A stretch of 64,000 nt of DNA. Origin: a virus (taxonomy: Duplodnaviria > Heunggongvirae > Uroviricota > Caudoviricetes). This document shows positions 1 to 64,000 of this stretch, piece after piece. The number at the start of each line of letters is the position of its first letter. Positions within the stretch are counted from its first letter, which is position 1. The notes beneath the pieces are model-generated. The model saw only the letters and a list, made by a program, of their open reading frames with translations, was not told the origin of the DNA and ran no database searches. The translations under genes were made by a program, and so were the position numbers. The stretch spans positions 247,248 to 311,247 of the IMG/VR virus record IMGVR_UViG_3300038345_000251. The stretch is one strand, 5' to 3'.

Positions 1-3
1 AAC

Positions 4-1482
4 ATGACAGGATTAAGTATATCTTATACTGATTCATGGGCAACAGTAACATTGAGTAATCCGAATGGTAGTGGTACAATTGATTTTTCAGCACCACAAA
101 ATACAACAGGAGTAAATCATGGACCATCTAATTATTATGTACAACAAAATGGTATCAATATTGCCACAATTATTGTAGAGCAAACAAGAGGCTATGTAAC
201 TTTTGATGGATATGTATCACATTCAGCAGAAACAATTACAATTAGTTCAGATGAAACAAGTTTTGATAAAGTATTTGCTTCAACACTTAGTGGTTTGACA
301 ATATCACCTGAAGAAACTTATAATTGGATTTCAGGATTAGGAATTAATACACCGTTTGTTGATGATGGTGGTGGTGTACTTGCTGACCCAATCCCACAGT
401 CAGGTAGTGTTAGCGCAACAACAACAGTAAATGATACTAACTATGATAGAACTGCTATTTTTGATATTAAATGTAATAATGTTGTTGTTGGTAAACTTAC
501 TGTAAAACAATTAGCACAACTTAAAGAATTAACGTTTGATATTATATCAGCAGGTACATTATATTTGGCAGAAACAGCAGCAAGTGGTAGTTATAGTTAT
601 CTTGGAAAAACGATTGAATATAGTAAAGATAATGGTGTAACTTGGACAACTATTACAAGTAATAGTGGTAGTTCAGCACCAAGTATTAGTGTTGCTAGAG
701 GTGATAAAGTTTATTTTAGGGGTAATAATGACTGTTATACAGTAAATAGTGGTAATTGTTATGTTGTTTTTAGTGCTTCAACAGGTACAAAAGTTAATGT
801 TAGCGGTAATATAAACAGTTTAATACAAAAAGAAAACTTTAATTCAGTTACAAGTTTTACTAAAAGTTATGTATTTTGTAGTTTATTCAGTAATGGTAAT
901 TGGCTTGTATCAGTCAGAGATTTAGTATTTCCAACAATGTCACTCACAGATTATTGCTATGCTGGTATGTTTGCTTATCAAACTAATTTACTTGATGTAC
1001 CTGCAAAATTTCCTGCTACTACGTTAAAAGAAGGTTGTTATAGGTCAATGTTCCATGATTGTTCAGGCATTGTAAACGCTGATTATATGGAATTACCTGC
1101 AATGACATTAAAACCTTATTGTTACGCTAATATGTTTGTAAGAAATACAAGTCTTGTTAGCACACCTGCACTTCCTGCAACAACGTTAGCACAAGGTTGT
1201 TATTATTATATGTTCTATGGGTGTAGGGCTTTAACTACTGCACCTGAACTTCCTGCATTAACATTGGTTGCAGAATGTTATAAAACAATGTTTGAACTCT
1301 GTAGAGGTATTAAATATATTAAATGTCTTGCAACTAATATTTCAGCAAATCAATGTGTATATTATTTTACTAAAGATGTGGCTTCATCAGGTACGTTTGT
1401 CAAACATCCTAATATGACATCGTGGACAACAGGTACTGATGGTATACCAAATAATTGGACAGTAGAAGATGCAGTATTGTAA
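4..1482 (+). CDS. virion surface/adhesin-like protein with BspA-like leucine-rich repeats (probably 5'-truncated by the window edge)
   Basis: C-terminal repeats of the type PELPATTLxxxCYxxMFxGCxxLxxA; Ser/Thr-rich beta-type N-terminal part. Confidence 0.65.
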   Translation: MTGLSISYTDSWATVTLSNPNGSGTIDFSAPQNTTGVNHGPSNYYVQQNGINIATIIVEQTRGYVTFDGYVSHSAETITISSDETSFDKVFASTLSGLTISPEETYNWISGLGINTPFVDDGGGVLADPIPQSGSVSATTTVNDTNYDRTAIFDIKCNNVVVGKLTVKQLAQLKELTFDIISAGTLYLAETAASGSYSYLGKTIEYSKDNGVTWTTITSNSGSSAPSISVARGDKVYFRGNNDCYTVNSGNCYVVFSASTGTKVNVSGNINSLIQKENFNSVTSFTKSYVFCSLFSNGNWLVSVRDLVFPTMSLTDYCYAGMFAYQTNLLDVPAKFPATTLKEGCYRSMFHDCSGIVNADYMELPAMTLKPYCYANMFVRNTSLVSTPALPATTLAQGCYYYMFYGCRALTTAPELPALTLVAECYKTMFELCRGIKYIKCLATNISANQCVYYFTKDVASSGTFVKHPNMTSWTTGTDGIPNNWTVEDAVL

Positions 1483-1488
1483 TAAAAG

Positions 1489-1516
1489 AAAAGCCGTAGA
1501 ATCTACGGCTTTTTTA
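1489..1516. terminator. bidirectional intrinsic terminator
   Basis: AAAAGCCGTAGA-ATCTACGGCTTTT hairpin between convergent genes. Confidence 0.8.
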
Positions 1517-2557
1517 TTTATAATATTCTTTGTTAGAAATTATTCGTTGTATTACTTCATCAGACCATTTAGGGAAACATTCTTTTAATAAACTAATTAA
1601 TTCTTCTTTTGTAACGTTTCTCACTAAAAATTGTCTACCTTGTGCTGTTTTAAATCTAAATACAGGTATTATATCTTTTTTAGGCTCTGTAACAGGTTTT
1701 GATATTGTAGTATAGTCAGCACTATTAATTGGAATTGTGGTTGTTTGATATTTATCTATTTCTTTAACAAATTGTTGTCCTTCTACAGGCCAATATCTAT
1801 AGGCTCTACAAGCAGTTTTATATCCACTATCAAAGACAATGTTTTTAAGGTTTTCATCAGTAGAAAGTTTAATTTCTTTTGTTTTACCACCTTTCTTTTC
1901 TATATTAATAATTTCGGTTGTTAAATTTGGGGAAGTAGAATTTATTAAACGAACAGTACCATCATTTCTAAAAACAAATACTAATTGTATCTTACTTAGT
2001 TTATTTTGTTGTCTTTGTCTATTTTTAGCAGCAATAGCAGAATCTAATTCCATTTCATTCATTTGTTCTGCTTTTGCAAGTCTTTCAACTGTAAATATAC
2101 CATTGGATTTACTTGAAACATATGCAGCAATTTCTTTAAAATCAGTACCATGTGATTGTATAGGTACAAAACCATACATATTGCAATAATAATGGCACAT
2201 TTCGTGAACTAATGTACTTAATGCTGCTTTTTCACTCCATTTATAATTACCATTAAGTTCAATTGTTGGTTTACACATATCAACAAAATTACTTCTATCA
2301 ACATATATTTTATCTCCCCAATATGGGTCATATTGATATATTCTACGTGTTTGTTTACTGTATTTAAGATTAGTACCTGTCATTTTAAACCAACCTAAAA
2401 CGTTTCCGTTAGCACCTTTTCCTGTTTTAAATATCTTAAAATTACAAGCACCAAGTTCGTTATTGAATAATTGTCTGTTCATTTCGGTATACATTTCAGA
2501 CATCCATTCAGTAGTAAGATTTATATAATTCGTATCACTCGCTTCAATTAATAACAT
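1514..2557 (-). CDS. SprT-like zinc metalloprotease
   Basis: TLVHEMCH (HExxH) and downstream HGxxF motif. Confidence 0.8.
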   Translation of the reverse strand: MLLIEASDTNYINLTTEWMSEMYTEMNRQLFNNELGACNFKIFKTGKGANGNVLGWFKMTGTNLKYSKQTRRIYQYDPYWGDKIYVDRSNFVDMCKPTIELNGNYKWSEKAALSTLVHEMCHYYCNMYGFVPIQSHGTDFKEIAAYVSSKSNGIFTVERLAKAEQMNEMELDSAIAAKNRQRQQNKLSKIQLVFVFRNDGTVRLINSTSPNLTTEIINIEKKGGKTKEIKLSTDENLKNIVFDSGYKTACRAYRYWPVEGQQFVKEIDKYQTTTIPINSADYTTISKPVTEPKKDIIPVFRFKTAQGRQFLVRNVTKEELISLLKECFPKWSDEVIQRIISNKEYYK

Positions 2558-2624
2558 AAAAAAAATGTTTAATATATATAAATATTAAACAGAACTGAAT
2601 AAAAACCAAACTGAATAACAAAAG

Positions 2625-2972
2625 TTAACTTCTAATCCTTCTTCTTTCTGGACCTCTAATTTTATTTTCAAGCCCTTCAAATACATCTGAAATAACTTTC
2701 CAATCGTAGAATCCGTTTGCTGCACCACCTGCAATAATACCACCAATTATACCTACAATGTAGTTCCATAATTCAGATAAACCAAATGATACACCACCTG
2801 TCGCAACAAACACAACTGCAATAATAACTGCAAGAATCCAAGAAACTAAATGTCTTGCCCAACTTTTATCAATTTTAAAAATTCCATTAAAAACAGATGT
2901 TAATGTCTGTGTTCCAATTATGATTGATGGAATGGCAATTAAAAGTTGATTGATTAATGTTGTAATAACCAT
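2625..2972 (-). CDS. small multi-pass membrane protein (holin-like)
   Basis: 115 aa, about 3 hydrophobic segments, basic C-terminus. Confidence 0.5.
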   Translation of the reverse strand: MVITTLINQLLIAIPSIIIGTQTLTSVFNGIFKIDKSWARHLVSWILAVIIAVVFVATGGVSFGLSELWNYIVGIIGGIIAGGAANGFYDWKVISDVFEGLENKIRGPERRRIRS

Positions 2973-3027
2973 AATATAAAAATTTGTTAAATTATTGAAT
3001 ATAACAAGTTAGTAAATACTGTATTTG

Positions 3028-3112
3028 CGGAGGGTACTGGATTCGAACCAGTGGACCCATACGGGTCGGCAGTTTAGCAAACTGCTGGTTTAAGCCACTC
3101 ACCCAACCCTCC
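3028..3112 (-). tRNA. tRNA-Ser(GCU)
   Basis: class II cloverleaf, GCAGT-TT GCT AA-ACTGC. Confidence 0.95.
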
Positions 3113-3117
3113 AAAAT

Positions 3118-3243
3118 TAAGAACATAAAAAGTGTGCTGTAGCTTAGTTAGGATATATTTGCAACAATCACCTAACAACGTGTTTTCATTACAAGCACCA
3201 TCTAATACCATTATCTGCAAACGAGGTAACTTTAAATGTTCTT
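3118..3243 (-). ncRNA. putative structured RNA with a possible pseudoknot
   Basis: closing stem AAGAACAT/ATGTTCTT; crossing pairings TTTGCA/TGCAAA and GTTAGG/CCTAAC. Confidence 0.35.
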
Positions 3244-3245
3244 AG

Positions 3246-3319
3246 AGTACGTGACTGGATTTGAACCAGTGAATAACGGTTTTGCAGACCGACCCTTTAG
3301 ACCACTCAGGCACACGTAC
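3246..3319 (-). tRNA. tRNA-Cys(GCA)
   Basis: cloverleaf, loop CT GCA AA, U73. Confidence 0.95.
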
Positions 3320-3324
3320 ATAAA

Positions 3325-3721
3325 AAATCAAACCGTACTACATCGCTGCGACTGAGGAACTTCGGCTTTACGAAGATTGCATTACCTTTGGAGTGTTTTA
3401 CTTCTCTTTTAAACTACTTCAGATGTTGTACCAAATTACTGATGTTATCTCGTTGGCCTAGACAGGATGTTTTTCATCATCGTCTCTCTTTACAAGGTTT
3501 TACCCACCTGTTGGCAAGGCGCATCATTTTAGGTTTATGAATTATTCCTAAAATTCAAGATTCATGAGCATCCTAAGATTAATTATTCGGCCGCTTAGTT
3601 TCTTAATTTATTTTGGCTGTTTTCTTAATCGAACATTTACCGCACCTATGTTTGCACCTTAATAAATACCCTCATTACTACTTGGCAAGGTTCATTATGG
3701 AAAATGAACTAGGTTTGATTT
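3325..3721 (-). ncRNA. putative large (~400 nt) structured ncRNA
   Basis: 10-bp terminal stem AAATCAAACC/GGTTTGATTT, several internal hairpins, no ORF, lies between tRNAs. Confidence 0.45.
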
Positions 3722-3757
3722 GAAACTAACAAAGAAATGTTAGCGAGTATATTTCAC

Positions 3758-3820
3758 AGAAATCAATTTGTTTCATCAGATATTGGAGGTATCTACAAAA
3801 AAAGTTGCTGTTTGATTTCT
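3758..3820 (-). ncRNA. stem+ACAGCAA element with a Gly(UCC)-like anticodon hairpin
   Basis: AGAAATCAA-ACAGCAA...AGATA-CCTCCAA-TATCT...TTGATTTCT. Confidence 0.6.
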
Positions 3821-3825
3821 TATTG

Positions 3826-3898
3826 AGCCGACAGGGGGATTCGAACCCACGACTTCCGCATTACAAGTGCGGTGCTCTACCAGCTGAGCTATGTCGGC
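3826..3898 (-). tRNA. tRNA-Thr(UGU)
   Basis: canonical cloverleaf, CT TGT AA. Confidence 0.95.
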
Positions 3899-3962
3899 AT
3901 TAAATTCAATACAAATATACAAATAAATATATTAAAAATCAACATTAAATTAATAATGTTTG

Positions 3963-4035
3963 GGGGAAGGGTCGGAATCGAACCGACATCAACAGGACCA
4001 CAATCTGTCATGTTAACCTTTACACCACCATCCCC
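3963..4035 (-). tRNA. tRNA-His(GUG) with encoded G-1
   Basis: loop TT GTG GT, G-1:C73. Confidence 0.93.
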
Positions 4036-4040
4036 ATGTA

Positions 4041-4176
4041 TCTTCTAATAAACATCCAATGTGGTAATACGTACTCCCACAAATTTTACAGTTGTTGTTT
4101 TAACCTCATAAACTATCAGCACCACGCATATACAGACTTGAACTCGCTTCTCCAACTTGTGATGTGTATTAAAAGA
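4041..4176 (-). ncRNA. putative structured RNA with T-loop, D-arm and Tyr-loop-like pieces
   Basis: closing stem TCTTTTAATA..CATC/GATG..TATTAGAAGA; internal GTTCAAGTC, AGTTTATGAGGTTAAAAC, CTGTAAA. Confidence 0.3.
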
Positions 4177-4252
4177 AAAAACAGACTTTTAGTTATGTCT
4201 TCCTAACCAAGACATTTATGAACATCACCAGAGAGTATATTTCTAAGAAAAA

Positions 4253-4555
4253 TTACTTTTCCTTTTCGTTTTTCTTTCCCTTTTTAAGCCAAACTTCTTT
4301 AATACAATCAATTGAACCTTTATTGAAAAAATACAATACAGGTACTGTGATAAAGAGAAGAGGAAATACCCATAACCAAGAAATTTCAGGTGTGGCAATA
4401 ATAAAGTAAACACTATAAGCAACTATTAAATCAGCAATTAATGCGAAAATAGGTGCTAAATATGGTGTTAAGAATTCTAACTTATCAAAAAGTTTTCCAA
4501 GTGGTTCAAACATTTTTTCCACAACATTCCAAAATTTATCCCAAAACTTACTCAT
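4253..4555 (-). CDS. hypothetical membrane protein
   Basis: 100 aa, 2 hydrophobic segments, stop/start overlap with the upstream ORF. Confidence 0.6.
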   Translation of the reverse strand: MSKFWDKFWNVVEKMFEPLGKLFDKLEFLTPYLAPIFALIADLIVAYSVYFIIATPEISWLWVFPLLFITVPVLYFFNKGSIDCIKEVWLKKGKKNEKEK

Positions 4556-4769
4556 GATTCTTTTTATTTCTTTTTTCTTTTATTTTATTAACAAAATATT
4601 TACTAACAAGTATATCAAAATAAATTGCACCTGCTGTAAACGGAGCAATAAGAATTATTGCCCATAATAAACTTAAACTTTTGAAAGCAACACAAGCAAA
4701 TATCACTAATAAAAGATTAAAAGTAAATAATCCAAATGTTCCCCAAAAAATTAAACCTTTGTCTTCCAT
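4548..4769 (-). CDS. hypothetical membrane protein (start moved to MEDKG)
   Basis: 2 hydrophobic segments; ATG at 4769 directly follows the upstream stop. Confidence 0.55.
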   Translation of the reverse strand: MEDKGLIFWGTFGLFTFNLLLVIFACVAFKSLSLLWAIILIAPFTAGAIYFDILVSKYFVNKIKEKRNKKNHE

Positions 4770-4771
4770 AA

Positions 4772-5014
4772 TTAAACAATTAAAATTATAATAATTATTA
4801 TTGCTATTTGTAAAAGTTGGCCAACCATTCCACCTATCATGGTCGCCCACCAATCGTTCCAATCAAATATTCCACCTTTTAATTTGTCTTTGTATTCCAT
4901 CCCTGTAGCAAGGCCTAATACACATAAAATAGTAAATATAAATCCCACTGGGATAGCGTATTTAAAGTGTAAATCTCTATTAGAACTTTTAAACCAATTT
5001 TTAATTTTACCCAT
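4772..5014 (-). CDS. hypothetical membrane protein
   Basis: 80 aa, preceded by ACTATTTATA motif. Confidence 0.6.
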   Translation of the reverse strand: MGKIKNWFKSSNRDLHFKYAIPVGFIFTILCVLGLATGMEYKDKLKGGIFDWNDWWATMIGGMVGQLLQIAIIIIIILIV

Positions 5015-5255
5015 AACTCTTTTTACTATAAATAGTTATGAAGTATGAAATTGTATTATTTTGACAAATAAATTGTTTAATTTTTATATTAAAAATACGA
5101 AAGGAATTCCGTAGTCACCTTTCATCACAGATACTTCTGACACTATCTACATCAGCCTAAAGCGAACCGAAACCTGCTTATCATTATTTGAATCTTTCTC
5201 TAACACCCATTTTAGTTAGATATGCTATCTGATTCCCCAACTAGATATTTTTAAC

Positions 5256-5331
5256 TGGAGCAGTGGACGGGACTCGGACCCGCAACCTTGACATTGGCAA
5301 TGTCACTATCTACCAATTGATATACCACTGC
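5256..5331 (-). tRNA. tRNA-Gly(GCC) with encoded CCA
   Basis: loop TT GCC AA, U73-CCA. Confidence 0.93.
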
Positions 5332-5336
5332 ATATA

Positions 5337-5412
5337 TGGATGGCTGGATTTAATACCAACAATAGCGAGACTGTTTCTCGCTGTTTTACCACGTGACATT
5401 AGACTACATCCA
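5337..5412 (-). pseudogene. degenerate tRNA-like element
   Basis: acceptor TGGATG/CATCCA, D- and T-like arms, non-canonical anticodon and T loops. Confidence 0.45.
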
Positions 5413-5415
5413 TAA

Positions 5416-5569
5416 TGGAGCAGGTGAACGGAATCGAACCGTCATAGCCAGATTGTTCAAACACTACGCTTCGGACGTACAATCGTTCTCCCATTTGTTT
5501 GAAATAATTACTCACAGTGAATTGGAACTGTATGGAAGTCTGGCGCACTAACCGTTGTGCTACACCTGC
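5416..5569 (-). tRNA. tRNA-Gly(UCC) interrupted by a 79-nt intron
   Basis: exon1 5569-5534 ends CCAGA-CTTCC; exon2 5454-5416 AA-TCTGG...T-CCA; joining gives a canonical tRNA. Confidence 0.9.
5455..5533 (-). other. AUACRG...C mini-intron in tRNA-Gly(UCC)
   Basis: starts ATACAG; ACAGT/ACTGT pairing; nested stem TTCAAACA/TGTTTGAA with T-like arm; terminal C. Confidence 0.8.
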
Positions 5570-5575
5570 AAAAAC

Positions 5576-5712
5576 AAAAGTCTTTTTACCCTCATTCGGA
5601 TTCGAACCGTTATCTTCAGACTATCTGTCTGCTATTCTACCTATTAAACTACTTATGCAAGGGATTTATTTTGGCGCATACGAAATTGATTATTGATTGC
5701 TGTAAGACTTTT
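5576..5712 (-). ncRNA. stem+ACAGCAA element enclosing a degenerate tRNA body
   Basis: AAAAGTCTT-ACAGCAA...D arm, CAGAC/GTCTG arm, CGG-TTCGAAT-CCG...AAGACTTTT. Confidence 0.55.
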
Positions 5713-5885
5713 TATTAATTTTCTCAGTTTAATTATAACTGTATATGGCGAAGGTTTTTGACCACTCTTTTTACTTACTTAGCTAGCAGTTATTCGATAA
5801 AAAAAGTAAGAAGTTATATCTGAAAGATATTTCGAAATTCTCTTTCATCTACGGAATCAGACACCTTCAAAACCGTAAGCCTCTT

Positions 5886-6617
5886 TTACTGGTTTTTTAT
5901 ATCTTTTTTTCTAAATGGTAAATCGTATTTTTTACACCATTTTCTAACGGCATTATCTGTTACATTATAGATTTTACCAATTTCAACAAAACTTTTTTCT
6001 TTTATCAAGGAACTTAAAACATCTTTTGGCGGAATTGCATTTTTTTTCTTATTGTATGAAATGTTGTTTTTTTCTAAAAATTTGTTTAATGTTTTTCCAG
6101 TTATATGATTTTTTTTATAAATTTCTTTTTTAGGTAATCCGTTGTTAATGTCATTAATTATACTTTCATAATTTAAATAATTAAAAGAATCGTTTGTTTT
6201 ATGTATATAATTATTTTCATTGTAAAATGAAACCTTGTTTTTTTCCTTTTCTTCTTCTTTCTTTTTTTCTTTTTCTTGTCTGATTTTATAATGTATTTCT
6301 CTATGACAGTTAGCACAAAGTAACATACATTTATCAACTTCTTTTTTTAACGTTTCGATATTACATATTTTACTTGCTGAAATATTGAAATCTTTTTGTG
6401 TTGGGTCTTTATGATGAAAGTCAAGTGCTTCAATACACTTGTCATATCCACATATTTCACATTTACCACCTTTATATTCGACAAGTATTTGTTTATAATT
6501 TTTTCTTTTTTTAGCAACAGATTCATAGTTACATTTTTTACATCTTTTTCTTCCTTTTTTGTCAACGGAAAATTCAGTTTTTCCGTGTATCGGACAAAGT
6601 TCTATAATTGTTTCCAT
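5886..6617 (-). CDS. free-standing HNH homing endonuclease with C-terminal HTH (start moved to METII)
   Basis: CxxC..LDFHH..LCANCHREIH HNH motif; ACTATTTATA just upstream. Confidence 0.8.
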   Translation of the reverse strand: METIIELCPIHGKTEFSVDKKGRKRCKKCNYESVAKKRKNYKQILVEYKGGKCEICGYDKCIEALDFHHKDPTQKDFNISASKICNIETLKKEVDKCMLLCANCHREIHYKIRQEKEKKKEEEKEKNKVSFYNENNYIHKTNDSFNYLNYESIINDINNGLPKKEIYKKNHITGKTLNKFLEKNNISYNKKKNAIPPKDVLSSLIKEKSFVEIGKIYNVTDNAVRKWCKKYDLPFRKKDIKNQ

Positions 6618-6687
6618 ATGTTTTTTATTATAAATAGTTTTTGGTTCGAAAAAAATGCGATAATGTAAAAGTTTTTTGTTCGATTTG

Positions 6688-6764
6688 TCGGGACGGCAGG
6701 AATTGAACCTGCATGTAACCAATTACACTTTCAACACCTTATCAGGGTGAGGTGATACGTCCCG
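6688..6764 (-). tRNA. atypical D-arm-less tRNA-Ile(GAU)-like RNA with long extra arm
   Basis: acceptor CGGGACG/CGTCCCG, CACC-CT GAT AA-GGTG, extra hairpin TGTAA/TTACA, T arm GCAGG/CCTGC; only about 7 nt where the D arm should be. Confidence 0.55.
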
Positions 6765-6779
6765 GAGATAAAATACGGA

Positions 6780-6950
6780 TTAAAACTCAACAGGCATACC
6801 CCTAAAAATGTATTTAGTAGAGGTATCGCCTATTTTTCTTCTTCTAAGTTGTTTATGTGCAAGTTTTTTAGTTACTTTTTTTGTTTTTAACCATTGTTTA
6901 TTTGCTTTACCAGCACAATAAAATCCTTTGAAATCTTTTATACTATGCAT
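6780..6950 (-). CDS. small basic hypothetical protein (56 aa)
   Basis: own translation MHSIKDFKGFYCAG...PVEF*. Confidence 0.45.
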   Translation of the reverse strand: MHSIKDFKGFYCAGKANKQWLKTKKVTKKLAHKQLRRRKIGDTSTKYIFRGMPVEF

Positions 6951-6969
6951 ATTATTGAATTTAAAATTG

Positions 6970-7040
6970 TTGGAGTAGAAAGATTCGAACTCTCACTTAC
7001 AGAGCCAGAATCTGTAGTGCTGCCATTACACCATACTCCA
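6970..7040 (-). tRNA. tRNA-Gln(CUG)
   Basis: U1-A72, ACAGA-TT CTG GC-TCTGT. Confidence 0.93.
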
Positions 7041-7049
7041 TAAAAATTG

Positions 7050-7172
7050 TTGGGGGTAGAGGAATCGAACCTCTGTCTCGTCTTTATGAGAGATTTGCTA
7101 AGAAATTGCTGCAAGCTTTTATATCGAAAAGCCTTTTTCGCTTTTCGTATGCTGCCACTACACCAACCCCCA
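7050..7172 (-). tRNA. atypical tRNA(CAU)-like RNA with a ~50-nt stem+GCAGCAA insert in the anticodon stem
   Basis: intact acceptor, D and T arms; TCT-CT CAT AA-AGA; insert GCTTTT/AAAAGC-TT-GCAGCAA. Confidence 0.6.
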
Positions 7173-7179
7173 ATTGTTT

Positions 7180-7386
7180 TTATTTGTCAACTAAATTATT
7201 TCTAAGTCTTTCAAATTCTTTTTTATCTTGTTTATTTTTCTTTTGTAATTTTTCTACTTTGTTATCATTGCTTCCACAATGTCTATCATAGTATTTTTTT
7301 ACTTTAAATGGATAATCATTAAAATCATCACCATAAACACCATGTTTGGATTTTGCTTTTTCAGAATGTAATCTAGTTTTAGACAT
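7180..7386 (-). CDS. small basic hypothetical protein (start moved to MSKTRL)
   Basis: 68 aa; the ORF-track extension overlaps a tRNA-like gene. Confidence 0.5.
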   Translation of the reverse strand: MSKTRLHSEKAKSKHGVYGDDFNDYPFKVKKYYDRHCGSNDNKVEKLQKKNKQDKKEFERLRNNLVDK

Positions 7387-7407
7387 AATTTTATGTTTTA
7401 AAATTTG

Positions 7408-7522
7408 TGTGGATGAACAGATTTGAACTGCTGACACGAAGTTTACCCAAAAAGATGATGCTGTTAATTTCCAGAACTGAAAACATATTGTCTTCTGCTC
7501 TACCAGACTGAGCTACATCCAC
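7408..7522 (-). tRNA. atypical tRNA-Pro(UGG)-like RNA with a stem+ACAGCA insert in the anticodon stem
   Basis: intact acceptor, D and T arms; loop TT TGG GT; insert GTTTTCAG-TT-CTGGAAAT-TA-ACAGCAT. Confidence 0.6.
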
Positions 7523-7531
7523 ATATTAGAC

Positions 7532-7585
7532 GGAAAACGCTTTTCATTGCTACCCAGTAATAATTTAACTTGCTGTGTATTTTCC
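7532..7585 (-). ncRNA. minimal stem+ACAGCAA element
   Basis: GGAAAAT-AC-ACAGCAA...TGGGT...GTTTTCC. Confidence 0.55.
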
Positions 7586-7589
7586 TTTG

Positions 7590-7674
7590 TCGGAGTGGGG
7601 GGATTCGAACCCCCAAGCCCATTACAGGCACAAGTTCCTTAGACTTGCGTGTCTACCAATTCCACCACACTCCG
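7590..7674 (-). tRNA. tRNA-Leu(AAG)
   Basis: class II Leu body, CAAGT-CT AAG GA-ACTTG. Confidence 0.9.
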
Positions 7675-8598
7675 TTTTTTCAAATCTTTTTTCCTATAAG
7701 GTAAATCGTATGATTTACACCATTTCACTATTGTTTTATCACAAACATTATAAAGTTTTGCAATATATCTAAAAGAAAAATTAGTAATTAAATCAAATAA
7801 TTCTTTTTTAGAAGGTCTATTTTTTACTTTTCTTTGTTTTAAATAATACTCATGTTGTTTAATTGTATGTTTTTCATCATATTGCTCAGATTTTTTATAA
7901 TAGTTTGTATATTGTTTACCGTTTTTTGATATTTTTATTTCTCCTTTTGGTACTTTAATTATTCCAATATGAGTAATGTCTTTAATTTTATTATTTGATA
8001 ATAGTTCTTTTAATTTATTATTTATTAAATCATGATTGTTTTTTACTATGTCTTCTGAAATTCTAATAACTTTCCAACCCAAAGAAGTTAATAATAAATC
8101 TTTTTTCTTATCATTTTCTTTTCTTTCTTCATCTAAAAGATGTTGTGAACCATCTATTTCAACCGCAATTTTTTCATTGATAAATGCAAAATCAATATAA
8201 TATGGAAAAATAGATTTCTCTCTTTCAATTAAATATTTTTTATCATATTCATTTTCTTGAAGAAATTTTATAAAACATTTTTCTGGATAAGAAGGTTCAT
8301 TTCTTTTTCTCCAAGCAGTTTCTTCAGGATGTTCTTTTAAATATTTAAGCCTTATTTCTTTTAGTTTTAATTTTGTTTCTTTTGTATGTTTAAAACTCTT
8401 AGGATATTTTTTATGTGACAATGTGATTGATTCTGAAAAATTTCTTGTTATATTACCTAATAGTTTTTCTCTAATCCACATTTTTGATTTAATATTGTAT
8501 TTTTTAACAATATCACGTATTGAACAACCATTTAAATATTCATTTCTTATTTTTTCTTTTTCTTCTTCAGTAAACAAATTATCATATTTTGAACTCAT
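7639..8598 (-). CDS. free-standing DUF559/Vsr-like (PD-D/ExK) homing endonuclease
   Basis: YYIDFAF..KIAVEIDGSQH..D..L...GWKVIRI motif; HTH C-terminus; 3' end overlaps tRNA-Leu. Confidence 0.8.
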   Translation of the reverse strand: MSSKYDNLFTEEEKEKIRNEYLNGCSIRDIVKKYNIKSKMWIREKLLGNITRNFSESITLSHKKYPKSFKHTKETKLKLKEIRLKYLKEHPEETAWRKRNEPSYPEKCFIKFLQENEYDKKYLIEREKSIFPYYIDFAFINEKIAVEIDGSQHLLDEERKENDKKKDLLLTSLGWKVIRISEDIVKNNHDLINNKLKELLSNNKIKDITHIGIIKVPKGEIKISKNGKQYTNYYKKSEQYDEKHTIKQHEYYLKQRKVKNRPSKKELFDLITNFSFRYIAKLYNVCDKTIVKWCKSYDLPYRKKDLKKRSVVELVDTQV

Positions 8599-8672
8599 AA
8601 TTTTATCATTTTATTATAAATATAAGAAAAAAATAAAAACGAACCGATATTTTAAAAAATTTAATGTCCTTG

Positions 8673-8830
8673 TCGTGCATACCAGAATCGAACTGGTGTT
8701 TACAGAATGGGCTTCTTATAAAGTATCGAACTTTCTTCATTCTCACCAAGATTAAAATAAGAAGCTAACTTTTTTCAGATTAAGTTTAACTGTATAAAAT
8801 CTGTCGTCCTAGCCACTAGACGAATGCACG
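8673..8830 (-). tRNA. tRNA-Glu(UUC) interrupted by an 86-nt intron
   Basis: exon1 ends ACAGA-TT TT; exon2 starts C AT-TCTGT. Confidence 0.88.
8710..8795 (-). other. AUACRG...C mini-intron in tRNA-Glu(UUC), position 35/36
   Basis: ATACAG..AACTT..CTGAAA..AAGTT; nested stem GCTTCTTAT/ATAAGAAGC with AAAG-TTCGATA-CTTT arm; terminal C. Confidence 0.8.
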
Positions 8831-8835
8831 AAATT

Positions 8836-8974
8836 TAGTATCTACACGTGAAGCAGGTGTGCACTCCTATCTCTTCACCCTTTTGTATATGTAACACCCA
8901 AGTCATGTTCATATACCTTGCCTCCAAAAGACGCTTGGGAATTTCTTTGAAAACCGTCTTTATCCTTGATACTA
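8836..8974 (-). ncRNA. putative structured intergenic RNA
   Basis: closing stem AGTATC/GATACT, GC-richer than its flanks, no ORF. Confidence 0.25.
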
Positions 8975-8975
8975 G

Positions 8976-9049
8976 TGGAGCGTATCGGAATCGAACCGAT
9001 GACCTCAACATTGCAAGTGTTGCGTTCTAGCCAACTGAACTAACGCCCC
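8976..9049 (-). tRNA. tRNA-Ala(UGC)
   Basis: G3-U70, loop CT TGC AA. Confidence 0.95.
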
Positions 9050-9056
9050 ATAAATC

Positions 9057-9173
9057 GGAAAACTTTATCTTTACGTCCAGTGGACGGGGTTGGACTTGAA
9101 CCAACGAACCTCTCATGTTTTCAATTAAAGTGAAAAATGTTAAACCATTAGCGTAAATTGCTGTATGTTTTCC
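9057..9173 (-). ncRNA. stem+ACAGCAA element with UUA anticodon arm and T arm (permuted tRNA-like)
   Basis: GGAAAAC-AT-ACAGCAA...TTTCA-CT TTA AT-TGAAA...GTTGG-TTCAAGT-CCAAC-CGTCC/GGACG...GTTTTCC. Confidence 0.6.
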
Positions 9174-9174
9174 T

Positions 9175-9249
9175 TGGCGGTGCATACGAGAATCGAACTC
9201 GTACCGCATGATAGACAGTCACGCATCCTAACCATTGGACCAATGCACC
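9175..9249 (-). tRNA. tRNA-Asp(GUC) with encoded CCA
   Basis: loop CT GTC TA, G73-CCA. Confidence 0.93.
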
Positions 9250-9267
9250 GTAAAAAAATGTATAATC

Positions 9268-9381
9268 AGAAAACGTCTTTAAAAATATTTCCATTATCTC
9301 CAAAGGAGACCTTTCAGTTTTTTTGCTGAAAGTTGGATTCGAACCAACAATTTTTTAAGCAAATGTTGCTGTATGTTTTCT
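9268..9381 (-). ncRNA. stem+ACAGCAA element with a T arm followed by a hairpin
   Basis: AGAAAAC-AT-ACAGCAA...GTTGG-TTCGAAT-CCAAC-TTTCAG/CTGAAA...GTTTTCT. Confidence 0.6.
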
Positions 9382-9585
9382 TAATACAAATATACTAATA
9401 AATAATTTAAAAGTCAATAAAACGAAGCATATATATTTTCTTTAGATAATACACGTCTGTATTAAATAGGTCATCATTGATTGCCTTTGGGTACATTGTT
9501 CCTTATCTCATACTATAAGTCAATGGTTTGCTACCGTCACAATCGGTTTTTGCTTCTGGCTTGTTAGGTATGAACTAACAAGTTG

Positions 9586-9804
9586 TGGGAAGGGGAGGAT
9601 TCGAACCTCCGAAGCCGTAAGGCAGCAGATTGTTCCATATAACTGATTCGAACAGTTGATTGCAAGTTTTTAACTTACTCCGACTTTATAACATTTTTTT
9701 GTTACCGTAAGCCTACGACTTTGACCACTTGTCTAATATGGAATTTGGTTTTCAGTTTGCTCTGTATTACAGTCTGCCCCATTTGACCACTCTGGAACCT
9801 TCCC
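9586..9804 (-). tRNA. tRNA-Tyr(GUA) interrupted by a 136-nt intron
   Basis: class II Tyr body; exon1 ends GCAGA-CT GTA; exon2 AA-TCTGC. Confidence 0.9.
9632..9767 (-). other. AUACRG...C mini-intron in tRNA-Tyr(GUA)
   Basis: ATACAG..CTGAAA; nested tRNA-like domain TTCCATAT/ATATGGAA with D arm GAC-AAGTGGTCAAA-GTC and T arm AACTG-TTCGAAT-CAGTT; terminal C. Confidence 0.8.
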
Positions 9805-9810
9805 ATTTAT

Positions 9811-10401
9811 TTACTGTATTAAAACACCTTGTTTGTTTTTTCTAGGTTTATAACCTGTTCTACCTAATTTCCAACCATTGTTTAAATATTCTTGAAGTTT
9901 TTCTTTTAATAAATATTTAACTTTACCTTCTTTATTAATCCAAATTCTTTTGTTTGTTGAATTTTCAGGTAACATTTTTTTTCTTGTTTTTTGTTTTGAT
10001 TCTTCTTTATGGTGTCTATTTTTCCATATAGTATTAAAAGAATCTTTGTTGTTTAAATAGATTTCTTGACTAATCCAAAATTTTTCACCATTTTTGTCTA
10101 TAACTGGTACCATTCCATTAGTACTAAAATACTTACCACCTATTTGAACATTATAGCAATTTTCATCTTTTATTAAAGTTTCATTTACTATTTCCTTTTC
10201 ATATAAAAAGGCTTCTTCTGATGTATTAAAATATTTTAATATTTCTTTTTTAAAGCATTCTATTCCATATTTAATAATTGCTTTTTTAAGAAATTTTCCA
10301 GAACCCATATAACCGTCATCAATATTATCTGTGTTATGTACACCATAATAATATTTGTTGTTAATGGTGTTTGTAATTTTATAAAAATAATGATATTTCA
10401 T
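9811..10401 (-). CDS. free-standing Seg-like GIY-YIG homing endonuclease
   Basis: YFYKITNTINNKYYYGVH..DDGYMGSG N-terminus. Confidence 0.8.
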   Translation of the reverse strand: MKYHYFYKITNTINNKYYYGVHNTDNIDDGYMGSGKFLKKAIIKYGIECFKKEILKYFNTSEEAFLYEKEIVNETLIKDENCYNVQIGGKYFSTNGMVPVIDKNGEKFWISQEIYLNNKDSFNTIWKNRHHKEESKQKTRKKMLPENSTNKRIWINKEGKVKYLLKEKLQEYLNNGWKLGRTGYKPRKNKQGVLIQ

Positions 10402-10595
10402 AACATTTACAGTTTCTTTTTATATAAATAGTAGAAAAACTGTAAATGTAAAGTTTTTTTTCAAAAAAATAACCGATTATACACGAACTCGGTAAACATT
10501 CCTGACTTAACGATTCAGATGGCGATTATTGCTGCAAGAGCAACCACGTGTTTCGATTCCTGGTACCTAGGACCGCACATTTTAACATCATAAAA

Positions 10596-10868
10596 ACAGT
10601 ATTAAGGAACTTTATTTGGTATCTGGCTGTAACCTTATATGCCATATTGCAATTTGTTTATTCTTCGAACAACATATAAGAGCTTCACACACCATTAGAG
10701 AGTTGACCGTAAAGGCTGTTCTTCCTGTTTGAACTATTCCGTCTTCCCTTCGTGTTATCCTTAGTGTGTACCATTGAGGTCATACGTTTTGTGTTCGATT
10801 CACTACGTACTAACGGTTAATCCGTTCACTGCTCTCCCAGCTTGTTCCTGAACTCCTAATAATACTGT
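10596..10868 (-). ncRNA. putative ~270-nt structured ncRNA
   Basis: closing stem ACAGTATTA..GGAAC/GTTCC-TTAATACTGT, no ORF. Confidence 0.35.
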
Positions 10869-10880
10869 AAAGTTATATCG

Positions 10881-10954
10881 TGGGAGTGGTTGGATTCGAA
10901 CCAACGTCTTTCATCTTGTAAGGATGACAGTCTATACCACTGGCGTACACTCCC
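10881..10954 (-). tRNA. tRNA-Val(UAC)
   Basis: TCATC-CT TAC AA-GATGA. Confidence 0.93.
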
Positions 10955-11107
10955 AAAAGCACCACATTTACGGTAACGTGGTCAACCAAGTAATTACTCA
11001 ACGAGTAATATAAGTAAAATACCTACTGATGGAGTAACATATCACACTTAGTTACTCACCATCCCTCCAGTGTGTGAATCCCTTAAAATCTTTCTTACCT
11101 CGGTATT

Positions 11108-11653
11108 TTATTGATAATCTTCAGTTTGTCTAATTCCAAATTTATGAAAGTATCGCAAAGGTCTCCATTTTTTACCATTAACGATAAATCCCCATTTAAT
11201 TTTAGGTCTACCTTCAAACATTAAAGTCCAAGCACCACCTTTAGGAATCTGTAAATAATGTAAGTCTTCTGCTTTTGAAAACCATATTGAATCATCCATA
11301 TTGAAGAAGTTTTTCCAAGAATTGAAAATACCTTCAACGTAACATTTCCGTTGGTTTTTAACTTCATAAGGCGTTCCGTCTTTCCATATTGTAACAGTAT
11401 CGTCAGGATTCTTATTATCTTCGTAAGGCTTTACATTCCAATAATGTCCTTTTAGAACAATACTGAGTAAGTTAGCACTATGGTCGTGAAAATATCTGTT
11501 ATCATCACTTTTAATCCAATGATGTATTCTCATTGAATAACCAAAGAAGATAAAAGTCCATCTAATTAAATAAGGTGCTTCAGGAATACCAAGTTTTTCT
11601 GCCCATCTAATTTGAAAGTTTTTAAATGGTTTCGTGTTTGTACTTCCTTTCAT
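11108..11653 (-). CDS. cupin-like phage protein
   Basis: RIHHWIKSDDNRYFHDH..LSIVLKGHYWN His-rich motif. Confidence 0.55.
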   Translation of the reverse strand: MKGSTNTKPFKNFQIRWAEKLGIPEAPYLIRWTFIFFGYSMRIHHWIKSDDNRYFHDHSANLLSIVLKGHYWNVKPYEDNKNPDDTVTIWKDGTPYEVKNQRKCYVEGIFNSWKNFFNMDDSIWFSKAEDLHYLQIPKGGAWTLMFEGRPKIKWGFIVNGKKWRPLRYFHKFGIRQTEDYQ

Positions 11654-11679
11654 AAAATTTTAATTAAAATTAAACTTTG

Positions 11680-11817
11680 TCAAGGGTGAAGGATTCGAAC
11701 CCCCTGGATTCATCTGGAACGTCTAGAATACCCAAACTATCCCCTTTCGGTCTTCCCTATGTATCTGCTGTTAGCTACTCAGCAGTAAGGCTGTTTTACC
11801 AATTAAACTAACCCCTG
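11680..11817 (-). tRNA. tRNA-like RNA with a large insert replacing the anticodon arm
   Basis: acceptor CAGGGGT/ACCCTTG, D and T arms intact; insert has CTGCTG/CAGCAG hairpin with ACAGCAG, CC-GAAA-GG and TTTGGGT. Confidence 0.5.
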
Positions 11818-11825
11818 TAAATTTG

Positions 11826-11900
11826 TGTGCCCTGAATGAATCGAACATCCGCATTTTCTGGGACGTAAATCCCATTGGTCTGCCACTAGCCTAAAGACAC
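11826..11900 (-). pseudogene. atypical tRNA-Val(UAC)-like RNA with a 6-nt anticodon loop
   Basis: TGGGA-TTTACG-TCCCA, extended variable region. Confidence 0.5.
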
Positions 11901-12196
11901 ATTTCTCACCTAAGATTAACACGATTTTATCTGTCATTCTCACGCACTAGGTACATTCTTGTTTTTTGTGCTGTTCTCACCCCTTTTATGACCCCTAGAC
12001 GCTACTCTATGCATCCTATATTTGGAATTAATGATGCTACCCTACGTCCACACTCATCATAACGTTTAACTGTGGCTTCCATTACCTGTTCCAATCATTT
12101 AATGGACTCCCCCACAGTGAAGCTGTTAATCGGATTTCAACGCTCTCTATTGAAGATTTGAACTTCTACATACCCTAGTAATAGAAAAATATAAAC

Positions 12197-12327
12197 AGGA
12201 AACGTTTTTTGTTTTGTTTTCGCCACTAAACTAACAATGAGAACACACAATCTCATTGTGGGGGATTCGAACCCACCGTCTTCTTTTTTGCAGAAAGTTA
12301 ACAATTTAAAATTGCTGTATGTTTCCT
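12197..12327 (-). ncRNA. circularly permuted tRNA-Cys-like RNA inside a stem+ACAGCAA bracket
   Basis: order: AGGAAAC-AT-ACAGCAA, CTTT-CT GCA AA-AAAG, T arm, ACAATGAG/CTCATTGT acceptor hairpin, D arm, GTTTCCT. Confidence 0.65.
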
Positions 12328-12564
12328 TATCTTATTGTTTTGTGTGTTTTTATTTCAAAAAAATGATGGATGCACAACCACTTCCTATTCCATCATTGTG
12401 TCATTACGTTTTGTGCCAACGTACCCAATTCCACAACACTTATTGGGTAACTTCGTGTAGTTTCAACAATCAAATTACTAAGATTGTAATGGACAGCCAA
12501 AGTAAACTTTGGAACTAATGTAACCACCATTAAATTTCTGCCGTTGTTACGAAAAATAATTCTC

Positions 12565-12633
12565 GGAAAACTAAATTTTAGCGTTTCTGAATTAAAAGTT
12601 CGGAGCTTAAATAAAAGTTGCTGTACGTTTTCC
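12565..12633 (-). ncRNA. stem+ACAGCAA element with a Lys(UUU) anticodon hairpin
   Basis: GGAAAAC-GT-ACAGCAA...TCCGAA-CT TTT AA-TTCAGA...GTTTTCC. Confidence 0.6.
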
Positions 12634-12690
12634 TATATTTTATATTTCTGATACAAATATACAAACTTATTTTTAAAAAAACAAAATTTT

Positions 12691-12772
12691 CAGGGACTTA
12701 CACTGTTTTAATCATGCCTAAACTAACTATCTATTGATAGTGGTGGAATCAAACCAACCTTCTGATGCCAAG
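12691..12772 (-). ncRNA. permuted tRNA-like fragment (T arm, acceptor hairpin, D arm)
   Basis: TGG-TTTGATT-CCA, ACTATC-AATA-GATAGT, TA-GTTT..AAAC. Confidence 0.45.
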
Positions 12773-12948
12773 CGGAAGCGGAGGGATTTGAACCCACGAC
12801 CCACGGATTAGCTTGATGTGTGGAATACGATACCACAATTCGAACTGCAAATGCTACGAGTTTTTCCTTAAACTACATCAAAACATGTTCGTTTCGGTGA
12901 ACAATTCCGTATACAGTCCGTTGCTCTGACCAACTGAGCTACGCTTCC
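12773..12948 (-). tRNA. tRNA-Asn(GUU) interrupted by a 102-nt intron
   Basis: exon1 ends ACGGA-CT GT; exon2 T AA-TCCGT; G73. Confidence 0.9.
12811..12912 (-). other. AUACRG...C mini-intron in tRNA-Asn(GUU), position 35/36
   Basis: ATACGGAATT-GTTC-ACCGAAAC-GAAC; nested TTGATGT/ACATCAA domain; terminal C. Confidence 0.82.
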
Positions 12949-12955
12949 AAAGTTA

Positions 12956-13050
12956 AAACACTTGTTATCAGCCGATTAGAAGTAAGTCTTTCAAAGCATT
13001 GAATTTTAATGAGGTCTGCTTCCTCCTGTACACTTACTAAACAAGTGTTA
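12956..13050 (-). ncRNA. putative ~95-nt structured RNA
   Basis: 10-bp closing stem AACACTTGTT/AACAAGTGTT, inner AGTAAGT/ACTTACT and GAGG/CCTC. Confidence 0.35.
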
Positions 13051-13057
13051 TAAGTAG

Positions 13058-13235
13058 TACTCTCGTTGGGATTCGAACCCAAGACCCACAGCTTAGAACC
13101 CATAATGAGATTCGAACTCAATATTCATTACCTTAGCAATGTTCTATCCTAAATAGAAATTATGGGTTAATAAATCCGTTTCGGTGGATAATTCCGTATG
13201 AAGGCTGTTGCTCTATCCAACTGAGCTACGAGAGC
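13058..13235 (-). tRNA. tRNA-Arg(UCU) interrupted by a 104-nt intron
   Basis: exon1 ends ACAGC-CT TC; exon2 T AA-GCTGT. Confidence 0.9.
13096..13199 (-). other. AUACRG...C mini-intron in tRNA-Arg(UCU)
   Basis: ATACGGAATT-ATCC-ACCGAAAC-GGAT; nested cloverleaf AACCCATAAT/ATTATGGGTT with D, AC-like and T arms; terminal C. Confidence 0.82.
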
Positions 13236-13277
13236 ATCTATATTTTAGTTAAAAAATAAATTCAAAGTAAATGGTTA

Positions 13278-13610
13278 TTAGAGGATTTCCCTAACAATAC
13301 CATAAATGTTATTTCTGCTAATCCAACCGTTCATATGACCGTGATTATTACCAATCAAGTAAGATGAACCTTTTTTGTTGGTTTTAATAGAATGAATTAA
13401 ATGAAGATAATAATGTCCATTTACTTTTGAAAGAACTATATCTCTTTTTTTTAATTCAGTTTCTTCAGTAACAGGTTCGCATATTACAGGTTGTTTAGAT
13501 TTTAAAATTGGTGTCATAGAATTACCAATTCCTGTAATTTTGCAGGTTTCTCCGTTACGAAGATGTTCAGCAGAAAAACGATTTTCAAAACCACTATAAG
13601 TGTATTCCAT
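13278..13610 (-). CDS. S24/S26 peptidase-like protein
   Basis: GNSMTPIL...LHLIH...GNN pattern. Confidence 0.65.
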   Translation of the reverse strand: MEYTYSGFENRFSAEHLRNGETCKITGIGNSMTPILKSKQPVICEPVTEETELKKRDIVLSKVNGHYYLHLIHSIKTNKKGSSYLIGNNHGHMNGWISRNNIYGIVREIL

Positions 13611-13657
13611 AATCGTTATTTTTATTGAAATTATTATTAATTAAGGCTTATGCCTTG

Positions 13658-14001
13658 TGGACCAGAGCAGGGTCGAACTGCTGTCTTAAATACCGTCAAC
13701 AAAAAAATTGGTTACAAGCTTTACTATGTTCGTTCCTGAAGTCTATAAACATAGAAGAACTGAAAGTTACAGGAAGAACGATTTTAATTCGAATATTTTT
13801 TTGTTCTATCCTAGTTTAAAAATATTCTATTGTATCTTCTGTTTCCAGGTTTTACAAGACCCAGCAATACTTAGGCAATAGCGTAAGCGTATGCAAGTTG
13901 GTTTTCACTAACTTTGTCGTTTGTTGTTTGTAGAATTTTAAGTGTCACCACTACTTGTTTTCTTGTCAACTAATATCCAATCAAAACCAAAATACTGGCC
14001 C
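13658..14001 (-). ncRNA. ssrA: tmRNA; predicted tag (A)TNDKVSENQLAYAYAIA
   Basis: GGGCCAG/CTGGTCC-A acceptor with G3-U70, T arm, internal tag ORF 13924-13871. Confidence 0.88.
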
Positions 14002-14020
14002 ATTCTGTATATTTAATTTG

Positions 14021-14093
14021 TGACCCCGAAGGGACTTGAACCCTTGACCCCAGCATTAAAAGTGCCGTGCTCTACCAACTGAGCTACGAGGCC
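14021..14093 (-). tRNA. tRNA-Lys(UUU)
   Basis: loop CT TTT AA. Confidence 0.95.
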
Positions 14094-14107
14094 ATTAGTC
14101 TTAAGTG

Positions 14108-14180
14108 TGGTGTGGGGTGGAGTTGAACCACCGACACATGGATTTTCAGTCCATTGCTCTACCACCTGAGCTACCACACC
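14108..14180 (-). tRNA. tRNA-Phe(GAA)
   Basis: ATGGA-CT GAA AA-TCCAT. Confidence 0.95.
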
Positions 14181-14261
14181 ATATTTAAAAATTTTTATAT
14201 CGTCAAAAATATCTGAAAAAACGATGGATTCATACCATAGGCTATTAAGCAACCTTTCATG

Positions 14262-14333
14262 TACTCCCAATAGGAATCGAACCTATATTACTGGTTCCGT
14301 AGACCAACGTTTTATCCGTTAAACTATGGAAGC
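14262..14333 (-). tRNA. tRNA-Arg(ACG)
   Basis: loop CT ACG GA. Confidence 0.93.
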
Positions 14334-14349
14334 AGAACAGTTATGGTGT

Positions 14350-14424
14350 TGGCAGGAGTTAGAGGATTCGAACCCCTACCTGTGGTTTTGGAGACCAATA
14401 TGCTACCATTAACACCAAACTCCT
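14350..14424 (-). tRNA. tRNA-Trp(CCA) with encoded CCA
   Basis: loop CT CCA AA, G73. Confidence 0.93.
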
Positions 14425-14436
14425 ATATATTTTTTC

Positions 14437-14514
14437 GGAAAACAAAGTTGATTTATCATTCCAATTACCCTAAAATTGTGATTAAATTAAATTAAAATTT
14501 GCTGTATGTTTTCC
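14437..14514 (-). ncRNA. stem+ACAGCAA element with a Pro(AGG) anticodon hairpin
   Basis: GGAAAAC-AT-ACAGCAA...CAATT-TT AGG GT-AATTG...GTTTTCC. Confidence 0.6.
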
Positions 14515-14707
14515 TGTTTTTTTCCACGAAGGGAGAAGTCTAACTCCCACTTCGTTTAACGACTTTTTACTACCATAATGAATCTTCGAAGATACCCAAA
14601 TAAGATGTAGCCGTTATGAATTCGTTAATCAACAGTGCATCTGTGCCATAAAAATGGTTGATGTTGTCCGCTTTCACGTACTATTTAGGTAATTCATTAA
14701 AATATTT

Positions 14708-14788
14708 GCTATGGCAAGAGGAATCGAACCTCTGTCTCCACGTGCTATACTAAAGCTAGACGTCCTGTACCACTAGACGATACCACAG
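14708..14788 (-). tRNA. atypical tRNA-like RNA with 8-bp acceptor stem and ambiguous anticodon arm
   Basis: CTGTGGTA/TGCCATAG; Glu/Asp-like D arm; loop readable as CT TTA GT or TT AGT AT. Confidence 0.45.
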
Positions 14789-14800
14789 ATAAGTTTTATT

Positions 14801-14901
14801 CCACAAAGTATTGCTTGCTGCGTAGTCCGTTTTCGATTATCGGATTCAAACTTATAAAGCATCATAACCGTCAATGCTTCTACGCCCTGGGCACTTTGTG
14901 A
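14801..14901 (-). ncRNA. putative ~100-nt multibranch RNA
   Basis: CACAAAGT/ACTTTGTG, GCGTAG/CTACGC, AAGCAT/ATGCTT, TCCG/CGGA stems. Confidence 0.4.
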
Positions 14902-14906
14902 TTTTG

Positions 14907-14981
14907 TCGGGAAGACAGGACTCGAACCTGCGACCCCTGGTTCCCAAAACCAGTGTTCTGAACCAACTGAACTACTTCCCG
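14907..14981 (-). tRNA. tRNA-Pro(UGG)
   Basis: CTGGT-TT TGG GA-ACCAG. Confidence 0.95.
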
Positions 14982-15090
14982 ATAATTAAAAAAGTTAAAA
15001 TATAGCTAGCAGATAATAACTGACTACTTCTTGTTTTTTAATGACGTGCCATTTCGTCTCCAAGCCCATATCTGTATAATTTTAACTTTG

Positions 15091-15164
15091 TTGCGTAGAC
15101 TGGATTTGAACCAGTGACCGATAGGATATGAATCTATTGCTACTACCAACTGAGCTACTACGCA
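15091..15164 (-). tRNA. tRNA-Met(CAU)
   Basis: loop TT CAT AT; initiator versus elongator not resolved. Confidence 0.85.
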
Positions 15165-15295
15165 ATATTTGATAGAACCCAACGAAACTATCTGTCCTTG
15201 ATTTCTTTCTTAGTATTATTGTCCACTGCATTTGTGGCTTCAAGGTAGTTAATAAATGAATGCATCATTACATCAACTAAAGGGTTTTTGATTTG

Positions 15296-15882
15296 CGGAG
15301 AGTATAGGATTCGAACCTATGGACCGAAAAACGGTCAACAGTTTTCCTTACCACTATAGTTTTCACTACCAACAATATCATCATGGATTGCACATTTATA
15401 ACAATCTTTATATCAGGATTGCTCCCGTGCCAGGTGCTCCTATTGTTGTTTTGTGGTCTGGAACATACCTCAACCAATATTGAAATCTTGCAAGTATGGC
15501 TGTTACAAGGAAAGAATAATTCATTTCCATCTATAACCAATTTCAACTTAGGTTATTACCATCTGTTCTCTACACACTGTCTATTATTAATCCTAATGCT
15601 TTCACATGCAATGCAGAAGTATTTTTCCATTAGGATTATTTTAACATTGGCTCGGTATTAGCATATTTGGACTGTCCTCTTCCGTCTGAATTCTAAACGA
15701 TGCTTCTGTGTTACCACCAGCATTAATCAGGAATGGTTTGTTATTTAGACGATTATCCGATATATTCCTGCACATCCAAACTTAGCCTTCACCGAATTTG
15801 GTAATTTCTACATTATAAATTTCTTTATAAGCACTCAAATTAACTTTAAGACTGCCGCAATCGACCACTCTGCCAACTCTCC
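15296..15882 (-). tRNA. tRNA-Ser(UGA) interrupted by a group I intron
   Basis: exon1 ends GCAGT-CT T; exon2 GA AA-ACTG; class II Ser body, G73. Confidence 0.9.
15347..15847 (-). mobile_element. group I intron (501 nt, no endonuclease ORF) at tRNA position 34/35
   Basis: 5' exon ends in U, intron ends in G; P/Q/R/S-like cores AATTCGGTGAAG, AATACCGAGC, GTAGAGAACAGA, GAGGTATGTTCCA. Confidence 0.85.
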
Positions 15883-16066
15883 GAAAAAAATGAAACTTAT
15901 TCTGAACTCTCTCACGATTATAATAAATATTAACTTCCAGCCTTTGACTTGCACGTTAACAGACATTATCACCACTTAGGTATTCTGACACTACAGAGGT
16001 TATTTAAAATAAATGTTTATTCAACATTACTGTCAGTATTTATTTCATTAGAATATCTCTCTAGTA

Positions 16067-16188
16067 TGCTACAGGTAGGAATCGAACCTACGAAATTGAA
16101 TATTGTTGTGCCAAATTCAAATAACAGTTTCATCCATAGTCACACTTTAGGAATCAACCATTGTGTTGGGCCACTTCACCACTATAGC
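16067..16188 (-). tRNA. atypical tRNA-like RNA with enlarged anticodon/variable region (possible Arg-CCU loop)
   Basis: acceptor GCTATAG/CTGTAGC, D and T arms intact; TT CCT AA in a poorly paired arm. Confidence 0.45.
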
Positions 16189-16289
16189 CTTTGAGACAGT
16201 TTTTATCAGAATCAATATCACATATCATCTGATATTTAATATACAGTATTTACCAACATGTCAAAGAACATTGTTTCGTAAAAACATTA

Positions 16290-16297
16290 CAAAGATA
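16290..16297 (-). promoter_or_regulatory. Bacteroidetes-type -7 promoter element (TATCTTTG) feeding the tRNA array
   Basis: TAnnTTTG consensus; similar sites at 3912, 9387, 12654 and 17101. Confidence 0.6.
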
Positions 16298-16425
16298 CGA
16301 AGAATTTTTTAATTTTCCAAATCTTTTGTAATTTATTTCTTCATTTATTATTTTGAAGAACTTTTTTTTACATAATCAAGAAATATGCCAAGTTTTTTAA
16401 TTTAACAAATTTTTTGATTTATTTG

Positions 16426-16506
16426 TAGCCCTGAAAGGACTTGAACCTTCACGCCTGTGGCATCCGCTTTTGAGACGGACGTGTCTACCAATTCCACCAC
16501 AGGGCC
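16426..16506 (-). tRNA. tRNA-Leu(CAA)
   Basis: class II Leu body, CT CAA AA. Confidence 0.93.
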
Positions 16507-17272
16507 ATATAATAAAAGGTTATCGTTATAATAGATGTGCCTTAGATTTACACCTCTCACGGAAGGTTTGAGTAAACTTTCGTTCTACACTCGCTAACAC
16601 TCATGAATGTTAGTATCTTTAAAGTAACCTCAACTACTTTTATTCCGACTATACCATTTCACACTCTGTACACAAGCGGTAATTTTATACTTGGCCATAC
16701 TCTTTGTCATTAAATTACTAAGTGTTCATCATCCTTAATGAATTTACTTTTCCTAATAACCTATGTTTTTATTTCAATGAACTTCGTTTATGTTTCTAAC
16801 AATAACCGTGCCACGTTTTTTATACATATTATTTATAAAAAAAACCCCCGAAGTTTTTATCTTGGAGGTTGGGAATATATTGTGGTTAGAAACCTATGTG
16901 TCTTGTTTTTTCTTTATTCCTTCTCCAAGGTTAAGCATCCAAGTTCTCTTCTTGATGCTTTTGGGTCAATAACTGATGGTACGCCAAACCAACGACTTGC
17001 TGATTCCAAGCCGTTAAATTTGTGATTATATGTACACATCATTTTATTCATATCATTAAGGTTTAAAGAAATTACTCAAATATAAATATAAAACTTTTTA
17101 CAAAAATACGTAATTTTTATAAAAAAAACAAATATTTTTTTAATTTTTTTTGAAGAACTATGGGATTCGAACCCAAATAATGCCTTACCATTAGTTCTTA
17201 ACCTTGGTTTTGAACGTATAAACGCCCATCTCCACCACCAAATTTTATTTATTGTCGTTATTGGCCGACATT

Positions 17273-17344
17273 GTGATGTATATAGGAATCGAACCCATCT
17301 TGTCACGTTTAGAGTGTGCCGTTCTACCGATGAACTAATACATC
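17273..17344 (-). tRNA. amber suppressor tRNA(CUA)
   Basis: GATGTAT/ATACATC-A, D and T arms canonical, loop CT CTA AA; anticodon stem has only 3 central pairs. Confidence 0.75.
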
Positions 17345-17389
17345 AAAATGGGGATTTATAAGGGAAATCCCCAAAACCATAATAATAAG

Positions 17390-17677
17390 TTATTTAACCG
17401 TTTCCAAATTCTTAAAAAGTTCACCTGAATCGTCTCTTACCGCGAGTGCTGTAATTGTATAGTTCAAATCAGGTTCACGAAATGCTGAAAATCTAATTCC
17501 CATTTTTTGAAGTCTGTTAAACCACTTATCAGTATCTGCATACAAATATATAAGGTATTCATTGTTCCAATCTTGATTAGGGTTGTTAATCATCCATTGT
17601 GCCACAGCATGTCCACCTTGAACACATCCATATACAGGTCTAAGTTTTTTATTCACTAATACGTACAATCTTTTCAT
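17390..17677 (-). CDS. peptidyl-tRNA hydrolase-like (PTH2-type) protein
   Basis: LYVLV...VQGGHAVAQW...FREPDL...TALA pattern. Confidence 0.65.
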   Translation of the reverse strand: MKRLYVLVNKKLRPVYGCVQGGHAVAQWMINNPNQDWNNEYLIYLYADTDKWFNRLQKMGIRFSAFREPDLNYTITALAVRDDSGELFKNLETVK

Positions 17678-18116
17678 AATTTTCTAAATCAAAATTTTTT
17701 TCAAGTACTTTTTCACCAAACCAATTTTTTGTTTCTTTCACAGTATATGGTAATTCATATCCATATTCATTAAGAAAGTTATTAATTTCTGAGAGATACA
17801 ATGTTAAAGGATGTTTACCTTCAAACTTTGCGTTTGGATAATAACCGTGCAATTTGTAATATTCTTCTCTTTCAATTGGTTTAGAATTTTTTTCAGTTAT
17901 TTCAAAATTTTTACCCCTTAAAAGATTATAAGCTGCATACATTATTCGTAATTCATCTTTATTTGATAATACTTTGAAGTATGCATCTGATGGGTCAATT
18001 GTTCTTGTACCTGTAAAATGTACTGTTTTTCTTTGTGGTTTAATAATTTTTTGTTCGTTTTCTTTTTCAGCAATTCTTGCTCTAACTTCTTTAATAATTT
18101 TGTCCATAATATTCAA
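17649..18116 (-). CDS. hypothetical protein
   Basis: 155 aa ORF overlapping the PTH-like gene. Confidence 0.6.
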   Translation of the reverse strand: MNIMDKIIKEVRARIAEKENEQKIIKPQRKTVHFTGTRTIDPSDAYFKVLSNKDELRIMYAAYNLLRGKNFEITEKNSKPIEREEYYKLHGYYPNAKFEGKHPLTLYLSEINNFLNEYGYELPYTVKETKNWFGEKVLEKNFDLENYEKIVRISE

Positions 18117-18270
18117 TTTTTTAATTAATTATTCTTTTATTTTTACACAAATTCCTAACCAACCTTAAAAATTGAATATATTACGGAGGGTTTAAACTTA
18201 AAATCTAGTGTGTCATAACTTTACGTTTTTAAACATTATTATTATTGCTACAAATATATAATAATTTTCA

Positions 18271-19479
18271 TTAAAAATCAAGTTTTTTTAGATTAGATTC
18301 TGGAGAATCATTAATATAAACATTATTAAAACGAATATCAGTAGCAAAGAATCTAAACAATTCACCAACCCTATCTTTTAAAGTACGATTATCATTATCA
18401 ATAGATGAATTAAAATTTTGTCGTTTATCATGAAAGATAAAATTATATTCATCTATATTGTCTAACAAATCCCAATGAGTAACAACCATATTAAATGTCA
18501 GATTATATAATTTCCAATAATTATCAAGGCAATGTCTATTGTATGCTTCATTCAATAAATCAAAGTTCATTATACCTGTTTTAAATACACCTTGATATTG
18601 GTTTTCAACATTAGTTTCATGCTTGTTACTTAAGTCAAAATTAAATCCATATTGACAAGGAGTATAACCATTACCATGTCTTGTTAAATACGTTCTACTA
18701 ACAAGATAAACTTCAGCATTTTGAAGTAATTTTTCAAGGATAACATCATCAGTAAATGCATTTAATCCTGTTTTTGATGGGGTAACATTGGGGTAAAACC
18801 CTCTATCCATATCAAGTAATAATCCCTGACTACCTTCAAATATTAAAACATCAAATGTTGCTAATGCAATTACTCCTGCAACGTTAAAGAATTTATATTT
18901 ATCGTTTTCAACATCTTTTATTAATTGTTTATAAATGGTACTTTCAACTGAATCAAATGCTTTATCATTCTCATAATAGTAATAATCAAGGTCTGATAAT
19001 GTATTTAAATCAGTAAAATTATCTGGATAAACATGAAAGCCATCTTTATCACGTTTAAATGTTGGATAAATACCCCTTCCACAAGTACCATCACGTAGTA
19101 CTTTAGCATTTCTTCTACCATTTGCAACATCATAAGGTGTTACAATACGTGTTTTAGGCATAACATATAGTGGTGGTACTTTTTTAATTTTTTTCTTTAA
19201 TATTTCATATTCTAATTTAGCATCAAGAGGATTAAAATAGGTTGTATTCCAAATAAGTGTTGGTACTCCTAATAATACACCACTACCATATGTTGAACAA
19301 ATATGTTCTATACCATTATATTGAATGGTATGTGCTGCTTGTGGACCCCCACTAAAGCGAATAACCAGGGGTTTTTTCCCCTGGTCAATTGCTTTTTTGC
19401 ATAAATACTGTACGGTTACTCCTTTTCCTTCATCACCAAAAGCAGAACCTAATACAATTTTAACTTCTTTGTTTTCCAT
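18271..19479 (-). CDS. divergent adenylosuccinate synthetase-like protein
   Basis: GDEGKG, RFSGGPQAAHT, GTCGRG, FEGSQGLLLD, YPNVTPS, RTYLTRHGNG motifs. Confidence 0.85.
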   Translation of the reverse strand: MENKEVKIVLGSAFGDEGKGVTVQYLCKKAIDQGKKPLVIRFSGGPQAAHTIQYNGIEHICSTYGSGVLLGVPTLIWNTTYFNPLDAKLEYEILKKKIKKVPPLYVMPKTRIVTPYDVANGRRNAKVLRDGTCGRGIYPTFKRDKDGFHVYPDNFTDLNTLSDLDYYYYENDKAFDSVESTIYKQLIKDVENDKYKFFNVAGVIALATFDVLIFEGSQGLLLDMDRGFYPNVTPSKTGLNAFTDDVILEKLLQNAEVYLVSRTYLTRHGNGYTPCQYGFNFDLSNKHETNVENQYQGVFKTGIMNFDLLNEAYNRHCLDNYWKLYNLTFNMVVTHWDLLDNIDEYNFIFHDKRQNFNSSIDNDNRTLKDRVGELFRFFATDIRFNNVYINDSPESNLKKLDF

Positions 19480-20378
19480 CAGAGAATAACTTCAGGTTCA
19501 ACAATGTGTTCTTTACTTAAATCAACAGATTCAATAATGTTTGGTTTAATTTCAACAACTTCTTGTGTTTTATACGCTTTAGTGATAATACCTGCAATAA
19601 GATTTGGAATATCTTCACCATCACCTGACTGTGTTTCAACGTAGTTATCTCCAAGTAATTGTTTCCATTGTTCTTTTACTCTTTTTCTTGAACCACTGTA
19701 GTCTGTTACATTAATGTGGTACACATCCCAAGTTTTACGTGTTTCTTCAAGAATTTCGTTAATTGATACGTCTGCTTGTCCGTTACCAAACAAATTAGTA
19801 ATATCACTTTTAGGAATTCTTTCAAGAACAGGTTCATCACCAATTGTAATAAGAACACCTTTCTTACCGTGTTTTGTTAATGAATCAACAGAAGTATGTC
19901 TTGCAGCAACATACCAAACAAGTCCTGTTGCTTCTCCATCATTTGCACCACCACCACCTTCAAGATAAATAGATTTAAGCCATTGTTCTTGAAGTTCATC
20001 AGATGTTTCAAACTGACCCACCTGAATTGGTGCTTGGTCACATTCATTATCGCCATAGCCAATGAAACATACTTGTGCGTGTTCAACACCTTCATCCATA
20101 ATTTTCTTCATTAATTCAGGGAAACCTTTGGTAATGAGTTTCTTAGGGATTGTTCCCATACTACCAGTTACATCAAGACCAATAATAATAGGGAATGCGT
20201 TAGGGTGTTCTTCACTATCACGAGATTCACGAATTTTACCTTTGACATCCATCTTTTCATCAAGACTTCTTTTGGTAAAGATTTCTCTATCAAGATAAGT
20301 ACTGTCAAAGGTACTAGCTGTGGCGTAACGTGTACTTCTTAACGAAGCATCTGCATAACAATATACACCACCACCCAT
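19479..20378 (-). CDS. vWA-domain protein
   Basis: IIIGLDVTGSMG MIDAS motif, EGGGGAN, ITIGDE. Confidence 0.75.
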   Translation of the reverse strand: MGGGVYCYADASLRSTRYATASTFDSTYLDREIFTKRSLDEKMDVKGKIRESRDSEEHPNAFPIIIGLDVTGSMGTIPKKLITKGFPELMKKIMDEGVEHAQVCFIGYGDNECDQAPIQVGQFETSDELQEQWLKSIYLEGGGGANDGEATGLVWYVAARHTSVDSLTKHGKKGVLITIGDEPVLERIPKSDITNLFGNGQADVSINEILEETRKTWDVYHINVTDYSGSRKRVKEQWKQLLGDNYVETQSGDGEDIPNLIAGIITKAYKTQEVVEIKPNIIESVDLSKEHIVEPEVIL

Positions 20379-20380
20379 AA

Positions 20381-20788
20381 TTACTGTTCGTTATAGCGTG
20401 ATTTCCAAGTAGGGAGAACCTTTGTTACAAGTTCAGTATCAGTAAATTCTCCAAACAAAGTTTCATAACGGTCAAGCATAATTTCAAGACGGATGCTGAG
20501 ATTACGACTATCAAGACCAAGTTTTTCATCTGCTTCCATAAACTTATTAACATCGAAGTTTGCAGGAACAACGGTTGCATCATAAGTTGTAGTAGGAGCA
20601 AGTTCAAGCATCAAGTTTTCAGTCTTACGTTTGTTTTCACGAAGTGCACGGCAAATGTCTTCGATATGACGCTTGTAAGCGATTTCAGCATCTTCTGCAA
20701 CACTTTCTGCACGGTCACGTTTCAACTGTTTGAAGTCTCTAGTAAGGTTTGCTAAAAATAAACCCTGTTTTGCTTTTTCTTCTGACAT
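20381..20788 (-). CDS. hypothetical protein (start moved to MSEEK)
   Basis: the ORF-track start lies inside the TATATTTG promoter. Confidence 0.6.
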   Translation of the reverse strand: MSEEKAKQGLFLANLTRDFKQLKRDRAESVAEDAEIAYKRHIEDICRALRENKRKTENLMLELAPTTTYDATVVPANFDVNKFMEADEKLGLDSRNLSIRLEIMLDRYETLFGEFTDTELVTKVLPTWKSRYNEQ

Positions 20789-20848
20789 AGTTTTAATTTT
20801 TTTTTTAAGGTTATTAATTTCGATACAAATATACAAATAATTTTTTAA

Positions 20849-21001
20849 TTATTCAACAGTATAAAGTGAATCGGGTGAAACAGTTTCAAGGGTATCAACG
20901 GTTTCTTCAGTAACAGTTTCTTCTTCTACTTTATTATCACGGCAAGAAAATGAAACCATCATAAGTGCAATAATTGCAATAAAAGCAAATACTTTCTTCA
21001 T
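20849..21001 (-). CDS. small lipoprotein (50 aa)
   Basis: own translation MKKVFAFIAIIALMMVSFSC-RDNK.., lipobox Cys, acidic tail. Confidence 0.6.
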   Translation of the reverse strand: MKKVFAFIAIIALMMVSFSCRDNKVEEETVTEETVDTLETVSPDSLYTVE

Positions 21002-21082
21002 AATTTTACTTTTTTTTTAATTGTTATTATTATTTTTGTTTTTTTATTACTATTTATGTTTAGTAAAAAATGTTTAAACGTT

Positions 21083-21235
21083 ATGGCATGTTCATGTAAA
21101 TCATCATCAAGCAATGTTACTCCTATTAAACAGGTAGTAAAAAAAACTAATGCTAAAAATACAAGTTCTAAAATTAAACAAGTAATTCCTCAAAGAACTG
21201 TTAGTAGAAGGATTAGTTATAGACGTCCTATCTAA
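21083..21235 (+). CDS. small basic protein MACSCK.. (50 aa)
   Basis: own translation; preceded by an ACTATTTAT motif at about 21049. Confidence 0.5.
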   Translation: MACSCKSSSSNVTPIKQVVKKTNAKNTSSKIKQVIPQRTVSRRISYRRPI

Positions 21236-21552
21236 CAATTAACTATTTCAAAGAAGCACTTTCGCATATTAGCGATAATTTCTTCATATATAAACCAAAA
21301 ATGAAGTTTACAATTTAATTCAAAAAAACTAACTATTTTAGATAAAATGGTTCGTTGGTTTCTGAATTCATCACAAATTATTTTTATTTCCATACTATCA
21401 ACAATATCCTGTCTAGTACATATGATTATGAGAACTTCATAACCATACATTTTGGTTTTTTTTGTTGCCACAAACTTATCATTTAAAACATAAATGGTAA
21501 AATGTCTTATAGATAAAGTTCTAAATATTTCATTTTTCTTCAAGGAATCCAT
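21232..21552 (-). CDS. hypothetical protein
   Basis: 106 aa; one of very few ORFs ending in TAG. Confidence 0.45.
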   Translation of the reverse strand: MDSLKKNEIFRTLSIRHFTIYVLNDKFVATKKTKMYGYEVLIIICTRQDIVDSMEIKIICDEFRNQRTILSKIVSFFELNCKLHFWFIYEEIIANMRKCFFEIVNC

Positions 21553-22492
21553 TTTTAATAAATTCTTCTTTTAAAGGAATTGCGATTCTTTGAATATCTG
21601 GATGTGGTTTACCTGTTGTGCCATCAGCACGTAAATCAAAGAAATGTTTCCAATCAGATACAAATGCTGTCATTACAAATTCTGTGTTAATACCAAGTGG
21701 CAATACATAACGTGCATCTTCAGGATTCAAACCACAATCTAACAATTTAAAGTAACAAAACTCAGCAAAATCACATGCTGCAAGCCAATAAGTTAATCTA
21801 CTAAACAATGGCTTTTGTTCTTTTTCTTCAATTATTGATTTAAGATATTCTTTGTGAACTAATCCTAAAGTACCAAGCCATTCATCTTCATCGTTTAACT
21901 TTTCGTTTATCTCATCCTGATTAGTCCAATGTGGTATATTAAATTTGATTCCACCTTCTCCAAATTTCTTTTCGTTTGAATAGTTGCAAAATCTTGTACT
22001 CTCTTGTGAAAAACTAATACCATTTTCACCCCTATGTCTCATTGTACTTTGACTACCAACTCTATCCATCCAAAATTTTACACAAACTCTTTTTTCGTGA
22101 TAAGGTGTTGGTTCACAACTATATTGCAAATCATCTAACCAACCGTTTTCAACTAACACTCTAAGATTGGTTGTAACATAACCAGTAAGTGTGTTATCTT
22201 CGCCACATACGAAATTTACTTTAGAAAAATGATTTCTTTGATATTTTATAGGAACAACTTTTTCAGTAAAATTCTTAGTACTCCAAGTACATTTAAGATA
22301 TACAGTACCATGTTCAAGTACTGAACGATGACCACTTTTATTTAGTCTATCAATAAACGTTCTTGCGAATTCAGGTATTATTTCTTTATTTGTTTTATAG
22401 CAAATAAACCCACATTTTGTTGCAATTTCATAAGCACCGTCAATACCAGGGGATTGTTTAATTATTTCAAACTTTGGTTCTAAAAATCTCAT
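21530..22492 (-). CDS. thyX: flavin-dependent thymidylate synthase
   Basis: GHRSVLEH, RHR..SFSQESTRFCNY, EDARYVLP motifs. Confidence 0.9.
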   Translation of the reverse strand: MRFLEPKFEIIKQSPGIDGAYEIATKCGFICYKTNKEIIPEFARTFIDRLNKSGHRSVLEHGTVYLKCTWSTKNFTEKVVPIKYQRNHFSKVNFVCGEDNTLTGYVTTNLRVLVENGWLDDLQYSCEPTPYHEKRVCVKFWMDRVGSQSTMRHRGENGISFSQESTRFCNYSNEKKFGEGGIKFNIPHWTNQDEINEKLNDEDEWLGTLGLVHKEYLKSIIEEKEQKPLFSRLTYWLAACDFAEFCYFKLLDCGLNPEDARYVLPLGINTEFVMTAFVSDWKHFFDLRADGTTGKPHPDIQRIAIPLKEEFIKNGFLEEK

Positions 22493-22538
22493 TTTTTATA
22501 TTTTTATTATGGGGATAGTTATCTATCCCCATTTATTA

Positions 22539-23828
22539 TTAACCTGCACATTCACCTTCACAATCACAACACAATTCGTCAATACAAGATTCTTTGTCAC
22601 ACTTTAAATTATTAGTATCTTTAACGTTTTTATTTTTGAAATAGCCATTTCCAATGATTTCTTTAACGTTTTCAAGTGTCATCTTTTCAGGAATATGTTT
22701 TACATATTGTCCATCTTCATCAATCCAAACAGTAAGTTTTTCAAACTCAATTTCTTTTGGTTTATAACTATTTCTACTACCATAACCATAATATTGATTT
22801 TCGTTTTCAGTTAAAGTATATACAGTACAAAGGTCATTATCAACAATTTCATACGTATTACTACTAACTTTCTTAGGAGATTCCATACTCAAATCAATAT
22901 TAGTATAATTGTGACGTTTTGAACCATCAGGTCTAATAATGATATAGTGATATTCACAACTTAAGAATAAACCATCATCTGTATAATTTAACGAATTATC
23001 CCAAGCAGCATATTCTTTATCAATTTTACCTTCTTCATTAAGATACCATTGTGATGCATTGAAACTTACTTGTCTTGGAGTAAGGTTCATATATTCCATA
23101 CATCTTGATGCTGGTTCATTGAATCTATTCATTTCATCAATTATTGAAATAAGAATATCAAATGATAATTGGAAAATTCTACGTGAGTTTCTAAGTAAAT
23201 CTTCCATAAACTCTTTATTAACAAGTTTATCATTTGCAATTTCAACAATTTCTTCATCTGAAAGACCTTCATAACGTTTTGTATAAAGAATACGTGAAGG
23301 ACGGTTAATGAGGTTACTGTTAATGTTTGTTTGATTCACAGTAAAGATAAACAAATGATGTGTTTCATAAGGTCCATCAAGAAGTGAAAGAAGTGAATCA
23401 TTACCATCTTCATCATTATTTGGGCGATAAATTTTTTCAAACTCATCAATGAAAATAACACAATCACCAAGTGCAGGGTCAGTTATAAAATCTGTGAATT
23501 CTGGTCCATGAAATGGTTGACCAATAACAATAATTGGTTTATTTGCTTTTATTGCCAAAAGTTTAGCAGTAATTGTCTTACCACCACCCTTAAGACCTGA
23601 AAGAAGTACACCTACGTTTCTTGTCTTACTTTCATAAGTTTTTAACCACCTATCTACAGGAGATAAATCACCATAAATTTTCTCAGGAACTTTAAAATCC
23701 CAAGTTTTTGTTAAGAAAAATCCGCCTGGTGATACATTTAAATTATATACACCAACAGGTAGTTTTTCATAAGTTGCTTGTATTTCGGCAATTCTGTATA
23801 TATTGCCAGTTTGTAAAATTTTACCCAT
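22539..23828 (-). CDS. AAA+ ATPase
   Basis: GLKGGGKT Walker A, IFIDEFEK Walker B, NRPSR. Confidence 0.8.
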   Translation of the reverse strand: MGKILQTGNIYRIAEIQATYEKLPVGVYNLNVSPGGFFLTKTWDFKVPEKIYGDLSPVDRWLKTYESKTRNVGVLLSGLKGGGKTITAKLLAIKANKPIIVIGQPFHGPEFTDFITDPALGDCVIFIDEFEKIYRPNNDEDGNDSLLSLLDGPYETHHLFIFTVNQTNINSNLINRPSRILYTKRYEGLSDEEIVEIANDKLVNKEFMEDLLRNSRRIFQLSFDILISIIDEMNRFNEPASRCMEYMNLTPRQVSFNASQWYLNEEGKIDKEYAAWDNSLNYTDDGLFLSCEYHYIIIRPDGSKRHNYTNIDLSMESPKKVSSNTYEIVDNDLCTVYTLTENENQYYGYGSRNSYKPKEIEFEKLTVWIDEDGQYVKHIPEKMTLENVKEIIGNGYFKNKNVKDTNNLKCDKESCIDELCCDCEGECAG

Positions 23829-23830
23829 TT

Positions 23831-24499
23831 TTATTTTTGTTTTGTAATTATTTCATCAATTAAACCATATTCAAGTGCTTCTTCAGCAGTAAACCAATGG
23901 TCACGGTCAGCATCTTTTTCAATTTGTTCAAAAGTTTTGCCTGTATTTGATGCAAGGATTTCATACAATTTAGTCTGAAGTTTCTTTGCATGATTAATAC
24001 GAATTTCCATATCAGCAGTTTGCCCTTCTGCCCAAGAAGAAACTTGATGAATCATAATTTCTCCGTTTGGAAGACTGTAACGTTTACCCTTTGTGCCACT
24101 TGAAATAAGAATTGAACCCATTGAAGCAGCCATTCCTAAACAATAGGTAGAAACATCAGGAGTAATAAAATTCATAATATCATAGATAGCAAGACCATCA
24201 ATTACTGAACCACCAGGAGAATTAATAAACATTTTAATATCATCATCACCTGTAGAATTAAGATACAGTAATTGTGCATTAATGATATTTGCAACATCAT
24301 CATTAATACCTGTTCCTAAGAAAAGAATTCTATCATACTGTAAACGGCTAAAGATGTCCAAACCAATTACATTCATACTTCTTTCTTCAAGAATGGTAGG
24401 ATTAATAATACCATTCTTAACTGCGTATTTGTTATACTCATTAAGTTTATTAGTACCTATACCTTTAGATACAGCAAATTTTTCAAAATCGTTCATCAT
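23831..24499 (-). CDS. clpP: ATP-dependent Clp protease proteolytic subunit
   Basis: DIFSRL..DRI, INSPGGS, GMAASMG, MIHQ, DRDHWF motifs. Confidence 0.93.
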   Translation of the reverse strand: MMNDFEKFAVSKGIGTNKLNEYNKYAVKNGIINPTILEERSMNVIGLDIFSRLQYDRILFLGTGINDDVANIINAQLLYLNSTGDDDIKMFINSPGGSVIDGLAIYDIMNFITPDVSTYCLGMAASMGSILISSGTKGKRYSLPNGEIMIHQVSSWAEGQTADMEIRINHAKKLQTKLYEILASNTGKTFEQIEKDADRDHWFTAEEALEYGLIDEIITKQK

Positions 24500-24538
24500 A
24501 TTTTAAAGTTTTTACAAATATACAATTTTATTTTTTAA

Positions 24539-24820
24539 TTAACAATAGTGATTACCATATGTTCCTAACAAATGTTTTTCTTTATTAATATTACTAAGAT
24601 ATTTTTGTATTTCCGTTGAAAGTGTATCATTTTTTAAATGATATGTTTGTTCAGGTATAACTGTTATGGGAAACCTACAATTAACTTCGTTACATAACCA
24701 TTCTTCTTTTATCCAAATAGTTGTATCAATGTATTTGTAATTAGTTCCACAGTCAGTTTTTTCTGGATGATAATTATGATTAATTGAATAATCAAGATAG
24801 GTTTTTCCGTCTTTTTGCAT
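24539..24820 (-). CDS. hypothetical protein
   Basis: 93 aa ORF in operon. Confidence 0.5.
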   Translation of the reverse strand: MQKDGKTYLDYSINHNYHPEKTDCGTNYKYIDTTIWIKEEWLCNEVNCRFPITVIPEQTYHLKNDTLSTEIQKYLSNINKEKHLLGTYGNHYC

Positions 24821-24821
24821 A

Positions 24822-25370
24822 TTAATTTTTATTTTTGTTCATATATTCTAAAAGTGTATCTTTACTGATAACCATAAAATCGTGAATTTGGAATGGGTCA
24901 ATATCTTTATTGTGTATTAACAAATCTCTAACAGCAGTTGAAGAAATATGTCCAAATTCCTGTTTTGTTGGAAGAATCAATGTATCAATTTTTGGTTTAA
25001 TCTTCTTGTTAGCATCAGCGATTGCACGTTCATTTTCAAAATCAAGCATATTACGTACACCACGAATGATAAATCTGGAACCAAATTTTTCACAGGCATT
25101 GACAGTTAAACAATCATAGTCAACAACTTCATATCTATTATATATTTCACACCCGTCCTCTCTAAACCATCCCATTCCAGTAAAATATTTTTCAATGGAA
25201 TCTTCAATAATCTCTTTTCTTGTTTCAACATCAAAGAAACCTTTTTTAAGAGTGTTTTTACCAACACCAATGATTATTTTATCAAATAATGGAAGCGCAC
25301 GACAAAATATGTCTAAGTGACCCTTTGTAAATGGGTCAAAAGACCCAGGGAAAAAACCTATTCTTTCCAT
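24822..25370 (-). CDS. coaD: phosphopantetheine adenylyltransferase-like nucleotidyltransferase
   Basis: FPGSFDPFTKGH, IIRGVR..DFENE, ISSTAVR. Confidence 0.85.
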   Translation of the reverse strand: MERIGFFPGSFDPFTKGHLDIFCRALPLFDKIIIGVGKNTLKKGFFDVETRKEIIEDSIEKYFTGMGWFREDGCEIYNRYEVVDYDCLTVNACEKFGSRFIIRGVRNMLDFENERAIADANKKIKPKIDTLILPTKQEFGHISSTAVRDLLIHNKDIDPFQIHDFMVISKDTLLEYMNKNKN

Positions 25371-25371
25371 A

Positions 25372-26223
25372 TTATAAATTAATTAATTCTTCGTTATCCT
25401 CTCTGATGTCATCAATTGAATTGATTTCAAACTTATAATACCCACCTTCAGGATTTGGAATATCAACAAATTCATATGTTGGCTCTTCACTATCTGTTAT
25501 ATCCCATAAAACATAACCATGTCCTGTAATTGTTTCTCCATAATCTTTTTGTGATATACTTGAACAATAGACAATTTTAACACCATTTTTCTTAAGTTCT
25601 TGTTTCTTATGTATATGCCCTGCAATAACAAAATCACAATTTTCAAATATATTAGGGTCAATACCCTTTTCTGTTACATAATTTGTCGGTGTTATTGCAC
25701 CATTAATATCAGTATGAATCAAGCCAACATAACTTAACGGTGTTTTAGCACGACTTTTAGTTTTGAATGCTTCAATATCAGGTGTATTAAATGCATCATA
25801 TGAAGAATATAAACACCATACAACATTATCGTCTTTTAAACAGCCTGATTTATATTCAAGTTCTTTGTCAATATAAATAACATTAGTAAGTTTACCAAGT
25901 TCAAAAATTGGTTCAAGTGAATCAACTCTATCAGTATTGTTCATTAACATATCATGATTACCAATAACGACAATTGTTTTTGCTACTTTACCAAGTTCAG
26001 ACAAAAACCAGTATACAGCAATAATACTTTCATTGGTAACAGATATTTTATTATGAAAAATGTCACCGCAAACAACAATTCTTACTTTTCCTTTATCACC
26101 TTCTTCTTCTACAATTCGTTTACATTCATCAATAAATCTTTGAAGTATTACTTTAAGATTATCAATTCCTTTAACGGCAGGAAAATGTATATCAGAACAG
26201 GCTATAATTTTAGTTATACTCAT
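25372..26223 (-). CDS. metallophosphoesterase, SbcD/gp47-like nuclease subunit
   Basis: SDIH, GDIFH, IGNHD, AGHIHK motifs. Confidence 0.8.
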   Translation of the reverse strand: MSITKIIACSDIHFPAVKGIDNLKVILQRFIDECKRIVEEEGDKGKVRIVVCGDIFHNKISVTNESIIAVYWFLSELGKVAKTIVVIGNHDMLMNNTDRVDSLEPIFELGKLTNVIYIDKELEYKSGCLKDDNVVWCLYSSYDAFNTPDIEAFKTKSRAKTPLSYVGLIHTDINGAITPTNYVTEKGIDPNIFENCDFVIAGHIHKKQELKKNGVKIVYCSSISQKDYGETITGHGYVLWDITDSEEPTYEFVDIPNPEGGYYKFEINSIDDIREDNEELINL

Positions 26224-26813
26224 AATATATCATCACTAATATTCATTATTCGTAAAAGTTCTTTTAATTCGTCATTACTGAATTGCCAATTGTTAATTGT
26301 CTTTTCTTGAAATTTACGAATTGTAAATAATGGAATAAGACAAATAGGTGTTTTGAAAAATTCAGAATGTTCTTGTTTATTAAACAAATCAAAAAAATTT
26401 GTTATATCCTTATCATCATTACAAAAGTTTTGAATGTCTAACGCAATTGAAAACATATCACTTTCGTTAAAACCAACAAGAGTTTTTTCAAACAAATCTC
26501 TATCTATTTTAGTGTTAATAGATAAACGTTCTTTCCAAATATTCACAATTGTTTCTGCAATATATCTAAAAATAATAATTGAAAAAAATTCTTTGTTTGT
26601 TGTTGTTCTGTATTTGTCAGTAATTTCGTCCCAAGGAATTTCTTTATCATTTTTATGAATAATAACACCTTTTTGAAGTATTACATCATTACCATTATAT
26701 TTAATAGGCAGTGTTTCATCACTGGTAAATATGACATAATATGAACTATCATCAGGTTTTAATTGTGACAGCATATATTGCATTTTAATAAACGTTTCTT
26801 TTGAAATATCCAT
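26220..26813 (-). CDS. hypothetical protein
   Basis: 197 aa ORF in operon. Confidence 0.55.
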   Translation of the reverse strand: MDISKETFIKMQYMLSQLKPDDSSYYVIFTSDETLPIKYNGNDVILQKGVIIHKNDKEIPWDEITDKYRTTTNKEFFSIIIFRYIAETIVNIWKERLSINTKIDRDLFEKTLVGFNESDMFSIALDIQNFCNDDKDITNFFDLFNKQEHSEFFKTPICLIPLFTIRKFQEKTINNWQFSNDELKELLRIMNISDDIL

Positions 26814-26893
26814 AACTTAATATTTTTTACAAATATACAAAAAATCCTCAACAAAACCAAACTTGTTGAGGATTAAACTACTGATAAAGTTAA

Positions 26894-27223
26894 TCACCGA
26901 TTGATATTTACAACAATGTTCTTTCTTTGTTTATAAGGAATAAGTTTTTCATTCCTAAAAATTTCCATACAAAGGTCATAAACCTGATTATACAAGTCAC
27001 GTGCTTCTTCGCTTGGAATTTTGTGATTAGTGGAATCATAAAGGTTAAGATAACCATTCAGAATGTCAAGTTTTACTGACTTTACAGGGAAAATTTCTGG
27101 ATTAAACCCCTTCCACTTAAGGTAGTTCCAAAAATTAATGGTGCGAATTCTACGGAGGCTCATGTGTTCCTTCACAGTACCCCTCTTTTCAAGCATGTTG
27201 AAAATACTGTCGTTGTACTTCAT
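26894..27223 (-). CDS. hypothetical protein
   Basis: 109 aa ORF. Confidence 0.55.
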   Translation of the reverse strand: MKYNDSIFNMLEKRGTVKEHMSLRRIRTINFWNYLKWKGFNPEIFPVKSVKLDILNGYLNLYDSTNHKIPSEEARDLYNQVYDLCMEIFRNEKLIPYKQRKNIVVNINR

Positions 27224-27234
27224 ATGTGTAAATT

Positions 27235-27495
27235 TTATTTATGTTGTTTTTTAATCCAATCGTCAAGTGTACCGTCTGTTTTTTCCATTTTTTTCCTATT
27301 CCAGTAATCAGGACAATAACATTCATCGTTAGTGTAATAATAACATTCTGCGCCATTACTTCCAATATTTCTAGACAACATATAACAAATTCCTTCACCA
27401 ATATAGTGATTAAGTTTACTTATATCATATATGTATCCAGGATTTTTGGTTCGTTTATACTACCAACAATTTTTGCAACGTCCGTGATTAGGCAT
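27235..27495 (-). CDS. Cys-rich 86-aa protein with an in-frame TAG at codon 12 (readthrough or pseudogene)
   Basis: own translation MPNHGRCKNCW*YKRT...CYCPDYW...QHK*; fills the gap between two operon genes. Confidence 0.6.
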
Positions 27496-27497
27496 AG

Positions 27498-27710
27498 TTA
27501 GTCAACAATGATTATTTCTGTTCCTTCAGCATAAATGTTTCCTTCTCCGTCAGCCCAAAGATATTCATCCCAGTTTTTATCATATCCTTGATAATAAACA
27601 TGAAATTTTTCACTTTTTTTCTTATTGACAAATTTTGCTGTTCTAACGTTATCAAACGTTACGTTTTCGTGATTTATCAAAGTGTTTTTCTTCATAATTA
27701 TATCTCCCAA
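27498..27710 (-). CDS. hypothetical protein
   Basis: 70 aa, overlapping operon arrangement. Confidence 0.5.
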   Translation of the reverse strand: MGDIIMKKNTLINHENVTFDNVRTAKFVNKKKSEKFHVYYQGYDKNWDEYLWADGEGNIYAEGTEIIIVD

Positions 27711-27883
27711 CCGATTTCAAGAACTTTATTACCAAATTCATCTTCAATGTCATAACCACGTTCCCCGATACCAATAATCTTTACTTTAGTACCTTTAGTC
27801 ATAACACCTACCATACATTCATGTCTTTTGTGAGTTGTAACCCAGTCACCAACTTCACGTCCTTTATTAGATGGAATAAACAT
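27698..27883 (-). CDS. hypothetical protein
   Basis: 61 aa, operon arrangement. Confidence 0.5.
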   Translation of the reverse strand: MFIPSNKGREVGDWVTTHKRHECMVGVMTKGTKVKIIGIGERGYDIEDEFGNKVLEIGWEI

Positions 27884-27888
27884 AGTAT

Positions 27889-28740
27889 TTAATCTGTTAA
27901 ACGGTTTTCATTTACTTTAAATTTTTTAAACATATTTTTTTCTGAACAAAATGCTTGATATACAGTAGGATATTTTAGAATGAAATCTGCTGCTTTTTCT
28001 GGTTCTTCACAAGCATTATAAGTTTCGTCACAAGTACATACATTATCATAGTAAAGGTCTTCAATGGCACAGTGAGTTTTCCATAAAATTTCCCATCCAT
28101 TAGCAAGTTTTCTTGTATAGACAGTTCCATTGGAAAATATTTTTGTCTCTGTCTCATTAAATCCATTGTCATTGTAAGTTTTTTCAATGAATTTTACAAT
28201 TTCTTCCTTGGTTTGCTTATTATCTTCCAATTTATATTCAATGTTTGGAAAAGCGTTTTTCAATGTATGAAGTACCACATAAACCCTATACTCGTCAGGA
28301 CATTCAATTGTGAATTTTTGAGGAACGTTATTAGGATTATAACCATCCCATGCCCATGATTCTTTAAATCCTTCAAGGTAGCAACTTGGAATTTTGTCAT
28401 ATTTGTTTTCTACCATTCGCTGACTGATACAATCCTCTGGTATTAGGTTAGTTCTTTCATATTTGTATGGAAGTTCTACACTAAGTTTCCAATCATAAAA
28501 ATTACCTCTCATAATAACCTTTACACCGTTCATCATTTTAATGTAATAAACAGGCAAAAGGCAAGATTTAGAAGTGTGGGTTGATACGATGAATACACGA
28601 CTTTTTAAAAGATTCATTCCAATATCATCCCTAACAAAGATTGCTTGCTTTACTGCTGCGTTTTTATAAATGAGTTTTTCATCCAAATCCCATTTATTCA
28701 TCCAAGTTTGTAAAAGTTTCATTGTTTGTAAAAGTTTCAT
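27889..28740 (-). CDS. hypothetical protein
   Basis: 283 aa ORF. Confidence 0.6.
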   Translation of the reverse strand: MKLLQTMKLLQTWMNKWDLDEKLIYKNAAVKQAIFVRDDIGMNLLKSRVFIVSTHTSKSCLLPVYYIKMMNGVKVIMRGNFYDWKLSVELPYKYERTNLIPEDCISQRMVENKYDKIPSCYLEGFKESWAWDGYNPNNVPQKFTIECPDEYRVYVVLHTLKNAFPNIEYKLEDNKQTKEEIVKFIEKTYNDNGFNETETKIFSNGTVYTRKLANGWEILWKTHCAIEDLYYDNVCTCDETYNACEEPEKAADFILKYPTVYQAFCSEKNMFKKFKVNENRLTD

Positions 28741-28888
28741 TATTTATTTTTTATAATTCGTTCAATATATTCTTTAACGTCTTCTAATTCTTGTATCTCA
28801 AAACTCGTGCCACATTCTGCATGTTGTTTAAGTTGGTATATTTTCCCTTCAATATAACCTAATGTTCTATTTACCAATATTAAATCAT

Positions 28889-29740
28889 TCATAAGCCAAA
28901 AGTATCTCTTACTCCAAAATTTTCTTTCTTTTTAGAAAATATAATTTTGATATGTGTATAATCAGTTAATTTAACATCAAAATCTTTTTTAATTTCATCA
29001 TCAAGAAAAGAAACACGAAAACGTTCAAGATAATCAATATTATAATCATGTTCCATTAATTCCAAAAAGTCTTCTACCATAATAGGAAAATAATTTTCAT
29101 TAACTTCACGTTTCCAATTAATTTTCCAACGATACTTCAAAAGAAAATGCATGAAATTTTTCATAATTTTAAGTTCGCCATGCTTTTCTTCAAAGTCAGC
29201 AACTTGTTTTTCATATTTTACTTTACCATACACTTTATTCAATTCAGACGAATTGACATGTCTATAAGTATCATAAGTAACCATCATGTCTCTTACAATA
29301 ACATAATCAAAATCGCTATCAAACACTTTATTCCAAAAATCATCTATTTCTTCAGTAGATTTTGCATATGAATATACTTCATGAATAACAGAAGAAAGGA
29401 ACAAGATTTTAATACGATTTTTGCTTTCATTCAATTTTTCCTTTACTTCATCCCAAGAAGAAGTAAATATAACATCTTCATTATCATCACCATGAAAATT
29501 GGTTTTAGCAATATCAATCATAGTTTCAGAAATGTCATAACCAATATATGTGTGCATATAATGATTGTCTTTATTGGTTTCACAAAGATTGTTAATAATT
29601 GTACCGTCAGCACAACCAAAGTCAACAATTGTATAATGTTTATCAGAAAACTTATCCAACCAAAAAAGTTTATCTTTAATATGTTTGGACATATTTTCGT
29701 TATAAGAGTTAATGTTTTTGAATTTTTTTCCTACTTCCAT
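28889..29740 (-). CDS. class I SAM-dependent methyltransferase
   Basis: IVDFGCADG motif I, YIGYDIS, FLSSVIHEV. Confidence 0.8.
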   Translation of the reverse strand: MEVGKKFKNINSYNENMSKHIKDKLFWLDKFSDKHYTIVDFGCADGTIINNLCETNKDNHYMHTYIGYDISETMIDIAKTNFHGDDNEDVIFTSSWDEVKEKLNESKNRIKILFLSSVIHEVYSYAKSTEEIDDFWNKVFDSDFDYVIVRDMMVTYDTYRHVNSSELNKVYGKVKYEKQVADFEEKHGELKIMKNFMHFLLKYRWKINWKREVNENYFPIMVEDFLELMEHDYNIDYLERFRVSFLDDEIKKDFDVKLTDYTHIKIIFSKKKENFGVRDTFGL

Positions 29741-29833
29741 TTATTTTTATTTTTTACGATGCAAAGATAAATAAAATATTTTAATCTACCAAATTTTTTT
29801 TTTCATTTTTTATTTATCAATTTTAATGCCAAG

Positions 29834-30883
29834 TTAAATTAATAAATCAATTTCGGAAAATTGTTTTTTAGATTTCATTATTTTAATGATATTTTCTTTT
29901 CCACCTGCTTGATATGCTTCACCAAAGTCTTTCCAAGGAAGTTCATTAGTTTCAAGACGTACATACCATATTTTATTTCTTAATCTACCAACATTTAATA
30001 AATTATATATACGTTTTGTTTCAATAATTTTTGTATCACCATCAAGACATATTATAATATTACTATTTGCTTTTTCATAAAGTTGTTTATAAATTTCGTT
30101 TTCCTTCTTAAGTACCTTACCTAATAATGCGATACTATTTGGATAATATAAACAATCTAAACCACCTTCGACAAGAAATATATCATTATTCCATTGTATT
30201 TTACTCTCTTGGAAAACAATTTTATTTTTATCAGCGTCACAGTTTTTATACTTTACTTTATGATTATTCCAAGGAGAAGATAGACTATTACTCTTTTCAT
30301 TAATGAAATCTCTACCAATCCAATAATTTAAGTCACCTTCACTATTGTATGATGGAATAATAATTCTATCCCTGTCTTGCCACTTTTCTTCATCCCAAGT
30401 AGTATAACCGATATTATAAAAATCAATCATGTCCTGAGTGATTTTTCTTTCTTCAAGATATTCAATAAGTTTTTGTTTTCTACAGGTTTTCAAATCAATT
30501 TTTTTAAAGGTCAATGGTAATTTCAGACTATTATAATACCCTAAATCTTCTCCATTATCTTTAAATAAATCTAAATCATAGTATTTGGTTTCTTTTATTT
30601 CATTTACTATTCTAAAATATTCAGATAGTAATTCTTTAGTACCCCATTTTTTAATTAATTTAGATATGTTTCCACCATGTTCAGTTGACCAATCGTGATA
30701 TTTGCCTAATGAAAGAGATACTTCAAGATTATATTTTCCATCAGGTACACCACCATTTTCTTCAGCAATCCAAGGTGAATTAAATTGGTATTGGGATTCA
30801 TTAGTGCTAAAATCCCCTTGTTTAGATTCCCCAAAGATTAACCTAAGAATGTCGTATATTTGTCTAACTTCAACAGGTAACAT
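29834..30883 (-). CDS. DNA primase (TOPRIM)
   Basis: RIIIP..YWIGR, IFLVEGGLD, ICLDGD, KDFGE. Confidence 0.8.
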   Translation of the reverse strand: MLPVEVRQIYDILRLIFGESKQGDFSTNESQYQFNSPWIAEENGGVPDGKYNLEVSLSLGKYHDWSTEHGGNISKLIKKWGTKELLSEYFRIVNEIKETKYYDLDLFKDNGEDLGYYNSLKLPLTFKKIDLKTCRKQKLIEYLEERKITQDMIDFYNIGYTTWDEEKWQDRDRIIIPSYNSEGDLNYWIGRDFINEKSNSLSSPWNNHKVKYKNCDADKNKIVFQESKIQWNNDIFLVEGGLDCLYYPNSIALLGKVLKKENEIYKQLYEKANSNIIICLDGDTKIIETKRIYNLLNVGRLRNKIWYVRLETNELPWKDFGEAYQAGGKENIIKIMKSKKQFSEIDLLI

Positions 30884-30954
30884 ACAATATTGATTTTTAC
30901 AAATATACAATTTTTATATAAGTTTTACAACTTTTGTTTATTGGTGGACATAAT

Positions 30955-30979
30955 AAAAGCCGTAGGTTTTACGGCTTTT
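30955..30979. terminator. intrinsic terminator, near-identical to the one at 1489
   Basis: AAAAGCCGTA..TACGGCTTTT. Confidence 0.7.
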
Positions 30980-30991
30980 AATTTTTTTTGT

Positions 30992-31477
30992 TTAATCTTC
31001 CATACTTTGTGCCATTCGTTCAAGGTCCCCACCTTCTGCGTTCCACTGTTCTTTCCAGTTTTTATAGAACCCTTGTAATTTATTAAGTGTTCTCATATTT
31101 TCGTCAGAAAGAATAAGACCATCACACCATACAAAACATCCTTCACCTGTATTAGTTCTAAGTTTGAATTGGAACTTAAGATTATTAAGTCTTGGAATAG
31201 TACCACTAAAAATCAGATTACCTTCATCTGGAAGATAAATAAGTGGTGATTCTGATACTTTACCAGGTTTAGTGAATTGCGCACCGCTATCAACTGATGT
31301 TCTGAACTGTTCTATTTGACTTGATAAAACAGATTGTCCAAATCTTGGGTCATCAGTAATTGCAATAGCATCAGATTTTTTTTCATCTTCTTCTTTAAGT
31401 AAAGATTTTTCTGATGTATTATTTTCTTGAATATTTCTAATTTTATTTAATATATCTCTTGTATAATCTGTTTTCAT
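30992..31477 (-). CDS. hypothetical protein (start moved to MKTDY)
   Basis: ATG lies next to the upstream stop. Confidence 0.55.
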   Translation of the reverse strand: MKTDYTRDILNKIRNIQENNTSEKSLLKEEDEKKSDAIAITDDPRFGQSVLSSQIEQFRTSVDSGAQFTKPGKVSESPLIYLPDEGNLIFSGTIPRLNNLKFQFKLRTNTGEGCFVWCDGLILSDENMRTLNKLQGFYKNWKEQWNAEGGDLERMAQSMED

Positions 31478-31478
31478 A

Positions 31479-31967
31479 TTAACCATAATACATTCCATTC
31501 CATGAAGAAGTAGTACTTCTACCATAGTTTCTAATTATTTTACGTGCTTTTTCTTTAGCCTTTTCAGTTTTTTCAATTTCCTGTTTGATTAATTCTTCGG
31601 CTTCTTCTTGTGTTTCTACTTTTTCAAAGTTTTCTTTGAACTCTTCTTCTGATTTCTGTATATTTTCAATTTGTTCAATAACATCTTCTACTTCCTGAAC
31701 ATTTGTTTCTTCATCTGTTTCTTCAGATTCAGGTTCAATGTCATCAATAGTAACATCTATTTCTTTCACTGCTTTTTCAATTTCATCAAAAGAAATATCT
31801 TCGTTTTGTTCAAAAATATCATTTACATCTTTTTCAAGTTCTTCTTCTTCACTTGTTGTGACTGAAATTTCAACAGGATTTTCTACAATATCAAGTTTTT
31901 CGTTAAGTTGAACTTTAGATTTTATTTCATTAGTTTTCTTATTTGTTTTGTTACCTTTTTTAGCCAT
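31479..31967 (-). CDS. acidic hypothetical protein
   Basis: Glu-rich 162 aa; preceded by ACTATTTATA at 32003-31994. Confidence 0.55.
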   Translation of the reverse strand: MAKKGNKTNKKTNEIKSKVQLNEKLDIVENPVEISVTTSEEEELEKDVNDIFEQNEDISFDEIEKAVKEIDVTIDDIEPESEETDEETNVQEVEDVIEQIENIQKSEEEFKENFEKVETQEEAEELIKQEIEKTEKAKEKARKIIRNYGRSTTSSWNGMYYG

Positions 31968-31982
31968 AAGTTTTAAATTTTA

Positions 31983-32693
31983 TTAGTCATTATTATAAAT
32001 AGTTTTATCCATATCAAAAGACAATGCAGCACTTCTCATTTTTTTGAAACTGTTTGCATTAATTTGTCTAATTCTTTCTTTTGAAATTCCAAGTTCTTTA
32101 CCAATTTCATCAAGGGTTTTAGGTTTACAACCATTTAAACCATAATATTGTGTAATAATATCTTTTTCTTTATTATTTAAGAAATTCATTAATGAACCAA
32201 TTTTTGTTTTAATATCTTGTTCTTTTTCAAAACTGTTTTCATAAGTAATTGCACTTACTAATTTGCAATCAATATCATCATTATCATCTATTTCATCCTT
32301 TTCATTGAATTTTGGTAAATCTTCAGCATCTATTACGTTTCTTTTTTCTATCGCTTCTTTTATTGCTTGTTTAATCCACCATATAGAATAACTAATTACT
32401 TTATACCCTTTATCACCGTCAAAATTATCTAATGCTCTAATTAATCCAACATTTCCTTCAGAAATCAAATCAGAATAAGATAGTCCTCTACCTTGATAGT
32501 TTTTGGCTATATTAGCAACAAATCTTAAATTTGCTGATACTAATTTATTTCTTGCTTCAATGTCGTTTTCATATTTGTATTTATGCCACAATTCATATTC
32601 TTCTTCACGTGACAATGGTTTATATTCACTAATATCCTTAAAATACTTTTCTACATTATTATCATATTCAATAATGTTCTTATTACGTTTCAT
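31983..32693 (-). CDS. sigma-70 family RNA polymerase sigma factor (1)
   Basis: LVSANLRFV, DLISEGNVGL, YSIWWIKQ, TLDEIG..ISKERIRQI. Confidence 0.9.
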   Translation of the reverse strand: MKRNKNIIEYDNNVEKYFKDISEYKPLSREEEYELWHKYKYENDIEARNKLVSANLRFVANIAKNYQGRGLSYSDLISEGNVGLIRALDNFDGDKGYKVISYSIWWIKQAIKEAIEKRNVIDAEDLPKFNEKDEIDDNDDIDCKLVSAITYENSFEKEQDIKTKIGSLMNFLNNKEKDIITQYYGLNGCKPKTLDEIGKELGISKERIRQINANSFKKMRSAALSFDMDKTIYNND

Positions 32694-32713
32694 TCTCTTT
32701 ATGTTTTCATACC

Positions 32714-33544
32714 TTATTTTTTTGTTTTTTCGTTAATAACATTACTAACTTCATTGATTTTTTCCATAAGTCTTTCATTATAAATAGTTTGTATTCTATT
32801 TTTACTAAGTTCACAATATTCTGGTACTTTTTCAATACCAATAAAGTTTCTTTTAAGTTTTATAGCAGCGATACCAGATGTTCCACTTCCACAGAACGGG
32901 TCGAGAACAGTGTCACCTTCATTAGACCATGTTAAGATATGGTCATATGCAAGTTTTTCGGGAAAAACAGCAGGATGGTTTGTTTTATTTTGTGCTACAG
33001 CAATTTCCCATATATTATCTTTTACCTTTTCTTTATTAATATTAAAAGTTTTATGTGTTCTTCCATCTTCTCCACCAATATTTTTACAAGTTGAATCATA
33101 TTTTTTACCAGCACACTTACAAGGGACCATTATTGGGTTAAATGTCGTAGGTAATCCTTTACTGAAAACAAACATATATTCAAATACTTGATTATATCTT
33201 GGTTGTTTTACTTGTGGAAGTGGGTTTTCTTTTTTCCAAATCATTGTATCGTTTAAATTAAATCCTGCTTCTACAAAAGCAAGTGCTTGTTTAAACGAAG
33301 TAGTTGTTTCACTACCTTTTTTTGTCTTATCATTAATAACCCAAACAACAACACCACCAGGTTTTGTTATTTTATATAATAATTTGATGATGTCTTTACA
33401 AATATCTAAATTCCATTCAAGAGTATTACCATAACTACGCATATCGTCATATGGGGGGCTTGTTATTGTCATATCAACTGTAACACCTTTATCAATTAAT
33501 TCCTGTAGTTTTTCCCTACAATCTCCTTCAATAATACTAACCAT
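32714..33544 (-). CDS. DNA N4C/N6A methyltransferase (beta class)
   Basis: TSPPY, HPAVFP, VLDPFCGSGTS. Confidence 0.88.
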   Translation of the reverse strand: MVSIIEGDCREKLQELIDKGVTVDMTITSPPYDDMRSYGNTLEWNLDICKDIIKLLYKITKPGGVVVWVINDKTKKGSETTTSFKQALAFVEAGFNLNDTMIWKKENPLPQVKQPRYNQVFEYMFVFSKGLPTTFNPIMVPCKCAGKKYDSTCKNIGGEDGRTHKTFNINKEKVKDNIWEIAVAQNKTNHPAVFPEKLAYDHILTWSNEGDTVLDPFCGSGTSGIAAIKLKRNFIGIEKVPEYCELSKNRIQTIYNERLMEKINEVSNVINEKTKK

Positions 33545-33566
33545 TATAAAACAGATTTAATTGAAC

Positions 33567-34508
33567 TTATATTATTGATTTTACAAATTTCCATATATAT
33601 CCTCCACATGTTTTTCTTTTTTGGTTACAACAATGTGAAATGTGTTCACGTCTTATATTAAGACTTCTACTTGCTTCACCAATTGATTTATAAATTTTTA
33701 TTAAATTACCATCAATCGAATATTGTCCGACTTGTTTATTAAACGAAGTGTCTGTAAAATCACGTTTTTTCATGTGCGAAAACACTTCTTCTTGCCAATT
33801 ATTTTTACGAATAATTTGATAAGCTCTTGAATTACTATCAGCAAAACTTTTAATAGTATTATATTTTTTTGCTATTTCAATACAATTTTCTTTAGTGTAA
33901 ACGTTTCCGTATGGATTACCACCAAGTGTACCTGTTTTAGCAATATTTAATATAATCCAACCATTTTCTTTATATATTTTTACATATTCAGTTTCTAATT
34001 TAGATGCTTCTTCCTTAATAACATAATCAGTTAATTGTTTTGGTGAAGGTATTGATATATTATTATTTTTAGAAAAAATATAAACAACACTTTTTTTATC
34101 TTTTCTGTGTTGTAAATCTCTCATCTTTAAATTAAAAGTTAACCCTATATACGAATATTTTTTTTCATTAATTATAAATTCATATGCATAAATACATCTT
34201 TTATATTTACTACCAGTTTTTTTTAACTTTTCTAAAATATTATTCCATTTATTATTACGTATAACGGTATACATTGATAAATTTTCATTTACAAAATCAT
34301 TAAGATATTCATATTTGGATACTTTTTCAATACATTCATTAATTGTATATTTTTTGTGTTTTTTTCTTTTTAAATGAGATAATAATTCATTCCACCCATT
34401 TCGTCTTATGACTGTTACTATTGATTTATTAATATTTGTGATTTCTTCTAATGTAGTAAAATCTTTTACAAAATTTTCACAATATTCATATGTATATATT
34501 TTTTTCAT
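33567..34508 (-). CDS. free-standing GIY-YIG/NUMOD1 homing endonuclease
   Basis: CIYAY..YIGLT; C-terminal KQVGQYSIDG..SIGEASR..CGGYIW. Confidence 0.8.
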   Translation of the reverse strand: MKKIYTYEYCENFVKDFTTLEEITNINKSIVTVIRRNGWNELLSHLKRKKHKKYTINECIEKVSKYEYLNDFVNENLSMYTVIRNNKWNNILEKLKKTGSKYKRCIYAYEFIINEKKYSYIGLTFNLKMRDLQHRKDKKSVVYIFSKNNNISIPSPKQLTDYVIKEEASKLETEYVKIYKENGWIILNIAKTGTLGGNPYGNVYTKENCIEIAKKYNTIKSFADSNSRAYQIIRKNNWQEEVFSHMKKRDFTDTSFNKQVGQYSIDGNLIKIYKSIGEASRSLNIRREHISHCCNQKRKTCGGYIWKFVKSII

Positions 34509-34560
34509 GGCACTATGTATTTTTATATAAATATTTTAAAATAAAGAAAAAAAACAAATT

Positions 34561-36951
34561 TTATTTATTCAATACTCTTGAAATGTTATTTTCTTTAATT
34601 ATAGTTACAACACCACCATTGTGCCAATCTAAAATATCCGTTAAATGTGTAATATGTAAAACATAATCAAAATAAGGAATAATTTTATCATAAAGTTTTT
34701 TCACTGCATCATAATTTTCCTTTGCTACACCGCCTAATACTTCATCTAACAAAATCATTGGTGGTCTACTAAGCATTGACATATTACCTAAAACAACACG
34801 AAGTGCAAGTGAAGCAACTGTTCTTTCAAAACCTGATGCTGCATTAAGTTTACATTTAGCACCGTCACGTTCCATGATAAAATCAACTTCATTTTTATCA
34901 TTCATAATAATTTCAACAGTGAAATCAGCAACATCGTTAAGAAGATTATCCATTTGAGCATTGATAATAGGAAGTGTGTTTCTTAATACAATTTTAGATA
35001 TACCATTTTTACCAATAAGTTCAAGATATAATTTCCAGTCTTTTTCAATTTTTTCCTCATTTTTAATTTTAACAATGATAGATTCTTTTTCAGCAATTGT
35101 TTTTTCATTGGCTTCAATATTCTTCTGTGCAGAAATAATATCATTGTTTAACTTAATACGAATGTTATCTTCTACTTTAAGACTTTCATGTAGCATATTA
35201 ATTTTAGCATCAAGTTCATTATTGAATTTGATTGCTTCTTTATTATCATTTAATTTTTTAACGGTATCTTTTACTTCTTTATATTCAATTCTTTGATTTG
35301 CTAATTTTGTTTCAATGGCTGATACACGTAATTCAAGAGTATTTTTCTTTTTAGCATTTTCTCTTTTAATGTCAATTGCTTCAATTTTCTTTACAAGTTC
35401 TTCTTTTTCGTTATTAAGTTTAATACCTTCTTGAATTAATTCATTGATTTTAGTTTTATTTTCTTCAATTAAATTACTATTATCAACATTTTCAAACTTC
35501 CTACCACAAGTAGGACAATATTCATTATTCTTAAGTTGTTTATTATTATTCTTAAGATTTTCAATATTTGTTTTAATCTTTGCTATTTCGGAAATGACAG
35601 TTTCTTTTCTTGAAACGAAATTCTTATATTCAGTATCTGAATATTCAAAATCTTTAATATCAGATATTTGTTTTTCAAGTTCTTTTTTTAAGTTACTATC
35701 GTTTTTACCATTTTCTAATATTGTATTAAGTTTTGATTCTAATGTTGTTACATCTAATTTTGTATTAATTGTTGTATCTATAACTTTCTTTTCTGAAGTA
35801 TAACGTTTAATGTCTTCGTTATAACGTGTTATTGTTGTTTCAGAATCAGAAAATTTACGTTTGTTATCTTCTATCTCTTTGTTAAGAGAAGTATTAGAAT
35901 CATTAAGTTCTTTAATTTCCTGTACTAAAGTTTCTCTATTATAAACATCACAATATCTACCAACAGAAATTTTTTTGTTCCAAATTTCTCTTGCTACAAT
36001 ATTTTTATCTTCCAAACAAGATAAACCAATCCATCTTGAAAGCAATCTTCCTCTATCCGTTTTTTTAAGAGAAATAAGTTCATCAAGGTCTTTCATATTG
36101 GCTGAAATTATAAGGTCAAAATCATTTTCATCACCAATTGCCTCTTTGATTACTTTACTGGTTGCTTTTGCTGTTTGTTCCTGAAGATTGTCAATATCAG
36201 CCAATTCTTCTTGTTCACCTGCTTCATTTATACGATAATACTCTACTTTTTGGGAAGCACTTCTAAGTTCTTTTTTAGATTTACCTGCTCTTTTAAGTGT
36301 TCGTTTAATAACATAGTCAGTACCATCAATAGTTATACAACCTTCTACTTTTAATTCTGTTTCGTTTGGAAGATGTATATTGAACAATTGTCCAAGTTCA
36401 TCATCTGCTTTGCCAGAATGTGTTCTGCCAAAGAAAAGAAAGTGAAGGAGGTCATATGCAAATGTTGATTTACCACTCTTATTTGCAGGTTCACCATTAA
36501 GTAAAACCAAACCATGTAATTGAGTAAAATCAAAATGATTATTTGAACCATAGGAAAGAAAATTACTCCAGTCAAGCCATTTTACTGTATATCGTTTACC
36601 TTTTTCATATTTATCAAAATCAATTTGGTTATTAACCATTGAATCAATTGAAACAATAGCATCCCAATCATAATTTTCTATTTCGTTATCTGTTAAATAT
36701 TGTTTATAAAGTTGATGATGAAAATTAACGTCAGTAATGTTTTTAATATTATCAGCGTTTAATGCAACATCACCATTTGTCGTAAGTTTTTTAAAGTTTT
36801 TTTCGACAATAATATTTTTTATAGGAATATTATATTTTTCAGCAAATATTGTTTTAATGTTTTTCTCATTTTCTTTAGTATAATCAATGGGTGAAACATT
36901 CCAAACAATACATACTTTAGCATCTTGTCCTATTTCTATTTTCTTTTCCAT
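34561..36951 (-). CDS. SbcC/Rad50/gp46-like SMC ATPase
   Basis: NKSGKST Walker A, coiled coil with CPTC hook, ASGFE, LLDEVLG, HITH. Confidence 0.88.
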   Translation of the reverse strand: MEKKIEIGQDAKVCIVWNVSPIDYTKENEKNIKTIFAEKYNIPIKNIIVEKNFKKLTTNGDVALNADNIKNITDVNFHHQLYKQYLTDNEIENYDWDAIVSIDSMVNNQIDFDKYEKGKRYTVKWLDWSNFLSYGSNNHFDFTQLHGLVLLNGEPANKSGKSTFAYDLLHFLFFGRTHSGKADDELGQLFNIHLPNETELKVEGCITIDGTDYVIKRTLKRAGKSKKELRSASQKVEYYRINEAGEQEELADIDNLQEQTAKATSKVIKEAIGDENDFDLIISANMKDLDELISLKKTDRGRLLSRWIGLSCLEDKNIVAREIWNKKISVGRYCDVYNRETLVQEIKELNDSNTSLNKEIEDNKRKFSDSETTITRYNEDIKRYTSEKKVIDTTINTKLDVTTLESKLNTILENGKNDSNLKKELEKQISDIKDFEYSDTEYKNFVSRKETVISEIAKIKTNIENLKNNNKQLKNNEYCPTCGRKFENVDNSNLIEENKTKINELIQEGIKLNNEKEELVKKIEAIDIKRENAKKKNTLELRVSAIETKLANQRIEYKEVKDTVKKLNDNKEAIKFNNELDAKINMLHESLKVEDNIRIKLNNDIISAQKNIEANEKTIAEKESIIVKIKNEEKIEKDWKLYLELIGKNGISKIVLRNTLPIINAQMDNLLNDVADFTVEIIMNDKNEVDFIMERDGAKCKLNAASGFERTVASLALRVVLGNMSMLSRPPMILLDEVLGGVAKENYDAVKKLYDKIIPYFDYVLHITHLTDILDWHNGGVVTIIKENNISRVLNK

Positions 36952-37403
36952 TATTTTAATTTTCTTTTTTTAGGTTTTATTTCTTTTTTAGGTTCTTCTT
37001 TTACATTATCAGGAAGTTTAATCTCAACGGGCCAATCATTAGTTGTGTGTATTGGTTCGTAATGAACTTTACTTTCAGGTTTGTCTAAATTAGTTTCAGG
37101 TACTTCTTCTTTTACTGTTATATCATAGTCAGACTTATCTACCACTGTAGTATCTGACAACATTTCATCAAAATGGTCGTTTATTACTTCCTGTATTTGT
37201 TCAGGTGTTTCTTCAGTATTTTCAACAATCTTTTTAGCAAAATTATTAAAGGGTGAATCACCATATTTTTCAGTCATAAATGATTTTTGTAATAAATCAT
37301 TAATAAACCACCCTATTTTAAAATTATTAAGTTGACAATATTCTTTTATATCAGCGTATAACTTTGGTCTTATTTGTACCAAATGTCTTGTTTCGTCACT
37401 CAT
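36951..37403 (-). CDS. hypothetical protein (start moved to MSDET)
   Basis: the ORF-track start lies in the promoter motif. Confidence 0.55.
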   Translation of the reverse strand: MSDETRHLVQIRPKLYADIKEYCQLNNFKIGWFINDLLQKSFMTEKYGDSPFNNFAKKIVENTEETPEQIQEVINDHFDEMLSDTTVVDKSDYDITVKEEVPETNLDKPESKVHYEPIHTTNDWPVEIKLPDNVKEEPKKEIKPKKRKLK

Positions 37404-37521
37404 ATTTTTATAGTTTTTACAAATATACAAATTTTATATTAATTAAACAATTATTTTCCAGTTTTTTCTTTACAATCCATTGTTAAACATTATATTTATG
37501 TTAGTATTAATTAAAAAAATA

Positions 37522-38328
37522 ATGGAAGAAAATAGAATAATTTTAGGACTTGACGTAAGTACCAAATGTATTGGTATAAGTATTATTGAAGATGATGGTG
37601 AGAATATTCCAAAAATCATTGCAATTACACATAAATCACCTAAGTTGTCAAAAGATATTACTGATGATTTTGAAGGGCTATGTATTAAGAAACGAATATT
37701 TGATGATGAGTTTCTTAAATGTATTAATGAATATATCGGAAATAAAAAAATAACAGATGTTGTAATAGAAGAAGCATTATTAACATCTAAAAATGCGTAT
37801 ACAGTTGCAACTTTATTACGGTTTAATGGAATGATTGGCGAAGCTGTATATAATACACTTGGTGTAACACCTAAATTTATTTCTTCATATGATGCAAGAT
37901 TATATTCATTTCCAGAACTTGCTGCTATACGAAAATATAAAAAGAATGGTGATGAATATCCTTTAAAACATATTAAGGACGCAATTAAAAAAGATAACAT
38001 TGTTCTTTTTGGTTCATATCCATTTGATATAGACAAAAAAACTGTTATGCTAAATATGGTTAATAATGTATATACTGGCGAAAATACTATTCCTTGGGAA
38101 CTAAATAAAAAAGGTGAGTTAAAAAAAGAAAATTATGATGCTTGTGATTCACTTGTTTGTGCGTTAGCACATTCTAATATTATGAGATATGGATTAGATA
38201 AACCGACAATAGTTGACAGTCAAATAACAGAAACAGAAAACGAAACTATTATAGAATATACAACTAAAGTTTGGGATAGAAGTATTTCTAAAAAGATAAT
38301 GTTAACAAAAGAAAAAATCTCAGAATAA
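37522..38328 (+). CDS. RuvC-like Holliday junction resolvase
   Basis: ILGLDVSTKCIG, VVIEE, YDACDSLVCA. Confidence 0.75.
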   Translation: MEENRIILGLDVSTKCIGISIIEDDGENIPKIIAITHKSPKLSKDITDDFEGLCIKKRIFDDEFLKCINEYIGNKKITDVVIEEALLTSKNAYTVATLLRFNGMIGEAVYNTLGVTPKFISSYDARLYSFPELAAIRKYKKNGDEYPLKHIKDAIKKDNIVLFGSYPFDIDKKTVMLNMVNNVYTGENTIPWELNKKGELKKENYDACDSLVCALAHSNIMRYGLDKPTIVDSQITETENETIIEYTTKVWDRSISKKIMLTKEKISE

Positions 38329-38343
38329 TTTCTGAGATTTTTT

Positions 38344-38508
38344 TTAATCATTAAATGGATTTTTCATGTATTCGTCAATTGGCATATCACATAAATCAAT
38401 GACAGCACCATTCCATACATATCTTTCTTCTTTTCTGTTATCCATTTCCCAAATTGCATGATTATCCAAGTCAATACAATTTTCACGAGGGTCTTTCATA
38501 TAAGCCAT
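38344..38508 (-). CDS. small hypothetical protein (54 aa)
   Basis: own translation MAYMKDPREN..NPFND*. Confidence 0.45.
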   Translation of the reverse strand: MAYMKDPRENCIDLDNHAIWEMDNRKEERYVWNGAVIDLCDMPIDEYMKNPFND

Positions 38509-38556
38509 ATTCTACTATTTTTTAAAATAAATAGTTCTGTTTTTTAAAATGAAATT

Positions 38557-38566
38557 ACTATTTATA
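38557..38566 (+). promoter_or_regulatory. putative phage late promoter ACTATTTATA
   Basis: same motif upstream of structural genes (46868, 48959) and HEGs (6638, 10432, 34535). Confidence 0.55.
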
Positions 38567-38596
38567 TTAAAAATAAGAAAAAAAAATTAAACAAAA

Positions 38597-40087
38597 ATGA
38601 ATTATCAAGATTTTCAATTATCACGTAAAAGAAAAGACGTTATTTCAAAGCATCTTGCTAAAAAAAGAGTTAATAAATATGTAAGACAAAATGGTGTTGA
38701 ACCAACACCTGAAATTGAAGTAACATTCTATCAAGTTACACCTGAAGAGGAAGAAAAATATCGTAAAGCCTTTTTTGCTAATGACTTTGTTGAAGAAAGT
38801 GAATTACATATTGACATGCCTAATATTATTAATAATACCCATGAACAAGACCAGGTTGAAGAAACAATTGTTACCGAATTATTAAATGGTAATAAAACAG
38901 TTGTTGTTGAAGATGTTAATAATATTACACTTCCTAAAGAAGTAAATGTAATTGCAAATATTACAGGTAATTTTCAAAACGGTGCAACAATCGAATCACA
39001 GAGTACCAAAGCAATGACTATTCATAACACAAGTGAAGACCCTATTGACATTAGTATTATTGCAAAAAGTACTGTTTATTTAACAGGTAAATTCAATAAC
39101 ATCTATTTTAATGGTAAATCATTAAATGGTAGTTCAAGTGTTTATCCTGAAATTTATGGAGAAGTCGCAGTTGTTCCTCCAACAACAGGTAGTGTTAATG
39201 TTTATGGTACTTTCCAAGAAAATTCATCAGTTAAATATCTTGGTAGTGAAGCAATGAGTGTTTATAATAACAATAATGAAAATGGAAATGTTACCATTTA
39301 TGCGCCTTATTCAACAGTAACAGTTAGTGGTAAATATAACAATGTTGAAGCAACTGTTAGTGACAATACACTTATCCTTAGATATACTTTCCATGCACAT
39401 AAACTTAAAGTAAACCAAGGTAAAGTTGTATATCAAGGTATTAATGCATCAGATTTTTATGATGAATTAATCGGTGAAAGTGTTGAAGTAGAACCTTATG
39501 GTTTTGATGTTGATTCAACAAATTACACAAAAATTTCATCAACACCTGGTGTTTATAAGTTTGTAGACGATTTTACTGGAACAACATCTGTTAGTTTTGG
39601 TATTATTGCAAGTGGTAAATTCAAATATGACTTTAACGGACACAATGTAATTTTTGGTCGTTCAAATACAGGTAATATTTTCTTAAGAGGTACTGCAAGT
39701 ATTGACTTTGTTGGCGAAGGTAGTATGACAAACAATGCAAATTCATACGGAGTATGGGTTTCTTCAGAAAATGCAACTGTTAATGTTTATGGTGGTGAAT
39801 TCAATGCATATACACACGTAATGTATGCTGAAAAAGGTACAATTAATATCTATGGTGGAACATTTAATTGTTTGTCAGAAGATAAAAAATTTACTTTGAA
39901 CTGTCTTGATGCATCATATACAGCAGGTACTGCACATATTAATGTTTATGGTGGTAAATTCTACAATTTTGACCCATCACATTCAATGTCTGAACCTGGC
40001 GGACCAGTATCATTTGTTGCTGAAGGATATAAAGTTATTTCTTCACAAGTAGGCTCTGATATAATTTATGAAGTTGTTCCTGAATAA
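38597..40087 (+). CDS. probable virion protein with beta-helix-like C-terminus
   Basis: Asn/Gly-rich IYGGxF repeats; late-type motif upstream. Confidence 0.5.
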   Translation: MNYQDFQLSRKRKDVISKHLAKKRVNKYVRQNGVEPTPEIEVTFYQVTPEEEEKYRKAFFANDFVEESELHIDMPNIINNTHEQDQVEETIVTELLNGNKTVVVEDVNNITLPKEVNVIANITGNFQNGATIESQSTKAMTIHNTSEDPIDISIIAKSTVYLTGKFNNIYFNGKSLNGSSSVYPEIYGEVAVVPPTTGSVNVYGTFQENSSVKYLGSEAMSVYNNNNENGNVTIYAPYSTVTVSGKYNNVEATVSDNTLILRYTFHAHKLKVNQGKVVYQGINASDFYDELIGESVEVEPYGFDVDSTNYTKISSTPGVYKFVDDFTGTTSVSFGIIASGKFKYDFNGHNVIFGRSNTGNIFLRGTASIDFVGEGSMTNNANSYGVWVSSENATVNVYGGEFNAYTHVMYAEKGTINIYGGTFNCLSEDKKFTLNCLDASYTAGTAHINVYGGKFYNFDPSHSMSEPGGPVSFVAEGYKVISSQVGSDIIYEVVPE

Positions 40088-40109
40088 TAAAAAAGATAAA
40101 CATAAAATA

Positions 40110-40140
40110 AAAATGCATCCGTAACAGGATGCATTTTTTT
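40110..40140. terminator. bidirectional intrinsic terminator
   Basis: AAAATGCATCC..GGATGCATTTT. Confidence 0.75.
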
Positions 40141-40142
40141 AT

Positions 40143-41009
40143 TTATTTTGTTATCTGACGATAAGCAAGTTTCATTTTCTTGGTACATTTCTTAAGAATC
40201 TGTCTTACTCTTTCGCCTGACATACCTACTTCTTCACCAATATCATTATAATTTGGAATTGCATTATCTTTATAATCGCCAATACCATAACGCATTTCAA
40301 TAATTTTCCTGTCTTTAGTGTTAAAGATAGATAACATTTTTTCAATCATGTATGAAGTATAATCATTTTCGATTTCAATTTCATACTCATTTCTATCAGC
40401 AGTCTTTGTAATATATTCCTTTGAATTTTCAAAAGTATTTGATTCATTATCATCAAAGGTACTATTGATTGATTCAGTTTTTACATCATATAAATCACTT
40501 TCACACTGAATTTTAACGCCATATTTTTCTTGAAGAATTTCAATGACTTCAGATTCAGTAGGGTATCTACCATTTTTGCAATAGTAAGAATTATTAATAG
40601 AACTAAGTTTAGTACTGACTTTTGAATTGTTAGTACGTCTTACTAATAGGTTATCATTAACCAAATAGTAATTAATACTTCTACGAATATACCAGACAGC
40701 ATAACTAAGGAATCTGTTAGGCCGTTTAACGTCATAGAAGTCAATTGCTTGCATAAGACCAATGTTACCTTCACTTACTAAATCCAGTAATTTATCATCT
40801 GTCGTATAACATTTCGCAATAGAGAAAACAAATCTTAAGTTACTCTTAATTAGTTTTTCTCTTGCTTCTTCATCCCCATTCTTAACTTTGAGTATAAGTT
40901 CATCTTCCTCTTTTTCAGTTAAAACAGGATAGTTTTTAATGTCATGCAAATAATCTGCAATACCTCTTGTTCTTTCCAAGTAAGAACCACCGTAAACTTT
41001 TAAATCCAT
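40143..41009 (-). CDS. sigma-70 family RNA polymerase sigma factor (2)
   Basis: LIKSNLRFV, DLVSEGNIGL, FLSYAVWYIR, IGEEVGMSGERVRQI. Confidence 0.9.
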   Translation of the reverse strand: MDLKVYGGSYLERTRGIADYLHDIKNYPVLTEKEEDELILKVKNGDEEAREKLIKSNLRFVFSIAKCYTTDDKLLDLVSEGNIGLMQAIDFYDVKRPNRFLSYAVWYIRRSINYYLVNDNLLVRRTNNSKVSTKLSSINNSYYCKNGRYPTESEVIEILQEKYGVKIQCESDLYDVKTESINSTFDDNESNTFENSKEYITKTADRNEYEIEIENDYTSYMIEKMLSIFNTKDRKIIEMRYGIGDYKDNAIPNYNDIGEEVGMSGERVRQILKKCTKKMKLAYRQITK

Positions 41010-41422
41010 GAATTTGTCTTTAGTTTTGTTTTAAGTTGTGTTGCTACAATATAATCATAGTCTGCAATTTCATCTTTATAAAGAAAACCAATAAAGACGC
41101 TATCTTTGTTTTTTTGCGTTTCCTTTATATAAGCATTAATATTGGAAGCAGAACGTAAAATATCGTTTAAGACGTTTAAATTAGGGTCTTTATCTATATC
41201 ATACGTTTCAATCTTATAAATTGTTTCTTTATAAAGTTTATCAAAACTACTATTTTTATCAGCATATGGAACACTAAAAAGAGCAGCAAACAAAAACATA
41301 GCCATAGAAATTATTGCAATAATAACATCTAATATACTACTATTGGATGGTTTAAAAATTATTCTAATAATAATCAGTGCAATTAGAATAACTATTGGAA
41401 TAATAATAGATAAACAATGCAT
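41000..41422 (-). CDS. hypothetical membrane protein
   Basis: two N-terminal hydrophobic segments. Confidence 0.55.
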   Translation of the reverse strand: MHCLSIIIPIVILIALIIIRIIFKPSNSSILDVIIAIISMAMFLFAALFSVPYADKNSSFDKLYKETIYKIETYDIDKDPNLNVLNDILRSASNINAYIKETQKNKDSVFIGFLYKDEIADYDYIVATQLKTKLKTNSWI

Positions 41423-41425
41423 AAT

Positions 41426-42055
41426 TTATTTTGATTTTAAACGTTTTTTAAGTTCAGGGAATTCTTTAAGAATTTCTTTCATTTTATTCATATAATATTC
41501 AAAATCAGAGTTTGCTCTTTTAAGTTTTTCTTCTTTTGAACTATTGTCAATTTTTTCCCAAACCATACCATCAGTATTAACCTGATAATCACCTGCTGTA
41601 ATACCACCCTTATCCATATAATTAAAAATAAGGCTAATAATCAGTACAAGGTTTTCCACAATATAAAGGTACAATCCCCACCAATAATCTTCAAGTTCTT
41701 TAGGGTATTGTTTACCAAGAGGACTTTCTTCAGTTCCTGGAACAAAATCACCATAATGTCCAAGAATCATAGCAACGTCTTCCATAACATAAGTTCCACC
41801 AAACAAATTCCACTGATTAATTCCCCATGCATGACATTCTTTTTTATCTGACAAAACTTCAAGATGCTCCTGTGCACGATTAAGATAATCTCTAAGTTTT
41901 CCAAATTTTCTCATGTTTTCGTTAGAATTTTCAATTTCATTGATGGCGTCCACAAGTGGCGAAATATCATATAAATCACCAAGTTCAAAAGTTTCAAACT
42001 TAATATTTTTAATAAGTTTGATGTGGTCTTCAGTAAGTGTTAGTTTCTTTTTCAT
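41426..42055 (-). CDS. hypothetical protein
   Basis: 209 aa ORF in operon. Confidence 0.6.
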   Translation of the reverse strand: MKKKLTLTEDHIKLIKNIKFETFELGDLYDISPLVDAINEIENSNENMRKFGKLRDYLNRAQEHLEVLSDKKECHAWGINQWNLFGGTYVMEDVAMILGHYGDFVPGTEESPLGKQYPKELEDYWWGLYLYIVENLVLIISLIFNYMDKGGITAGDYQVNTDGMVWEKIDNSSKEEKLKRANSDFEYYMNKMKEILKEFPELKKRLKSK

Positions 42056-42249
42056 AATATAATATCTTTAATTTCAGTTAATTTTTCTTCTTTCTTTTCT
42101 TTATCGTTTATAATATCAAATATTTTCTGAATCTTATTCACGTCTTTAGAAAGCACATAACCATCTTCTAAAATCTTCCCACAATATGATAAAATACGGT
42201 TAAGTTGAATATGCACAATTTGTGCCATAGTTTCTTCATTAAATTCCAT
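42052..42249 (-). CDS. hypothetical protein
   Basis: 65 aa ORF in operon. Confidence 0.5.
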   Translation of the reverse strand: MEFNEETMAQIVHIQLNRILSYCGKILEDGYVLSKDVNKIQKIFDIINDKEKKEEKLTEIKDIIL

Positions 42250-42770
42250 TTTCGTTTCTTGTTAAAATTTTTATTGCTTTTTCAATGTCTTTATCAGATA
42301 TTCCATTTTCTTCATCTGTTTGAATAAAATTATCTTTTTGTCCTAACAACATATCAGTATCATCATCAAAAATAACAAATTCATAATCTATATCTTCTTC
42401 GTGGTAATGTTTTCGATAATACGGTTCACCATCATAATCATTACCATATTTTGTACCCATACCACCAAAATTAACTCGCAGCCATTTTTCAATCTCATTA
42501 CCCCTACAAATCCAATCTTCATAATAATGGTCTGTGTAACCAATAATTGGTACTTCTAATCCACACCCCTGTAGTGATTTTTCAGTTCTTCCATTGTCAT
42601 AACCCCACGAAGATGATATGACAATTTCTGCACCAATTTCATTCAATTTATTTAATTTCTTAACACAGTCAGTGTCTATACGTCCATAGCATTTACTTGT
42701 AGTAAGTACACCATCAATGTCAAAGGAAGACGATACGTTTGTAGTATCGCCCTGAACCGTCTACGGACAT
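42239..42770 (-). CDS. HAD-family phosphatase (RNA-repair 'Swiss Army knife'-like), needs a +1 frameshift at CTT-TGA-C
   Basis: frame 0 MSVDGSGRYYKRIVFL, then +1 frame DIDGVL..IVISSSW..VIFDDD; joined it reads VFLDIDGV. Confidence 0.7.
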
Positions 42771-42780
42771 TTTTAAATTT

Positions 42781-43503
42781 TTATTTGTGTTGTTCATATA
42801 TTTTATACTTTCTTGTTAAATAAATTTCTTTATTTCCTTGGTATATAAAGTTTAAAAATTTTAAAGAATCTTTGTACCAATGTTGTTTAAAAACATTATT
42901 TTTATTTTTTGTTACTGAAAACATTTTAACACTTGTTATCTGATATTTTTCTTCTAAAAATTCGTTTATGAAATTTAAAATTTCTTTTGTTGAAATTAAA
43001 TTACAACGTAAACGGTTTTTATTTATACCACACAAAGAAATCGAACCATCCCCATCAAATAATCCTGCAATAAAATATGAATATAGTTCTTCTTCAATTT
43101 TTGGAAATTCACATTTATCAGATTTTTTATTTGTGATTCCTTTTTCAATTATATTATTAACAAACAATTCGTTTGTAATTTGTATTGAATATTCATAATA
43201 TGTTTTATCTGTTCTTTTGTCGTGATAATTAAAATTAGATATTTTATGCTCTGATTTAATATCTGTTTTGAATTTTTCAAGTATTTCTAAGTCTTTACAT
43301 ATAATTGTTAATTTATTATTATTTTTATTTATAGAACCATCAGCAGTAATAAAACCAAGCCAATATGCTTTTTTAGGTGTATCTATTGTTTTAAAATAGT
43401 CAATATCAATATTAAGTTTTGACATATTTAGTCTTGATTTTTTTCGTTTTATTCCATATTTCCTTAAAACACTTCCAATTCCTCCAGGTGTTAATCCAAA
43501 CAT
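42781..43503 (-). CDS. LAGLIDADG homing endonuclease
   Basis: YWLGFITADGS and FIAGLFDGDGS motifs; frame stays open about 39 codons upstream of the ATG. Confidence 0.88.
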   Translation of the reverse strand: MFGLTPGGIGSVLRKYGIKRKKSRLNMSKLNIDIDYFKTIDTPKKAYWLGFITADGSINKNNNKLTIICKDLEILEKFKTDIKSEHKISNFNYHDKRTDKTYYEYSIQITNELFVNNIIEKGITNKKSDKCEFPKIEEELYSYFIAGLFDGDGSISLCGINKNRLRCNLISTKEILNFINEFLEEKYQITSVKMFSVTKNKNNVFKQHWYKDSLKFLNFIYQGNKEIYLTRKYKIYEQHK

Positions 43504-43586
43504 TTTTCCAATTTCTTTTTGGGATAATGTTTTGGATAATTCAATAATTTTTTCGTCTCTTTTTTTAATTTCTATGTTTTTTATAT

Positions 43587-43634
43587 CTAAAAAAACAACA
43601 TTTTTAGAAATACCAATCGTTTATAGTCTTTCAT
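43587..43634 (-). CDS. short ORF MKDYKRLVFLKMLFF*, a probable orphaned 5' end of the HAD gene
   Basis: ATGA overlap with the upstream stop; YKRLVFL matches YKRIVFL. Confidence 0.5.
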   Translation of the reverse strand: MKDYKRLVFLKMLFF

Positions 43635-43861
43635 TCTAATACTGATTTAAATAAACTTCTAACTGTTCGAAATAAAAGTACAAATATATGAAATATTACT
43701 CTTAAAATACCAAAAAGTAAATATAAAGGCCAAAAAAGAACTTTTGAAACAACTAAAGTATCTTCATCTAAACTAAGTTCATCAGCCCATTTAAATCCAG
43801 CCAATGAAAAGATACCGATAAGAAAATATATAAGACAAATGCAAATAATTTTTCCAAACAT
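43631..43861 (-). CDS. hypothetical membrane protein
   Basis: 76 aa, hydrophobic. Confidence 0.55.
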   Translation of the reverse strand: MFGKIICICLIYFLIGIFSLAGFKWADELSLDEDTLVVSKVLFWPLYLLFGILRVIFHIFVLLFRTVRSLFKSVLE

Positions 43862-43866
43862 AACAA

Positions 43867-44127
43867 TTATTTTTTATAAAATTCAAAAACGTCACAAACA
43901 AATGTTTTACAAACATTATAAAGAAATTTTACAGATACAAAAATAATTTTTGGTAAATAAAAAATTAAATAAAACAACCAAAAAATACTATAACTGCCTA
44001 CTTCAACAAATGAAATCTCTTCTTCTTCTGTGTCTCCCATACACAAAAAAAGCGTAAATCCCAAAAAAATAGCAAATGAAATAATTCCGTAAATAAGTAG
44101 GAAAGTGCCAATTGTCCAATTTTCCAT
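43867..44127 (-). CDS. hypothetical membrane protein
   Basis: 86 aa, hydrophobic. Confidence 0.55.
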   Translation of the reverse strand: MENWTIGTFLLIYGIISFAIFLGFTLFLCMGDTEEEEISFVEVGSYSIFWLFYLIFYLPKIIFVSVKFLYNVCKTFVCDVFEFYKK

Positions 44128-44138
44128 AATATAATAAT

Positions 44139-44555
44139 TTAATATAAATGTTCACTAAACATCATTTCCCAACCATTACCATCATTATTTGTATATCTTT
44201 CATGTGGTACTTGATTTTGAAATTCTTCTGAACTAACATATATACCTGTATAATCTTTTTTTATTGCATCTTGTTCAGAAACTTGTCCTGCATTATATGC
44301 AATCTCCATTGCTTGCCACCTGTCAACAAATCTACCTTTGCTTGTAAGAAATCCTTGCACTTGTCTTCCATCAGAAATACATCTGCAAAGTCTTGTCTGT
44401 TTATGTGTATAGATACAGTTACCGTGCCTCCAGTGGCCGATAACCATACCTTTACTTATATTTTGTGCAAGAAACCCTCTTGGTGCAGGTGTTCTGAACC
44501 TATGCTTATACCAGATTGCAGCACAAATTATGTATTCTTTGCTATTATCAATCAT
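44139..44555 (-). CDS. hypothetical phage protein
   Basis: YIICAAIW..GHWRHGNC..QGFLTSKGRFVDR. Confidence 0.6.
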   Translation of the reverse strand: MIDNSKEYIICAAIWYKHRFRTPAPRGFLAQNISKGMVIGHWRHGNCIYTHKQTRLCRCISDGRQVQGFLTSKGRFVDRWQAMEIAYNAGQVSEQDAIKKDYTGIYVSSEEFQNQVPHERYTNNDGNGWEMMFSEHLY

Positions 44556-45034
44556 TAGTCAAAAAGTTTTAGCCATTTACCAAATTCATATCCAAATGAA
44601 GGAATCCTATCAGTAGGAATTTTACTTAACACAGAATTTACATAAAGTTCGTGTTCATCACCATAAAACTCTTCGTAAATATCCTTATTTTCTTTCAAGC
44701 CTGTTGCTTTTTGAATTAAATCATAAAGTGGCTGAAAATATTCAGACATATCTTCAACTTGATTAAATCCAACAACATCCATAGCAGAAAGAATCTGATA
44801 ATCCCAGAATGGTTCTTCACTAATATTGTTTTTCACTTGAAAACCATTCCCACTACAATAGAATTGATAAAAACCATTACTATCTTTGTTAGGAAGTTTA
44901 TAATCCCAACGTGCCAATTTACGGTTTCCAGATGGAAAATCCTTAACGAGCATACAGATAGTTATACCCTCTTCAGGGTATTCCTCAACACTAAAACCGT
45001 GTGCTTTAAACCATTGTTTATCTACTTTTTCCAT
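44555..45034 (-). CDS. hypothetical protein
   Basis: 159 aa ORF. Confidence 0.55.
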   Translation of the reverse strand: MEKVDKQWFKAHGFSVEEYPEEGITICMLVKDFPSGNRKLARWDYKLPNKDSNGFYQFYCSGNGFQVKNNISEEPFWDYQILSAMDVVGFNQVEDMSEYFQPLYDLIQKATGLKENKDIYEEFYGDEHELYVNSVLSKIPTDRIPSFGYEFGKWLKLFD

Positions 45035-45075
45035 ATCTTTTTTGGTTTGTTACAACATTAACAAAAAGTATGCCG

Positions 45076-45756
45076 TTAAAATTCAGTTCCTTTAATTTCT
45101 TTAATTTTCTTTTGAATTTGGAAAAAATTTAGTTCTTCAGGTAATGGCATAAGATATTTTCCAAAGGCTTTTTCCCACACAAATCTTTTTTTACGTTCAT
45201 AATATTCGTTCCTATCAATTTTACCTTCGTGAAAATCATTTAATATTGCGAAATAATTATCATTATCTTCTACTCTATAATTTTTTTGTTCGTAATCATA
45301 AATGTATAAATCAATATCATCAGTTGTTTCTGCAATTATTTCATATATTTTCTTTGCATCACCACCTGCCTCAAATTCACTATTACCGATTAATGTACTT
45401 GCAACTTTTTTACCTTTAAAATGTGCATTTACAAGTTCTAAACACGATTTAAGGGCATCATAATCCAAAGTATCAGGTTTTATAGAAGGATTATATCTAC
45501 CTTTAGTGATATAGCAAAGAACAAAAATTGGAAATCCTTGATTAACATAACTTGTAACAACTTGACAAGTACCTAATTTATTAACATCATCATAATTTGT
45601 TTCTTTGTTAACTTTGTCAATATCAGGAAAATTACGACAAATTTTATGCATAAATCCATTTCCCTTACTATTTTTAATAGATGCACCTATTAATATCACA
45701 TCATATTTCTTAACATCATCAACAAGGTCTGTACCGATAATAATTTCTTTTACCAT
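45076..45756 (-). CDS. macrodomain (ADP-ribose-binding) protein
   Basis: [37 protein letters not shown] pattern. Confidence 0.6.
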
Positions 45757-46793
45757 AGTTCTTTTAACTTTTTACGTTGTTCTTCACTAAATGTTTCAGG
45801 ATAAAGATATTTAAATGTAACAAAATAATCACCATATCCACCACTTGGGTCAATTTGTGTTATCTTTGGAATACCTTTACCGTTAAATTTTATTGTATAT
45901 CCATCTTTAATTATATTAGGTAATTTTACCTCTTTTTCAGTACCATCAATGAATTTTATATTTCGTTTTCCACCAAGAAGTGCTTCATTGAACTTAATGT
46001 ATTCAGTATGTTGTATATTAAACAAATCAGTTCTTCCTTCAGGTGCTTTTCTTTCAAAATATCCATCGTTTTCTATGATAAAGAGAATATTAACTTCACC
46101 CCTTTCTCCACCACCAGCAGGTTCATTACCAATATTTCCAAGGCTCATAGTTAGTCCACCAAACACACCTGGCGGAATTTGAATATTTTGGGTAATAGTT
46201 TTATCTTTTCTTCCTGTACCATTACAATGTTTACACTTGTTTTTTGGTACACCTTTACCTGTTCCATTACAATATTGGCAAGGTCTGATATTTCTAAATA
46301 TCATACTGCCATTAACTCTTTCATCAACGACAGTACCTGAACCACCACAATGTTCACATTTTGTTTCTTTACCATCTTCTGAACCTGTACCGTTACAATG
46401 GCTACAATTTTCTTTGACAGTAAATGAAATTGTTTTATTTGTACCTTTATACGCTTCTTGTAATGTAATTGTTACATTAACTATTATTGGTTCACCAACT
46501 CTAACAACATGCCTTGTTCTTCTGTTAAACATTTCAAAAGGGTCCATACCAACCCAATCATCCATTGATGGAGCAGGGTTATCATATTTTGCACGTTTAT
46601 CCTTATCAGACAGAACGTTATACGCTTCTGAAATTTCTTTAAATTTTTCTTCTGCTTCTTTTTGTTCTTTTTCTGATTTATCAACCCATTTATCAGGATG
46701 CCACTTAATACTAAGTTTATGATATGCTTTTTTTATATCATCTTCACTTGCATTTTTTGAAATACCTAATATGTCGTAATAATTTTTATCCAT
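45750..46793 (-). CDS. dnaJ: DnaJ chaperone
   Basis: J domain with HPD, four CxxCxGxG repeats, C-terminal domain. Confidence 0.93.
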
Positions 46794-46899
46794 TTTATAT
46801 ATCTAATATACTTTTACAAAAATACAAAAATAATATTTAAATCTCAAAAACCTTATCTATTTTTTTGACTATTTATATAAGAATATAAAACAATTTCAT

Positions 46900-48909
46900 A
46901 TGCTTACATATCAAAATATTAAAAATAATAGTACACGAAGTATTGATGCTAGACTTTACAATGATGAATACTTTGATTTCATGCTTTATCGTGGAGAAGT
47001 TGTAGGACTTAATTGTGATATTGATAATAGTCTTATTGCTGACTTTTCTGATATGAGTATTGAAGATGGAATTCTTTATTCATCAAGACAATGGACAGGT
47101 GCAATAAATAATGGGATATTATTAGAAGATATTGGATTTACAGGTATTGATAATGGTTTGATTCACTTTGATAAAGATAAAATTTCAAATAGAGACTTCT
47201 TAAAAATTCTTACAGGAAGTACTTATGAAATTAATTCAGGTGAAACACGTTTATTCTTAACACCAATTACAGGTAATACACAAAACTTCTCATATCCTAT
47301 GTATTTAGAAGAAGAAGACGGTAAAAAATATATAGCATTTAAAGGTGGTTTTTATCAGGGATTTTATAAACTTTTTGGTTTTGACTACCAAGTACTTCCA
47401 AATGGACCAGATTTTGAATGGAATTTATCATTTACAATTAGACCAAGAGACTACGAAGTTGGTGTTGATACTGTTAATCATATTCATCCAGAAAATAAGG
47501 GTATTTTCTTCTTTATAGGTACACGTGCAGAAAATAAATTTGTTAATTTCTATAACACAGATGAAGAAACAATGGAAGAAATGAAAATCCCAAGTATCAA
47601 CAATGATGGATATTTAGACCCTTCAAATTGTGACCCTTCAGCAATTACATATAGTATTGAAAATCATATTGTTAACCCACAAGATTATACAATGGATATA
47701 GTTGAAAAGAAAGTTAATAGAGATTATTTTCCTCCTGAATACTTTGACAAAAACAGTACACAACCATGTAACTGCCATCCTGATAAACCTAAAAAGCCGA
47801 AAAAAAGAACAGTTTATCCTAAAGATGGTTGTGAATGTAATGTACACTCAATTCCAGAATATAATTGGCATGTATCTGATTTATACACATACAAATACGA
47901 TGAAGGTTCTGCCAACTGTTGTAGAGGGAAAAAATGTAAACCTTATGACCCATGTGAACCACATCCACTTCCTACATGTGATTGTGATAACACATACTTT
48001 GCAGACAATTATTTCCAAGATTTAGAGTGTAATCGTGGTAAAAAATATATGTCAGATGAATATCTTGTAAAAGATGTTAAAATTGATGAAAATAATATTA
48101 CTGATAGTTTAGGACATCTTTTCACTAAAAAAGGATATTATGAAATTACAACTGACAATAAATTTTTAATGTTCGATAGAACACCACTTGGTTTAACTGT
48201 ACGTGATTGGGTTGACGGAATGACAGTAACACTTACAGGTAGAAACGATTGGGGTAATATCAATTATTTCCCAATTATGAATAGAACAAAAACTGGTTAT
48301 ACAGTCAATGACATTTACAAATATCAAGAAGAGAATACAATTCCTTATAACATTTATAAAGATATTAAAAATAATGCTTTTGCATTAAAAGTTACTGATG
48401 ATGGCGCAATCGGATATAAATATGCTTATCTTGATTGCAAAGCAGATAATGACCAACATTATACTGTAAAAGAAGAATATTCAAAACCAGGATTAATCAA
48501 AAAAGATGAATGGAATAGTATTGTTGTAAAATTTGTTATTCTTAATCCAACCATTATACGTAGAAAAGATGGAACTATTTGTCCAGACCCAAATAAGGGA
48601 AAACGTAAGATGAGAATGTATTTTTATGTAAATGGTTATCTTGTTTTTATAAGCAAAGAACTTAACGAATTTAATTTCAGAGAATTAAATGATGTAAACT
48701 TAAAACAAGAAGCCGTTCCTTATAACATTTCACTTGGTGGAGGAACACAAGGTTTACTTGAAGCAATTTTACCTGATTATTATAAATTATCAGAATATGT
48801 ATTTCCAATTGAAAAAGATTTTTGCGGAACTTTTCTCGGTGATATAAAATCATTTAAAATTTATGACGGTCATCTTGATTGTATTACAATGAGAGACTTA
48901 AAAATATAA
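46900..48909 (+). CDS. probable virion structural protein
   Basis: 669 aa, late-type motif upstream, Cys-rich central insert. Confidence 0.5.
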   Translation: MLTYQNIKNNSTRSIDARLYNDEYFDFMLYRGEVVGLNCDIDNSLIADFSDMSIEDGILYSSRQWTGAINNGILLEDIGFTGIDNGLIHFDKDKISNRDFLKILTGSTYEINSGETRLFLTPITGNTQNFSYPMYLEEEDGKKYIAFKGGFYQGFYKLFGFDYQVLPNGPDFEWNLSFTIRPRDYEVGVDTVNHIHPENKGIFFFIGTRAENKFVNFYNTDEETMEEMKIPSINNDGYLDPSNCDPSAITYSIENHIVNPQDYTMDIVEKKVNRDYFPPEYFDKNSTQPCNCHPDKPKKPKKRTVYPKDGCECNVHSIPEYNWHVSDLYTYKYDEGSANCCRGKKCKPYDPCEPHPLPTCDCDNTYFADNYFQDLECNRGKKYMSDEYLVKDVKIDENNITDSLGHLFTKKGYYEITTDNKFLMFDRTPLGLTVRDWVDGMTVTLTGRNDWGNINYFPIMNRTKTGYTVNDIYKYQEENTIPYNIYKDIKNNAFALKVTDDGAIGYKYAYLDCKADNDQHYTVKEEYSKPGLIKKDEWNSIVVKFVILNPTIIRRKDGTICPDPNKGKRKMRMYFYVNGYLVFISKELNEFNFRELNDVNLKQEAVPYNISLGGGTQGLLEAILPDYYKLSEYVFPIEKDFCGTFLGDIKSFKIYDGHLDCITMRDLKI

Positions 48910-49005
48910 GAAAGTTTTGAAAGATAGTAAAGTATGTCAATATTTTAGGCTTTCTACAACTATTTATCTAAAAATAATGAAATAATAAAATTAATAAATA
49001 ATAAT

Positions 49006-51348
49006 ATGTCTAACGAAATAAAATGTAATAAGGGTGCTGTTGTAAAAGAAATCAATGGTGTTAAGTATTTCAAATTAGTTAGTAAATACCCAGGTGATTA
49101 CACAAAAAACTGTGGTTTGTTAGCAAATGAAATTGATGAGAACTTTTTCTTCCTTAGAAGTTACGACATTCAAAGTATGCACATTGATGAGGATAGAAAC
49201 CTTATCCTTACACGTGTAGATGGTGATAAACTTGTTGTAAATATTAGTGAAGAAGTCGGTTATCCTACTTTTGAATTTATTAAAGAAGAAGGTAAGATAA
49301 TTGTACATTATCCTGATGGTACAACTGACGTAATGGAAGGATTTCTTATCGAAGGACAAGACATCAGAGTTGCAACAGACTATACTATCAAAGGTGATGG
49401 TAGAATCTCAAACCCTCTTAGAATCAGTGAAGTAGAAAGAACAGGTACTTATGCACCTGCAAAAGAATTTATTGATTTAACTGTTGAAGGAAATAAATTA
49501 CCTGAAGACAAAGGAAAAGGTTATAGAGTTGTAACTAAAGAATATTTTACACCTTTTGGTTGCCTTTATGACTATTCTGGTGTTACAAAAATTCAAGAAG
49601 ACCTTGAAGGTAAACCTTGGAGAGTTCCATCAAGACAAGATTGGGCTGATTTACTTAATGCTGCTGAATGTCCTGAAGATAGAAATCACGGTGAAGTTGA
49701 TATTAATGAGTGGAAAGGTAAAGTAGCTGGTAAAAGATGTAAATCTACAACATCTTGGTCTGCATATACTAAAGAAGGTCAAGAAATGGAAGATTGGGTA
49801 AAAGGTATTGACAATTTACCATCTACAGGTAGTTTTGGAACATTTCACGTAATCCCTGTTGGTTATGCAGAAGGTAGTCGTGGTAATCTTAGTGGCGAAG
49901 GTGCAAGAGATAACTTCGATATTGAAGGACTTCATCTTCTTTCATCATTCTGGTCAATTACTCCAACTAATAGTAAATTAAAATCTGAAAACCCTAACAT
50001 TTATACCAGAACATTTGCATATGATAGTGCAGAAGTTCTTCAAGAATCTTCAAAACCAAGTTCAAAACTTTCACTTCGTCTTGTTAAAGACTTTAACTTT
50101 GACGATTTTAATGAATATGAAAATATTCTTGGTCACTATGTACCATGTGTTTTAATTTCTAATCCAGAATTAAAATATAGTAAAGTTTGGACAGCAATTA
50201 ACATTGGTTTTACTAATCCTAATTATGGTGGTGTAACATCAGATTCATGGAGTGGTTTAACAGGTGAAGATAGAGAAATTAAAGAAGTTTTCTTCATTAA
50301 CGAATGGAATGGCGAAGAATGGGTTAAAAAACAAATGAACCCTGGTGATTCAGTTGTTATTATTGACTATGATGGAGACCCTTCAACTTCAGGTGATACA
50401 TATCACGAATGGAGAGTATATGAATATGAAGATGGTACATCAGAACTTAAAGATACAGCAGAAGCACTTAAAGAAGAAATTCAAAAAGAACTTGATGAAA
50501 TTAATGATAAAATTGATGAATTAAGTGCCAAAACTGAAGAAATCGAAGACAAACTTGATGATGAAATTGCAAGAGCAATTTCAGCAGAAACAATGCTTGC
50601 AGAAGCAATTGATGCTGAAACTGAACGTGCAATCAGTGCTGAAACCATTCTTCAAGAAGAAATAGATGCACTTGACGAAAAACTTGATGCCGAAATTGAA
50701 CGTGCAATCAGTGCTGAAACCATTCTTCAAGAAGAAATAGATGCTGAGACTGAAAGAGCACAGTCAGCAGAAACTGTTCTTCAGGAAGAAATTGATAGTA
50801 TTACTGTTGAAAGTGCTGAAACACCAGATGAATATACATTAAAATCATATGCTGTTTATGTTAATGGTGAACAACGTGGAATAACCATTGATATTCCTAA
50901 AGATAAAAGCATTAAAGAAATTTCAACAGGATGGACAGGTGCAATAATTGACCCAGAAACAGGTGAATATACTTATGACCCAGAAACTGGTACAACAGAA
51001 GTAATAAGAATTATTTACCAAAAACAAGATGGTAAATTTGAACTTACTGAAGTTAATATTGAAGACTTTATAATGGAAAATGAATTTGCTGATGGTTTAT
51101 CAGCAGATACAAATGAACACGTTGTAAGAGTTCTTATTGACCCTGAATCAGATTCATTCTTAACAGTTAGTCCTACAGGTGTTTTACTTTCAGGTGTAAC
51201 TTCAGAGATTGAAAGACTTGACGGTAAAGACATTGATGTTGATGGACATGATTTAACTGTAACTGAAGGCCTTACTCTTAAAAGAGAAAATGGTGAAGAA
51301 ATTAAAGTAAATATTGATACAAACTTTGGGTTATTACCTAAATATTAA
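49006..51348 (+). CDS. virion/fibre protein with FISUMP (Fib_succ_major)-like domain and coiled coil
   Basis: WRVPSRQDWADL, GKxCKS..W, FWS..LSLRLVKD; ETERAxSAE repeats. Confidence 0.65.
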   Translation: MSNEIKCNKGAVVKEINGVKYFKLVSKYPGDYTKNCGLLANEIDENFFFLRSYDIQSMHIDEDRNLILTRVDGDKLVVNISEEVGYPTFEFIKEEGKIIVHYPDGTTDVMEGFLIEGQDIRVATDYTIKGDGRISNPLRISEVERTGTYAPAKEFIDLTVEGNKLPEDKGKGYRVVTKEYFTPFGCLYDYSGVTKIQEDLEGKPWRVPSRQDWADLLNAAECPEDRNHGEVDINEWKGKVAGKRCKSTTSWSAYTKEGQEMEDWVKGIDNLPSTGSFGTFHVIPVGYAEGSRGNLSGEGARDNFDIEGLHLLSSFWSITPTNSKLKSENPNIYTRTFAYDSAEVLQESSKPSSKLSLRLVKDFNFDDFNEYENILGHYVPCVLISNPELKYSKVWTAINIGFTNPNYGGVTSDSWSGLTGEDREIKEVFFINEWNGEEWVKKQMNPGDSVVIIDYDGDPSTSGDTYHEWRVYEYEDGTSELKDTAEALKEEIQKELDEINDKIDELSAKTEEIEDKLDDEIARAISAETMLAEAIDAETERAISAETILQEEIDALDEKLDAEIERAISAETILQEEIDAETERAQSAETVLQEEIDSITVESAETPDEYTLKSYAVYVNGEQRGITIDIPKDKSIKEISTGWTGAIIDPETGEYTYDPETGTTEVIRIIYQKQDGKFELTEVNIEDFIMENEFADGLSADTNEHVVRVLIDPESDSFLTVSPTGVLLSGVTSEIERLDGKDIDVDGHDLTVTEGLTLKRENGEEIKVNIDTNFGLLPKY

Positions 51349-51420
51349 TAATAGTTTTAATAAAATTTTTATTTTAGCAAAAAAGAATAATAAAAAAATA
51401 ATCCAAAAAAATTTAAAATA

Positions 51421-54400
51421 ATGAGTAGATTACAATTTAGACACTACGAAGGTGTATATGATACCAGAGAAGATGCATTAGTATATATTAGTAAACTTAC
51501 TAATCATGAACTTGCAACAAATCTTGGTGAATCACTTATCGGTGAACCTTTTACCGTAGCATATCTTGACGAAAATGGAGAAAAACAAGTTTTGTTATGC
51601 ATTGGTAAAGAAGGTAACGTTGGTGATGGTATACTTGAACCTTATCATATTATTGATTCTGCTAAACTTGCAGAAGATATTGAAGAAGTTTCAGGTGCAA
51701 CAGAAGGACTTAGAGAAGAATTAGAGGCTGAAATTGAACGTGCAAAAGCAGCTGAACAAGCACTTGATGAAAAAATTGATGCTGAAACTGAACGTGCACA
51801 GGCAGCAGAACAAGTACTTCAAGATAATATTGATGCTGAACAAGCAAGAGCAGAAGCAGCAGAACAAGCATTACAGAATGAACTTGATACAACACAAGCA
51901 GGTGCAGGTTTAAACGAAGATGGAACATATCATAGACACAACACACAAGGTGAATCAAACTATATTCACGAAGCAACATCCCTTGATGAAGCTGATATGG
52001 TTCTTGATAGAGAACTTGCAAGAATTGATGGCGAAGCACTTAGAAACATTATTGTTAACGATGTAACAGGTACTGTTAATGATAATATTGCCGAAGTTAC
52101 AATTGATGGTGAAGATATTAAGATTGGTGACTATGAAGAATATGATGGACGTGCAAATACTCCACACCCAATTCACGATGATTATACAGTTCTTGAATCT
52201 GTTAAACAATTAGATACCAACCTTATGGAGTTCATGTCAAGAGAACAAGAAGAAAGAGAAGGTATTCATTTAATTAAATTAACAGAAGAAGATGGTTTAC
52301 CAGCAAATGTTAGAGAAGCATATCAACTTGTAAATAAAGATGGTTTGCCAATGCCAAATACAGCAAGAGTTGATATTTACAAAGATAGTGCACTTAAAAA
52401 AGTTTATCTTGGACATACTGATGATAGACTTGAAGATTATACAAATCCAGAATCACTTGTAGAAGGTACAGGTGATACTGCACTTTGCTTCATTTATTTT
52501 ACAGTAGATGGTTTTTATCAACTTGTTCCTATTGATGTAGAAGAATTTCTTGAAGAAAGCGAATTTCTTGATGGTTTAAGAGTTGATAACCACAAAGTAT
52601 ATGTTAAAATTGACCAGGCTTCAGAACCATTCTTAACAGTTTCAGAAAATGGTGTTAAATTAAGTGGTGTACAAGACGCTATTGATGCTACAGTCAATAC
52701 TGAAACTGAACGTGCACAGGCAGCAGAACAGGCACTTCAAGATAATATTGATACTGAACAAGCAAGAGCAGAAGCAGCAGAACAAATACTTCAAGACAAT
52801 ATTGATGCTGAACAAGCAAGAGCAGAAGCAGCAGAACAAATACTTCAAGACAATATTGATGCAGTTATTGCTGGTGCAGGTTTGAACGAAGATGGTTCAC
52901 ATAAACAACATAATGTTGTACCAGATGATGTTGCTAATTATATTATGGGTTCACATTCACTTGATGAAGCCGATATGATTCTTGATAAGAAACTCTTCCA
53001 ACTTAGTGCTAAAACTGAAGCTGAAATTGCAAGACTTGATGAGGCAATTGATGATAATTCATCATTAATCAATGATTTGCAAGAAGAACTTGATAGAACA
53101 CAAGATGGAGCTGGTTTAGCAGCAGATGGTTCATATGAACCTATTCCAAGTGCTAATTATATTAACGAAGCAATATCACTTAAGGAAGCAGATTTAATTC
53201 TTGATAGAACAATCCATCAATTAAGTGCAGGTACTGTTACTGAACTTCAAACTCTTGACGAAAAAATTGAAGAAGAAATTGCAAGAGCAACTGAAAGAGA
53301 AGACCAAATCAGTGGTGATGTTACAACATTAGCAATTGCAGTAACAGAAGATATTGAAGAACTTTATAGTCAAATTACTAACGAAATTGATAGAGCAACC
53401 CAAGCAGAAAGTGCAATCAGTTCAGATATAAGAACACTTAGTGCATCTACTTTTGAACTTAGTGCTAATACTGAAAACAGAATTAGAGAAGAAAGAGAAC
53501 GTGCAATGGCTGCTGAAGACGAACTTCGTAATTCAATTAACGAAAATCGTGTTATTTCTCTTGATAATACAGTTAAAATTACACGTAATAGTTCTATAAA
53601 TGGTACTGATTTAGCAGTTAACATTGATGGTGCTACAATTGCAAAAGATAGTAATGGTGTTCTTGCAGCAAAACTTAAGATTCAAAAGTTAGCAACTCCT
53701 TCTTCAACAAATGTTAAAGAAGAATATGCATTAGTTGATAATAATGGTACATATCTTGGTGATACTGTTAAAGTTTACAAAGATAGTTCACTTGAAAGTG
53801 TTGAACTTGTAAACGTTGGCGGTAAAGAATATCTTAGATTCCATTACATTCTTGCTGATGGTTCAACAAGTCAGGTTGACCTTGATGTAAGTGCATTCCT
53901 TAGTGAAACTGAATTTAAAGATGGTTTGAAAGTTACTAATAGTAATGTATATGTTCTTATTGACCCTACTTCAGAATCATTCTTAACAGTAAGTTCTAAT
54001 GGTGTTAAATTAAGTGGTGTACAAAACGCTATTGATAGTGCAGTTAATACTGAAAAAGCAGCACGTGAAGCAGCGGACACAACACTTCAAACAAATATAA
54101 ACAATCTTAGAACAGATGCAACTAATTCAGCAACTACACTTTATAACGCATTAACTGCTGAAACTTATAATAGAGAAACTGCTGACAGTACACTTCAAAA
54201 TAATATTAATTCTGAACAGGATAGAGCAACTGCTGCTGAAAATCAACTTAGAAGTGATTTAAATACTGAAATAAACAATCGTTCAACAGCTGATACCGCA
54301 CTTAACAATGCAATTACTGCTGAAACACAAGCACGTAGCAATGCTGATACAGCACTTCAAAATAGTATTATTGATGAGGTAACAAGAGCAACAACAATTG

Positions 54401-56088
54401 AACAAGAACTTAGAAACTTGATTTCAAATGAAACGTTAGCAAGACAAAATGGTGATACTCAAAATACTAATGCTATTAATACTGAATCAACAAGAGCACA
54501 AGCAGCAGAATCTTCACTTCAAACATTAATTGATAATGAGGTAACAGATAGACAAACAGCAATTTCAGATGAAATAGCAAACCGTACTGCTGCTGATAAT
54601 CAACTTCAGTCAAACATTGATGATATGTATACTGCATATACTCATGCAATTACTGAAGAAAGTACAAGTAGAATTGATACTGATAATATGCTGTTATCAT
54701 TAATTCAAGGATTATCAGGTGCTACAGGTGAAACTTATCAAGCATTACAGCAAGAAATTATTAGAGCAACTAACGCTGAAACTTATATTAGTGGTAATGT
54801 AACAACTTTAAGTAGTTCTACTGTAGAAATTAATAACAATTTAACTGTTTTAAGTAGTACCACAAAAGAAATTCAGAGTGGATTAACACAACTTAGCGGT
54901 TCAGTTATTACTTTAAGTAGTACAACAAATACTATTAACAACAACTTAACAACATTAAGTGGTTCAGTTACAGCATTAAGTAGTACTACTGTAGAAATTA
55001 GAAATGATGTAACCGAACTTAGTGGCTCAGTTGTATCATTTAGTTCATCAACACATACTGAAATTACCGACATTAAAGAAAGACTTAATAATCTTTCAAG
55101 TAAGAGCGTTGCTGGTTCACAAGCAATTAAAGTTGCAGCAGGAACAGGTTCTAATAGTGGTGTAAGTACTGTTAGTTTGTTAATTAATGGTGCTGATAAA
55201 GTTCTTACCCAAGATGATTCAGGTTTACTTACTAACTTATCAATGGAATTAAGTAATGACAGTAAAACTCTTTATCTTAAAGGTAAAAATGGAACAACAA
55301 TTTCTACTATTGATACCACAAACTTTGTGAAAGATGGTATGCTTGATAGTGTAACATTCGATTCAAATACAAAGACACTTAAATTTGTCTTTAACACTGA
55401 TTCAGGACATGCACAAATTGATGTTCCACTTGGAAGTCTTGTTGACATTTATACAGTATCAGCTGGTTCAACAACTTACTTAGAAATCGAAAACTATAAA
55501 GTTGGTGCAAGAGTTGATGTTGATGGTGGTCTTGCAGGTTATACAAAACTTAGACAACTTAGTGGTGATGTTGTTACTTTAAGTGGCAATGTTGTTACTT
55601 TAAGTGGAACAGTTGTTAATATCCAGAGTGGTTTGACACAACTTAGTGGTACTGTTATTACTTTAAGTGGTAATGTAACTACTTTAAGTGGAAACTTAAT
55701 TACATTAAGTAGCACTACAAAAGAAATTCAGAGTGGTTTAACACAACTTAGTGGTACAGTATTAAGTATTCAAAGTGGTTTAACAGTTCTTAGTGGTGAT
55801 GTTACTAATCTTAGTGCACAAACAGTTAATAATACTGAAGAAATTAATAATCTTAAGCAACAAATATCTGCAATAACACAACAGGTATCTGCATTAACAC
55901 AAACTGTCAATAATATGGAATCTAATATTGAACAGTATCTTAATGACCATCTTTACGATGCAATTAAGGCAATGTTTAAGGGTACTACAGATGAAATCAA
56001 ACTCACAACTGATGATACTAATTCAACAATCACAATTGGATTTGATGACCCTGCACACTTCGGTAATGGTGATGGTTATAACGGATAA
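51421..56088 (+). CDS. long coiled-coil tail fibre-like protein
   Basis: 1555 aa; 18-aa AEQARAEAAEQ repeats, TxLSGxV heptads, duplicated modules. Confidence 0.7.
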   Translation: MSRLQFRHYEGVYDTREDALVYISKLTNHELATNLGESLIGEPFTVAYLDENGEKQVLLCIGKEGNVGDGILEPYHIIDSAKLAEDIEEVSGATEGLREELEAEIERAKAAEQALDEKIDAETERAQAAEQVLQDNIDAEQARAEAAEQALQNELDTTQAGAGLNEDGTYHRHNTQGESNYIHEATSLDEADMVLDRELARIDGEALRNIIVNDVTGTVNDNIAEVTIDGEDIKIGDYEEYDGRANTPHPIHDDYTVLESVKQLDTNLMEFMSREQEEREGIHLIKLTEEDGLPANVREAYQLVNKDGLPMPNTARVDIYKDSALKKVYLGHTDDRLEDYTNPESLVEGTGDTALCFIYFTVDGFYQLVPIDVEEFLEESEFLDGLRVDNHKVYVKIDQASEPFLTVSENGVKLSGVQDAIDATVNTETERAQAAEQALQDNIDTEQARAEAAEQILQDNIDAEQARAEAAEQILQDNIDAVIAGAGLNEDGSHKQHNVVPDDVANYIMGSHSLDEADMILDKKLFQLSAKTEAEIARLDEAIDDNSSLINDLQEELDRTQDGAGLAADGSYEPIPSANYINEAISLKEADLILDRTIHQLSAGTVTELQTLDEKIEEEIARATEREDQISGDVTTLAIAVTEDIEELYSQITNEIDRATQAESAISSDIRTLSASTFELSANTENRIREERERAMAAEDELRNSINENRVISLDNTVKITRNSSINGTDLAVNIDGATIAKDSNGVLAAKLKIQKLATPSSTNVKEEYALVDNNGTYLGDTVKVYKDSSLESVELVNVGGKEYLRFHYILADGSTSQVDLDVSAFLSETEFKDGLKVTNSNVYVLIDPTSESFLTVSSNGVKLSGVQNAIDSAVNTEKAAREAADTTLQTNINNLRTDATNSATTLYNALTAETYNRETADSTLQNNINSEQDRATAAENQLRSDLNTEINNRSTADTALNNAITAETQARSNADTALQNSIIDEVTRATTIEQELRNLISNETLARQNGDTQNTNAINTESTRAQAAESSLQTLIDNEVTDRQTAISDEIANRTAADNQLQSNIDDMYTAYTHAITEESTSRIDTDNMLLSLIQGLSGATGETYQALQQEIIRATNAETYISGNVTTLSSSTVEINNNLTVLSSTTKEIQSGLTQLSGSVITLSSTTNTINNNLTTLSGSVTALSSTTVEIRNDVTELSGSVVSFSSSTHTEITDIKERLNNLSSKSVAGSQAIKVAAGTGSNSGVSTVSLLINGADKVLTQDDSGLLTNLSMELSNDSKTLYLKGKNGTTISTIDTTNFVKDGMLDSVTFDSNTKTLKFVFNTDSGHAQIDVPLGSLVDIYTVSAGSTTYLEIENYKVGARVDVDGGLAGYTKLRQLSGDVVTLSGNVVTLSGTVVNIQSGLTQLSGTVITLSGNVTTLSGNLITLSSTTKEIQSGLTQLSGTVLSIQSGLTVLSGDVTNLSAQTVNNTEEINNLKQQISAITQQVSALTQTVNNMESNIEQYLNDHLYDAIKAMFKGTTDEIKLTTDDTNSTITIGFDDPAHFGNGDGYNG

Positions 56089-56107
56089 AAATTATTTTAA
56101 ACATGAT

Positions 56108-56136
56108 AAAAGGGGAAGTGTTTAACTTCCCCTTTT
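56108..56136. terminator. bidirectional intrinsic terminator
   Basis: AAAAGGGGAAG..CTTCCCCTTTT. Confidence 0.8.
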
Positions 56137-56139
56137 ATT

Positions 56140-56667
56140 TTATCTTCTTCTTGGTGGTTGATTACCCCTATGTTGATTATTTCTTGGTGGTTGATTACGA
56201 TTAGGATTGTTAGGTGCTGGACGGACATCTGGACGTGGACGATAATTTGGTCTTGGTTGTGGACGTGGTTCAGGTCTACGTGGCGGTGGTGGTGTAACCC
56301 TATATCTTGGATAATGATATGGATAACGGTAATAATAACTACCATAATAAGGATAATAATACCCATAAGGATATACGACAACAGAAGTAGTACTTGTTAC
56401 TTTTTCTGATTCAAGAATTTGTTCAACACCTTCAACAACAACAATTGAATTGTCAATATAATGTTCAGTTCCATTTTGTTCAATAAAATGAATTGAAAAT
56501 AAAGTATCTTGTACAGGTACTTCTTCTAAAACAACATTATTATAACTTCTCAATTTTTCTCCTGTTGGGGATAAAACGCTAACATTACCAAGTGTGACAA
56601 CCCTATTTGATACACCACAACTTGTAATTAAAATCGTCATTAAAATTACAATTAAAATCTTTTTCAT
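56140..56667 (-). CDS. lipoprotein with Tyr/Pro/Arg-rich C-terminus
   Basis: MKKILIV..ITSC lipobox. Confidence 0.6.
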   Translation of the reverse strand: MKKILIVILMTILITSCGVSNRVVTLGNVSVLSPTGEKLRSYNNVVLEEVPVQDTLFSIHFIEQNGTEHYIDNSIVVVEGVEQILESEKVTSTTSVVVYPYGYYYPYYGSYYYRYPYHYPRYRVTPPPPRRPEPRPQPRPNYRPRPDVRPAPNNPNRNQPPRNNQHRGNQPPRRR

Positions 56668-56686
56668 TATACAAAGGTTTTAAAAA

Positions 56687-57427
56687 TTATTTTTTACATT
56701 CATATATTGTTAACAAAGTTTCATCATCTAATGGGTCAATAAATCTTTCGTAAAAATTAGATACCCAATCAAATTGATTTTTAGTTTCATCTAATTCAAC
56801 CCATCCATTTTTATCAACAAATGCATATGCCCAAAATGCAGTACTATGAACAACATAATTTTCTTTAGTTCCAAATGATTGAAAATATGCTGTTCTTTCC
56901 TTCATATTAGTGTATATTTTCTCTTCATATAAGTTAGATGGTTTCCTACCTTCCATTACCATTTCCCAAGCAATACGGTATATTTCTTGACCATTTAGAT
57001 GCATTTTAGACCAATCAATATCTTTCTTTCTTGCTTGAAATAATTCTACACCATCATAAGTTATAAAAGGTACTGAAAATAATTTACCTTTTTGATAAAA
57101 ACTATATTCTCCATTAGGGTTTTTAGTTGATACGGCATTGTTGTTCTCATCCAAATCATAATCAGATGTTAAATAATAATAAGCATCTTCATCTGACATA
57201 TTTTTTAATGCATTTAATTCATCTTGATAATATATTGTTGAGCCATTAGATATGTTACTATCAATAATTTTTTGATATACTTTTTCTCTTTCTTTTTTTA
57301 ATTTATGTGCATCTTTAAAATTATAAACAATATATTCATCAACAGTAATATTACTATCATATGGCATCATCAATTCTTCAGGGTTTTCTCCTGCGACTAT
57401 TGTTTCAAAAAAACTATATTCAACCAT
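56687..57427 (-). CDS. hypothetical protein
   Basis: 246 aa ORF. Confidence 0.6.
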   Translation of the reverse strand: MVEYSFFETIVAGENPEELMMPYDSNITVDEYIVYNFKDAHKLKKEREKVYQKIIDSNISNGSTIYYQDELNALKNMSDEDAYYYLTSDYDLDENNNAVSTKNPNGEYSFYQKGKLFSVPFITYDGVELFQARKKDIDWSKMHLNGQEIYRIAWEMVMEGRKPSNLYEEKIYTNMKERTAYFQSFGTKENYVVHSTAFWAYAFVDKNGWVELDETKNQFDWVSNFYERFIDPLDDETLLTIYECKK

Positions 57428-57439
57428 AATATTTTTTTA

Positions 57440-57748
57440 TTAATCAGGTAATTTATTATTACTAAAATCTGGTAAACAATTATTGTTAAATTGATAAATG
57501 GATAAGATTTCTTTCATTGCATGTTTTTTACTTTCTCTTTCACCCATTGCTTTTCTATTTAACGAATCTATTATAGCATACATTTCTTTATATGTTAATT
57601 TCCTAAAAACCCAAAAACACATAAATTTATAAAGCCAATTCCTTTTGGGAACGGCTTTAACTACTTCATTTATCCATGAACGTTCTTCTTCCATAATTAA
57701 AATACAATTAAAACTGACCAAGTTATTGCCATTAACAATGTTAACCAA
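57440..57748 (-). CDS. hypothetical protein (true start may be MEEER at 57694)
   Basis: ORF in operon. Confidence 0.45.
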   Translation of the reverse strand: MVNIVNGNNLVSFNCILIMEEERSWINEVVKAVPKRNWLYKFMCFWVFRKLTYKEMYAIIDSLNRKAMGERESKKHAMKEILSIYQFNNNCLPDFSNNKLPD

Positions 57749-57909
57749 AGTCTAATAGATGAACTTTTCTTAATAACTTCATTTTCAGTTGTATTTAACT
57801 GTATTGCCTTCATTGCTGGTGACATTGTAATGTCACTTATTAACGTGGTGATAAACGTAACACTTGAAAATAATGCTATTACAGCACAAATATATTTAAG
57901 AAATAACAT
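57697..57909 (-). CDS. small membrane protein
   Basis: 70 aa, two hydrophobic segments. Confidence 0.5.
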   Translation of the reverse strand: MLFLKYICAVIALFSSVTFITTLISDITMSPAMKAIQLNTTENEVIKKSSSIRLWLTLLMAITWSVLIVF

Positions 57910-58216
57910 TGTTGTAAATATCTTCTGCTTTTAACATTCCAATAGTTCTCTTTACTTCTTTACCGTTATTGAAGTAAACACATACAGGAATGTTTCTTAT
58001 ATTTAAATCTCTTGTAATATCATCAGCAAAGTCATCTTCAACGTTAACTTCGCCAAATTTATATCCGTTTAATTTTTCAGGGTCAAGTTTGTTAATAATG
58101 CTTCCAAGTACCCTACATGGACTACACCAATCAGCACTAAATTTTAAAACAACTTTTTCTTGATTAATAAAACTGTCGTATTCTTCTTTCGTATGTAAAA
58201 TTCTAATATCAACCAT
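57896..58216 (-). CDS. trxA: thioredoxin
   Basis: FSADWCSPC, IRNIP. Confidence 0.88.
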   Translation of the reverse strand: MVDIRILHTKEEYDSFINQEKVVLKFSADWCSPCRVLGSIINKLDPEKLNGYKFGEVNVEDDFADDITRDLNIRNIPVCVYFNNGKEVKRTIGMLKAEDIYNNVIS

Positions 58217-58303
58217 AATTTTTTTCTTTTTTTACAAAATTATAAAAAAAATCTGGAAAAAACAAGACTTTCCAGATTTTATAACTAATAATATAAATGA
58301 ATG

Positions 58304-58777
58304 TTAAAACGGAAGTTCTTCGTCATTGTCTTCATCAACATAAGGTGTTGGTTGTTCAACAGGCTCTTCTTTTTCAACAGGTTTTGGTTTAGCACTTGGC
58401 ATACTTGTACTAACATTTTCATCTTCCTGTGGTGCTGCCTGTGGCTGTGCAGTTGTACCGTCACGTTTAGTATTAGTATTAACGATTCTAACCATATCAG
58501 TAACAACATCGTAATTGATATATAACTGTCCGTTTTTACTGAAAGAAGGTCTTACGTTTACCACACCTGACACAAAAACCAATGAACCCTTTTTAAGTGC
58601 TTTAATCTGCTTATCAATGATAAATGGATTAAAAGAAACACAATCATACCAAGTAGAAGATTCTTCACCGTTTTTAAATTCGTTTTCTACAATTTTAAAC
58701 TTAACAACTTTAGTTCCACCTGAAGTAGTTTCAACTTCAGCATCTTTTCCTAAACGACCAATAATGTGTCCAATCAT
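58304..58777 (-). CDS. ssb: single-stranded DNA-binding protein
   Basis: IIGRLGKDAE OB fold, KKGSLVFVSG, acidic tail DEELPF. Confidence 0.88.
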   Translation of the reverse strand: MIGHIIGRLGKDAEVETTSGGTKVVKFKIVENEFKNGEESSTWYDCVSFNPFIIDKQIKALKKGSLVFVSGVVNVRPSFSKNGQLYINYDVVTDMVRIVNTNTKRDGTTAQPQAAPQEDENVSTSMPSAKPKPVEKEEPVEQPTPYVDEDNDEELPF

Positions 58778-58813
58778 AATTTTTAGTAAGTTTTAAATAA
58801 TTAATAAATTTTG

Positions 58814-58886
58814 TTGTGATGAGAGGATTCGAACCTCTGACTTTCAGGGCCAAAACCTGACGTTCTACCAACTGAACTACATCACA
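58814..58886 (-). tRNA. tRNA-Gln(UUG), outside the main array
   Basis: TCAGG-TT TTG GC-CCTGA, U1-A72. Confidence 0.9.
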
Positions 58887-58967
58887 TTTTTTAGTAGAAG
58901 TAATTAATAAATATATCCTTCTACTTTTTTGCAATACAAATATACGTTTTTTTATTGAAAAAAACAA

Positions 58968-59417
58968 TTATTCTTCAGTTTTTTCTTCATCAGGTGTTGT
59001 TTTTTCATCTGAATTAACTTCTTCATAAGGTGTTTCGTCTATACTTTGTACAGGTGTTTCCTTAGTTTGAAGTTCATTAAGTTTCTTACCAATGGCAAGT
59101 TCTTCATTTGTAGTATCAACCTCGCTTACACCATTCTTCTGATTTTCGTAATCCTTTAACCATTGGTCATAATATTTTTCAGTTTTCTTTACCTGAAGCA
59201 TATATTCCTTATAAGAAATACGATGATTATTATACTGTCTTCTTAAACCTTTAAGAATTTCTTGCTTGGTTGCAAATCTTTCTTCACCTTCTGGAGCACT
59301 CTGTGTTGGTGTTGTAGAATTCGTTTGATTGTGTTTAACAACTTCCTTTACTTCGCTTTTAGCCGCCTTTTTTACTTCATTTTCATCAGTAGCAACTCTT
59401 TCTCTTTGTTTTGCCAT
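58968..59417 (-). CDS. hypothetical protein
   Basis: 149 aa, charged. Confidence 0.55.
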   Translation of the reverse strand: MAKQRERVATDENEVKKAAKSEVKEVVKHNQTNSTTPTQSAPEGEERFATKQEILKGLRRQYNNHRISYKEYMLQVKKTEKYYDQWLKDYENQKNGVSEVDTTNEELAIGKKLNELQTKETPVQSIDETPYEEVNSDEKTTPDEEKTEE

Positions 59418-59461
59418 AATTTATTTTTTTTAATTCAATTATTGTTTTATATTTATATATA

Positions 59462-60280
59462 TTATTTTATTTTACATAATTCGAAAAATTTTTCTTTATT
59501 GTCACTTAAAAGAAAAGCGTCAAACACTTTAAATTTATTTCTTGTAAAAGTTACTGTTTCTCCTTTAACAACTTTAGTTTGAGTTGTTTCCTCTTTAGCA
59601 ATAAACCTACCATATTTATATTTGTCTTCAAACATATTCCAATCAACAATGCATCTATCATTACACATTGCAATTTGTTCGTCAGTATTTTTACCAAGAA
59701 GTTCCTTGTGTGGAATATATGTTTGGGCAGTTTGCTGTTTAGAATTCTTTATACAGTCTAATTGACGATAAAGAAACCAAGCATATACATCGTTCTGATT
59801 AGGAACAACCCACGCTTTACAGTCAAATTGTGCCATTTTCATTTTATCAATCAAATTATATACATCATCCAAAGAAACTTTATCATATCCTTCATCAAGT
59901 TTATCAGAAATATTATAAAGTATAAAATTTCTATTAAATTCAGATGTTGCCATAGCAGCAAGAATAGATTGAATCTTACAAAGTCTTCCACCAAATAACG
60001 TATCAGTTTCAGGCGTGTCATAATCAGTAATAAGTAACGAAATTTCATCACTCTGTACATACGCAAGTTTACATCCCTGCACGTTTTCACATAAGAATTT
60101 AGCCGTTTCGTTCATCATTCTAATAAAATAATCATCAAATGGCTTTTCAAAGTTATTTTTCACTAACTTACTAAAATTCTTACCGTCCAACATTATAAGA
60201 ATATTGCTATTTGGAAGCAGACGATAGTCAGTAAGACTTCTATAGTACTGACATTTATCTTCAAGATTTTTAAAGTTCAT
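59462..60280 (-). CDS. Thg1-like tRNA guanylyltransferase (3'-5' polymerase)
   Basis: IMLDGKNFSKL, YVQSDEISLL, FGGRLCK, FDCKAW, WFLYRQxD..KNS. Confidence 0.9.
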   Translation of the reverse strand: MNFKNLEDKCQYYRSLTDYRLLPNSNILIMLDGKNFSKLVKNNFEKPFDDYFIRMMNETAKFLCENVQGCKLAYVQSDEISLLITDYDTPETDTLFGGRLCKIQSILAAMATSEFNRNFILYNISDKLDEGYDKVSLDDVYNLIDKMKMAQFDCKAWVVPNQNDVYAWFLYRQLDCIKNSKQQTAQTYIPHKELLGKNTDEQIAMCNDRCIVDWNMFEDKYKYGRFIAKEETTQTKVVKGETVTFTRNKFKVFDAFLLSDNKEKFFELCKIK

Positions 60281-60746
60281 ATTTATTTTTATCAATTAAA
60301 GGATTTTCTTTTTCTATACGTTTCCAATGTTTTTCAAAATCTTCTATATCATTTTCAAATAGTCCGACCCATTTATATTCTGGATATTCATTGATGGCAG
60401 TTTCAATAACCTTATAAACTGAAGGAAACCTGCGTGTACCATCTTCCATATATTGTTCAACCATATTTTGAATATGTTGCTCCTTAGTAAATGATACACC
60501 AAGCATTTCATAATCATAAAGATTACTATCTTTTTTAGCAAGTTCAAAGGCTTCTTTTTCAGTAGGATGATACGTTAGTTCAACTTCATCTTTGACTGAA
60601 TATTCCCAAGCATAGTTTTCATATTTTTTTTGATATTCATCAAACTTTGTTTTATCAACAAATCCAACTTTACCATAATAATGTTCAGCATTAAAACAGT
60701 AATCTCTAAAAGTTGAAATAAATATTAATAAAATTTTATCTTCCAT
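60270..60746 (-). CDS. hypothetical protein
   Basis: 158 aa ORF. Confidence 0.55.
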   Translation of the reverse strand: MEDKILLIFISTFRDYCFNAEHYYGKVGFVDKTKFDEYQKKYENYAWEYSVKDEVELTYHPTEKEAFELAKKDSNLYDYEMLGVSFTKEQHIQNMVEQYMEDGTRRFPSVYKVIETAINEYPEYKWVGLFENDIEDFEKHWKRIEKENPLIDKNKYEL

Positions 60747-60851
60747 TATTCTTTAAAATATTTATTTGGTAAAAAATTAATCCAAAATATAAGTGCTATG
60801 TTATATAACTTTGGAAATTTTTCTAAATCCTTGGCAAATTTTATACCAAAC

Positions 60852-61628
60852 TTAGTTATCCTCAGTTTCTTTTTGTTTCTTCTTGTGTTTTTCATAATAT
60901 TCTTGATTAGTCCAACCATAAAAATCCATATCAGATTCGTATTTTAATGCCTTATCTTTCTTATTTTCAGGAATACATCTTTCACAATACGGCTCTATCC
61001 ATCCGTTTGTGACATATTCAGCGGGTCTACCACATTCAATACACGTTCTATATGAAATATAACCATATTTTGCTATAACTTTCTCTGTTTGTCTATTTCC
61101 ACCTGTATCGTACCAACATAATGTTCCATGTTTCTCCTTTATTTGGTCAATCCTATATTTTTTAAGTGTTTTCCTTCCATCTTCAAGTAATGCTTTTTTT
61201 ATTTCCTTACACATTTGAATTCCAAAACATTTTCTCCATCCATATGGCATTGCACCTAATTCAGTATATAAAGGAACACAATGAAATATACCTAAAAAAA
61301 TATTCAATAAATCAGCACATTTAATTTTAAATGCAAGATACTTATTTTTTACTTCCCAACATCCTGGTACATTACTATATTTTTTATTTATTTTATTCGG
61401 ATTCCATTCATAAGCATCATTCCATTTATCTCTATGATAATCCCATAATTTCCAATTAGTGTAATGTTTACCTGTCCATCTATTCCTTGGATATAAAAAA
61501 GGAAAACGAATACATAAAATAGTAGATTTCGTTGCTCTTATTGGCCAAGTAAAAAACCTATGTATTTTATATTTAATGTGATTTATTTTTTGTCGTTTCA
61601 TTAAATCATTTAATTCTTTTTCTGTCAT
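60852..61628 (-). CDS. hypothetical phage protein with CxxC
   Basis: MPYGW..QIKEKHGTLCWY..TCIECG..GWIEPYC. Confidence 0.6.
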   Translation of the reverse strand: MTEKELNDLMKRQKINHIKYKIHRFFTWPIRATKSTILCIRFPFLYPRNRWTGKHYTNWKLWDYHRDKWNDAYEWNPNKINKKYSNVPGCWEVKNKYLAFKIKCADLLNIFLGIFHCVPLYTELGAMPYGWRKCFGIQMCKEIKKALLEDGRKTLKKYRIDQIKEKHGTLCWYDTGGNRQTEKVIAKYGYISYRTCIECGRPAEYVTNGWIEPYCERCIPENKKDKALKYESDMDFYGWTNQEYYEKHKKKQKETEDN

Positions 61629-62074
61629 TTTAAACCAAGTTTACTATCTTTATTCTTTTTAAAATAGTTTATAATTTCTTCAGGTGATGCTTTATGTGTT
61701 TTGGGTGAATTTAATGCTTTTATTCTTTTATCTACTAAACAAAATTCAAGTGTACCAGGTTCAATCCACATACCTAAATTAACCCAACTTGCACCGTCTT
61801 CATTAACCCAGAACTGATATTTATCTAAATCATCCCTTATTGCAATTATTCCAAAAAAAGCATTTATATCATCACCACAATCAAAAGTATCAAAACTATT
61901 ATAGAAATTATCAAAATTTTGAATAAATACTGTATCGTTTGTTGTGAAAGCATATAAATCACATTGAGATTGATTCAACATATGTTTTTCAATTTCATAT
62001 TCAAGATTATCTAATTTTTTTAAAAAATCAGACAAATCATTAATCTTAACATTTGCTTTATATTTATATTTCAT
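61625..62074 (-). CDS. hypothetical protein
   Basis: 149 aa ORF. Confidence 0.55.
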   Translation of the reverse strand: MKYKYKANVKINDLSDFLKKLDNLEYEIEKHMLNQSQCDLYAFTTNDTVFIQNFDNFYNSFDTFDCGDDINAFFGIIAIRDDLDKYQFWVNEDGASWVNLGMWIEPGTLEFCLVDKRIKALNSPKTHKASPEEIINYFKKNKDSKLGLK

Positions 62075-62076
62075 AT

Positions 62077-62406
62077 TTAAAAACCTTCTTTTTTTAAATC
62101 TTCTTTTAATCTTTCATGAAACGTATCTTCTCCATCGTCACCCGAAATAAGCCAATCAATTCTTTGTGCATAAATATATGCTTTTTTGAGATATTTAAGT
62201 CCTTTTTTAAACTCTTTAATTGTATCATTGGAAAAGTTATAATAATATTTTGCATATTCTTTAACGTTTCCATTTTCATCAATTTCCCAAGGGTCTAAAC
62301 TTTCTTTTGGTCTTTCTTTTTTATTTTCTCTAATTATTTGTTCGACTTCATCAGCAATTTGGGAAATACGGTATTGTTGATAGTCACATAAATGTCCACC
62401 ACTCAT
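62077..62406 (-). CDS. hypothetical phage protein
   Basis: MSGGHL..RIDWLISGDDGEDTF. Confidence 0.6.
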   Translation of the reverse strand: MSGGHLCDYQQYRISQIADEVEQIIRENKKERPKESLDPWEIDENGNVKEYAKYYYNFSNDTIKEFKKGLKYLKKAYIYAQRIDWLISGDDGEDTFHERLKEDLKKEGF

Positions 62407-62471
62407 AATTTTATTTTTTTACAAAAATACAATTTTATTTTTTAAAAAACAAACATTTCTACTATTATATA

Positions 62472-62578
62472 CATACACGTGTATGCGTGAGTAACTTATA
62501 GTTCTGGAAATTTATTTAGCTAAATATATTTAAGCTAAATATTTTATTTTAAGCTAATTATATATAAGCTAAATAAAT
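62472..62578. repeat. palindromes plus 4 AGCTAA(A/T)T direct repeats in a divergent intergenic region
   Basis: CATACACGTGTATG, TATTTAGCTAAATA, then three further TAAGCTAA copies. Confidence 0.6.
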
Positions 62579-62680
62579 TAATTAATAGTCCTGTTAAGTT
62601 ATATAAGCATTGTATGTCAAAAAAGTGCAATAGTTGTTTTTTTAAGTTTTTTTTTGTAGCTTTGTCAAAAACAACGCAAT

Positions 62681-62932
62681 ATGGAAAAAGAAATCAAATT
62701 ATTCAATCGTGATGGTATTGGTACAAAATTTGTACAAATCGAAGACAATGTATATAAACTTGAACAGAGTATAGATTTAAATTGGGGTATTACAGGTACG
62801 CTTGACAACATTATAGCGGTTGACCCACCTGGTGGACCATATATTACTGTTGGCTATCAAGTACAAGATTATGTTGTTGTTGATATTAAAAATGATAAAG
62901 GGATTAAATTTACATTAGCAAAACTTAAATAA
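62681..62932 (+). CDS. hypothetical protein
   Basis: 83 aa ORF. Confidence 0.55.
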   Translation: MEKEIKLFNRDGIGTKFVQIEDNVYKLEQSIDLNWGITGTLDNIIAVDPPGGPYITVGYQVQDYVVVDIKNDKGIKFTLAKLK

Positions 62933-62934
62933 TT

Positions 62935-63480
62935 ATGAGTACAAACAAAATCGTATCTTTAGTATTGGTTCTCCTTATCGGTTTAGGAGCAATTGTTGGT
63001 GTTTCTATGTATTTCAGTTATAACAATGCTGAAATTAACCTTCGTAAACAGTCTGATGCACAACGTAGCAAAGTTGAAGGTGTTTATGATAAAATGTGGA
63101 AAATTATTCAACAGAAAGCACAAGTTTCTAATGAATATAAAGAAGCATTTAAAGAAATTTATCCTGAAATTATTAGTGGACGTTATTCTTCAGGTGATGG
63201 TAGTCTTATGAAATGGATTCAAGAAAGCAATCCAGAATTTGACACTTCACTTTATAAAGACTTGATGGCATCAATAGAAATTTATCGTACAGAGTTTCAA
63301 CATGCACAAGAAAAAATGATTGATATTATTCGTGAACATGAAGTTCTTACTTCAACATATCCTTCAAAATGGTTCGTTAAAAATAAACAGCCTATTGAAT
63401 ACACCGTGATTTCTTCGACAAGAACGAAAGGTACTGTTGAAACAGGTATTGATGATGATGTTGACTTATTTAAGAAATAA
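62935..63480 (+). CDS. membrane-anchored phage protein
   Basis: N-terminal TM segment, soluble helical domain. Confidence 0.6.
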   Translation: MSTNKIVSLVLVLLIGLGAIVGVSMYFSYNNAEINLRKQSDAQRSKVEGVYDKMWKIIQQKAQVSNEYKEAFKEIYPEIISGRYSSGDGSLMKWIQESNPEFDTSLYKDLMASIEIYRTEFQHAQEKMIDIIREHEVLTSTYPSKWFVKNKQPIEYTVISSTRTKGTVETGIDDDVDLFKK

Positions 63481-63483
63481 ATA

Positions 63484-64000
63484 ATGGAAATTGTTTTATT
63501 TGTAATTCCATTTATTGTATCAGTTTTACTTCTTATTTTTTTTAAGAAGCATACTGTGTGGTGGGAATACCTTATTTTGGTAATCCCATCCTTGCTTTTT
63601 ACTCTTGGTGTAAAAGGAATAATGATTAAAGCAAACACGACTGATACAGAATATTATGGCGGTTACATTGTAAAAGTAAGACATTATGATGAGTGGGATG
63701 AATGGATAGAAAGAACATGTACTAGACAAGTTCCTATTGGGGAAGATAAAGATGGTAATACAATATACAAAGAAGAAGAGTATGATTGTTCTTATAGACA
63801 ATACCATCCTGAATATTGGGTATATGTTACTAATTTATCAAACTTTGAAATACCATTATCAGATAAATTGTTTGAATATATAAGAAAGCGATTTGGTTCA
63901 CCAATGGTATTTGTTGATATGCATAGGAATTATTATAGAATTGATGGTGATGCACAGGATTATTATTGGACAGGAACAAGAGAAACTATATATACGGTTA
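63484..64000 (+). CDS. membrane protein, runs off the window end
   Basis: own translation MEIVLFVIPFIVSVLLLIFFKKH..; frame open to the edge. Confidence 0.6.
   Translation, partial: MEIVLFVIPFIVSVLLLIFFKKHTVWWEYLILVIPSLLFTLGVKGIMIKANTTDTEYYGGYIVKVRHYDEWDEWIERTCTRQVPIGEDKDGNTIYKEEEYDCSYRQYHPEYWVYVTNLSNFEIPLSDKLFEYIRKRFGSPMVFVDMHRNYYRIDGDAQDYYWTGTRETIYTV

What the first reader, a model, noticed from the sequence alone, without database searches (positions are those of the whole stretch)
7050..7522. Two tRNA-like genes (CAU and Pro-UGG) with the RCAGCA module inserted in the 5' strand of the anticodon stem
Both keep intact acceptor, D and T arms and a proper anticodon loop. The anticodon stem is split by: A-rich spacer, 3' stem strand, loop, 5' stem strand, RCAGCA(A), spacer. 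This is a circular permutation of the stand-alone elements and links the motif structurally to the anticodon arm. They could be a second intron type or enlarged tRNAs that work unspliced.
Basis: partly seen in the sequence, partly recalled or inferred. Interest (0 to 1): 0.7.

Follow-up and report, generated by a model that had tools for sequence, protein, structure and literature searches.

The report
tRNA-shaped phage RNAs with Ro60-type handle
Two tRNA-shaped genes of a 393-kb phage each carry a conserved hairpin-plus-ACAGCAA arm grafted into the anticodon stem; this arm is most likely a kept docking site for the phage's Ro60-like ring protein, which would make them an undescribed kind of Y-RNA-like tRNA mimic and not tRNAs with a new intron.

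Summary
Both genes (minus strand, 7050-7172 and 7408-7522) have intact acceptor, D and T arms. Each has an insert of about 40-50 nt in the 5' strand of the anticodon stem: A-rich spacer, 7-bp hairpin, 1-2 nt, (A/G)CAGCA(A/U), spacer.

About 21 such genes occur in 8 large-phage records. All helices covary, including the split anticodon stem (216 of 216 cells paired).

The same helix-plus-ACAGCAA "handle" closes about 10 stand-alone RNAs in this array. Several of these are tRNA bodies in circularly permuted order with a capped acceptor stem, which is the topology of bacterial YrlA Y RNAs.

The phage encodes a DUF2828/vWA protein whose model matches only Ro60/TROVE structures at the top. A minimal handle lies 4 nt before its start codon, and this is conserved with compensatory changes in two relatives.

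These interrupted genes have no insert-free orthologues, unlike the neighbouring Lak-type introns.

- **Best reading (about 0.55):** kept Ro60-type handle, Y-RNA-like tRNA mimics.
- **Main rival (about 0.25):** a new protein-dependent intron.
- **No RNA data could be obtained.**

The scan has noted this family before on other phage DNA.

The parts
7050..7172 (-). Gene A: tRNA-shaped RNA with CAU anticodon loop and a 52-nt handle insert
   Evidence: Orthologues in two other phage records carry the same split stem.
7094..7145 (-). Gene A insert, between anticodon-stem nt 28 and 29: A-rich spacer, hairpin, U, GCAGCAA, spacer
   Evidence: Unique canonical excision solution. Homologous inserts are aligned in A2.
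7114..7133 (-). Gene A handle hairpin P1 (GGCUUUU / AAAAGCU, 6-nt loop)
   Evidence: P1 pairs are 100% kept, with compensatory changes in 8 sequences. RNAalifold predicts P1 independently.
7106..7112 (-). Gene A conserved motif GCAGCAA
7079..7093 (-). Gene A upper anticodon stem (UCU), loop CUCAUAA and the 3' strand AGACG
   Evidence: helices 3 and 5 are 100% paired; 4 pairs have double changes.
7408..7522 (-). Gene B: tRNA-shaped RNA with UUUGGGU loop (UGG) and a handle insert of about 40 nt
   Evidence: Rfam tRNA 46.6 bits with a 50-nt insertion. An orthologue in G004 shows compensatory changes in the acceptor, T and lower anticodon stems.
7467..7484 (-). Gene B handle hairpin P1 (GUUUUCA / UGGAAAU, 4-nt loop)
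7458..7464 (-). Gene B conserved motif ACAGCAU
7438..7453 (-). Gene B irregular anticodon arm: UU, loop UUUGGGU, AA, bulged A, CUUC (pairs with GAAG at 7492-7495)
   Evidence: The G004 orthologue keeps the same 4+2 bp plus bulge geometry.
7531..7585 (-). Neighbouring stand-alone handle RNA between tRNA-Leu and gene B: P1 GGAAAAU/GUUUUCC, AC, ACAGCAA, 31-nt interior, then G
12197..12327 (-). Stand-alone handle RNA that encloses a circularly permuted tRNA-Cys(GCA)-like body. The order is anticodon arm, T arm, capped acceptor stem, D arm. This is the permuted counterpart of genes A and B.

Best explanation
Genes A and B are tRNA-shaped non-coding RNAs. Each carries a kept 'handle' grafted into the 5' strand of the anticodon stem. 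The handle is a short A/U-rich helix followed by 1-2 nt and (A/G)CAGCA(A/U), flanked by an A-rich strand and a spacer.

The handle is most likely the docking site of the phage's Ro60-like ring protein, a 555-aa protein with DUF2828/TROVE-like repeats plus a vWA domain. On this reading the RNAs are the un-permuted form of a phage family of Y-RNA-like RNAs, with a protein-binding stem-bulge module joined to a tRNA mimic, as in bacterial YrlA.

In the particle, the tRNA body with its specific anticodon loop (CAU; UGG) would present a tRNA look-alike to some tRNA-recognising factor. That factor could be a nuclease, repair enzyme, synthetase or modification enzyme, while the ring protein is tethered to it.

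Shown here:
- the anatomy of both genes;
- conservation and covariation of the family;
- the shared handle;
- the YrlA-like topology of the stand-alone members;
- the Ro60-like fold of the phage protein;
- a conserved handle in that gene's leader.

Inferred: that the protein binds the handle, that the handle is not removed, and what the partner factor is.
For: 1. The same module (perfect 7-9 bp helix, NN, ACAGCAA, closing strand always followed by G) closes about 10 stand-alone RNAs in this array. It also closes many in 7 other phage records, and the helix sequence covaries. A genome-wide scan gives 20 hits against 0 in reversed controls. Those that hold only a hairpin have no exons to join.
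2. Seven stand-alone members give a tRNA cloverleaf only when their interior is circularised. Controls gave 0 hits: the linear interiors (apart from one ordinary tRNA-Asp inside a falsely called element), 1000 shuffles, and the reversed sequences. Their order (variable region, T arm, capped acceptor stem, D arm) is the order described for YrlA Y RNAs (PMC4201824).
3. The phage encodes a DUF2828+DUF7788 protein, PHROG 850 'RNA-binding protein'. The 13 best solved-structure matches of its model are all Ro60/TROVE chains, including Thermus phage phiLo Ro60 (E 3.5e-7 to 2e-4, TM 0.24-0.52).
4. A minimal handle ends 4 nt before that gene's ATG. Two relatives' genes have it at the same place with compensatory helix changes (AGAAUUU/GAAUUCU, AGAAAUU/GAUUUCU, AGAAAAC/GUUUUCU). 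The phiLo Y-like RNAs also lie just upstream of its Ro60 gene (PMC12135203).
5. Handle-bearing tRNA genes have no insert-free orthologue (best body identity 0.83). The Lak-type introns next to them do (0.91-0.98).
6. Gene B, its orthologue and about a third of the family have non-U33 loops or a bulged stem that no excision repairs.
7. In this window genes A and B duplicate anticodons that ordinary tRNAs already supply.
Against: - No binding or expression data exist.
- The conserved motif is ACAGCAA, not the GNCGAAN0-1G/CGAA motif of known Y RNAs. Rfam's YrlA model does not reach its threshold (27.5 vs 69 bits, on a tRNA-to-tRNA span of the kind the authors warn about).
- Genes A and B lie about 100 kb from the Ro60-like gene.
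- The Ro60-like gene was not found in four related records, all incomplete at 37-82%. Two of five homologous genes examined lack the leader handle.
- In gene A and 12 other family members, removing the insert gives exactly a 5-bp stem and a 7-nt loop with U33 and R37. An intron would also produce this.
- The protein model is only of moderate confidence (pLDDT 67.5).
Confidence: 0.55

Rival explanations
1. The insert is a new kind of protein-dependent tRNA intron. An unknown endonuclease cuts at the base of the insert. A nick-sealing RNA ligase (a phage Rnl2-family enzyme or host RtcB) then rejoins the two parts of the 5' strand on the template of the 3' strand. This would give a working tRNA (CAU for gene A). 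The permuted stand-alone genes would be matured by the same reaction through a circular intermediate, as in Cyanidioschyzon merolae.
For: - Gene A and 12 other members give exactly one canonical anticodon arm after excision.
- Both parts of the split stem covary with the 3' strand.
- The permutation junction coincides with the insert position. In algae this coincidence is taken as the signature of a shared splicing machinery (own knowledge: Soma et al. 2007).
- The acceptor linkers of the permuted members are 7-20 nt and AU-rich, like inter-tRNA spacers.
- The phage has two PF09414 RNA ligase genes.
- M. smegmatis YrlA is cut by RNase P and receives CCA (PMC4201824).
Against: - The phage has no EndA, RtcB or Rnl1.
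- The insert has no bulge-helix-bulge. It lacks the U/omega-G ends and the size of group I introns.
- The cut sites would lie 6-17 and 8-15 nt from the conserved module, not at a fixed distance.
- The same module occurs where nothing can be spliced: hairpin-only elements and an mRNA leader.
- No insert-free orthologues exist.
- Gene B cannot be made canonical.
- The ligase was not detected in G001, G003 or G004.
Confidence: 0.25
2. The two genes are decaying tRNA pseudogenes that were hit by a small mobile DNA element. The motif is a relic with no RNA-level role.
For: - Homing-endonuclease genes are scattered through the array.
- Gene B and some relatives have irregular anticodon arms.
- One relative (G005 Gly) has an 8-nt T loop and an acceptor bulge.
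Against: - In 8 aligned sequences, 216 of 216 structure cells are paired and 17 pairs carry compensatory changes. The insert hairpin is included, against 28-55% paired in slid controls.
- Orthologues of both A and B in another phage keep every helix through compensatory changes.
- The anticodon triplets are conserved across distant phages.
Confidence: 0.05
3. The insert is a small self-cleaving or self-splicing ribozyme.
For: - It is a conserved 7-nt single-stranded motif next to a helix.
- Theta (HDV-like) ribozymes are known beside phage tRNAs (PMC10879173).
Against: - No Rfam ribozyme family matches at E up to 1.
- The strand order does not fit the HDV-like fold: the closing strand is at the 3' end, with no room for P4/P2.
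- The conserved part is too small and the rest too variable.
Confidence: 0.05

Closest known systems
YrlA-type bacterial and phage Y RNAs bound by Ro60/Rsr (Rfam RF02553; Chen et al. 2014, PMC4201824; Thermus phage phiLo Yrl1/Yrl2, PMC12135203)
   Same: - The design is modular: a stem with a conserved unpaired motif on its 5' strand (the protein site) plus a tRNA-mimicking domain.
- The stand-alone relatives have the same order of variable region, T arm, capped acceptor stem and D arm.
- A Ro60-fold protein is encoded by the same genome.
- One small member lies directly upstream of that gene, as in phiLo.
   Different: - The motif is ACAGCAA, not GNCGAAN0-1G/CGAA.
- The protein is a divergent DUF2828 family member that Pfam does not file under TROVE.
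- A full anticodon stem-loop with a specific anticodon is present.
- Genes A and B are not permuted. They keep free acceptor ends and carry the protein site as a capped hairpin inside the anticodon stem.
- The RNAs sit in the tRNA array, far from the protein gene.
- No binding has been shown.
'Enigmatic' tRNA introns of Lak megaphages (Devoto et al. 2019, PMC6784885)
   Same: - They are inserts in tRNA genes of very large gut or rumen phages, and Rfam does not recognise them.
- This window holds five of that type (Gly, Glu, Asn, Arg and another).
   Different: The Lak type:
- starts AUAC(A/G)G inside the anticodon loop after nt 35-37;
- is 80-105 nt long and carries a nested tRNA-like domain;
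- is present or absent between orthologous genes.

The inserts of A and B are 40-55 nt, sit in the 5' stem strand, have a hairpin-first layout with ACAGCAA, and are never absent.
Circularly permuted and intron-bearing tRNA genes of Cyanidioschyzon merolae and some archaea (own knowledge)
   Same: Un-permuted genes with an insert and permuted genes coexist, and the permutation junction lies at the insert position.
   Different: In the algal and archaeal cases the junction is a bulge-helix-bulge cut by the EndA-family endonuclease. Here there is no such motif and no such enzyme. The hosts are bacteria, and the junction module also occurs without any tRNA.

Membership tests
Y RNA / YrlA-type Ro60 partner RNA | A Ro60/TROVE-fold protein is encoded by the same genome | tested here: met
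   The 555-aa protein has DUF2828+DUF7788 and matches PHROG 850. The 13 best PDB matches of its model are all Ro60/TROVE chains.
Y RNA / YrlA-type Ro60 partner RNA | Conserved protein-site motif GNCGAAN0-1G (CGAA) in the stem-bulge module | tested here: not met
   The invariant motif is (A/G)CAGCA(A/U). The stem-bulge-stem layout is similar, but the sequence differs from that given in PMC4201824 and PMC12135203.
Y RNA / YrlA-type Ro60 partner RNA | tRNA-like domain in the order V, T arm, capped acceptor stem, D arm between the two strands of the protein-binding stem | tested here: inconclusive
   Met for seven stand-alone relatives. Genes A and B have the un-permuted order, with the stem as an internal hairpin.
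Y RNA / YrlA-type Ro60 partner RNA | Scores above the Rfam RF02553 gathering threshold | tested here: not met
   Best score is 27.5 bits against 69, on a span from one tRNA's T arm to the next tRNA's D arm. There is no YrlA hit on the permuted element.
Y RNA / YrlA-type Ro60 partner RNA | Encoded beside the Ro60 gene | tested here: inconclusive
   A minimal handle lies in the gene's leader in G000 and two relatives. Genes A and B and the array elements are about 100 kb away.
Y RNA / YrlA-type Ro60 partner RNA | Physically bound by the Ro60 protein | not testable with these tools
   Needs EMSA or co-immunoprecipitation.
Decoding tRNA | Contiguous 5-bp anticodon stem and 7-nt loop with U33 and purine 37 | tested here: not met
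   Both genes are interrupted. Gene A becomes canonical only after removal of 52 nt. Gene B does not under any excision.
Group I intron in a tRNA gene | U at the end of the 5' exon, G at the end of the intron, and a conserved core of well over 100 nt | tested here: not met
   In gene A the 5' exon ends in G and the insert ends in A, and the insert is 52 nt. No Rfam intron hit.
Bulge-helix-bulge (archaeal/eukaryal) tRNA intron | Two 3-nt bulges around a 4-bp helix at the splice sites, and an EndA-family endonuclease | tested here: not met
   The last 4 exon nt have no complement near the 3' end of the insert (read). PF01974 is absent from the phage.
Lak-phage 'enigmatic' tRNA intron | Starts AUAC(A/G)G in the anticodon loop, has a nested tRNA-like domain, and insert-free orthologues exist | tested here: not met
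   The position, layout and size differ. No insert-free orthologue was found.

The most novel reading that the evidence does not exclude
The handle is both the docking site of the Ro60-like ring protein and the signal for a cut-and-rejoin pathway. The particle would recruit a nuclease and a nick-sealing RNA ligase that remove the handle from genes such as A. It would also circularise the permuted genes, turning them into working tRNAs on demand. This would be a protein-guided tRNA splicing system in bacteriophages, where none is known.
Probability: 0.12. Interest if true: 0.9.

Novelty: new variant of a known kind. Interest (0 to 1): 0.65.

Why it matters
Ro60 with its Y RNAs is an ancient RNA-surveillance particle, and its partners in bacteria and phages are poorly understood. 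This family would show that large gut and rumen phages carry whole sets of tRNA look-alikes, each with a specific anticodon loop, wired to a Ro60-like protein.

That points to a role in the conflict over tRNAs between phages and bacterial defences, such as anticodon nucleases and tRNA repair. It also gives a defined RNA-protein pair to test.

There is a practical side too. Annotation pipelines either miss these genes or call them intron-bearing or pseudo-tRNAs, so phage tRNA counts and inferences about genetic-code change can be distorted.

If the rival reading is right instead, this would be the first protein-dependent tRNA splicing known in the bacterial world.

Tried and rejected
- **Close relatives by DNA or protein:** the phage database had only generic tRNA matches. 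An exact 5'-half pattern of gene B found nothing, as did the SprT-like neighbour protein.
- **Insert-free gene A:** a search for an uninterrupted version found nothing in viral contigs.
- **Bacterial genomes:** the 16-nt stand-alone motif gave only chance hits there. None of the rows returned had the closing strand or a preceding tRNA.
- **Theta/HDV-like ribozyme reading of the stand-alone elements:** rejected on strand order and the lack of any Rfam hit.
- **Promoter reading of the 16-nt motif:** rejected because the helix covaries at the RNA level.
- **Site-specific recombination origin of the permuted forms:** rejected because the elements are flanked by single half-helices, not full sites.
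- **The small ORF between A and B (7180-7389):** it is shared only with G004, so it is not a general partner.
- **RNA ligase co-occurrence:** PF09414 genes are in G000, G002 and G006 but were not found in G001, G003 or G004. This is weak either way.
- **Isoacceptor identity:** body similarity to ordinary tRNAs did not identify one for A or B.
- **Wasted searches:** two family searches used a wrong Pfam number, PF11043.

Full report
**Setting.** The window is part of a 392,823-bp IMG/VR phage record with about 30% G+C. A tRNA array runs on the minus strand between 3,000 and 17,400. It holds 20 ordinary tRNAs, a tmRNA and a CUA suppressor, with homing-endonuclease genes between them. Nine further tRNA-like genes are 110-180 nt long.

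**The observation.**
- Gene A has a 7-bp acceptor stem, a D arm like that of the adjacent tRNA-Gln, and a standard T arm.
- Its anticodon stem is made of two pieces. C27-G28 sits directly after the D arm, and UCU sits directly before the loop CUCAUAA. Together they pair with AGACG.
- The 52 nt between the two pieces read: A-rich spacer, 7-bp hairpin, U, GCAGCAA, 12-nt spacer.
- I enumerated every way of removing a block from the gene. Exactly one product had 5 pairs, a 7-nt loop, U33 and a purine at 37.
- Gene B has the same layout, with the hairpin GUUUUCA/UGGAAAU, then UA, ACAGCAU and a spacer.
- Gene B's anticodon arm is irregular: GAAG/CUUC, a bulged A, UU/AA, and the loop UUUGGGU. No excision makes it canonical; the only 5-bp solution has G33.
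- RCAGCA is nearly three times over-represented in the window.

**The inserts are a conserved family, not decay.** A search for the 16-nt stand-alone motif in viral contigs brought in related large phages. I read their tRNA arrays in full.
- About 21 genes with a hairpin-first ACAGCAA insert occur in 8 records. Their anticodon loops are CAU, UGG, UCC, GUU, GUA, GAU and UUC.
- Both A and B have orthologues, adjacent and in the same order, in record G004. These show compensatory changes in the acceptor, T and lower anticodon stems.
- In an alignment of gene A with seven relatives, all 216 structure cells are standard pairs. Seventeen of 27 pairs change on both sides. The split anticodon stem and the insert hairpin are included. 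Slid controls give 28-55% paired.
- RNAalifold recovers the hairpin and the upper anticodon stem without guidance.

**Two kinds of insert in this array.** Five other long genes in the window start their insert with AUAC(A/G)G inside the anticodon loop and carry a nested tRNA-like domain. Table S6 of Devoto et al. 2019 shows the same type in Lak megaphages.
- Those inserts come and go between orthologous genes. For example, tRNA-Pro is intact here and interrupted in G004, while Gly-UCC is the reverse. Body identities are 0.91-0.98.
- The hairpin-first genes have no insert-free orthologue in any array I held; the best body identity is 0.83.
- They often duplicate an anticodon that an ordinary tRNA of the same phage already supplies.

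**The stand-alone elements.** The same module also occurs split in two. A 7-9 bp helix is formed by distant strands. Its 5' strand is followed by NN-ACAGCAA, and its 3' strand is always followed by G. The helix sequence differs between copies while pairing is kept, for example AGUAAUCC/GGAUUACU against GGAAAACA/UGUUUUCC. The helix is therefore an RNA helix and not a promoter.
- Some interiors hold only an anticodon-like hairpin.
- Seven interiors give an ARAGORN cloverleaf only when the interior is circularised. Three controls gave no such hit: the linear interiors (only one ordinary tRNA-Asp, inside a falsely called element), 1000 shuffled circles, and the reversed sequences.
- After trimming the junction they read as Cys, Tyr or Ile bodies.
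- One of them is in this window at 12197-12327.
- Their order is anticodon arm, variable region, T arm, acceptor stem capped by a 7-20-nt linker, D arm, A-rich strand.

**What the module is.** My first reading was a new intron plus permuted tRNA genes, matured by an unknown cut-and-rejoin system. Earlier notes of this scan suggested instead a handle for a Ro60-like protein. I tested that here.
- The ORF there (G000:C1:357367-359034) has DUF2828 and DUF7788 domains and matches PHROG 850, 'RNA-binding protein'.
- An AlphaFold model built on 22 homologues has pLDDT 67.5 and pTM 0.65. It shows a helical-repeat N-terminal part and an alpha/beta C-terminal domain.
- Its 13 best Foldseek matches in the PDB are all Ro60/TROVE structures: Thermus phage phiLo Ro60, Xenopus and human Ro60, and Deinococcus Rsr. 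E-values run from 3.5e-7 to 2e-4 and TM-scores (either normalisation) from 0.24 to 0.52.
- A minimal handle (AGAAUUU, AA, ACAGCAA, 19 nt, GAAUUCU, G) ends 4 nt before this gene's ATG.
- In two relatives, with proteins 79% and 66% identical, the handle is at the same place with compensatory helix changes. Two further homologues lack it.
- A genome-wide scan for the full pattern gives 20 hits against none in reversed controls.
- A handle in the leader of the gene for an RNA-binding protein is the classic arrangement for autoregulation. That step is my inference.

**Comparison with known Y RNAs.** Chen et al. 2014 describe bacterial and phage YrlA RNAs as a Ro60-binding stem whose 5' strand carries a conserved motif, joined to a tRNA-like domain. 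That domain is ordered variable region, T arm, closed 'acceptor' stem-loop, D arm. The phiLo study places two Y-like RNAs just upstream of the phage's Ro60 gene and describes a stem-bulge-stem site.
- The stand-alone elements here have that topology.
- Genes A and B are its un-permuted form.
- The differences are real. The motif is ACAGCAA and not GNCGAAN0-1G. Rfam's YrlA model does not reach threshold. The RNAs carry a complete anticodon arm. They lie in the tRNA array, about 100 kb from the protein gene.

**Weighing the readings.**
- *For a kept handle:* the module occurs where nothing can be spliced; the topology is YrlA-like; the Ro60-like gene carries its own handle; no insert-free orthologues exist; about a third of the family, gene B included, have non-decoding anticodon arms; there are no EndA, RtcB or Rnl1 genes, no bulge-helix-bulge and no group I features.
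- *For an intron:* gene A and 12 relatives give an exact 5-bp/7-nt product; the permutation junction coincides with the insert site; the acceptor linkers are spacer-like; two Rnl2-family ligase genes are present. In the 99%-complete record G006 such a ligase lies beside the Ro60-like gene.
- Canonical anticodon-arm geometry is also kept in hairpin-only stand-alone elements, which cannot decode. Mimicry therefore explains that feature as well as splicing does.
- I put the kept-handle reading at about 0.55, a true intron at about 0.25, and a hybrid in which the particle directs removal of the handle at about 0.12.

**What the RNAs would do is inferred only.** Anticodon triplets and position 37 are conserved across distant phages while positions 32 and 33 drift. 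This suggests recognition by an anticodon-specific factor. The known links of Ro60/YrlA with PNPase and with the RtcB repair operon come from the papers read and from my own knowledge. They make a role in tRNA damage, repair or decoying plausible.

**Limits.**
- There are no expression data.
- The related records G001-G005 are incomplete.
- The protein model is of moderate confidence.
- The mature form of gene B is unresolved.

I found the family in neither Rfam 15 nor the searchable literature. Earlier notes of this scan describe it on other phage DNA.

Noticed in passing
window 12197-12327 (minus): A stand-alone handle RNA encloses a complete tRNA-Cys(GCA)-like body in circularly permuted order with a capped acceptor stem. 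Six similar elements (Tyr, Ile, Cys) are in records G001, G003, G004 and G005.
   Followed up: yes
G000:C1:357321-357363, outside the window (L216:1322-1364): A minimal helix-plus-ACAGCAA handle ends 4 nt before the start codon of the Ro60-like DUF2828 gene. It is conserved with compensatory changes in L220 and L221. This looks like an autoregulatory leader.
   Followed up: yes
window 5416-5569, 8672-8830, 12772-12948, 13057-13235 (minus); L092: Lak-type AUAC(A/G)G inserts are present or absent between orthologous tRNA genes of this phage and G004. Pro is intact here and interrupted there. Gly-UCC, Glu-UUC and Arg-UCU are interrupted here and intact there. This fixes the insertion points.
   Followed up: partly
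window 7180-7389 (minus): A 69-aa ORF lies between genes A and B. It is 72% identical to an ORF in G004, which there lies after the pair. It has no Pfam hit and is absent from four other related records.
   Followed up: partly
window 5886-6722, 7700-8598, 9811-10401 (minus): HNH-type, DUF559-like and GIY-YIG homing-endonuclease genes are scattered among the tRNA genes. Two of them share a C-terminal helix-turn-helix-like tail.
   Followed up: no
window 6688-6764 and 11825-11900 (minus): Two odd tRNA-like genes. One has a weak Rfam score and an unusual D region and is conserved in G004. The other has a 2-nt 'anticodon' call by ARAGORN.
   Followed up: no
window 9632-9742, 11679-11817, 16067-16188 (minus): Three more long tRNA-like genes whose inserts fit neither type cleanly. 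11679-11817 contains ACAGCAG.
   Followed up: no
L216:5259-7291 (G000:C1:361258-363290) and G006:C1:100419-102946: The Ro60-like gene has RNA-repair-type neighbours. In G000 these are a Nudix hydrolase and an RlaP-like nucleotidyltransferase. In G006 it is a PF09414 RNA ligase directly upstream.
   Followed up: partly
window 13655-14001 and 17273-17344 (minus): A phage tmRNA and a CUA (amber-reading) suppressor tRNA, although most ORFs of the window are open under the standard code.
   Followed up: no
L095:2237-2365 and 2690-2815 (record G006): A 357-kb phage from another sample has two more handle-bearing tRNA genes. The Glu-UUC gene has the variant motif ACGGCAU. The Tyr-GUA gene has its insert exactly between nt 31 and 32.
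   Followed up: partly

What the first reader, a model, noticed from the sequence alone, without database searches (positions are those of the whole stretch)
12197..12327. Circularly permuted tRNA-Cys-like gene bracketed by the ACAGCAA stem
The order is anticodon arm (CU-GCA-AA), T arm, acceptor 3' strand, loop, acceptor 5' strand (8-bp ACAAUGAG/CUCAUUGU), D arm, all closed by AGGAAAC/GUUUCCU. It resembles a permuted intron-exon layout. Known: permuted tRNA genes occur in some algae and archaea and mature through circular intermediates; I do not know of them in phages. Element 9268-9381 has the same order, more decayed.
Basis: partly seen in the sequence, partly recalled or inferred. Interest (0 to 1): 0.7.

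Follow-up and report, generated by a model that had tools for sequence, protein, structure and literature searches.

The report
Phage tRNA-mimic RNA with ACAGCAA handle
This 131-base stretch of a 393-kb phage is a real, conserved small-RNA gene shaped like a cysteine tRNA written in rotated order and clamped by a conserved "handle"; it is most likely a Y-RNA-like partner of the phage's Ro60-shaped protein, not a tRNA that decodes.

Summary
On the minus strand, 12327-12197 reads: 7-bp clamp, AU, ACAGCAA, small hairpin, anticodon arm (loop CUGCAAA), T arm, closed 8-9-bp acceptor hairpin, UA, D arm, A-rich linker, clamp. ARAGORN calls the rotated sequence tRNA-Cys(GCA).

A 115-nt counterpart in another phage contig keeps the same anticodon arm, and every other helix has compensatory changes. 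Across 25 related elements, 98% of the modelled pairs form.

The maturation idea (circular intermediate, permuted intron-exon) is not supported:
- The clamp has no bulge-helix-bulge.
- The genome has no splicing endonuclease or RtcB.
- A normal tRNA-Cys exists at 3245-3319.
- Acceptor hairpins in relatives vary from 5 to 9 bp.
- Sibling RNAs carry only an anticodon arm.

The shared part is the handle: clamp, ACAGCAA, 3' UG. In 10-11 of 11 diverse cultured phages, this handle lies beside a DUF2828/DUF7788 gene. This genome has such a gene; its model matches Ro60 best, and a mini-handle abuts its start codon.

Best reading: a YrlA-like tRNA mimic with a new handle. Binding and expression are inferred, not shown.

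Earlier notes of this scan report the same family in many other phage genomes. I found no description in the searchable literature.

The parts
12321..12327 (-). Clamp helix, 5' strand (AGGAAAC)
   Evidence: Pairs with 12197-12203 in the MFE fold. The clamp sequence covaries among family members: GGAAAAC/GUUUUCC, AGAAUAC/GUAUUCU, AGGUUCG/CGAACCU, AGAAAUC/GAUUUCU.
12312..12320 (-). Linker AU plus invariant ACAGCAA (12318-12312): the conserved part of the handle
   Evidence: The same word follows a 6-9-bp clamp in 8 elements of this window and in phages of many hosts. Counts beside DUF2828 genes: 30 on the gene strand, 0 on the other strand; same-composition control 7-mers average 2.2.
12300..12316 (-). 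Small local hairpin AGCAAUU-UUA-AAUUGUU, specific to this member
   Evidence: MFE fold. It is not conserved in relatives.
12283..12297 (-). Anticodon-arm mimic CUUU-CUGCAAA-AAAG (GCA at 12291-12289)
   Evidence: The identical 15-nt arm occurs in handle RNAs of at least 5 other lineages: L074, L077, the L066 group and Leptolyngbya phage JY46. The loop equals that of the phage's own tRNA-Cys.
12260..12276 (-). T arm GUGGG-UUCGAAU-CCCCC (one U.C mismatch)
   Evidence: Model R1 hit. Helix 1 is 99.2% paired across 25 elements.
12234..12259 (-). Closed 'acceptor' hairpin, 8-9 bp with an 8-10-nt loop
   Evidence: All 7 modelled pairs of this helix change on both sides across relatives, and 97.5% of cells are paired.
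12216..12233 (-). UA (tRNA positions 8-9) and D arm GUUU-AGUGGCGA-AAAC, with the A14, G18-G19 and A21 equivalents
   Evidence: helix 3 is 97% paired.
12195..12215 (-). A-rich linker (12215-12204), clamp 3' strand GUUUCCU (12203-12197) and 3' tail GU
   Evidence: UG directly after the clamp occurs in 63 of 161 stem-ACAGCAA elements, where about 10 are expected.
9268..9381 (-).
   Evidence: window:9297-9348, model R1, 19.2 bits.
9057..9173 (-). Sibling handle RNA with a CUUUAAU-loop arm, a T arm and a short closed hairpin
12565..12633 (-). Sibling handle RNA (GGAAAAC-GU-ACAGCAA) with a Lys-like CUUUUAA loop
14437..14514 (-). Sibling handle RNA, short type
7532..7585 (-). Sibling handle RNA, 54 nt, lying between two tRNA genes
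5576..5712 (-). Sibling handle RNA whose clamp AAAGUCU/AGACUUU encloses a tRNA-like body in normal (not rotated) order
3759..3819 (-). Sibling handle RNA (GAAAUC-AA-ACAGCAA...GAUUUC-UG)

Best explanation
The element is a gene for a small non-coding RNA of an apparently undescribed phage family. The family has a constant 'handle': a 6-9-bp clamp joining the two ends, 0-2 nt, unpaired ACAGCAA, and a 3' UG tail. The handle carries a variable cargo made of tRNA parts.

In this member the cargo is a complete tRNA-Cys look-alike: anticodon arm, variable loop, T arm, D arm and a closed acceptor hairpin. The RNA chain enters and leaves between the D arm and the anticodon arm, which is why the gene reads as a rotated tRNA.

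Proposed mechanism, inferred by analogy with Ro60/Y RNA particles:
1. The RNA is cut out of the tRNA-array transcript.
2. The handle is bound by the phage's Ro60-shaped DUF2828/DUF7788 protein.
3. The L-shaped tRNA mimic, which has no free CCA end, stays exposed as bait or adaptor for proteins that recognise tRNA. These could be nucleases, repair or modification enzymes, or defence effectors.

Shown here: the structure, its conservation and covariation, family membership, genomic linkage of the handle to the protein gene, and the Ro60-like fold of the protein. Inferred: transcription, RNA ends, protein binding and the downstream role.
For: 1. Structure
- The fold reproduces all helices (z = -3.17).
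- The rotated sequence is called tRNA-Cys.
- Model R1 scores 31.9 bits.
- 98% of pair cells form against 65% in shuffles, and 14 of 16 pairs are compensatory.

2. Counterparts
- L074:9724-9838(-) has the same anticodon arm, while the clamp, T stem, acceptor hairpin and D stem all differ with pairing kept.
- L044 has two further rotated-tRNA members. One carries a Tyr GUA loop and sits directly upstream of a normal tRNA-Tyr.

3. Link between handle and closed acceptor
- Among 132 T-arm...D-arm model hits, a closed hairpin of 6 bp or more occurs in 14 of 28 hits with ACAGCAA upstream, against 11 of 104 without (Fisher p = 1.7e-5).

4. Link to the protein
- The genome encodes a 555-aa DUF2828 + DUF7788 protein.
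- Its AlphaFold model (pLDDT 72.9) has Ro60/TROVE structures as its 12 best PDB matches, aligned over the full length, E = 5e-6 to 5e-4.
- tblastn finds relatives in 609 GenBank phage records.
- In 10-11 of 11 diverse records, stem-ACAGCAA elements lie next to the gene on its strand: 30 against 0 on the other strand, controls 2.2. Five of them are rotated tRNA mimics: wV8, FBKp34, S13, Bill and PJN02.
- In this genome and in relative G008, a 36-40-nt mini-handle ends 2-5 nt before the protein's start codon, with one compensatory clamp change between the two.
- The tRNA arrays of T4 and T5 have no such element.

5. Precedent
- YrlA Y RNAs have the same T arm - closed acceptor - D arm order and are bound by Ro60 (PMC4201824).
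- The Rfam YrlA model hits an RNA beside the DUF2828 gene of mycobacteriophage Acquire49, flanked by two ACAGCAA RNAs.
- The Ro60-like gp130 of phage Bas63 counters the Ppl defence, and its authors guessed that neighbouring 'tRNA genes' are Y RNAs (bioRxiv 10.1101/2024.10.10.617714).
Against:
- In this genome the protein gene lies about 100 kb from the RNA. Adjacency is seen in other phages only.
- Co-occurrence is imperfect. Complete relative G006 has the protein but no handle RNA near its tRNAs. Contig G002 (82% complete) has handle RNAs but no detectable DUF2828/DUF7788.
- In the cultured phages the protein gene often sits next to tRNA arrays, so linkage to the array and linkage to the protein are partly confounded.
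- The Ro60 likeness is structural only and modest: TM 0.37-0.48 for the 12 best hits bar one (0.25-0.27), no TROVE Pfam hit, no PDB hit by sequence profile.
- The Rfam YrlA and Class I models do not hit this element.
- In this member's MFE fold, AGCAA of the handle pairs in a local hairpin.
Confidence: 0.6

Rival explanations
1. True permuted tRNA-Cys gene. The clamp brings the ends together, the leader and trailer are cut off, the D arm is ligated to the anticodon stem (circular intermediate), and the acceptor loop is opened by RNase P and a 3' nuclease. The result is a decoding tRNA-Cys.
For: - The rotated sequence is called tRNA-Cys(GCA) by ARAGORN.
- The tertiary-contact nucleotides are present: U8, A14, GG, A21, the UUCGAAU loop and a possible G15:C48 pair.
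- The phage has two Rnl2-type RNA ligase domains and many intron-bearing tRNAs, so some splicing activity must exist.
Against: - There is no bulge-helix-bulge, no splicing endonuclease domain and no RtcB.
- A normal tRNA-Cys is already present.
- The acceptor is 8-9 bp here and 5-9 bp in relatives, with loops as short as 3-4 nt.
- The discriminator would be A, not the U73 that CysRS uses (established knowledge of E. coli tRNA-Cys identity).
- The anticodon stem has only 4 pairs, 3 of them A-U, and the T stem has a mismatch.
- Siblings with the same handle have no acceptor, D or T arms, so the handle cannot be a tRNA-maturation signal in general.
Confidence: 0.05
2. Nicked two-piece tRNA mimic. 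The RNA keeps its handle, but RNase P cuts inside the acceptor loop and CCA is added, as reported for M. smegmatis YrlA. That would give an end that could be charged or could bind CCA-recognising proteins.
For: - M. smegmatis YrlA is cleaved by RNase P and receives CCA in vivo when its acceptor stem is 7 bp (PMC4201824).
- This element has a long acceptor helix stacked on a T arm, with an 8-10-nt loop.
Against: - The acceptor + T stack is 13-14 bp here against the 12 bp that RNase P measures.
- Stack length varies from 10 to 14 bp in relatives.
- There are no data on RNA ends.
Confidence: 0.08
3. A protein-independent element of the tRNA array: either a processing or punctuation signal in the polycistronic precursor, or a free decoy for host anticodon nucleases, with no role for the Ro60-like protein.
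For: - All 8 window copies lie in the tRNA array on the tRNA strand, several wedged 4-10 nt from tRNA ends.
- Anticodon-arm look-alikes are enriched in the family: 47 of 161 against 8.2 +/- 3.0 after shuffling.
- Imperfect co-occurrence with the protein.
Against: - In A511, PC14, 6ec, JY46 and Acquire49 the elements flank the protein gene itself.
- The mini-handle sits at the protein's start codon.
- An invariant single-stranded 7-mer beside a covarying stem suggests a dedicated binding protein.
Confidence: 0.15
4. Decaying relic: a tRNA fragment rearranged by recombination or by a mobile intron-like cassette, no longer functional.
For: - The array is full of odd tRNA pieces, mini-introns and homing-endonuclease genes.
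- The element is not at a syntenic position in relatives.
- Element 9268-9381 looks degraded.
Against: - Compensatory changes occur in every helix across distant phages.
- An identical 15-nt anticodon arm is kept in at least 5 lineages.
- The same architecture is seen in phages of Enterobacteria, Bacillus, Enterococcus and gut or rumen hosts.
Confidence: 0.07

Closest known systems
YrlA-type bacterial and phage Y RNAs bound by Ro60/Rsr (Rfam RF02553; Chen et al. 2014, PMC4201824)
   Same: - Terminal stem joining the 5' and 3' ends, enclosing a tRNA-like module in the order T arm - closed acceptor-like stem-loop - D arm.
- No free CCA end.
- Encoded in genomes that have a ring-shaped Ro60-type protein.
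- Also reported in phages.
   Different: - The protein-binding module differs: clamp + ACAGCAA + 3' UG instead of the bulged helix with GNCGAAN0-1G.
- This member also keeps a complete anticodon arm.
- The partner candidate is a DUF2828/DUF7788 protein, not a Pfam TROVE protein.
- The Rfam model does not detect the element.
- The RNAs are multicopy and lie in the tRNA array.
Class I RNAs of dictyostelid amoebae (Rfam RF01414; Kjellin et al. 2021, PMC7919456)
   Same: - A short covarying 6-bp stem joining the ends.
- A conserved, mostly unpaired motif next to the 5' strand, with invariant positions that fit ...U..C..CAA.
- A variable interior and a 3' CUGU.
- The Rfam model hits six short phage handle RNAs at 22-39 bits; the cut-off is 41.5.
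   Different: - Class I RNAs are eukaryotic, 42-65 nt, and have their own promoter element.
- tRNA-like cargo has not been described for them.
- Their known binding protein is an RRM protein.
- This 131-nt element is not hit, and all phage hits are below the curated cut-off.
Circularly permuted tRNA genes of Cyanidioschyzon merolae and some archaea (reviewed in PMC4090602; details from my own knowledge)
   Same: The 3' half lies upstream of the 5' half, and the acceptor ends are linked by a short loop.
   Different: Those genes have a bulge-helix-bulge at the junction, a splicing endonuclease and ligase, exact 7-bp acceptor stems, and they supply the cell's only copy of that tRNA. None of this holds here.
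'Enigmatic' tRNA introns of Lak megaphages (Devoto et al. 2019, PMC6784885)
   Same: - Large gut phages with TAG recoding.
- tRNA genes with short inserts that may themselves hold a tRNA-like fold.
- This window has such inserts too.
   Different: Those are inserts inside tRNA anticodon loops. This element stands alone between a terminator-like hairpin and non-coding DNA.
Stable non-tRNA RNAs of the T4 and T5 tRNA clusters (rnaC, rnaD; RNA1, RNA2, etc., as annotated in NC_000866 and NC_005859)
   Same: Small stable RNAs, some tRNA-like, encoded among phage tRNA genes and of unknown function.
   Different: They carry no clamp-ACAGCAA handle.

Membership tests
Circularly permuted tRNA gene | The 3' half (anticodon arm, T arm, acceptor 3' strand) is encoded upstream of the 5' half (acceptor 5' strand, D arm) | tested here: met
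   Sequence reading. ARAGORN calls the rotated construct tRNA-Cys(GCA) in most of the 186 (of 243) junction variants it calls.
Circularly permuted tRNA gene | Bulge-helix-bulge motif at the leader/trailer junction, plus a splicing endonuclease to cut it | tested here: not met
   The closing helix is an uninterrupted 7-bp stem. PF01974 is absent from the complete genome, while the controls rang in 4 archaea.
Circularly permuted tRNA gene | Canonical 7-bp acceptor stem that is opened to give mature 5' and CCA ends | tested here: not met
   The stem is 8-9 bp here. In relatives it is 5-9 bp with loops of 3-16 nt. Opening of the loop could not be tested.
Circularly permuted tRNA gene | Supplies a tRNA species that the genome otherwise lacks | tested here: not met
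   A canonical tRNA-Cys(GCA) lies at 3245-3319 (ARAGORN; Rfam 61.9 bits).
Circularly permuted tRNA gene | A circular intermediate and a re-ordered mature tRNA | not testable with these tools
YrlA Y RNA (RF02553) | Terminal stem enclosing T arm - closed acceptor-like stem-loop - D arm | tested here: met
YrlA Y RNA (RF02553) | Scores with the Rfam covariance model (gathering score 69 bits) | tested here: not met
   No YrlA match in 11600-13300 at E up to 10. As a positive comparison, Acquire49 L055:4508-4616 scores 39.8 bits.
YrlA Y RNA (RF02553) | GNCGAAN0-1G motif in the Ro60-binding module | tested here: not met
   By reading, the module next to the terminal stem is AU-ACAGCAA. The only CGAA in the element is in the T loop.
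YrlA Y RNA (RF02553) | Encoded with, and bound by, a Ro60/TROVE protein | tested here: inconclusive
   There is no TROVE Pfam hit, but there is a DUF2828/DUF7788 protein whose model matches Ro60 structures best. It lies about 100 kb away. Binding was not tested.
Clamp-ACAGCAA 'handle' RNAs (family defined in this scan; no publication found) | A 6-9-bp covarying clamp joining the ends, 0-2 nt, invariant ACAGCAA, and UG after the 3' strand | tested here: met
   AGGAAAC-AU-ACAGCAA ... GUUUCC-UGU.
Clamp-ACAGCAA 'handle' RNAs (family defined in this scan; no publication found) | Occurs in phage genomes that encode a DUF2828-family Ro60-like protein | tested here: met
   The protein is in this genome and a mini-handle lies at its start codon. 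Adjacency holds in 10-11 of 11 cultured phages. Exceptions are noted.
Dictyostelium Class I RNA (RF01414) | Scores with the Rfam model (gathering score 41.5 bits); length 42-65 nt | tested here: not met
   No hit on this 131-nt element. Short phage relatives reach 22.4-39.3 bits, all below the cut-off.

The most novel reading that the evidence does not exclude
The clamp-ACAGCAA handle is the docking site of a widespread phage Ro60-like ring protein, and the cargo is a modular display of chosen tRNA parts. The loops seen here copy those of Cys, Lys, Asn, Tyr, Phe and other tRNAs. The particle would then act as a decoy, sensor or repair platform aimed at host tRNA-cleaving or other defence systems, in line with Bas63 gp130 countering Ppl. 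The same handle in the unexplained Class I RNAs of social amoebae would point to one ancient RNA-protein particle shared by phages and eukaryotes.
Probability: 0.22. Interest if true: 0.85.

Novelty: new variant of a known kind. Interest (0 to 1): 0.6.

Why it matters
- **A possible new Y-RNA-like class.** Its protein-binding handle differs from all described Y RNAs. It is present in many well-studied phages (Felix O1-like, A511, SPO1-like relatives, Campylobacter and Staphylococcus phages) as well as in giant gut phages. Some of these RNAs sit at or beside features annotated as pseudo- or odd tRNAs.
- **A testable partner for a common phage protein.** The DUF2828 Ro60-like protein has one member already tied to counter-defence.
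- **A practical warning for annotation.** Rotated or partial tRNA look-alikes in phage tRNA arrays should not be annotated as broken or permuted tRNA genes.
- **A route into why phages display specific anticodon arms.** The recurring, sequence-identical anticodon arms (for example the Cys-type arm kept in at least 5 lineages) make this question directly testable.

Tried and rejected
- **Close DNA relatives:** megablast against GenBank phages found nothing useful.
- **Protein structure and sequence:**
  - The single-sequence AlphaFold model was too poor to use (pLDDT 39).
  - Sequence and profile searches of the protein against PDB found nothing.
  - The first PF11443 genome search failed; Pfam was run on the ORFs instead.
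- **Alignments:** MAFFT alignments of the tRNA-like core were not in structural register. I built the model from three sequences that did align.
- **Synteny:** a search with the neighbouring ORF 11108-11653 showed the element is not at the same place in 17 related contigs.
- **Co-occurrence tests that were not informative:**
  - DUF2828 was not found in five IMG/VR contigs that carry the handle, but these are 14-82% complete.
  - Raw genome-wide counts of 6-bp-stem + ACAGCAA sit at control level in these AT-rich genomes.
  - The lineage-specific pattern GAAAN{3,4}ACAGCAA did not discriminate either.
  - Restricting the count to within 1 kb of tRNAs worked.
- **Readings considered and rejected:**
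  - Group I permuted intron-exon: no ribozyme family in Rfam, and the flanks are too short.
  - BHB intron.
  - attP-like tRNA fragment: does not explain the D arm and acceptor 5' strand.
  - CRISPR-like repeat: no regular spacing.
  - ACAGCAA as a promoter: the downstream complementary strand covaries.
- **Promoters and terminators:** the sigma-70-type scan around the element was at shuffle level.
Full report
**Setting.** The window lies in a single 392,823-bp virus contig rated complete. Positions 2,900-17,500 hold a tRNA array, entirely on the minus strand. It contains:
- 20 of the window's 21 ARAGORN tRNAs, including a normal tRNA-Cys(GCA) at 3245-3319 and a CUA suppressor;
- a tmRNA;
- at least six further tRNAs that Rfam detects only when it allows 40-107-nt inserts in the anticodon loop.

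**The observation.** Read on the minus strand, 12327-12197 contains in order:
- AGGAAAC, then AU, then ACAGCAA;
- a small hairpin;
- CUUU-CUGCAAA-AAAG;
- AAGACG;
- GUGGG-UUCGAAU-CCCCC;
- ACAAUGAG-loop-CUCAUUGU;
- UA, then GUUU-AGUGGCGA-AAAC;
- an A-rich linker;
- GUUUCCU.

Three results support it:
- RNAfold recovers every one of these helices (-33 kcal/mol, z = -3.17).
- I rotated the sequence in silico, placing the acceptor 5' strand and D arm before the anticodon arm, T arm and acceptor 3' strand. ARAGORN made a call on 186 of 243 junction variants, tRNA-Cys(GCA) in most.
- No Rfam family matches the element at E up to 10.

**It belongs to a family.**
- The word AUACAGCAA led to eight elements in the array. 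Each has a 6-9-bp closing stem that differs in sequence but stays complementary, followed by ACAGCAA.
- An exact search for GGAAAACATACAGCAA in IMG/VR found the same module in the tRNA arrays of other large phage contigs.
- L044 holds two more rotated-tRNA members. One has a CUGUAAC (Tyr) loop and lies just upstream of a normal tRNA-Tyr.
- A search for ACAGCAA followed by the Cys-type arm found L074:9724-9838(-). This 115-nt counterpart has the identical arm CUUUCUGCAAAAAAG, but a different clamp (AGGUUCG/CGAACCU), T stem (CCGGG/CCCGG), acceptor hairpin (GUACGAG/UUCGUAU) and D stem (GUGU/GCAC), all still paired.
- The same arm also occurs in short handle RNAs that have no T, D or acceptor parts (L077), and in members with only a T arm (Leptolyngbya phage JY46, the L066 group).

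**Covariation.**
- A covariance model of T arm - closed acceptor - D arm, built from three other phages, finds 12216-12276 at 31.9 bits.
- On the 25 best matches, 98.0% of pair cells are standard pairs against 65.0% in shuffles and 38-54% when the partner columns are slid.
- 14 of 16 pairs change on both sides, including all 7 pairs of the closed acceptor helix.
- The alignment is fitted to the model, which favours pairing. The slid controls and the three independent source phages argue that the signal is real.
- Model hits preceded by ACAGCAA have a closed hairpin in 14 of 28 cases, against 11 of 104 without it (p = 1.7e-5). Most of the rest are ordinary tRNA-tRNA junctions.

**Why it is probably not a permuted tRNA gene.**
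- The clamp is a plain helix without bulge-helix-bulge.
- The complete genome lacks the splicing-endonuclease domain and RtcB; positive controls rang for both searches. It does have two Rnl2-type ligase domains, so ligation as such is not excluded.
- A normal tRNA-Cys is present.
- The 'acceptor' is 8-9 bp here and 5-9 bp with loops of 3-16 nt in relatives. The acceptor + T stack therefore ranges from 10 to 14 bp, not the 12 bp that RNase P, CCA enzyme, synthetases and EF-Tu rely on (established tRNA knowledge).
- The handle is shared with RNAs that carry only an anticodon arm. Whatever reads the handle cannot be a tRNA-assembly pathway.

**What the handle travels with.**
L049:2368-4035 (genome 357367-359034) encodes a 555-aa DUF2828 + DUF7788 protein.
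- With a 34-sequence alignment, AlphaFold gives pLDDT 72.9.
- Its 12 best PDB matches are all Ro60/TROVE rings, aligned over the full length, E = 5e-6 to 5e-4, TM 0.37-0.48 for all but one (human Ro60 9nen, 0.25-0.27). They include frog and human Ro60, Deinococcus Rsr and Thermus phage phiLo Ro60.
- The Pfam TROVE model and PDB sequence searches do not detect the protein.
- tblastn finds relatives in 609 GenBank phage records.
- I fetched 11 records from different hosts with 3-kb flanks. Stem-ACAGCAA elements occur 30 times on the gene strand and never on the other strand. Same-composition control 7-mers average 2.2.
- In A511, PC14, 6ec, JY46, FBKp34 and Acquire49 the elements directly flank the gene.
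- Five of the phages have rotated tRNA mimics like ours.
- The T4 and T5 tRNA arrays have none.

**Linkage inside this lineage.**
- Among complete relatives, G006 and G008 have the protein, G007 has a divergent DUF7788 protein, and G009 and G010 have none.
- Handle RNAs within 1 kb of tRNAs number 11, 0, 3 and 2 in G000, G006, G007 and G008. G010 has 1, which is at control level. G009 was not fetched.
- In G000 and G008, a 36-40-nt mini-handle (clamp, AA, ACAGCAA, loop, clamp, UG) ends 2-5 nt before the protein's AUG, with one compensatory clamp change between the two genomes. G006 has a degenerate copy.
- That position is typical of autogenous translational control. It is the most direct hint in this genome that the protein reads the handle. 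This is an inference.

**Comparison with known RNAs.**
- YrlA Y RNAs have the same T arm - closed acceptor - D arm order, are modified like tRNAs and bind Ro60. One of them is cut by RNase P and receives CCA (PMC4201824).
- Phage phiLo Ro60 binds two Y-like RNAs with a CGAA motif and binds host PNPase (PMC12135203).
- Here the binding module is different (ACAGCAA), and the Rfam YrlA model misses the element. It does hit an RNA beside the DUF2828 gene of Acquire49, and that RNA is flanked by two ACAGCAA RNAs.
- The Rfam model of Dictyostelium Class I RNAs hits six short phage handle RNAs at 22-39 bits, below its 41.5 cut-off.
- The published description of Class I RNAs fits the handle: a 6-bp covarying stem, an adjacent conserved motif, a 3' CUGU (PMC7919456).
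- The Ro60-like gp130 of Bas63 counters the Ppl defence, and its authors guessed that adjacent 'tRNA genes' are Y RNAs.
- A text search for DUF2828 found no paper on phage RNAs.

**Cargo.** Across 161 stem-ACAGCAA elements collected here (some are chance matches), 47 hold a hairpin with a canonical-looking 7-nt anticodon loop, against 8.2 +/- 3.0 after shuffling. UG follows the clamp in 63. The commonest triplets are UUU, CGA and GCA.

**Verdict.**
- The permuted layout is real, but it is best read as a YrlA-like tRNA mimic on a new handle, probably the partner RNA of the phage's Ro60-shaped protein.
- Transcription, RNA ends, binding and function remain untested.
- Co-occurrence with the protein is imperfect.
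- Earlier notes of this scan reached similar readings on other genomes. I used them as leads and re-tested the protein fold, the adjacency and the Class I likeness myself.

Noticed in passing
G000 genome 357322-357361 (= L049:2323-2362), outside the window: A 40-nt mini-handle (GAAUUU-AA-ACAGCAA-loop-GAAUUC-UGA) ends 5 nt before the AUG of the DUF2828/Ro60-like gene. Relative G008 has the same arrangement with a compensatory clamp change, and G006 has a degenerate copy. This looks like a possible autoregulatory operator.
   Followed up: partly
window 12773-12948, 13058-13235, 5419-5569, about 9590-9805 (minus strand): tRNA-Asn, tRNA-Arg (or a UCA suppressor), tRNA-Gly(UCC) and tRNA-Tyr each carry inserts of roughly 80-140 nt in the anticodon loop. 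The inserts begin AUAC(A/G)G and end in C. The Tyr insert holds a whole nested tRNA-like fold (9633-9742). They are too short for group I introns, and I found no BHB in the one I checked (tRNA-Arg).
   Followed up: partly
window about 15330-15890 (minus strand): A tRNA-Leu(UAA)-like gene appears to be split after CUU of its anticodon loop by about 540 nt. This is the classic position of the cyanobacterial group I intron, but Rfam reported no group I match.
   Followed up: no
window 17273-17344 and 13655-14001 (minus strand): A CUA-anticodon suppressor tRNA, which hints at TAG recoding, and a phage-encoded tmRNA (49.2 bits, just over the Rfam cut-off of 47).
   Followed up: no
window 12353-12393 and 12100-12190 (minus strand): Upstream of the element lies a 9-bp hairpin followed by UUUUUUU, which looks like a terminator. 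Downstream lies a lone T-arm-like hairpin (GAAG-UUCAAAU-CUUC) with no recognisable tRNA around it.
   Followed up: no
L054:1465-2016 (Listeria phage A511): A ROOL RNA match (87.5 bits, cut-off 99.1) lies between tRNA genes, about 1 kb upstream of the three handle RNAs and the DUF2828 gene gp57.
   Followed up: no
L055:4508-4616 (Mycobacterium phage Acquire49): A YrlA-like RNA (Rfam 39.8 bits) sits between two short ACAGCAA handle RNAs, just downstream of the gene annotated 'Ro-like RNA binding protein'. Both RNA types therefore occur beside one protein gene.
   Followed up: partly
window 9811-10401 and 7639-8598 (minus strand): ORFs that look like homing endonucleases are interspersed in the tRNA array. 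By eye, the 196-aa ORF has a GIY-YIG-like N-terminus.
   Followed up: no
L103:39586-39658 (phage T5, minus strand): A lone 7-bp-stem + UACAGCAA element lies antisense to T5.079, near the bidirectional terminator. It may be a chance match.
   Followed up: no

Follow-up and report, generated by a model that had tools for sequence, protein, structure and literature searches.

We found that the tRNA-Asn(GUU) and tRNA-Arg(UCU) genes of a large tailed phage carry short introns that begin with a near-identical sequence. In our interpretation, this shared sequence is a module that marks the 5' splice site in a family of very small anticodon-loop introns in large phages, which would be spliced with the assistance of proteins. 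We put the probability of this reading at about 45%.

The window (the whole stretch of 64,000 bp that we analyzed) comprises bases 247,248 to 311,247 of a 392,823-bp viral record that is rated complete (IMGVR_UViG_3300038345_000251). Its first 17 kb hold about 27 tRNA genes and a tmRNA, all on the minus strand. Using the Rfam tRNA model, we found long inserts in the anticodon loops of several of these tRNA genes. The tRNA-Asn gene scored 53.7 bits with a 105-nt insert, and the tRNA-Arg gene, 110 bp away, scored 50.6 bits with a 107-nt insert. The short variable loop and G73 of the former fit Asn and not Tyr. Both genes have phage-specific acceptor stems (GGAAGCG.. in Asn and GCUCUCG.. in Arg). 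The anticodon loops are split as CUGU-intron-UAA in tRNA-Asn and CUUC-intron-UAA in tRNA-Arg, and removal of the introns as placed in Table 1 restores the 7-nt loops CUGUUAA and CUUCUAA. The Asn junction is unique, as the flanking bases differ and no sliding is possible. The Arg boundary is ambiguous and can slide by up to 3 nt, since UUC ends both exon 1 and the intron; we placed it by homology, and Arg introns at the same site are also present in two other contigs (L170 and L171). By eye and with a descriptor scan, we also found family introns in the tRNA-Gly(UCC), tRNA-Glu(UUC), and tRNA-Tyr(GUA) genes of the array. The intron-bearing genes are the only ones in the array for Asn GUU, Arg UCU, Gly UCC, Glu UUC, and Tyr GUA.

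Table 1. Intron-bearing tRNA genes of the window and predicted parts of their introns (window coordinates)
Feature	Position	Strand	Details
tRNA-Asn(GUU) gene with intron	12773..12948	minus	exon 1, 12913-12948; exon 2, 12773-12810
Asn intron	12811..12912	minus	102 nt, between nucleotides 35 and 36; starts AUAC, ends C
Asn 5' module, predicted H-type pseudoknot	12886..12912	minus	S1 and S2 covary across the family
Asn module, AUA and S1	12912-12910 (AUA); 12909-12907/12897-12895 (S1)	minus	S1, CGG/CCG
Asn module, S2	12903-12899/12890-12886	minus	UGUUC/GAACA; L3, AAAC
Asn nested domain, predicted tRNA-like	12812..12882	minus	closing stem UUUGAUGU (12882-12875)/ACAUCAAG (12819-12812)
Asn T-like hairpin	12836-12820	minus	GUGG-UAUCGUAUU-CCAC; abuts the 3' strand of the closing stem; unpaired C, 12811
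tRNA-Arg(UCU) gene with intron	13058..13235	minus	exon 1, 13200-13235; exon 2, 13058-13095
Arg intron	13096..13199	minus	104 nt; 35/36 placement by homology
Arg 5' module	13174..13199	minus	AUA, 13199-13197; S1 CGG (13196-13194)/CCG (13184-13182)
Arg module, S2	13189-13186/13177-13174	minus	AUCC/GGAU
Arg nested domain, predicted cloverleaf-like	13097..13168	minus	closing stem AACCCAUAA (13168-13160)/UUAUGGGUU (13105-13097)
Arg T-arm	13120-13106	minus	UGAG-UUCGAAU-CUCA; unpaired C, 13096
Family intron in tRNA-Gly(UCC)	5455..5533	minus	79 nt
Family intron in tRNA-Glu(UUC)	8710..8795	minus	86 nt, at 35/36
Family intron in tRNA-Tyr(GUA)	9632..9767	minus	136 nt, at 36/37

The Asn intron begins with AUACGGAAUU-GUUC-ACCGAAAC-GAAC (12912 down to 12887), and the Arg intron begins with AUACGGAAUU-AUCC-ACCGAAAC-GGAU (13199 down to 13174). 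Over the 26 to 27 nt that the two modules have in common, only four positions differ, and all four lie within the 4+4 positions of the stem. From Asn to Arg, the changes keep the pairing, with one G-C pair becoming A-U and one U-A pair becoming C-G. By our own estimate, four random changes among 26 positions would give this outcome with a probability of about 5e-5. The masked pattern ATACGGAATTNNNNACCGAAAC has exactly two matches in the 392,823-bp genome, which are the Asn and Arg sites, and none in a reversed control. These results bear out the sequence-only reading, which had described a near-identical 5' module with compensatory changes in the two introns.

We then collected further members of the family. 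We searched public collections with words spanning the exon/intron junctions, which assume no intron structure, and we also ran a descriptor scan. Descriptor hits were kept only if they had the terminal C, the S1 stem, a closing stem, and a T-arm (described below), as looser scans gave mostly false hits. In total, we found 19 distinct introns of 62 to 136 nt in six tRNA types (Asn, Arg, Gly, Glu, Tyr, and Phe) from several phages. Introns in tRNA-Asn were present in ten further contigs, including that of the Lak-A1 megaphage (MK250015.1), and introns in tRNA-Arg were present in L170 and L171. The scan of these same contigs added one more tRNA-Tyr intron and one tRNA-Phe intron. In the descriptor scan, removal of the insert restored a perfect 7-nt loop every time, and the exons are intact and canonical across divergent phages. 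The splice position is 35/36 in Asn, Arg, Glu, Phe, and one Tyr tRNA and 36/37 in Gly and the window's Tyr tRNA. On this evidence, it is the intron and not the tRNA that sets the sites. Two exact matches to the module in IMG/VR contigs (L003 and L004) were rejected as chance hits; they lie in coding sequence, and their stems lack complementarity. Among 401 Bacteroidales genomes, we did not find the family in a tRNA context: the module core had about 110 matches, compared to about 65 for a reversed control, and the best 10 complementary matches were all outside tRNA genes, 8 of them apparently in coding sequence.

All 19 introns start with AUAC.G, in which AUA is unpaired and directly follows the 5' splice site. 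Bases 4 to 6 (CRG) pair with a CYG that lies 4 to 11 nt downstream, and we call this stem S1. It is CAG/CUG in 13 members and CGG/CCG in 6, and it is never mixed or mismatched. The state of S1 differs even among introns that are 86 to 88% identical, with CGG in the window's Asn intron and that of contig L125 and CAG in that of L008. The stem of the sequence-only reading, which we call S2, is present in nine members. It pairs the loop of S1 with the sequence that follows S1 and has 4 to 8 bp, usually 5. Its eight versions are UGUUC/GAACA, AGUUC/GAACU, GGUUC/GAACC, GGUUC/GAACU, AAUUC/GAAUU, AUCC/GGAU, AAUCUG/CAGAUU, and AUGA/UCAU. Pairing holds in 38 of the 40 cells of these eight distinct modules, and shuffling of the partners did as well in only 3 of 20,000 permutations. 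The outermost pair occurs as U-A, A-U, G-C, and G-U. The covariation that had been claimed from two introns thus extends to the wider family.

The order of the strands (S1-5', S2-5', S1-3', S2-3') is that of an H-type pseudoknot, and both of its stems covary. Its loops would be an L1 of 3 nt (ARU), an L2 of 0 to 1 nt, and an A-rich L3 of 4 to 5 nt. On this covariation evidence, we conclude that the module is a pseudoknot and not a hairpin with a passive loop. The sequence-only reading had called the loops identical. The segment ACCGAAAC is indeed the same in both introns, but it is not all loop, as its CCG pairs with the CGG at bases 4 to 6. The other 10 members have no convincing S2, and in most of them CAG-AGUAAA-CUG precedes an A-rich tail, for example, AAAAUCAAA. 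Since S2 is lacking in about half of the members, it seems to be selected where it is present but not essential to the family. The elements that are invariant in 19 of 19 introns are AUA, the 3-bp S1, and the final C. The 5' module remains the most conserved part of the intron in this wider family, as it is in the Asn and Arg pair. Thermodynamic folding of the module alone gave z values of +0.55 and -0.24; nearest-neighbor folding is blind to pseudoknots, and the support for the module is its covariation. A pairing in the minimum-free-energy fold of the Asn intron (GGAAU/AUUCC) was rejected, as it is not conserved in L008.

Past base 27, identity between the Asn and Arg introns is 58%, no higher than the mean for shuffled sequence (58%). 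The 3' domains are therefore unrelated in sequence, as the sequence-only reading held, but their architecture is strict. Of the 19 introns, 18 have an ungapped helix of 8 to 10 bp that stops exactly 1 nt short of the 3' splice site, and the nucleotide before the splice site is C in 19 of 19. The exception, in contig L133, has an interrupted closing helix. The bases after the terminal C are UAA, CAU, AAU, or AAA. Directly 5' of the 3' strand of the closing stem lies a T-arm hairpin of 4 to 5 bp, the loop of which is closed by G-C. The T-loops are UUCGAAU, UUCGACU, UUCGAUU, or UUCAAGU, with UAUCGUAUU in the lineage of the window's Asn intron and AUCGUAA in L133. This last loop is also the T-loop of that phage's own tRNA-Asn.

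The helix of the Asn intron has 8 bp and likewise stops 1 nt short of the splice site; 21 of 500 shuffles were as good. Its closing stem covaries with those of L008 and L125 (A-U to G-C). In the Arg intron, the closing helix has 10 bp, and 3 of 500 shuffles were as good. The minimum-free-energy fold of the Arg domain consists of the closing stem and three hairpins (z = -2.47), which is a near-complete cloverleaf; by BLAST, this domain had no relative in any of the sequence collections used. The nested domain of the Tyr intron (9633-9742) scored 34.3 bits on the Rfam tRNA model. The smallest member, the 62-nt Arg intron of L171, contains the pseudoknot and a bare minihelix alone. Closing stem and T stem together have 12 to 13 bp in 18 of 19 introns (13 in most), compared to 12 in tRNA. 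A stacked helix of about 12 bp, a T-loop closed by G-C, and a single-stranded 3' nucleotide are the parts of a tRNA minihelix. Judging by these features, the nested 3' domain is a mimic of a tRNA minihelix, in which the closing stem would be stacked on the T-arm and followed by one unpaired C.

There is free recombination between modules and nested domains. The window's Asn intron and that of L129 have identical exons and agree in 27 of 27 module bases, but past the module they are no more alike than shuffled sequence; a third nested domain is present in L127. Since nature has swapped these domains, it seems that the 3' domain matters only for its architecture. Likewise, the Asn and Tyr introns of contig L006 agree in 26 of 27 module bases, and their remainders are unrelated. 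Movement between tRNA genes, which the sequence-only reading had proposed, is supported as well. The Tyr intron of L006 and the Phe intron of L121 are 91.8% identical throughout. The tRNA-Arg(UCU) gene is intron-less in L129 (the orthologous gene at 194-269), L127, and L008, which are relatives that share the Arg-Asn neighborhood or the Asn intron, and the modules of the Arg introns in L170 and L171 are quite different from that of the window's Arg intron. In the simplest reading of these comparisons, the window's Arg intron would be a recent lineage-specific gain that took its module from the neighboring, older Asn intron. DUF559 and GIY-YIG homing endonuclease-like open reading frames (ORFs) lie within the array, beside the intron-bearing Glu and Tyr genes, and could drive the spread of the introns.

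Introns of this kind have been seen before. Devoto et al. 2019 (PMC6784885) reported that tRNAs of Lak megaphages have "enigmatic" short conserved introns in the anticodon loop, that one of these was predicted to hold a tRNA, and that the introns were checked against Rfam. The existence of such introns is thus already known. The passages on them establish their presence and conservation, assign no class or mechanism, and make no mention of the AUAC...C rule, the pseudoknot, the geometry of the minihelix, or an exchange of modules. We found that the 93-nt tRNA-Asn intron of Lak-A1 (MK250015.1) shares with the family its AUAC start, an S1 hairpin, a closing stem, a T-arm, and the final C and that its module agrees with that of L007 in 26 of 27 positions. 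The window's introns likewise are short, conserved anticodon-loop introns in tRNAs of a large phage and sometimes hold a nested tRNA. Our search of open-access papers and bioRxiv found no later work that defines or explains Lak-type introns. As far as we found, therefore, the AUAC...C rule, the pseudoknot module, the minihelix geometry, and the modular exchange are apparently new, as is the assignment of the window's introns and the Lak intron to one family.

The family does not belong to any known class of introns. In Rfam, none of the intron, ribozyme, or riboswitch models matched over the introns (positions 5300 to 13300 at an E value of ≤10 and positions 1 to 20000 at an E value of ≤1). 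Group I introns of tRNAs (Leu-UAA, fMet, Ile, and Arg-CCU; Azoarcus type) are similar in that they lie in the anticodon loop, are sporadic and mobile, and occur in bacteria and phages without protein splicing machinery. The family introns differ from them in lacking the exon 1 U rule, a terminal G, the P3-P9 core, and an Rfam match. Exon 1 ends in U in Asn and Glu, in C in Arg and Gly, and in A in Tyr and Phe; all 19 introns end in C; Intron_gpI gave no match at an E value of ≤10; and the introns have 62 to 136 nt. Group II introns have a 5' GUGYG, a 3' AY, and a domain V, whereas the family introns start with AUAC(R)G and end with NC, their size and folds do not fit, and they have no Rfam match.

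Archaeal and eukaryotic-type bulge-helix-bulge (BHB) introns, which are cut by EndA or TSEN and joined by RtcB or Trl1, are also short and lie in or near the anticodon loop. Proteins excise them, and the tRNA body keeps the halves in place, as we also propose for the family introns. However, no BHB, which has two 3-nt bulges on either side of a 4-bp helix, could be drawn around 35/36 or 36/37. At the Asn and Arg junctions, a bulge at 34-35/+1 would require pairing of exon positions 30 to 33 with the 3' end of the intron and a helix from nucleotide 37, and by inspection neither is present. The phage has no EndA (PF01974), for which a control search gave matches only in archaea; RtcB was not found in the phage either. 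We also rejected a DNA insertion of the IS200/IS605 type, as the sequences 5' of the insertions do not show a conserved target.

Mitochondrial "tRNA punctuation" and the mascRNA of MALAT1, which is cut by RNase P and RNase Z, are cases in which tRNA-like structures serve as processing handles. The likeness is an embedded mimic with a cut site one unpaired nucleotide after an acceptor-like stem, which is known in those systems and proposed here. Unlike in those systems, the mimic of the family lies inside the anticodon loop of another tRNA, its flanks need to be rejoined, and there is a separate 5' module.

Because the exons are intact and conserved, removal restores a perfect loop, and the genes are the only ones for their anticodons, we infer that the introns are spliced out. 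When RNase Z processes the 3' end of a tRNA, its cut lies one unpaired base beyond the minihelix, and the introns have about this geometry. We propose that the minihelix and its single "discriminator-like" C present the 3' splice site to an RNase Z-type tRNA 3'-end endonuclease. Since the helix has mostly 13 bp, compared to 12 in tRNA, the geometry fits a cut directly after the C only to within 1 nt. Such a cut would leave a 5'-phosphate on exon 2, which in turn would require a 3'-OH on exon 1 and an ATP-dependent ligase. According to this model, AUA and the pseudoknot would serve as the element that is recognized for a second cut, a hydrolytic one at the 5' splice site that leaves the 3'-OH, and the tRNA body would hold the two halves together. 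The compensatory changes in S2 would keep the fold and may also stop adjacent, cotranscribed introns from mispairing. RNase P has been reported to cut pseudoknot substrates at the start of the helix that is paired to the 3' end (PMC12710915). We rejected it for the 5' site, as the geometry does not fit: the cut here would be 3 nt upstream of S1.

The ATP-dependent RNA ligase that seals the halves could come from the host or be one of two PF09414 enzymes of the phage. The phage encodes two PF09414 RNA ligases (genome positions 28532-29026 and 218811-219335, minus strand) and a CCA-adding enzyme, with a weak RlaP-like neighbor. In all four sizeable intron-bearing phage genomes tested, PF09414 was present and RtcB was absent. 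This co-occurrence supports sealing by the ligase weakly, since RNA ligase genes are common in large phages. We also found contigs in four bovine-gut RNA runs with loose ends that exactly recreate the spliced Arg junction. The spliced Arg 27-mer is present in at least 120 bacterial species, many of them Bacteroidales, and in at least 110 viral contigs. Because the same junction occurs in so many bacterial and viral tRNA-Arg genes, these contigs are worthless as evidence, and we rejected them either way; most likely, they are ordinary bacterial tRNA-Arg.

The strict AUA and S1 could be a protein recognition tag or the active site of a ribozyme, and the strict AUA and the terminal C could equally be active-site residues. 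The module, alone or with the T-loop domain, might then be a new small ribozyme that cleaves itself at the 5' site or is fully self-splicing, with the tRNA body holding the exons. The sequence-only reading had likewise taken the module for a functional or catalytic core, and we regard a ribozyme as doubtful but worth taking seriously. A fixed distance of 3 nt separates the splice site from the conserved compact pseudoknot downstream of it; AUA, S1, and the terminal C do not vary; and the 35/36 or 36/37 position follows the intron, as expected of an autonomous element. The introns have also spread between tRNA genes and phages, as self-splicing introns do. There is a precedent in the theta ribozymes, HDV-like RNAs found next to the tRNAs of gut phages, which are small and pseudoknotted, process phage tRNA transcripts, and cut their own 5' end (PMC10879173). 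The likeness is that both are small structured pseudoknot RNAs associated with phage tRNAs. Unlike theta ribozymes, which lie downstream of tRNAs, the family introns lie inside them, and they have no P1 partner for bases 1 to 7, no nested double pseudoknot, and no Rfam match to the HDV family. An HDV-like fold in which AUACGG pairs with UCGUAU in the Asn T-like loop was rejected, as this pairing shows no covariation in L008 and has no counterpart in Arg.

Outside the T-loop, the family introns have about 4 invariant unpaired nucleotides, compared to roughly 10 to 13 in known small ribozymes. S2 is absent in the simple subtype, and nested domains are freely exchanged for any tRNA-like minihelix. 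No Rfam ribozyme matched in the spans given above (the small-ribozyme models run with cmscan included hammerhead, HDV-like/theta, twister, twister-sister, pistol, hatchet, and hairpin), and the module alone is not thermodynamically stable (z of about 0). Because the invariant nucleotides are few, S2 is dispensable, and the 3' domain is interchangeable, a catalytic role of the module is somewhat disfavored by these comparisons.

The two proposals could also be combined. In addition to group I/II and BHB introns, there might then be a fourth kind, a minimal and mobile tRNA intron in which a pseudoknot of about 25 nt acts as a new ribozyme or ribozyme cofactor at the 5' site and the minihelix uses the tRNA 3'-end machinery. 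We think that this is unlikely; if true, it would be a hybrid RNA/protein splicing pathway with the tRNA body as an exon clamp. To our knowledge, the tRNA introns of bacteria and phages that are understood so far are all group I ribozymes. Although the family introns are 2 to 4 times smaller than group I introns and do not pass the defining tests of any known class, covariation shows that they are conserved, and they have spread among the tRNA genes of abundant gut and rumen megaphages, including Lak. The anatomy of module and handle makes the puzzle of the "enigmatic" introns of 2019 testable at the bench by assays for self-cleavage, for cutting by RNase Z, and for the chemistry of the ends. 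Should the pathway prove new, it would be a minimal splicing system and a compact, programmable RNA-processing cassette, and it might connect tRNA introns with homing endonucleases and with anticodon-directed conflict of phage and host.

Near-identity of the two modules could instead reflect recent gene conversion between adjacent introns, with the splicing signal elsewhere and the main role of the module at the DNA level, where it would interrupt the recognition site of the array's free-standing homing endonucleases ("collaborative homing"). The closeness of the Asn and Arg genes would favor conversion, as would the two introns of L006, in which like modules join unrelated remainders. The patchy presence of the introns and the DUF559 and GIY-YIG ORFs beside the Glu and Tyr genes fit a role in DNA. 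However, conversion leaves unexplained why the sole four differences are two compensatory pairs and why S1 and S2 covary across distant phages, which points to a selected RNA fold. Moreover, no endonuclease ORF lies directly beside Asn or Arg, where the neighboring ORF (13278-13610) is S24-like. We consider this account improbable.

It is very improbable that the inserts are not removed at all, so that the genes would be dead tRNAs or carriers that release the nested tRNA-like RNA. Contigs from RNA libraries do cover unspliced Tyr junctions (for example, 9648-9787), but canonical exons across divergent phages, the lack of other genes for these anticodons in the array, and the perfect 7-nt loop left by each removal argue against it. 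Finally, a riboswitch-like pseudoknot (compare preQ1-I) that senses a ligand or factor and gates splicing or tRNA maturation during infection is scarcely credible: a compact H-type pseudoknot of about 27 nt with an A-rich L3 or tail does have the size of the smallest riboswitches, and Asn and Tyr are queuosine tRNAs, but no Rfam riboswitch matched over the introns at an E value of ≤10, S1 is just 3 bp, the loops vary in sequence, and the family is also present in Arg, Gly, Glu, and Phe tRNAs.

We found that relatives of the window phage (contigs L129, L127, and L008) each carry, on a single contig, a tRNA-Asn gene with an intron and a tRNA-Arg(UCU) gene without one. The Arg intron is a presence/absence polymorphism among the window phage and these three relatives. 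Introns were also compared between two other phage contigs. The tRNA-Tyr intron of L006 and the tRNA-Phe intron of L121, 84/85 nt in length, are 91.8% identical, and they interrupt a different tRNA in each phage. The tRNA-Phe gene of the window (14107-14180) has no intron.

Features noted within and beyond the window ("genome" denotes the full 392,823-bp record)
Feature	Location	Strand	Remark
Intron-less tRNA-Arg(UCU)	L129:194-269		
Intron-less tRNA-Arg(UCU)	L127:1251-1325	-	
Intron-less tRNA-Arg(UCU)	L008:419-491		
Intron in tRNA-Tyr(GUA)	L006:2965-3048	+	
Intron in tRNA-Phe(GAA)	L121, index 1154-1239 of reverse complement	-	
Homing-endonuclease-like ORFs	window 7639-8598, 9811-10401	-, -	within tRNA array
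tRNA-like genes with anticodon-arm inserts	window 7408-7522, 11680-11817	-, -	
Orphan AUACAG...CUG module	window 5744	-	not within a recognisable tRNA
Weak tRNA-like element	window 5587-5658	-	Rfam tRNA 23.5 bits
tmRNA, phage encoded	window 13655-14001	-	Rfam 49.2 bits; within tRNA array
Amber-suppressor-type tRNA, CUA anticodon	window 17273-17344	-	end of array
PF09414 RNA-ligase-family genes (n = 2)	genome 28532-29026, 218811-219335	-, -	~225 aa; outside window
CCA-adding enzyme gene	genome 223176-223571	-	outside window

The unspliced exon-intron junctions of tRNA-Tyr are covered by contigs of bovine-gut RNA libraries, one over 9648-9787 that differs from the window at 1 base and one over 9512-9737 that differs at 9 bases and 3 gaps. 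These contigs may represent precursor RNA or contaminating DNA. Outside the window, the two PF09414 genes, the CCA-adding enzyme gene, and a weak RlaP-like gene adjoining the second PF09414 gene form a tRNA repair/maturation toolkit.

The endonuclease-like ORFs and the introns of the array may take part in collaborative homing. These two ORFs directly adjoin the Glu and Tyr genes that carry introns. A DUF559/Vsr-like product with HTH domains is encoded by one of them, and the other has a weak GIY-YIG/SegE likeness.

Two further tRNA-like genes of the window carry anticodon-arm inserts of about 40-65 nt, with no AUAC start and without the minihelix. These inserts are an interruption of another kind than the AUAC introns. 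The orphan module could be a decayed member of the intron family or a chance match. The weak tRNA-like element lies ~85 nt downstream of it, just upstream of tRNA-Gly.

At the tmRNA locus, one RNA-library contig connects 14002 back to 13666 (it "goes back 337"), a join that could reflect a circular form, a tandem form, or an assembly artefact. The CUA-anticodon tRNA may point to recoding of TAG.
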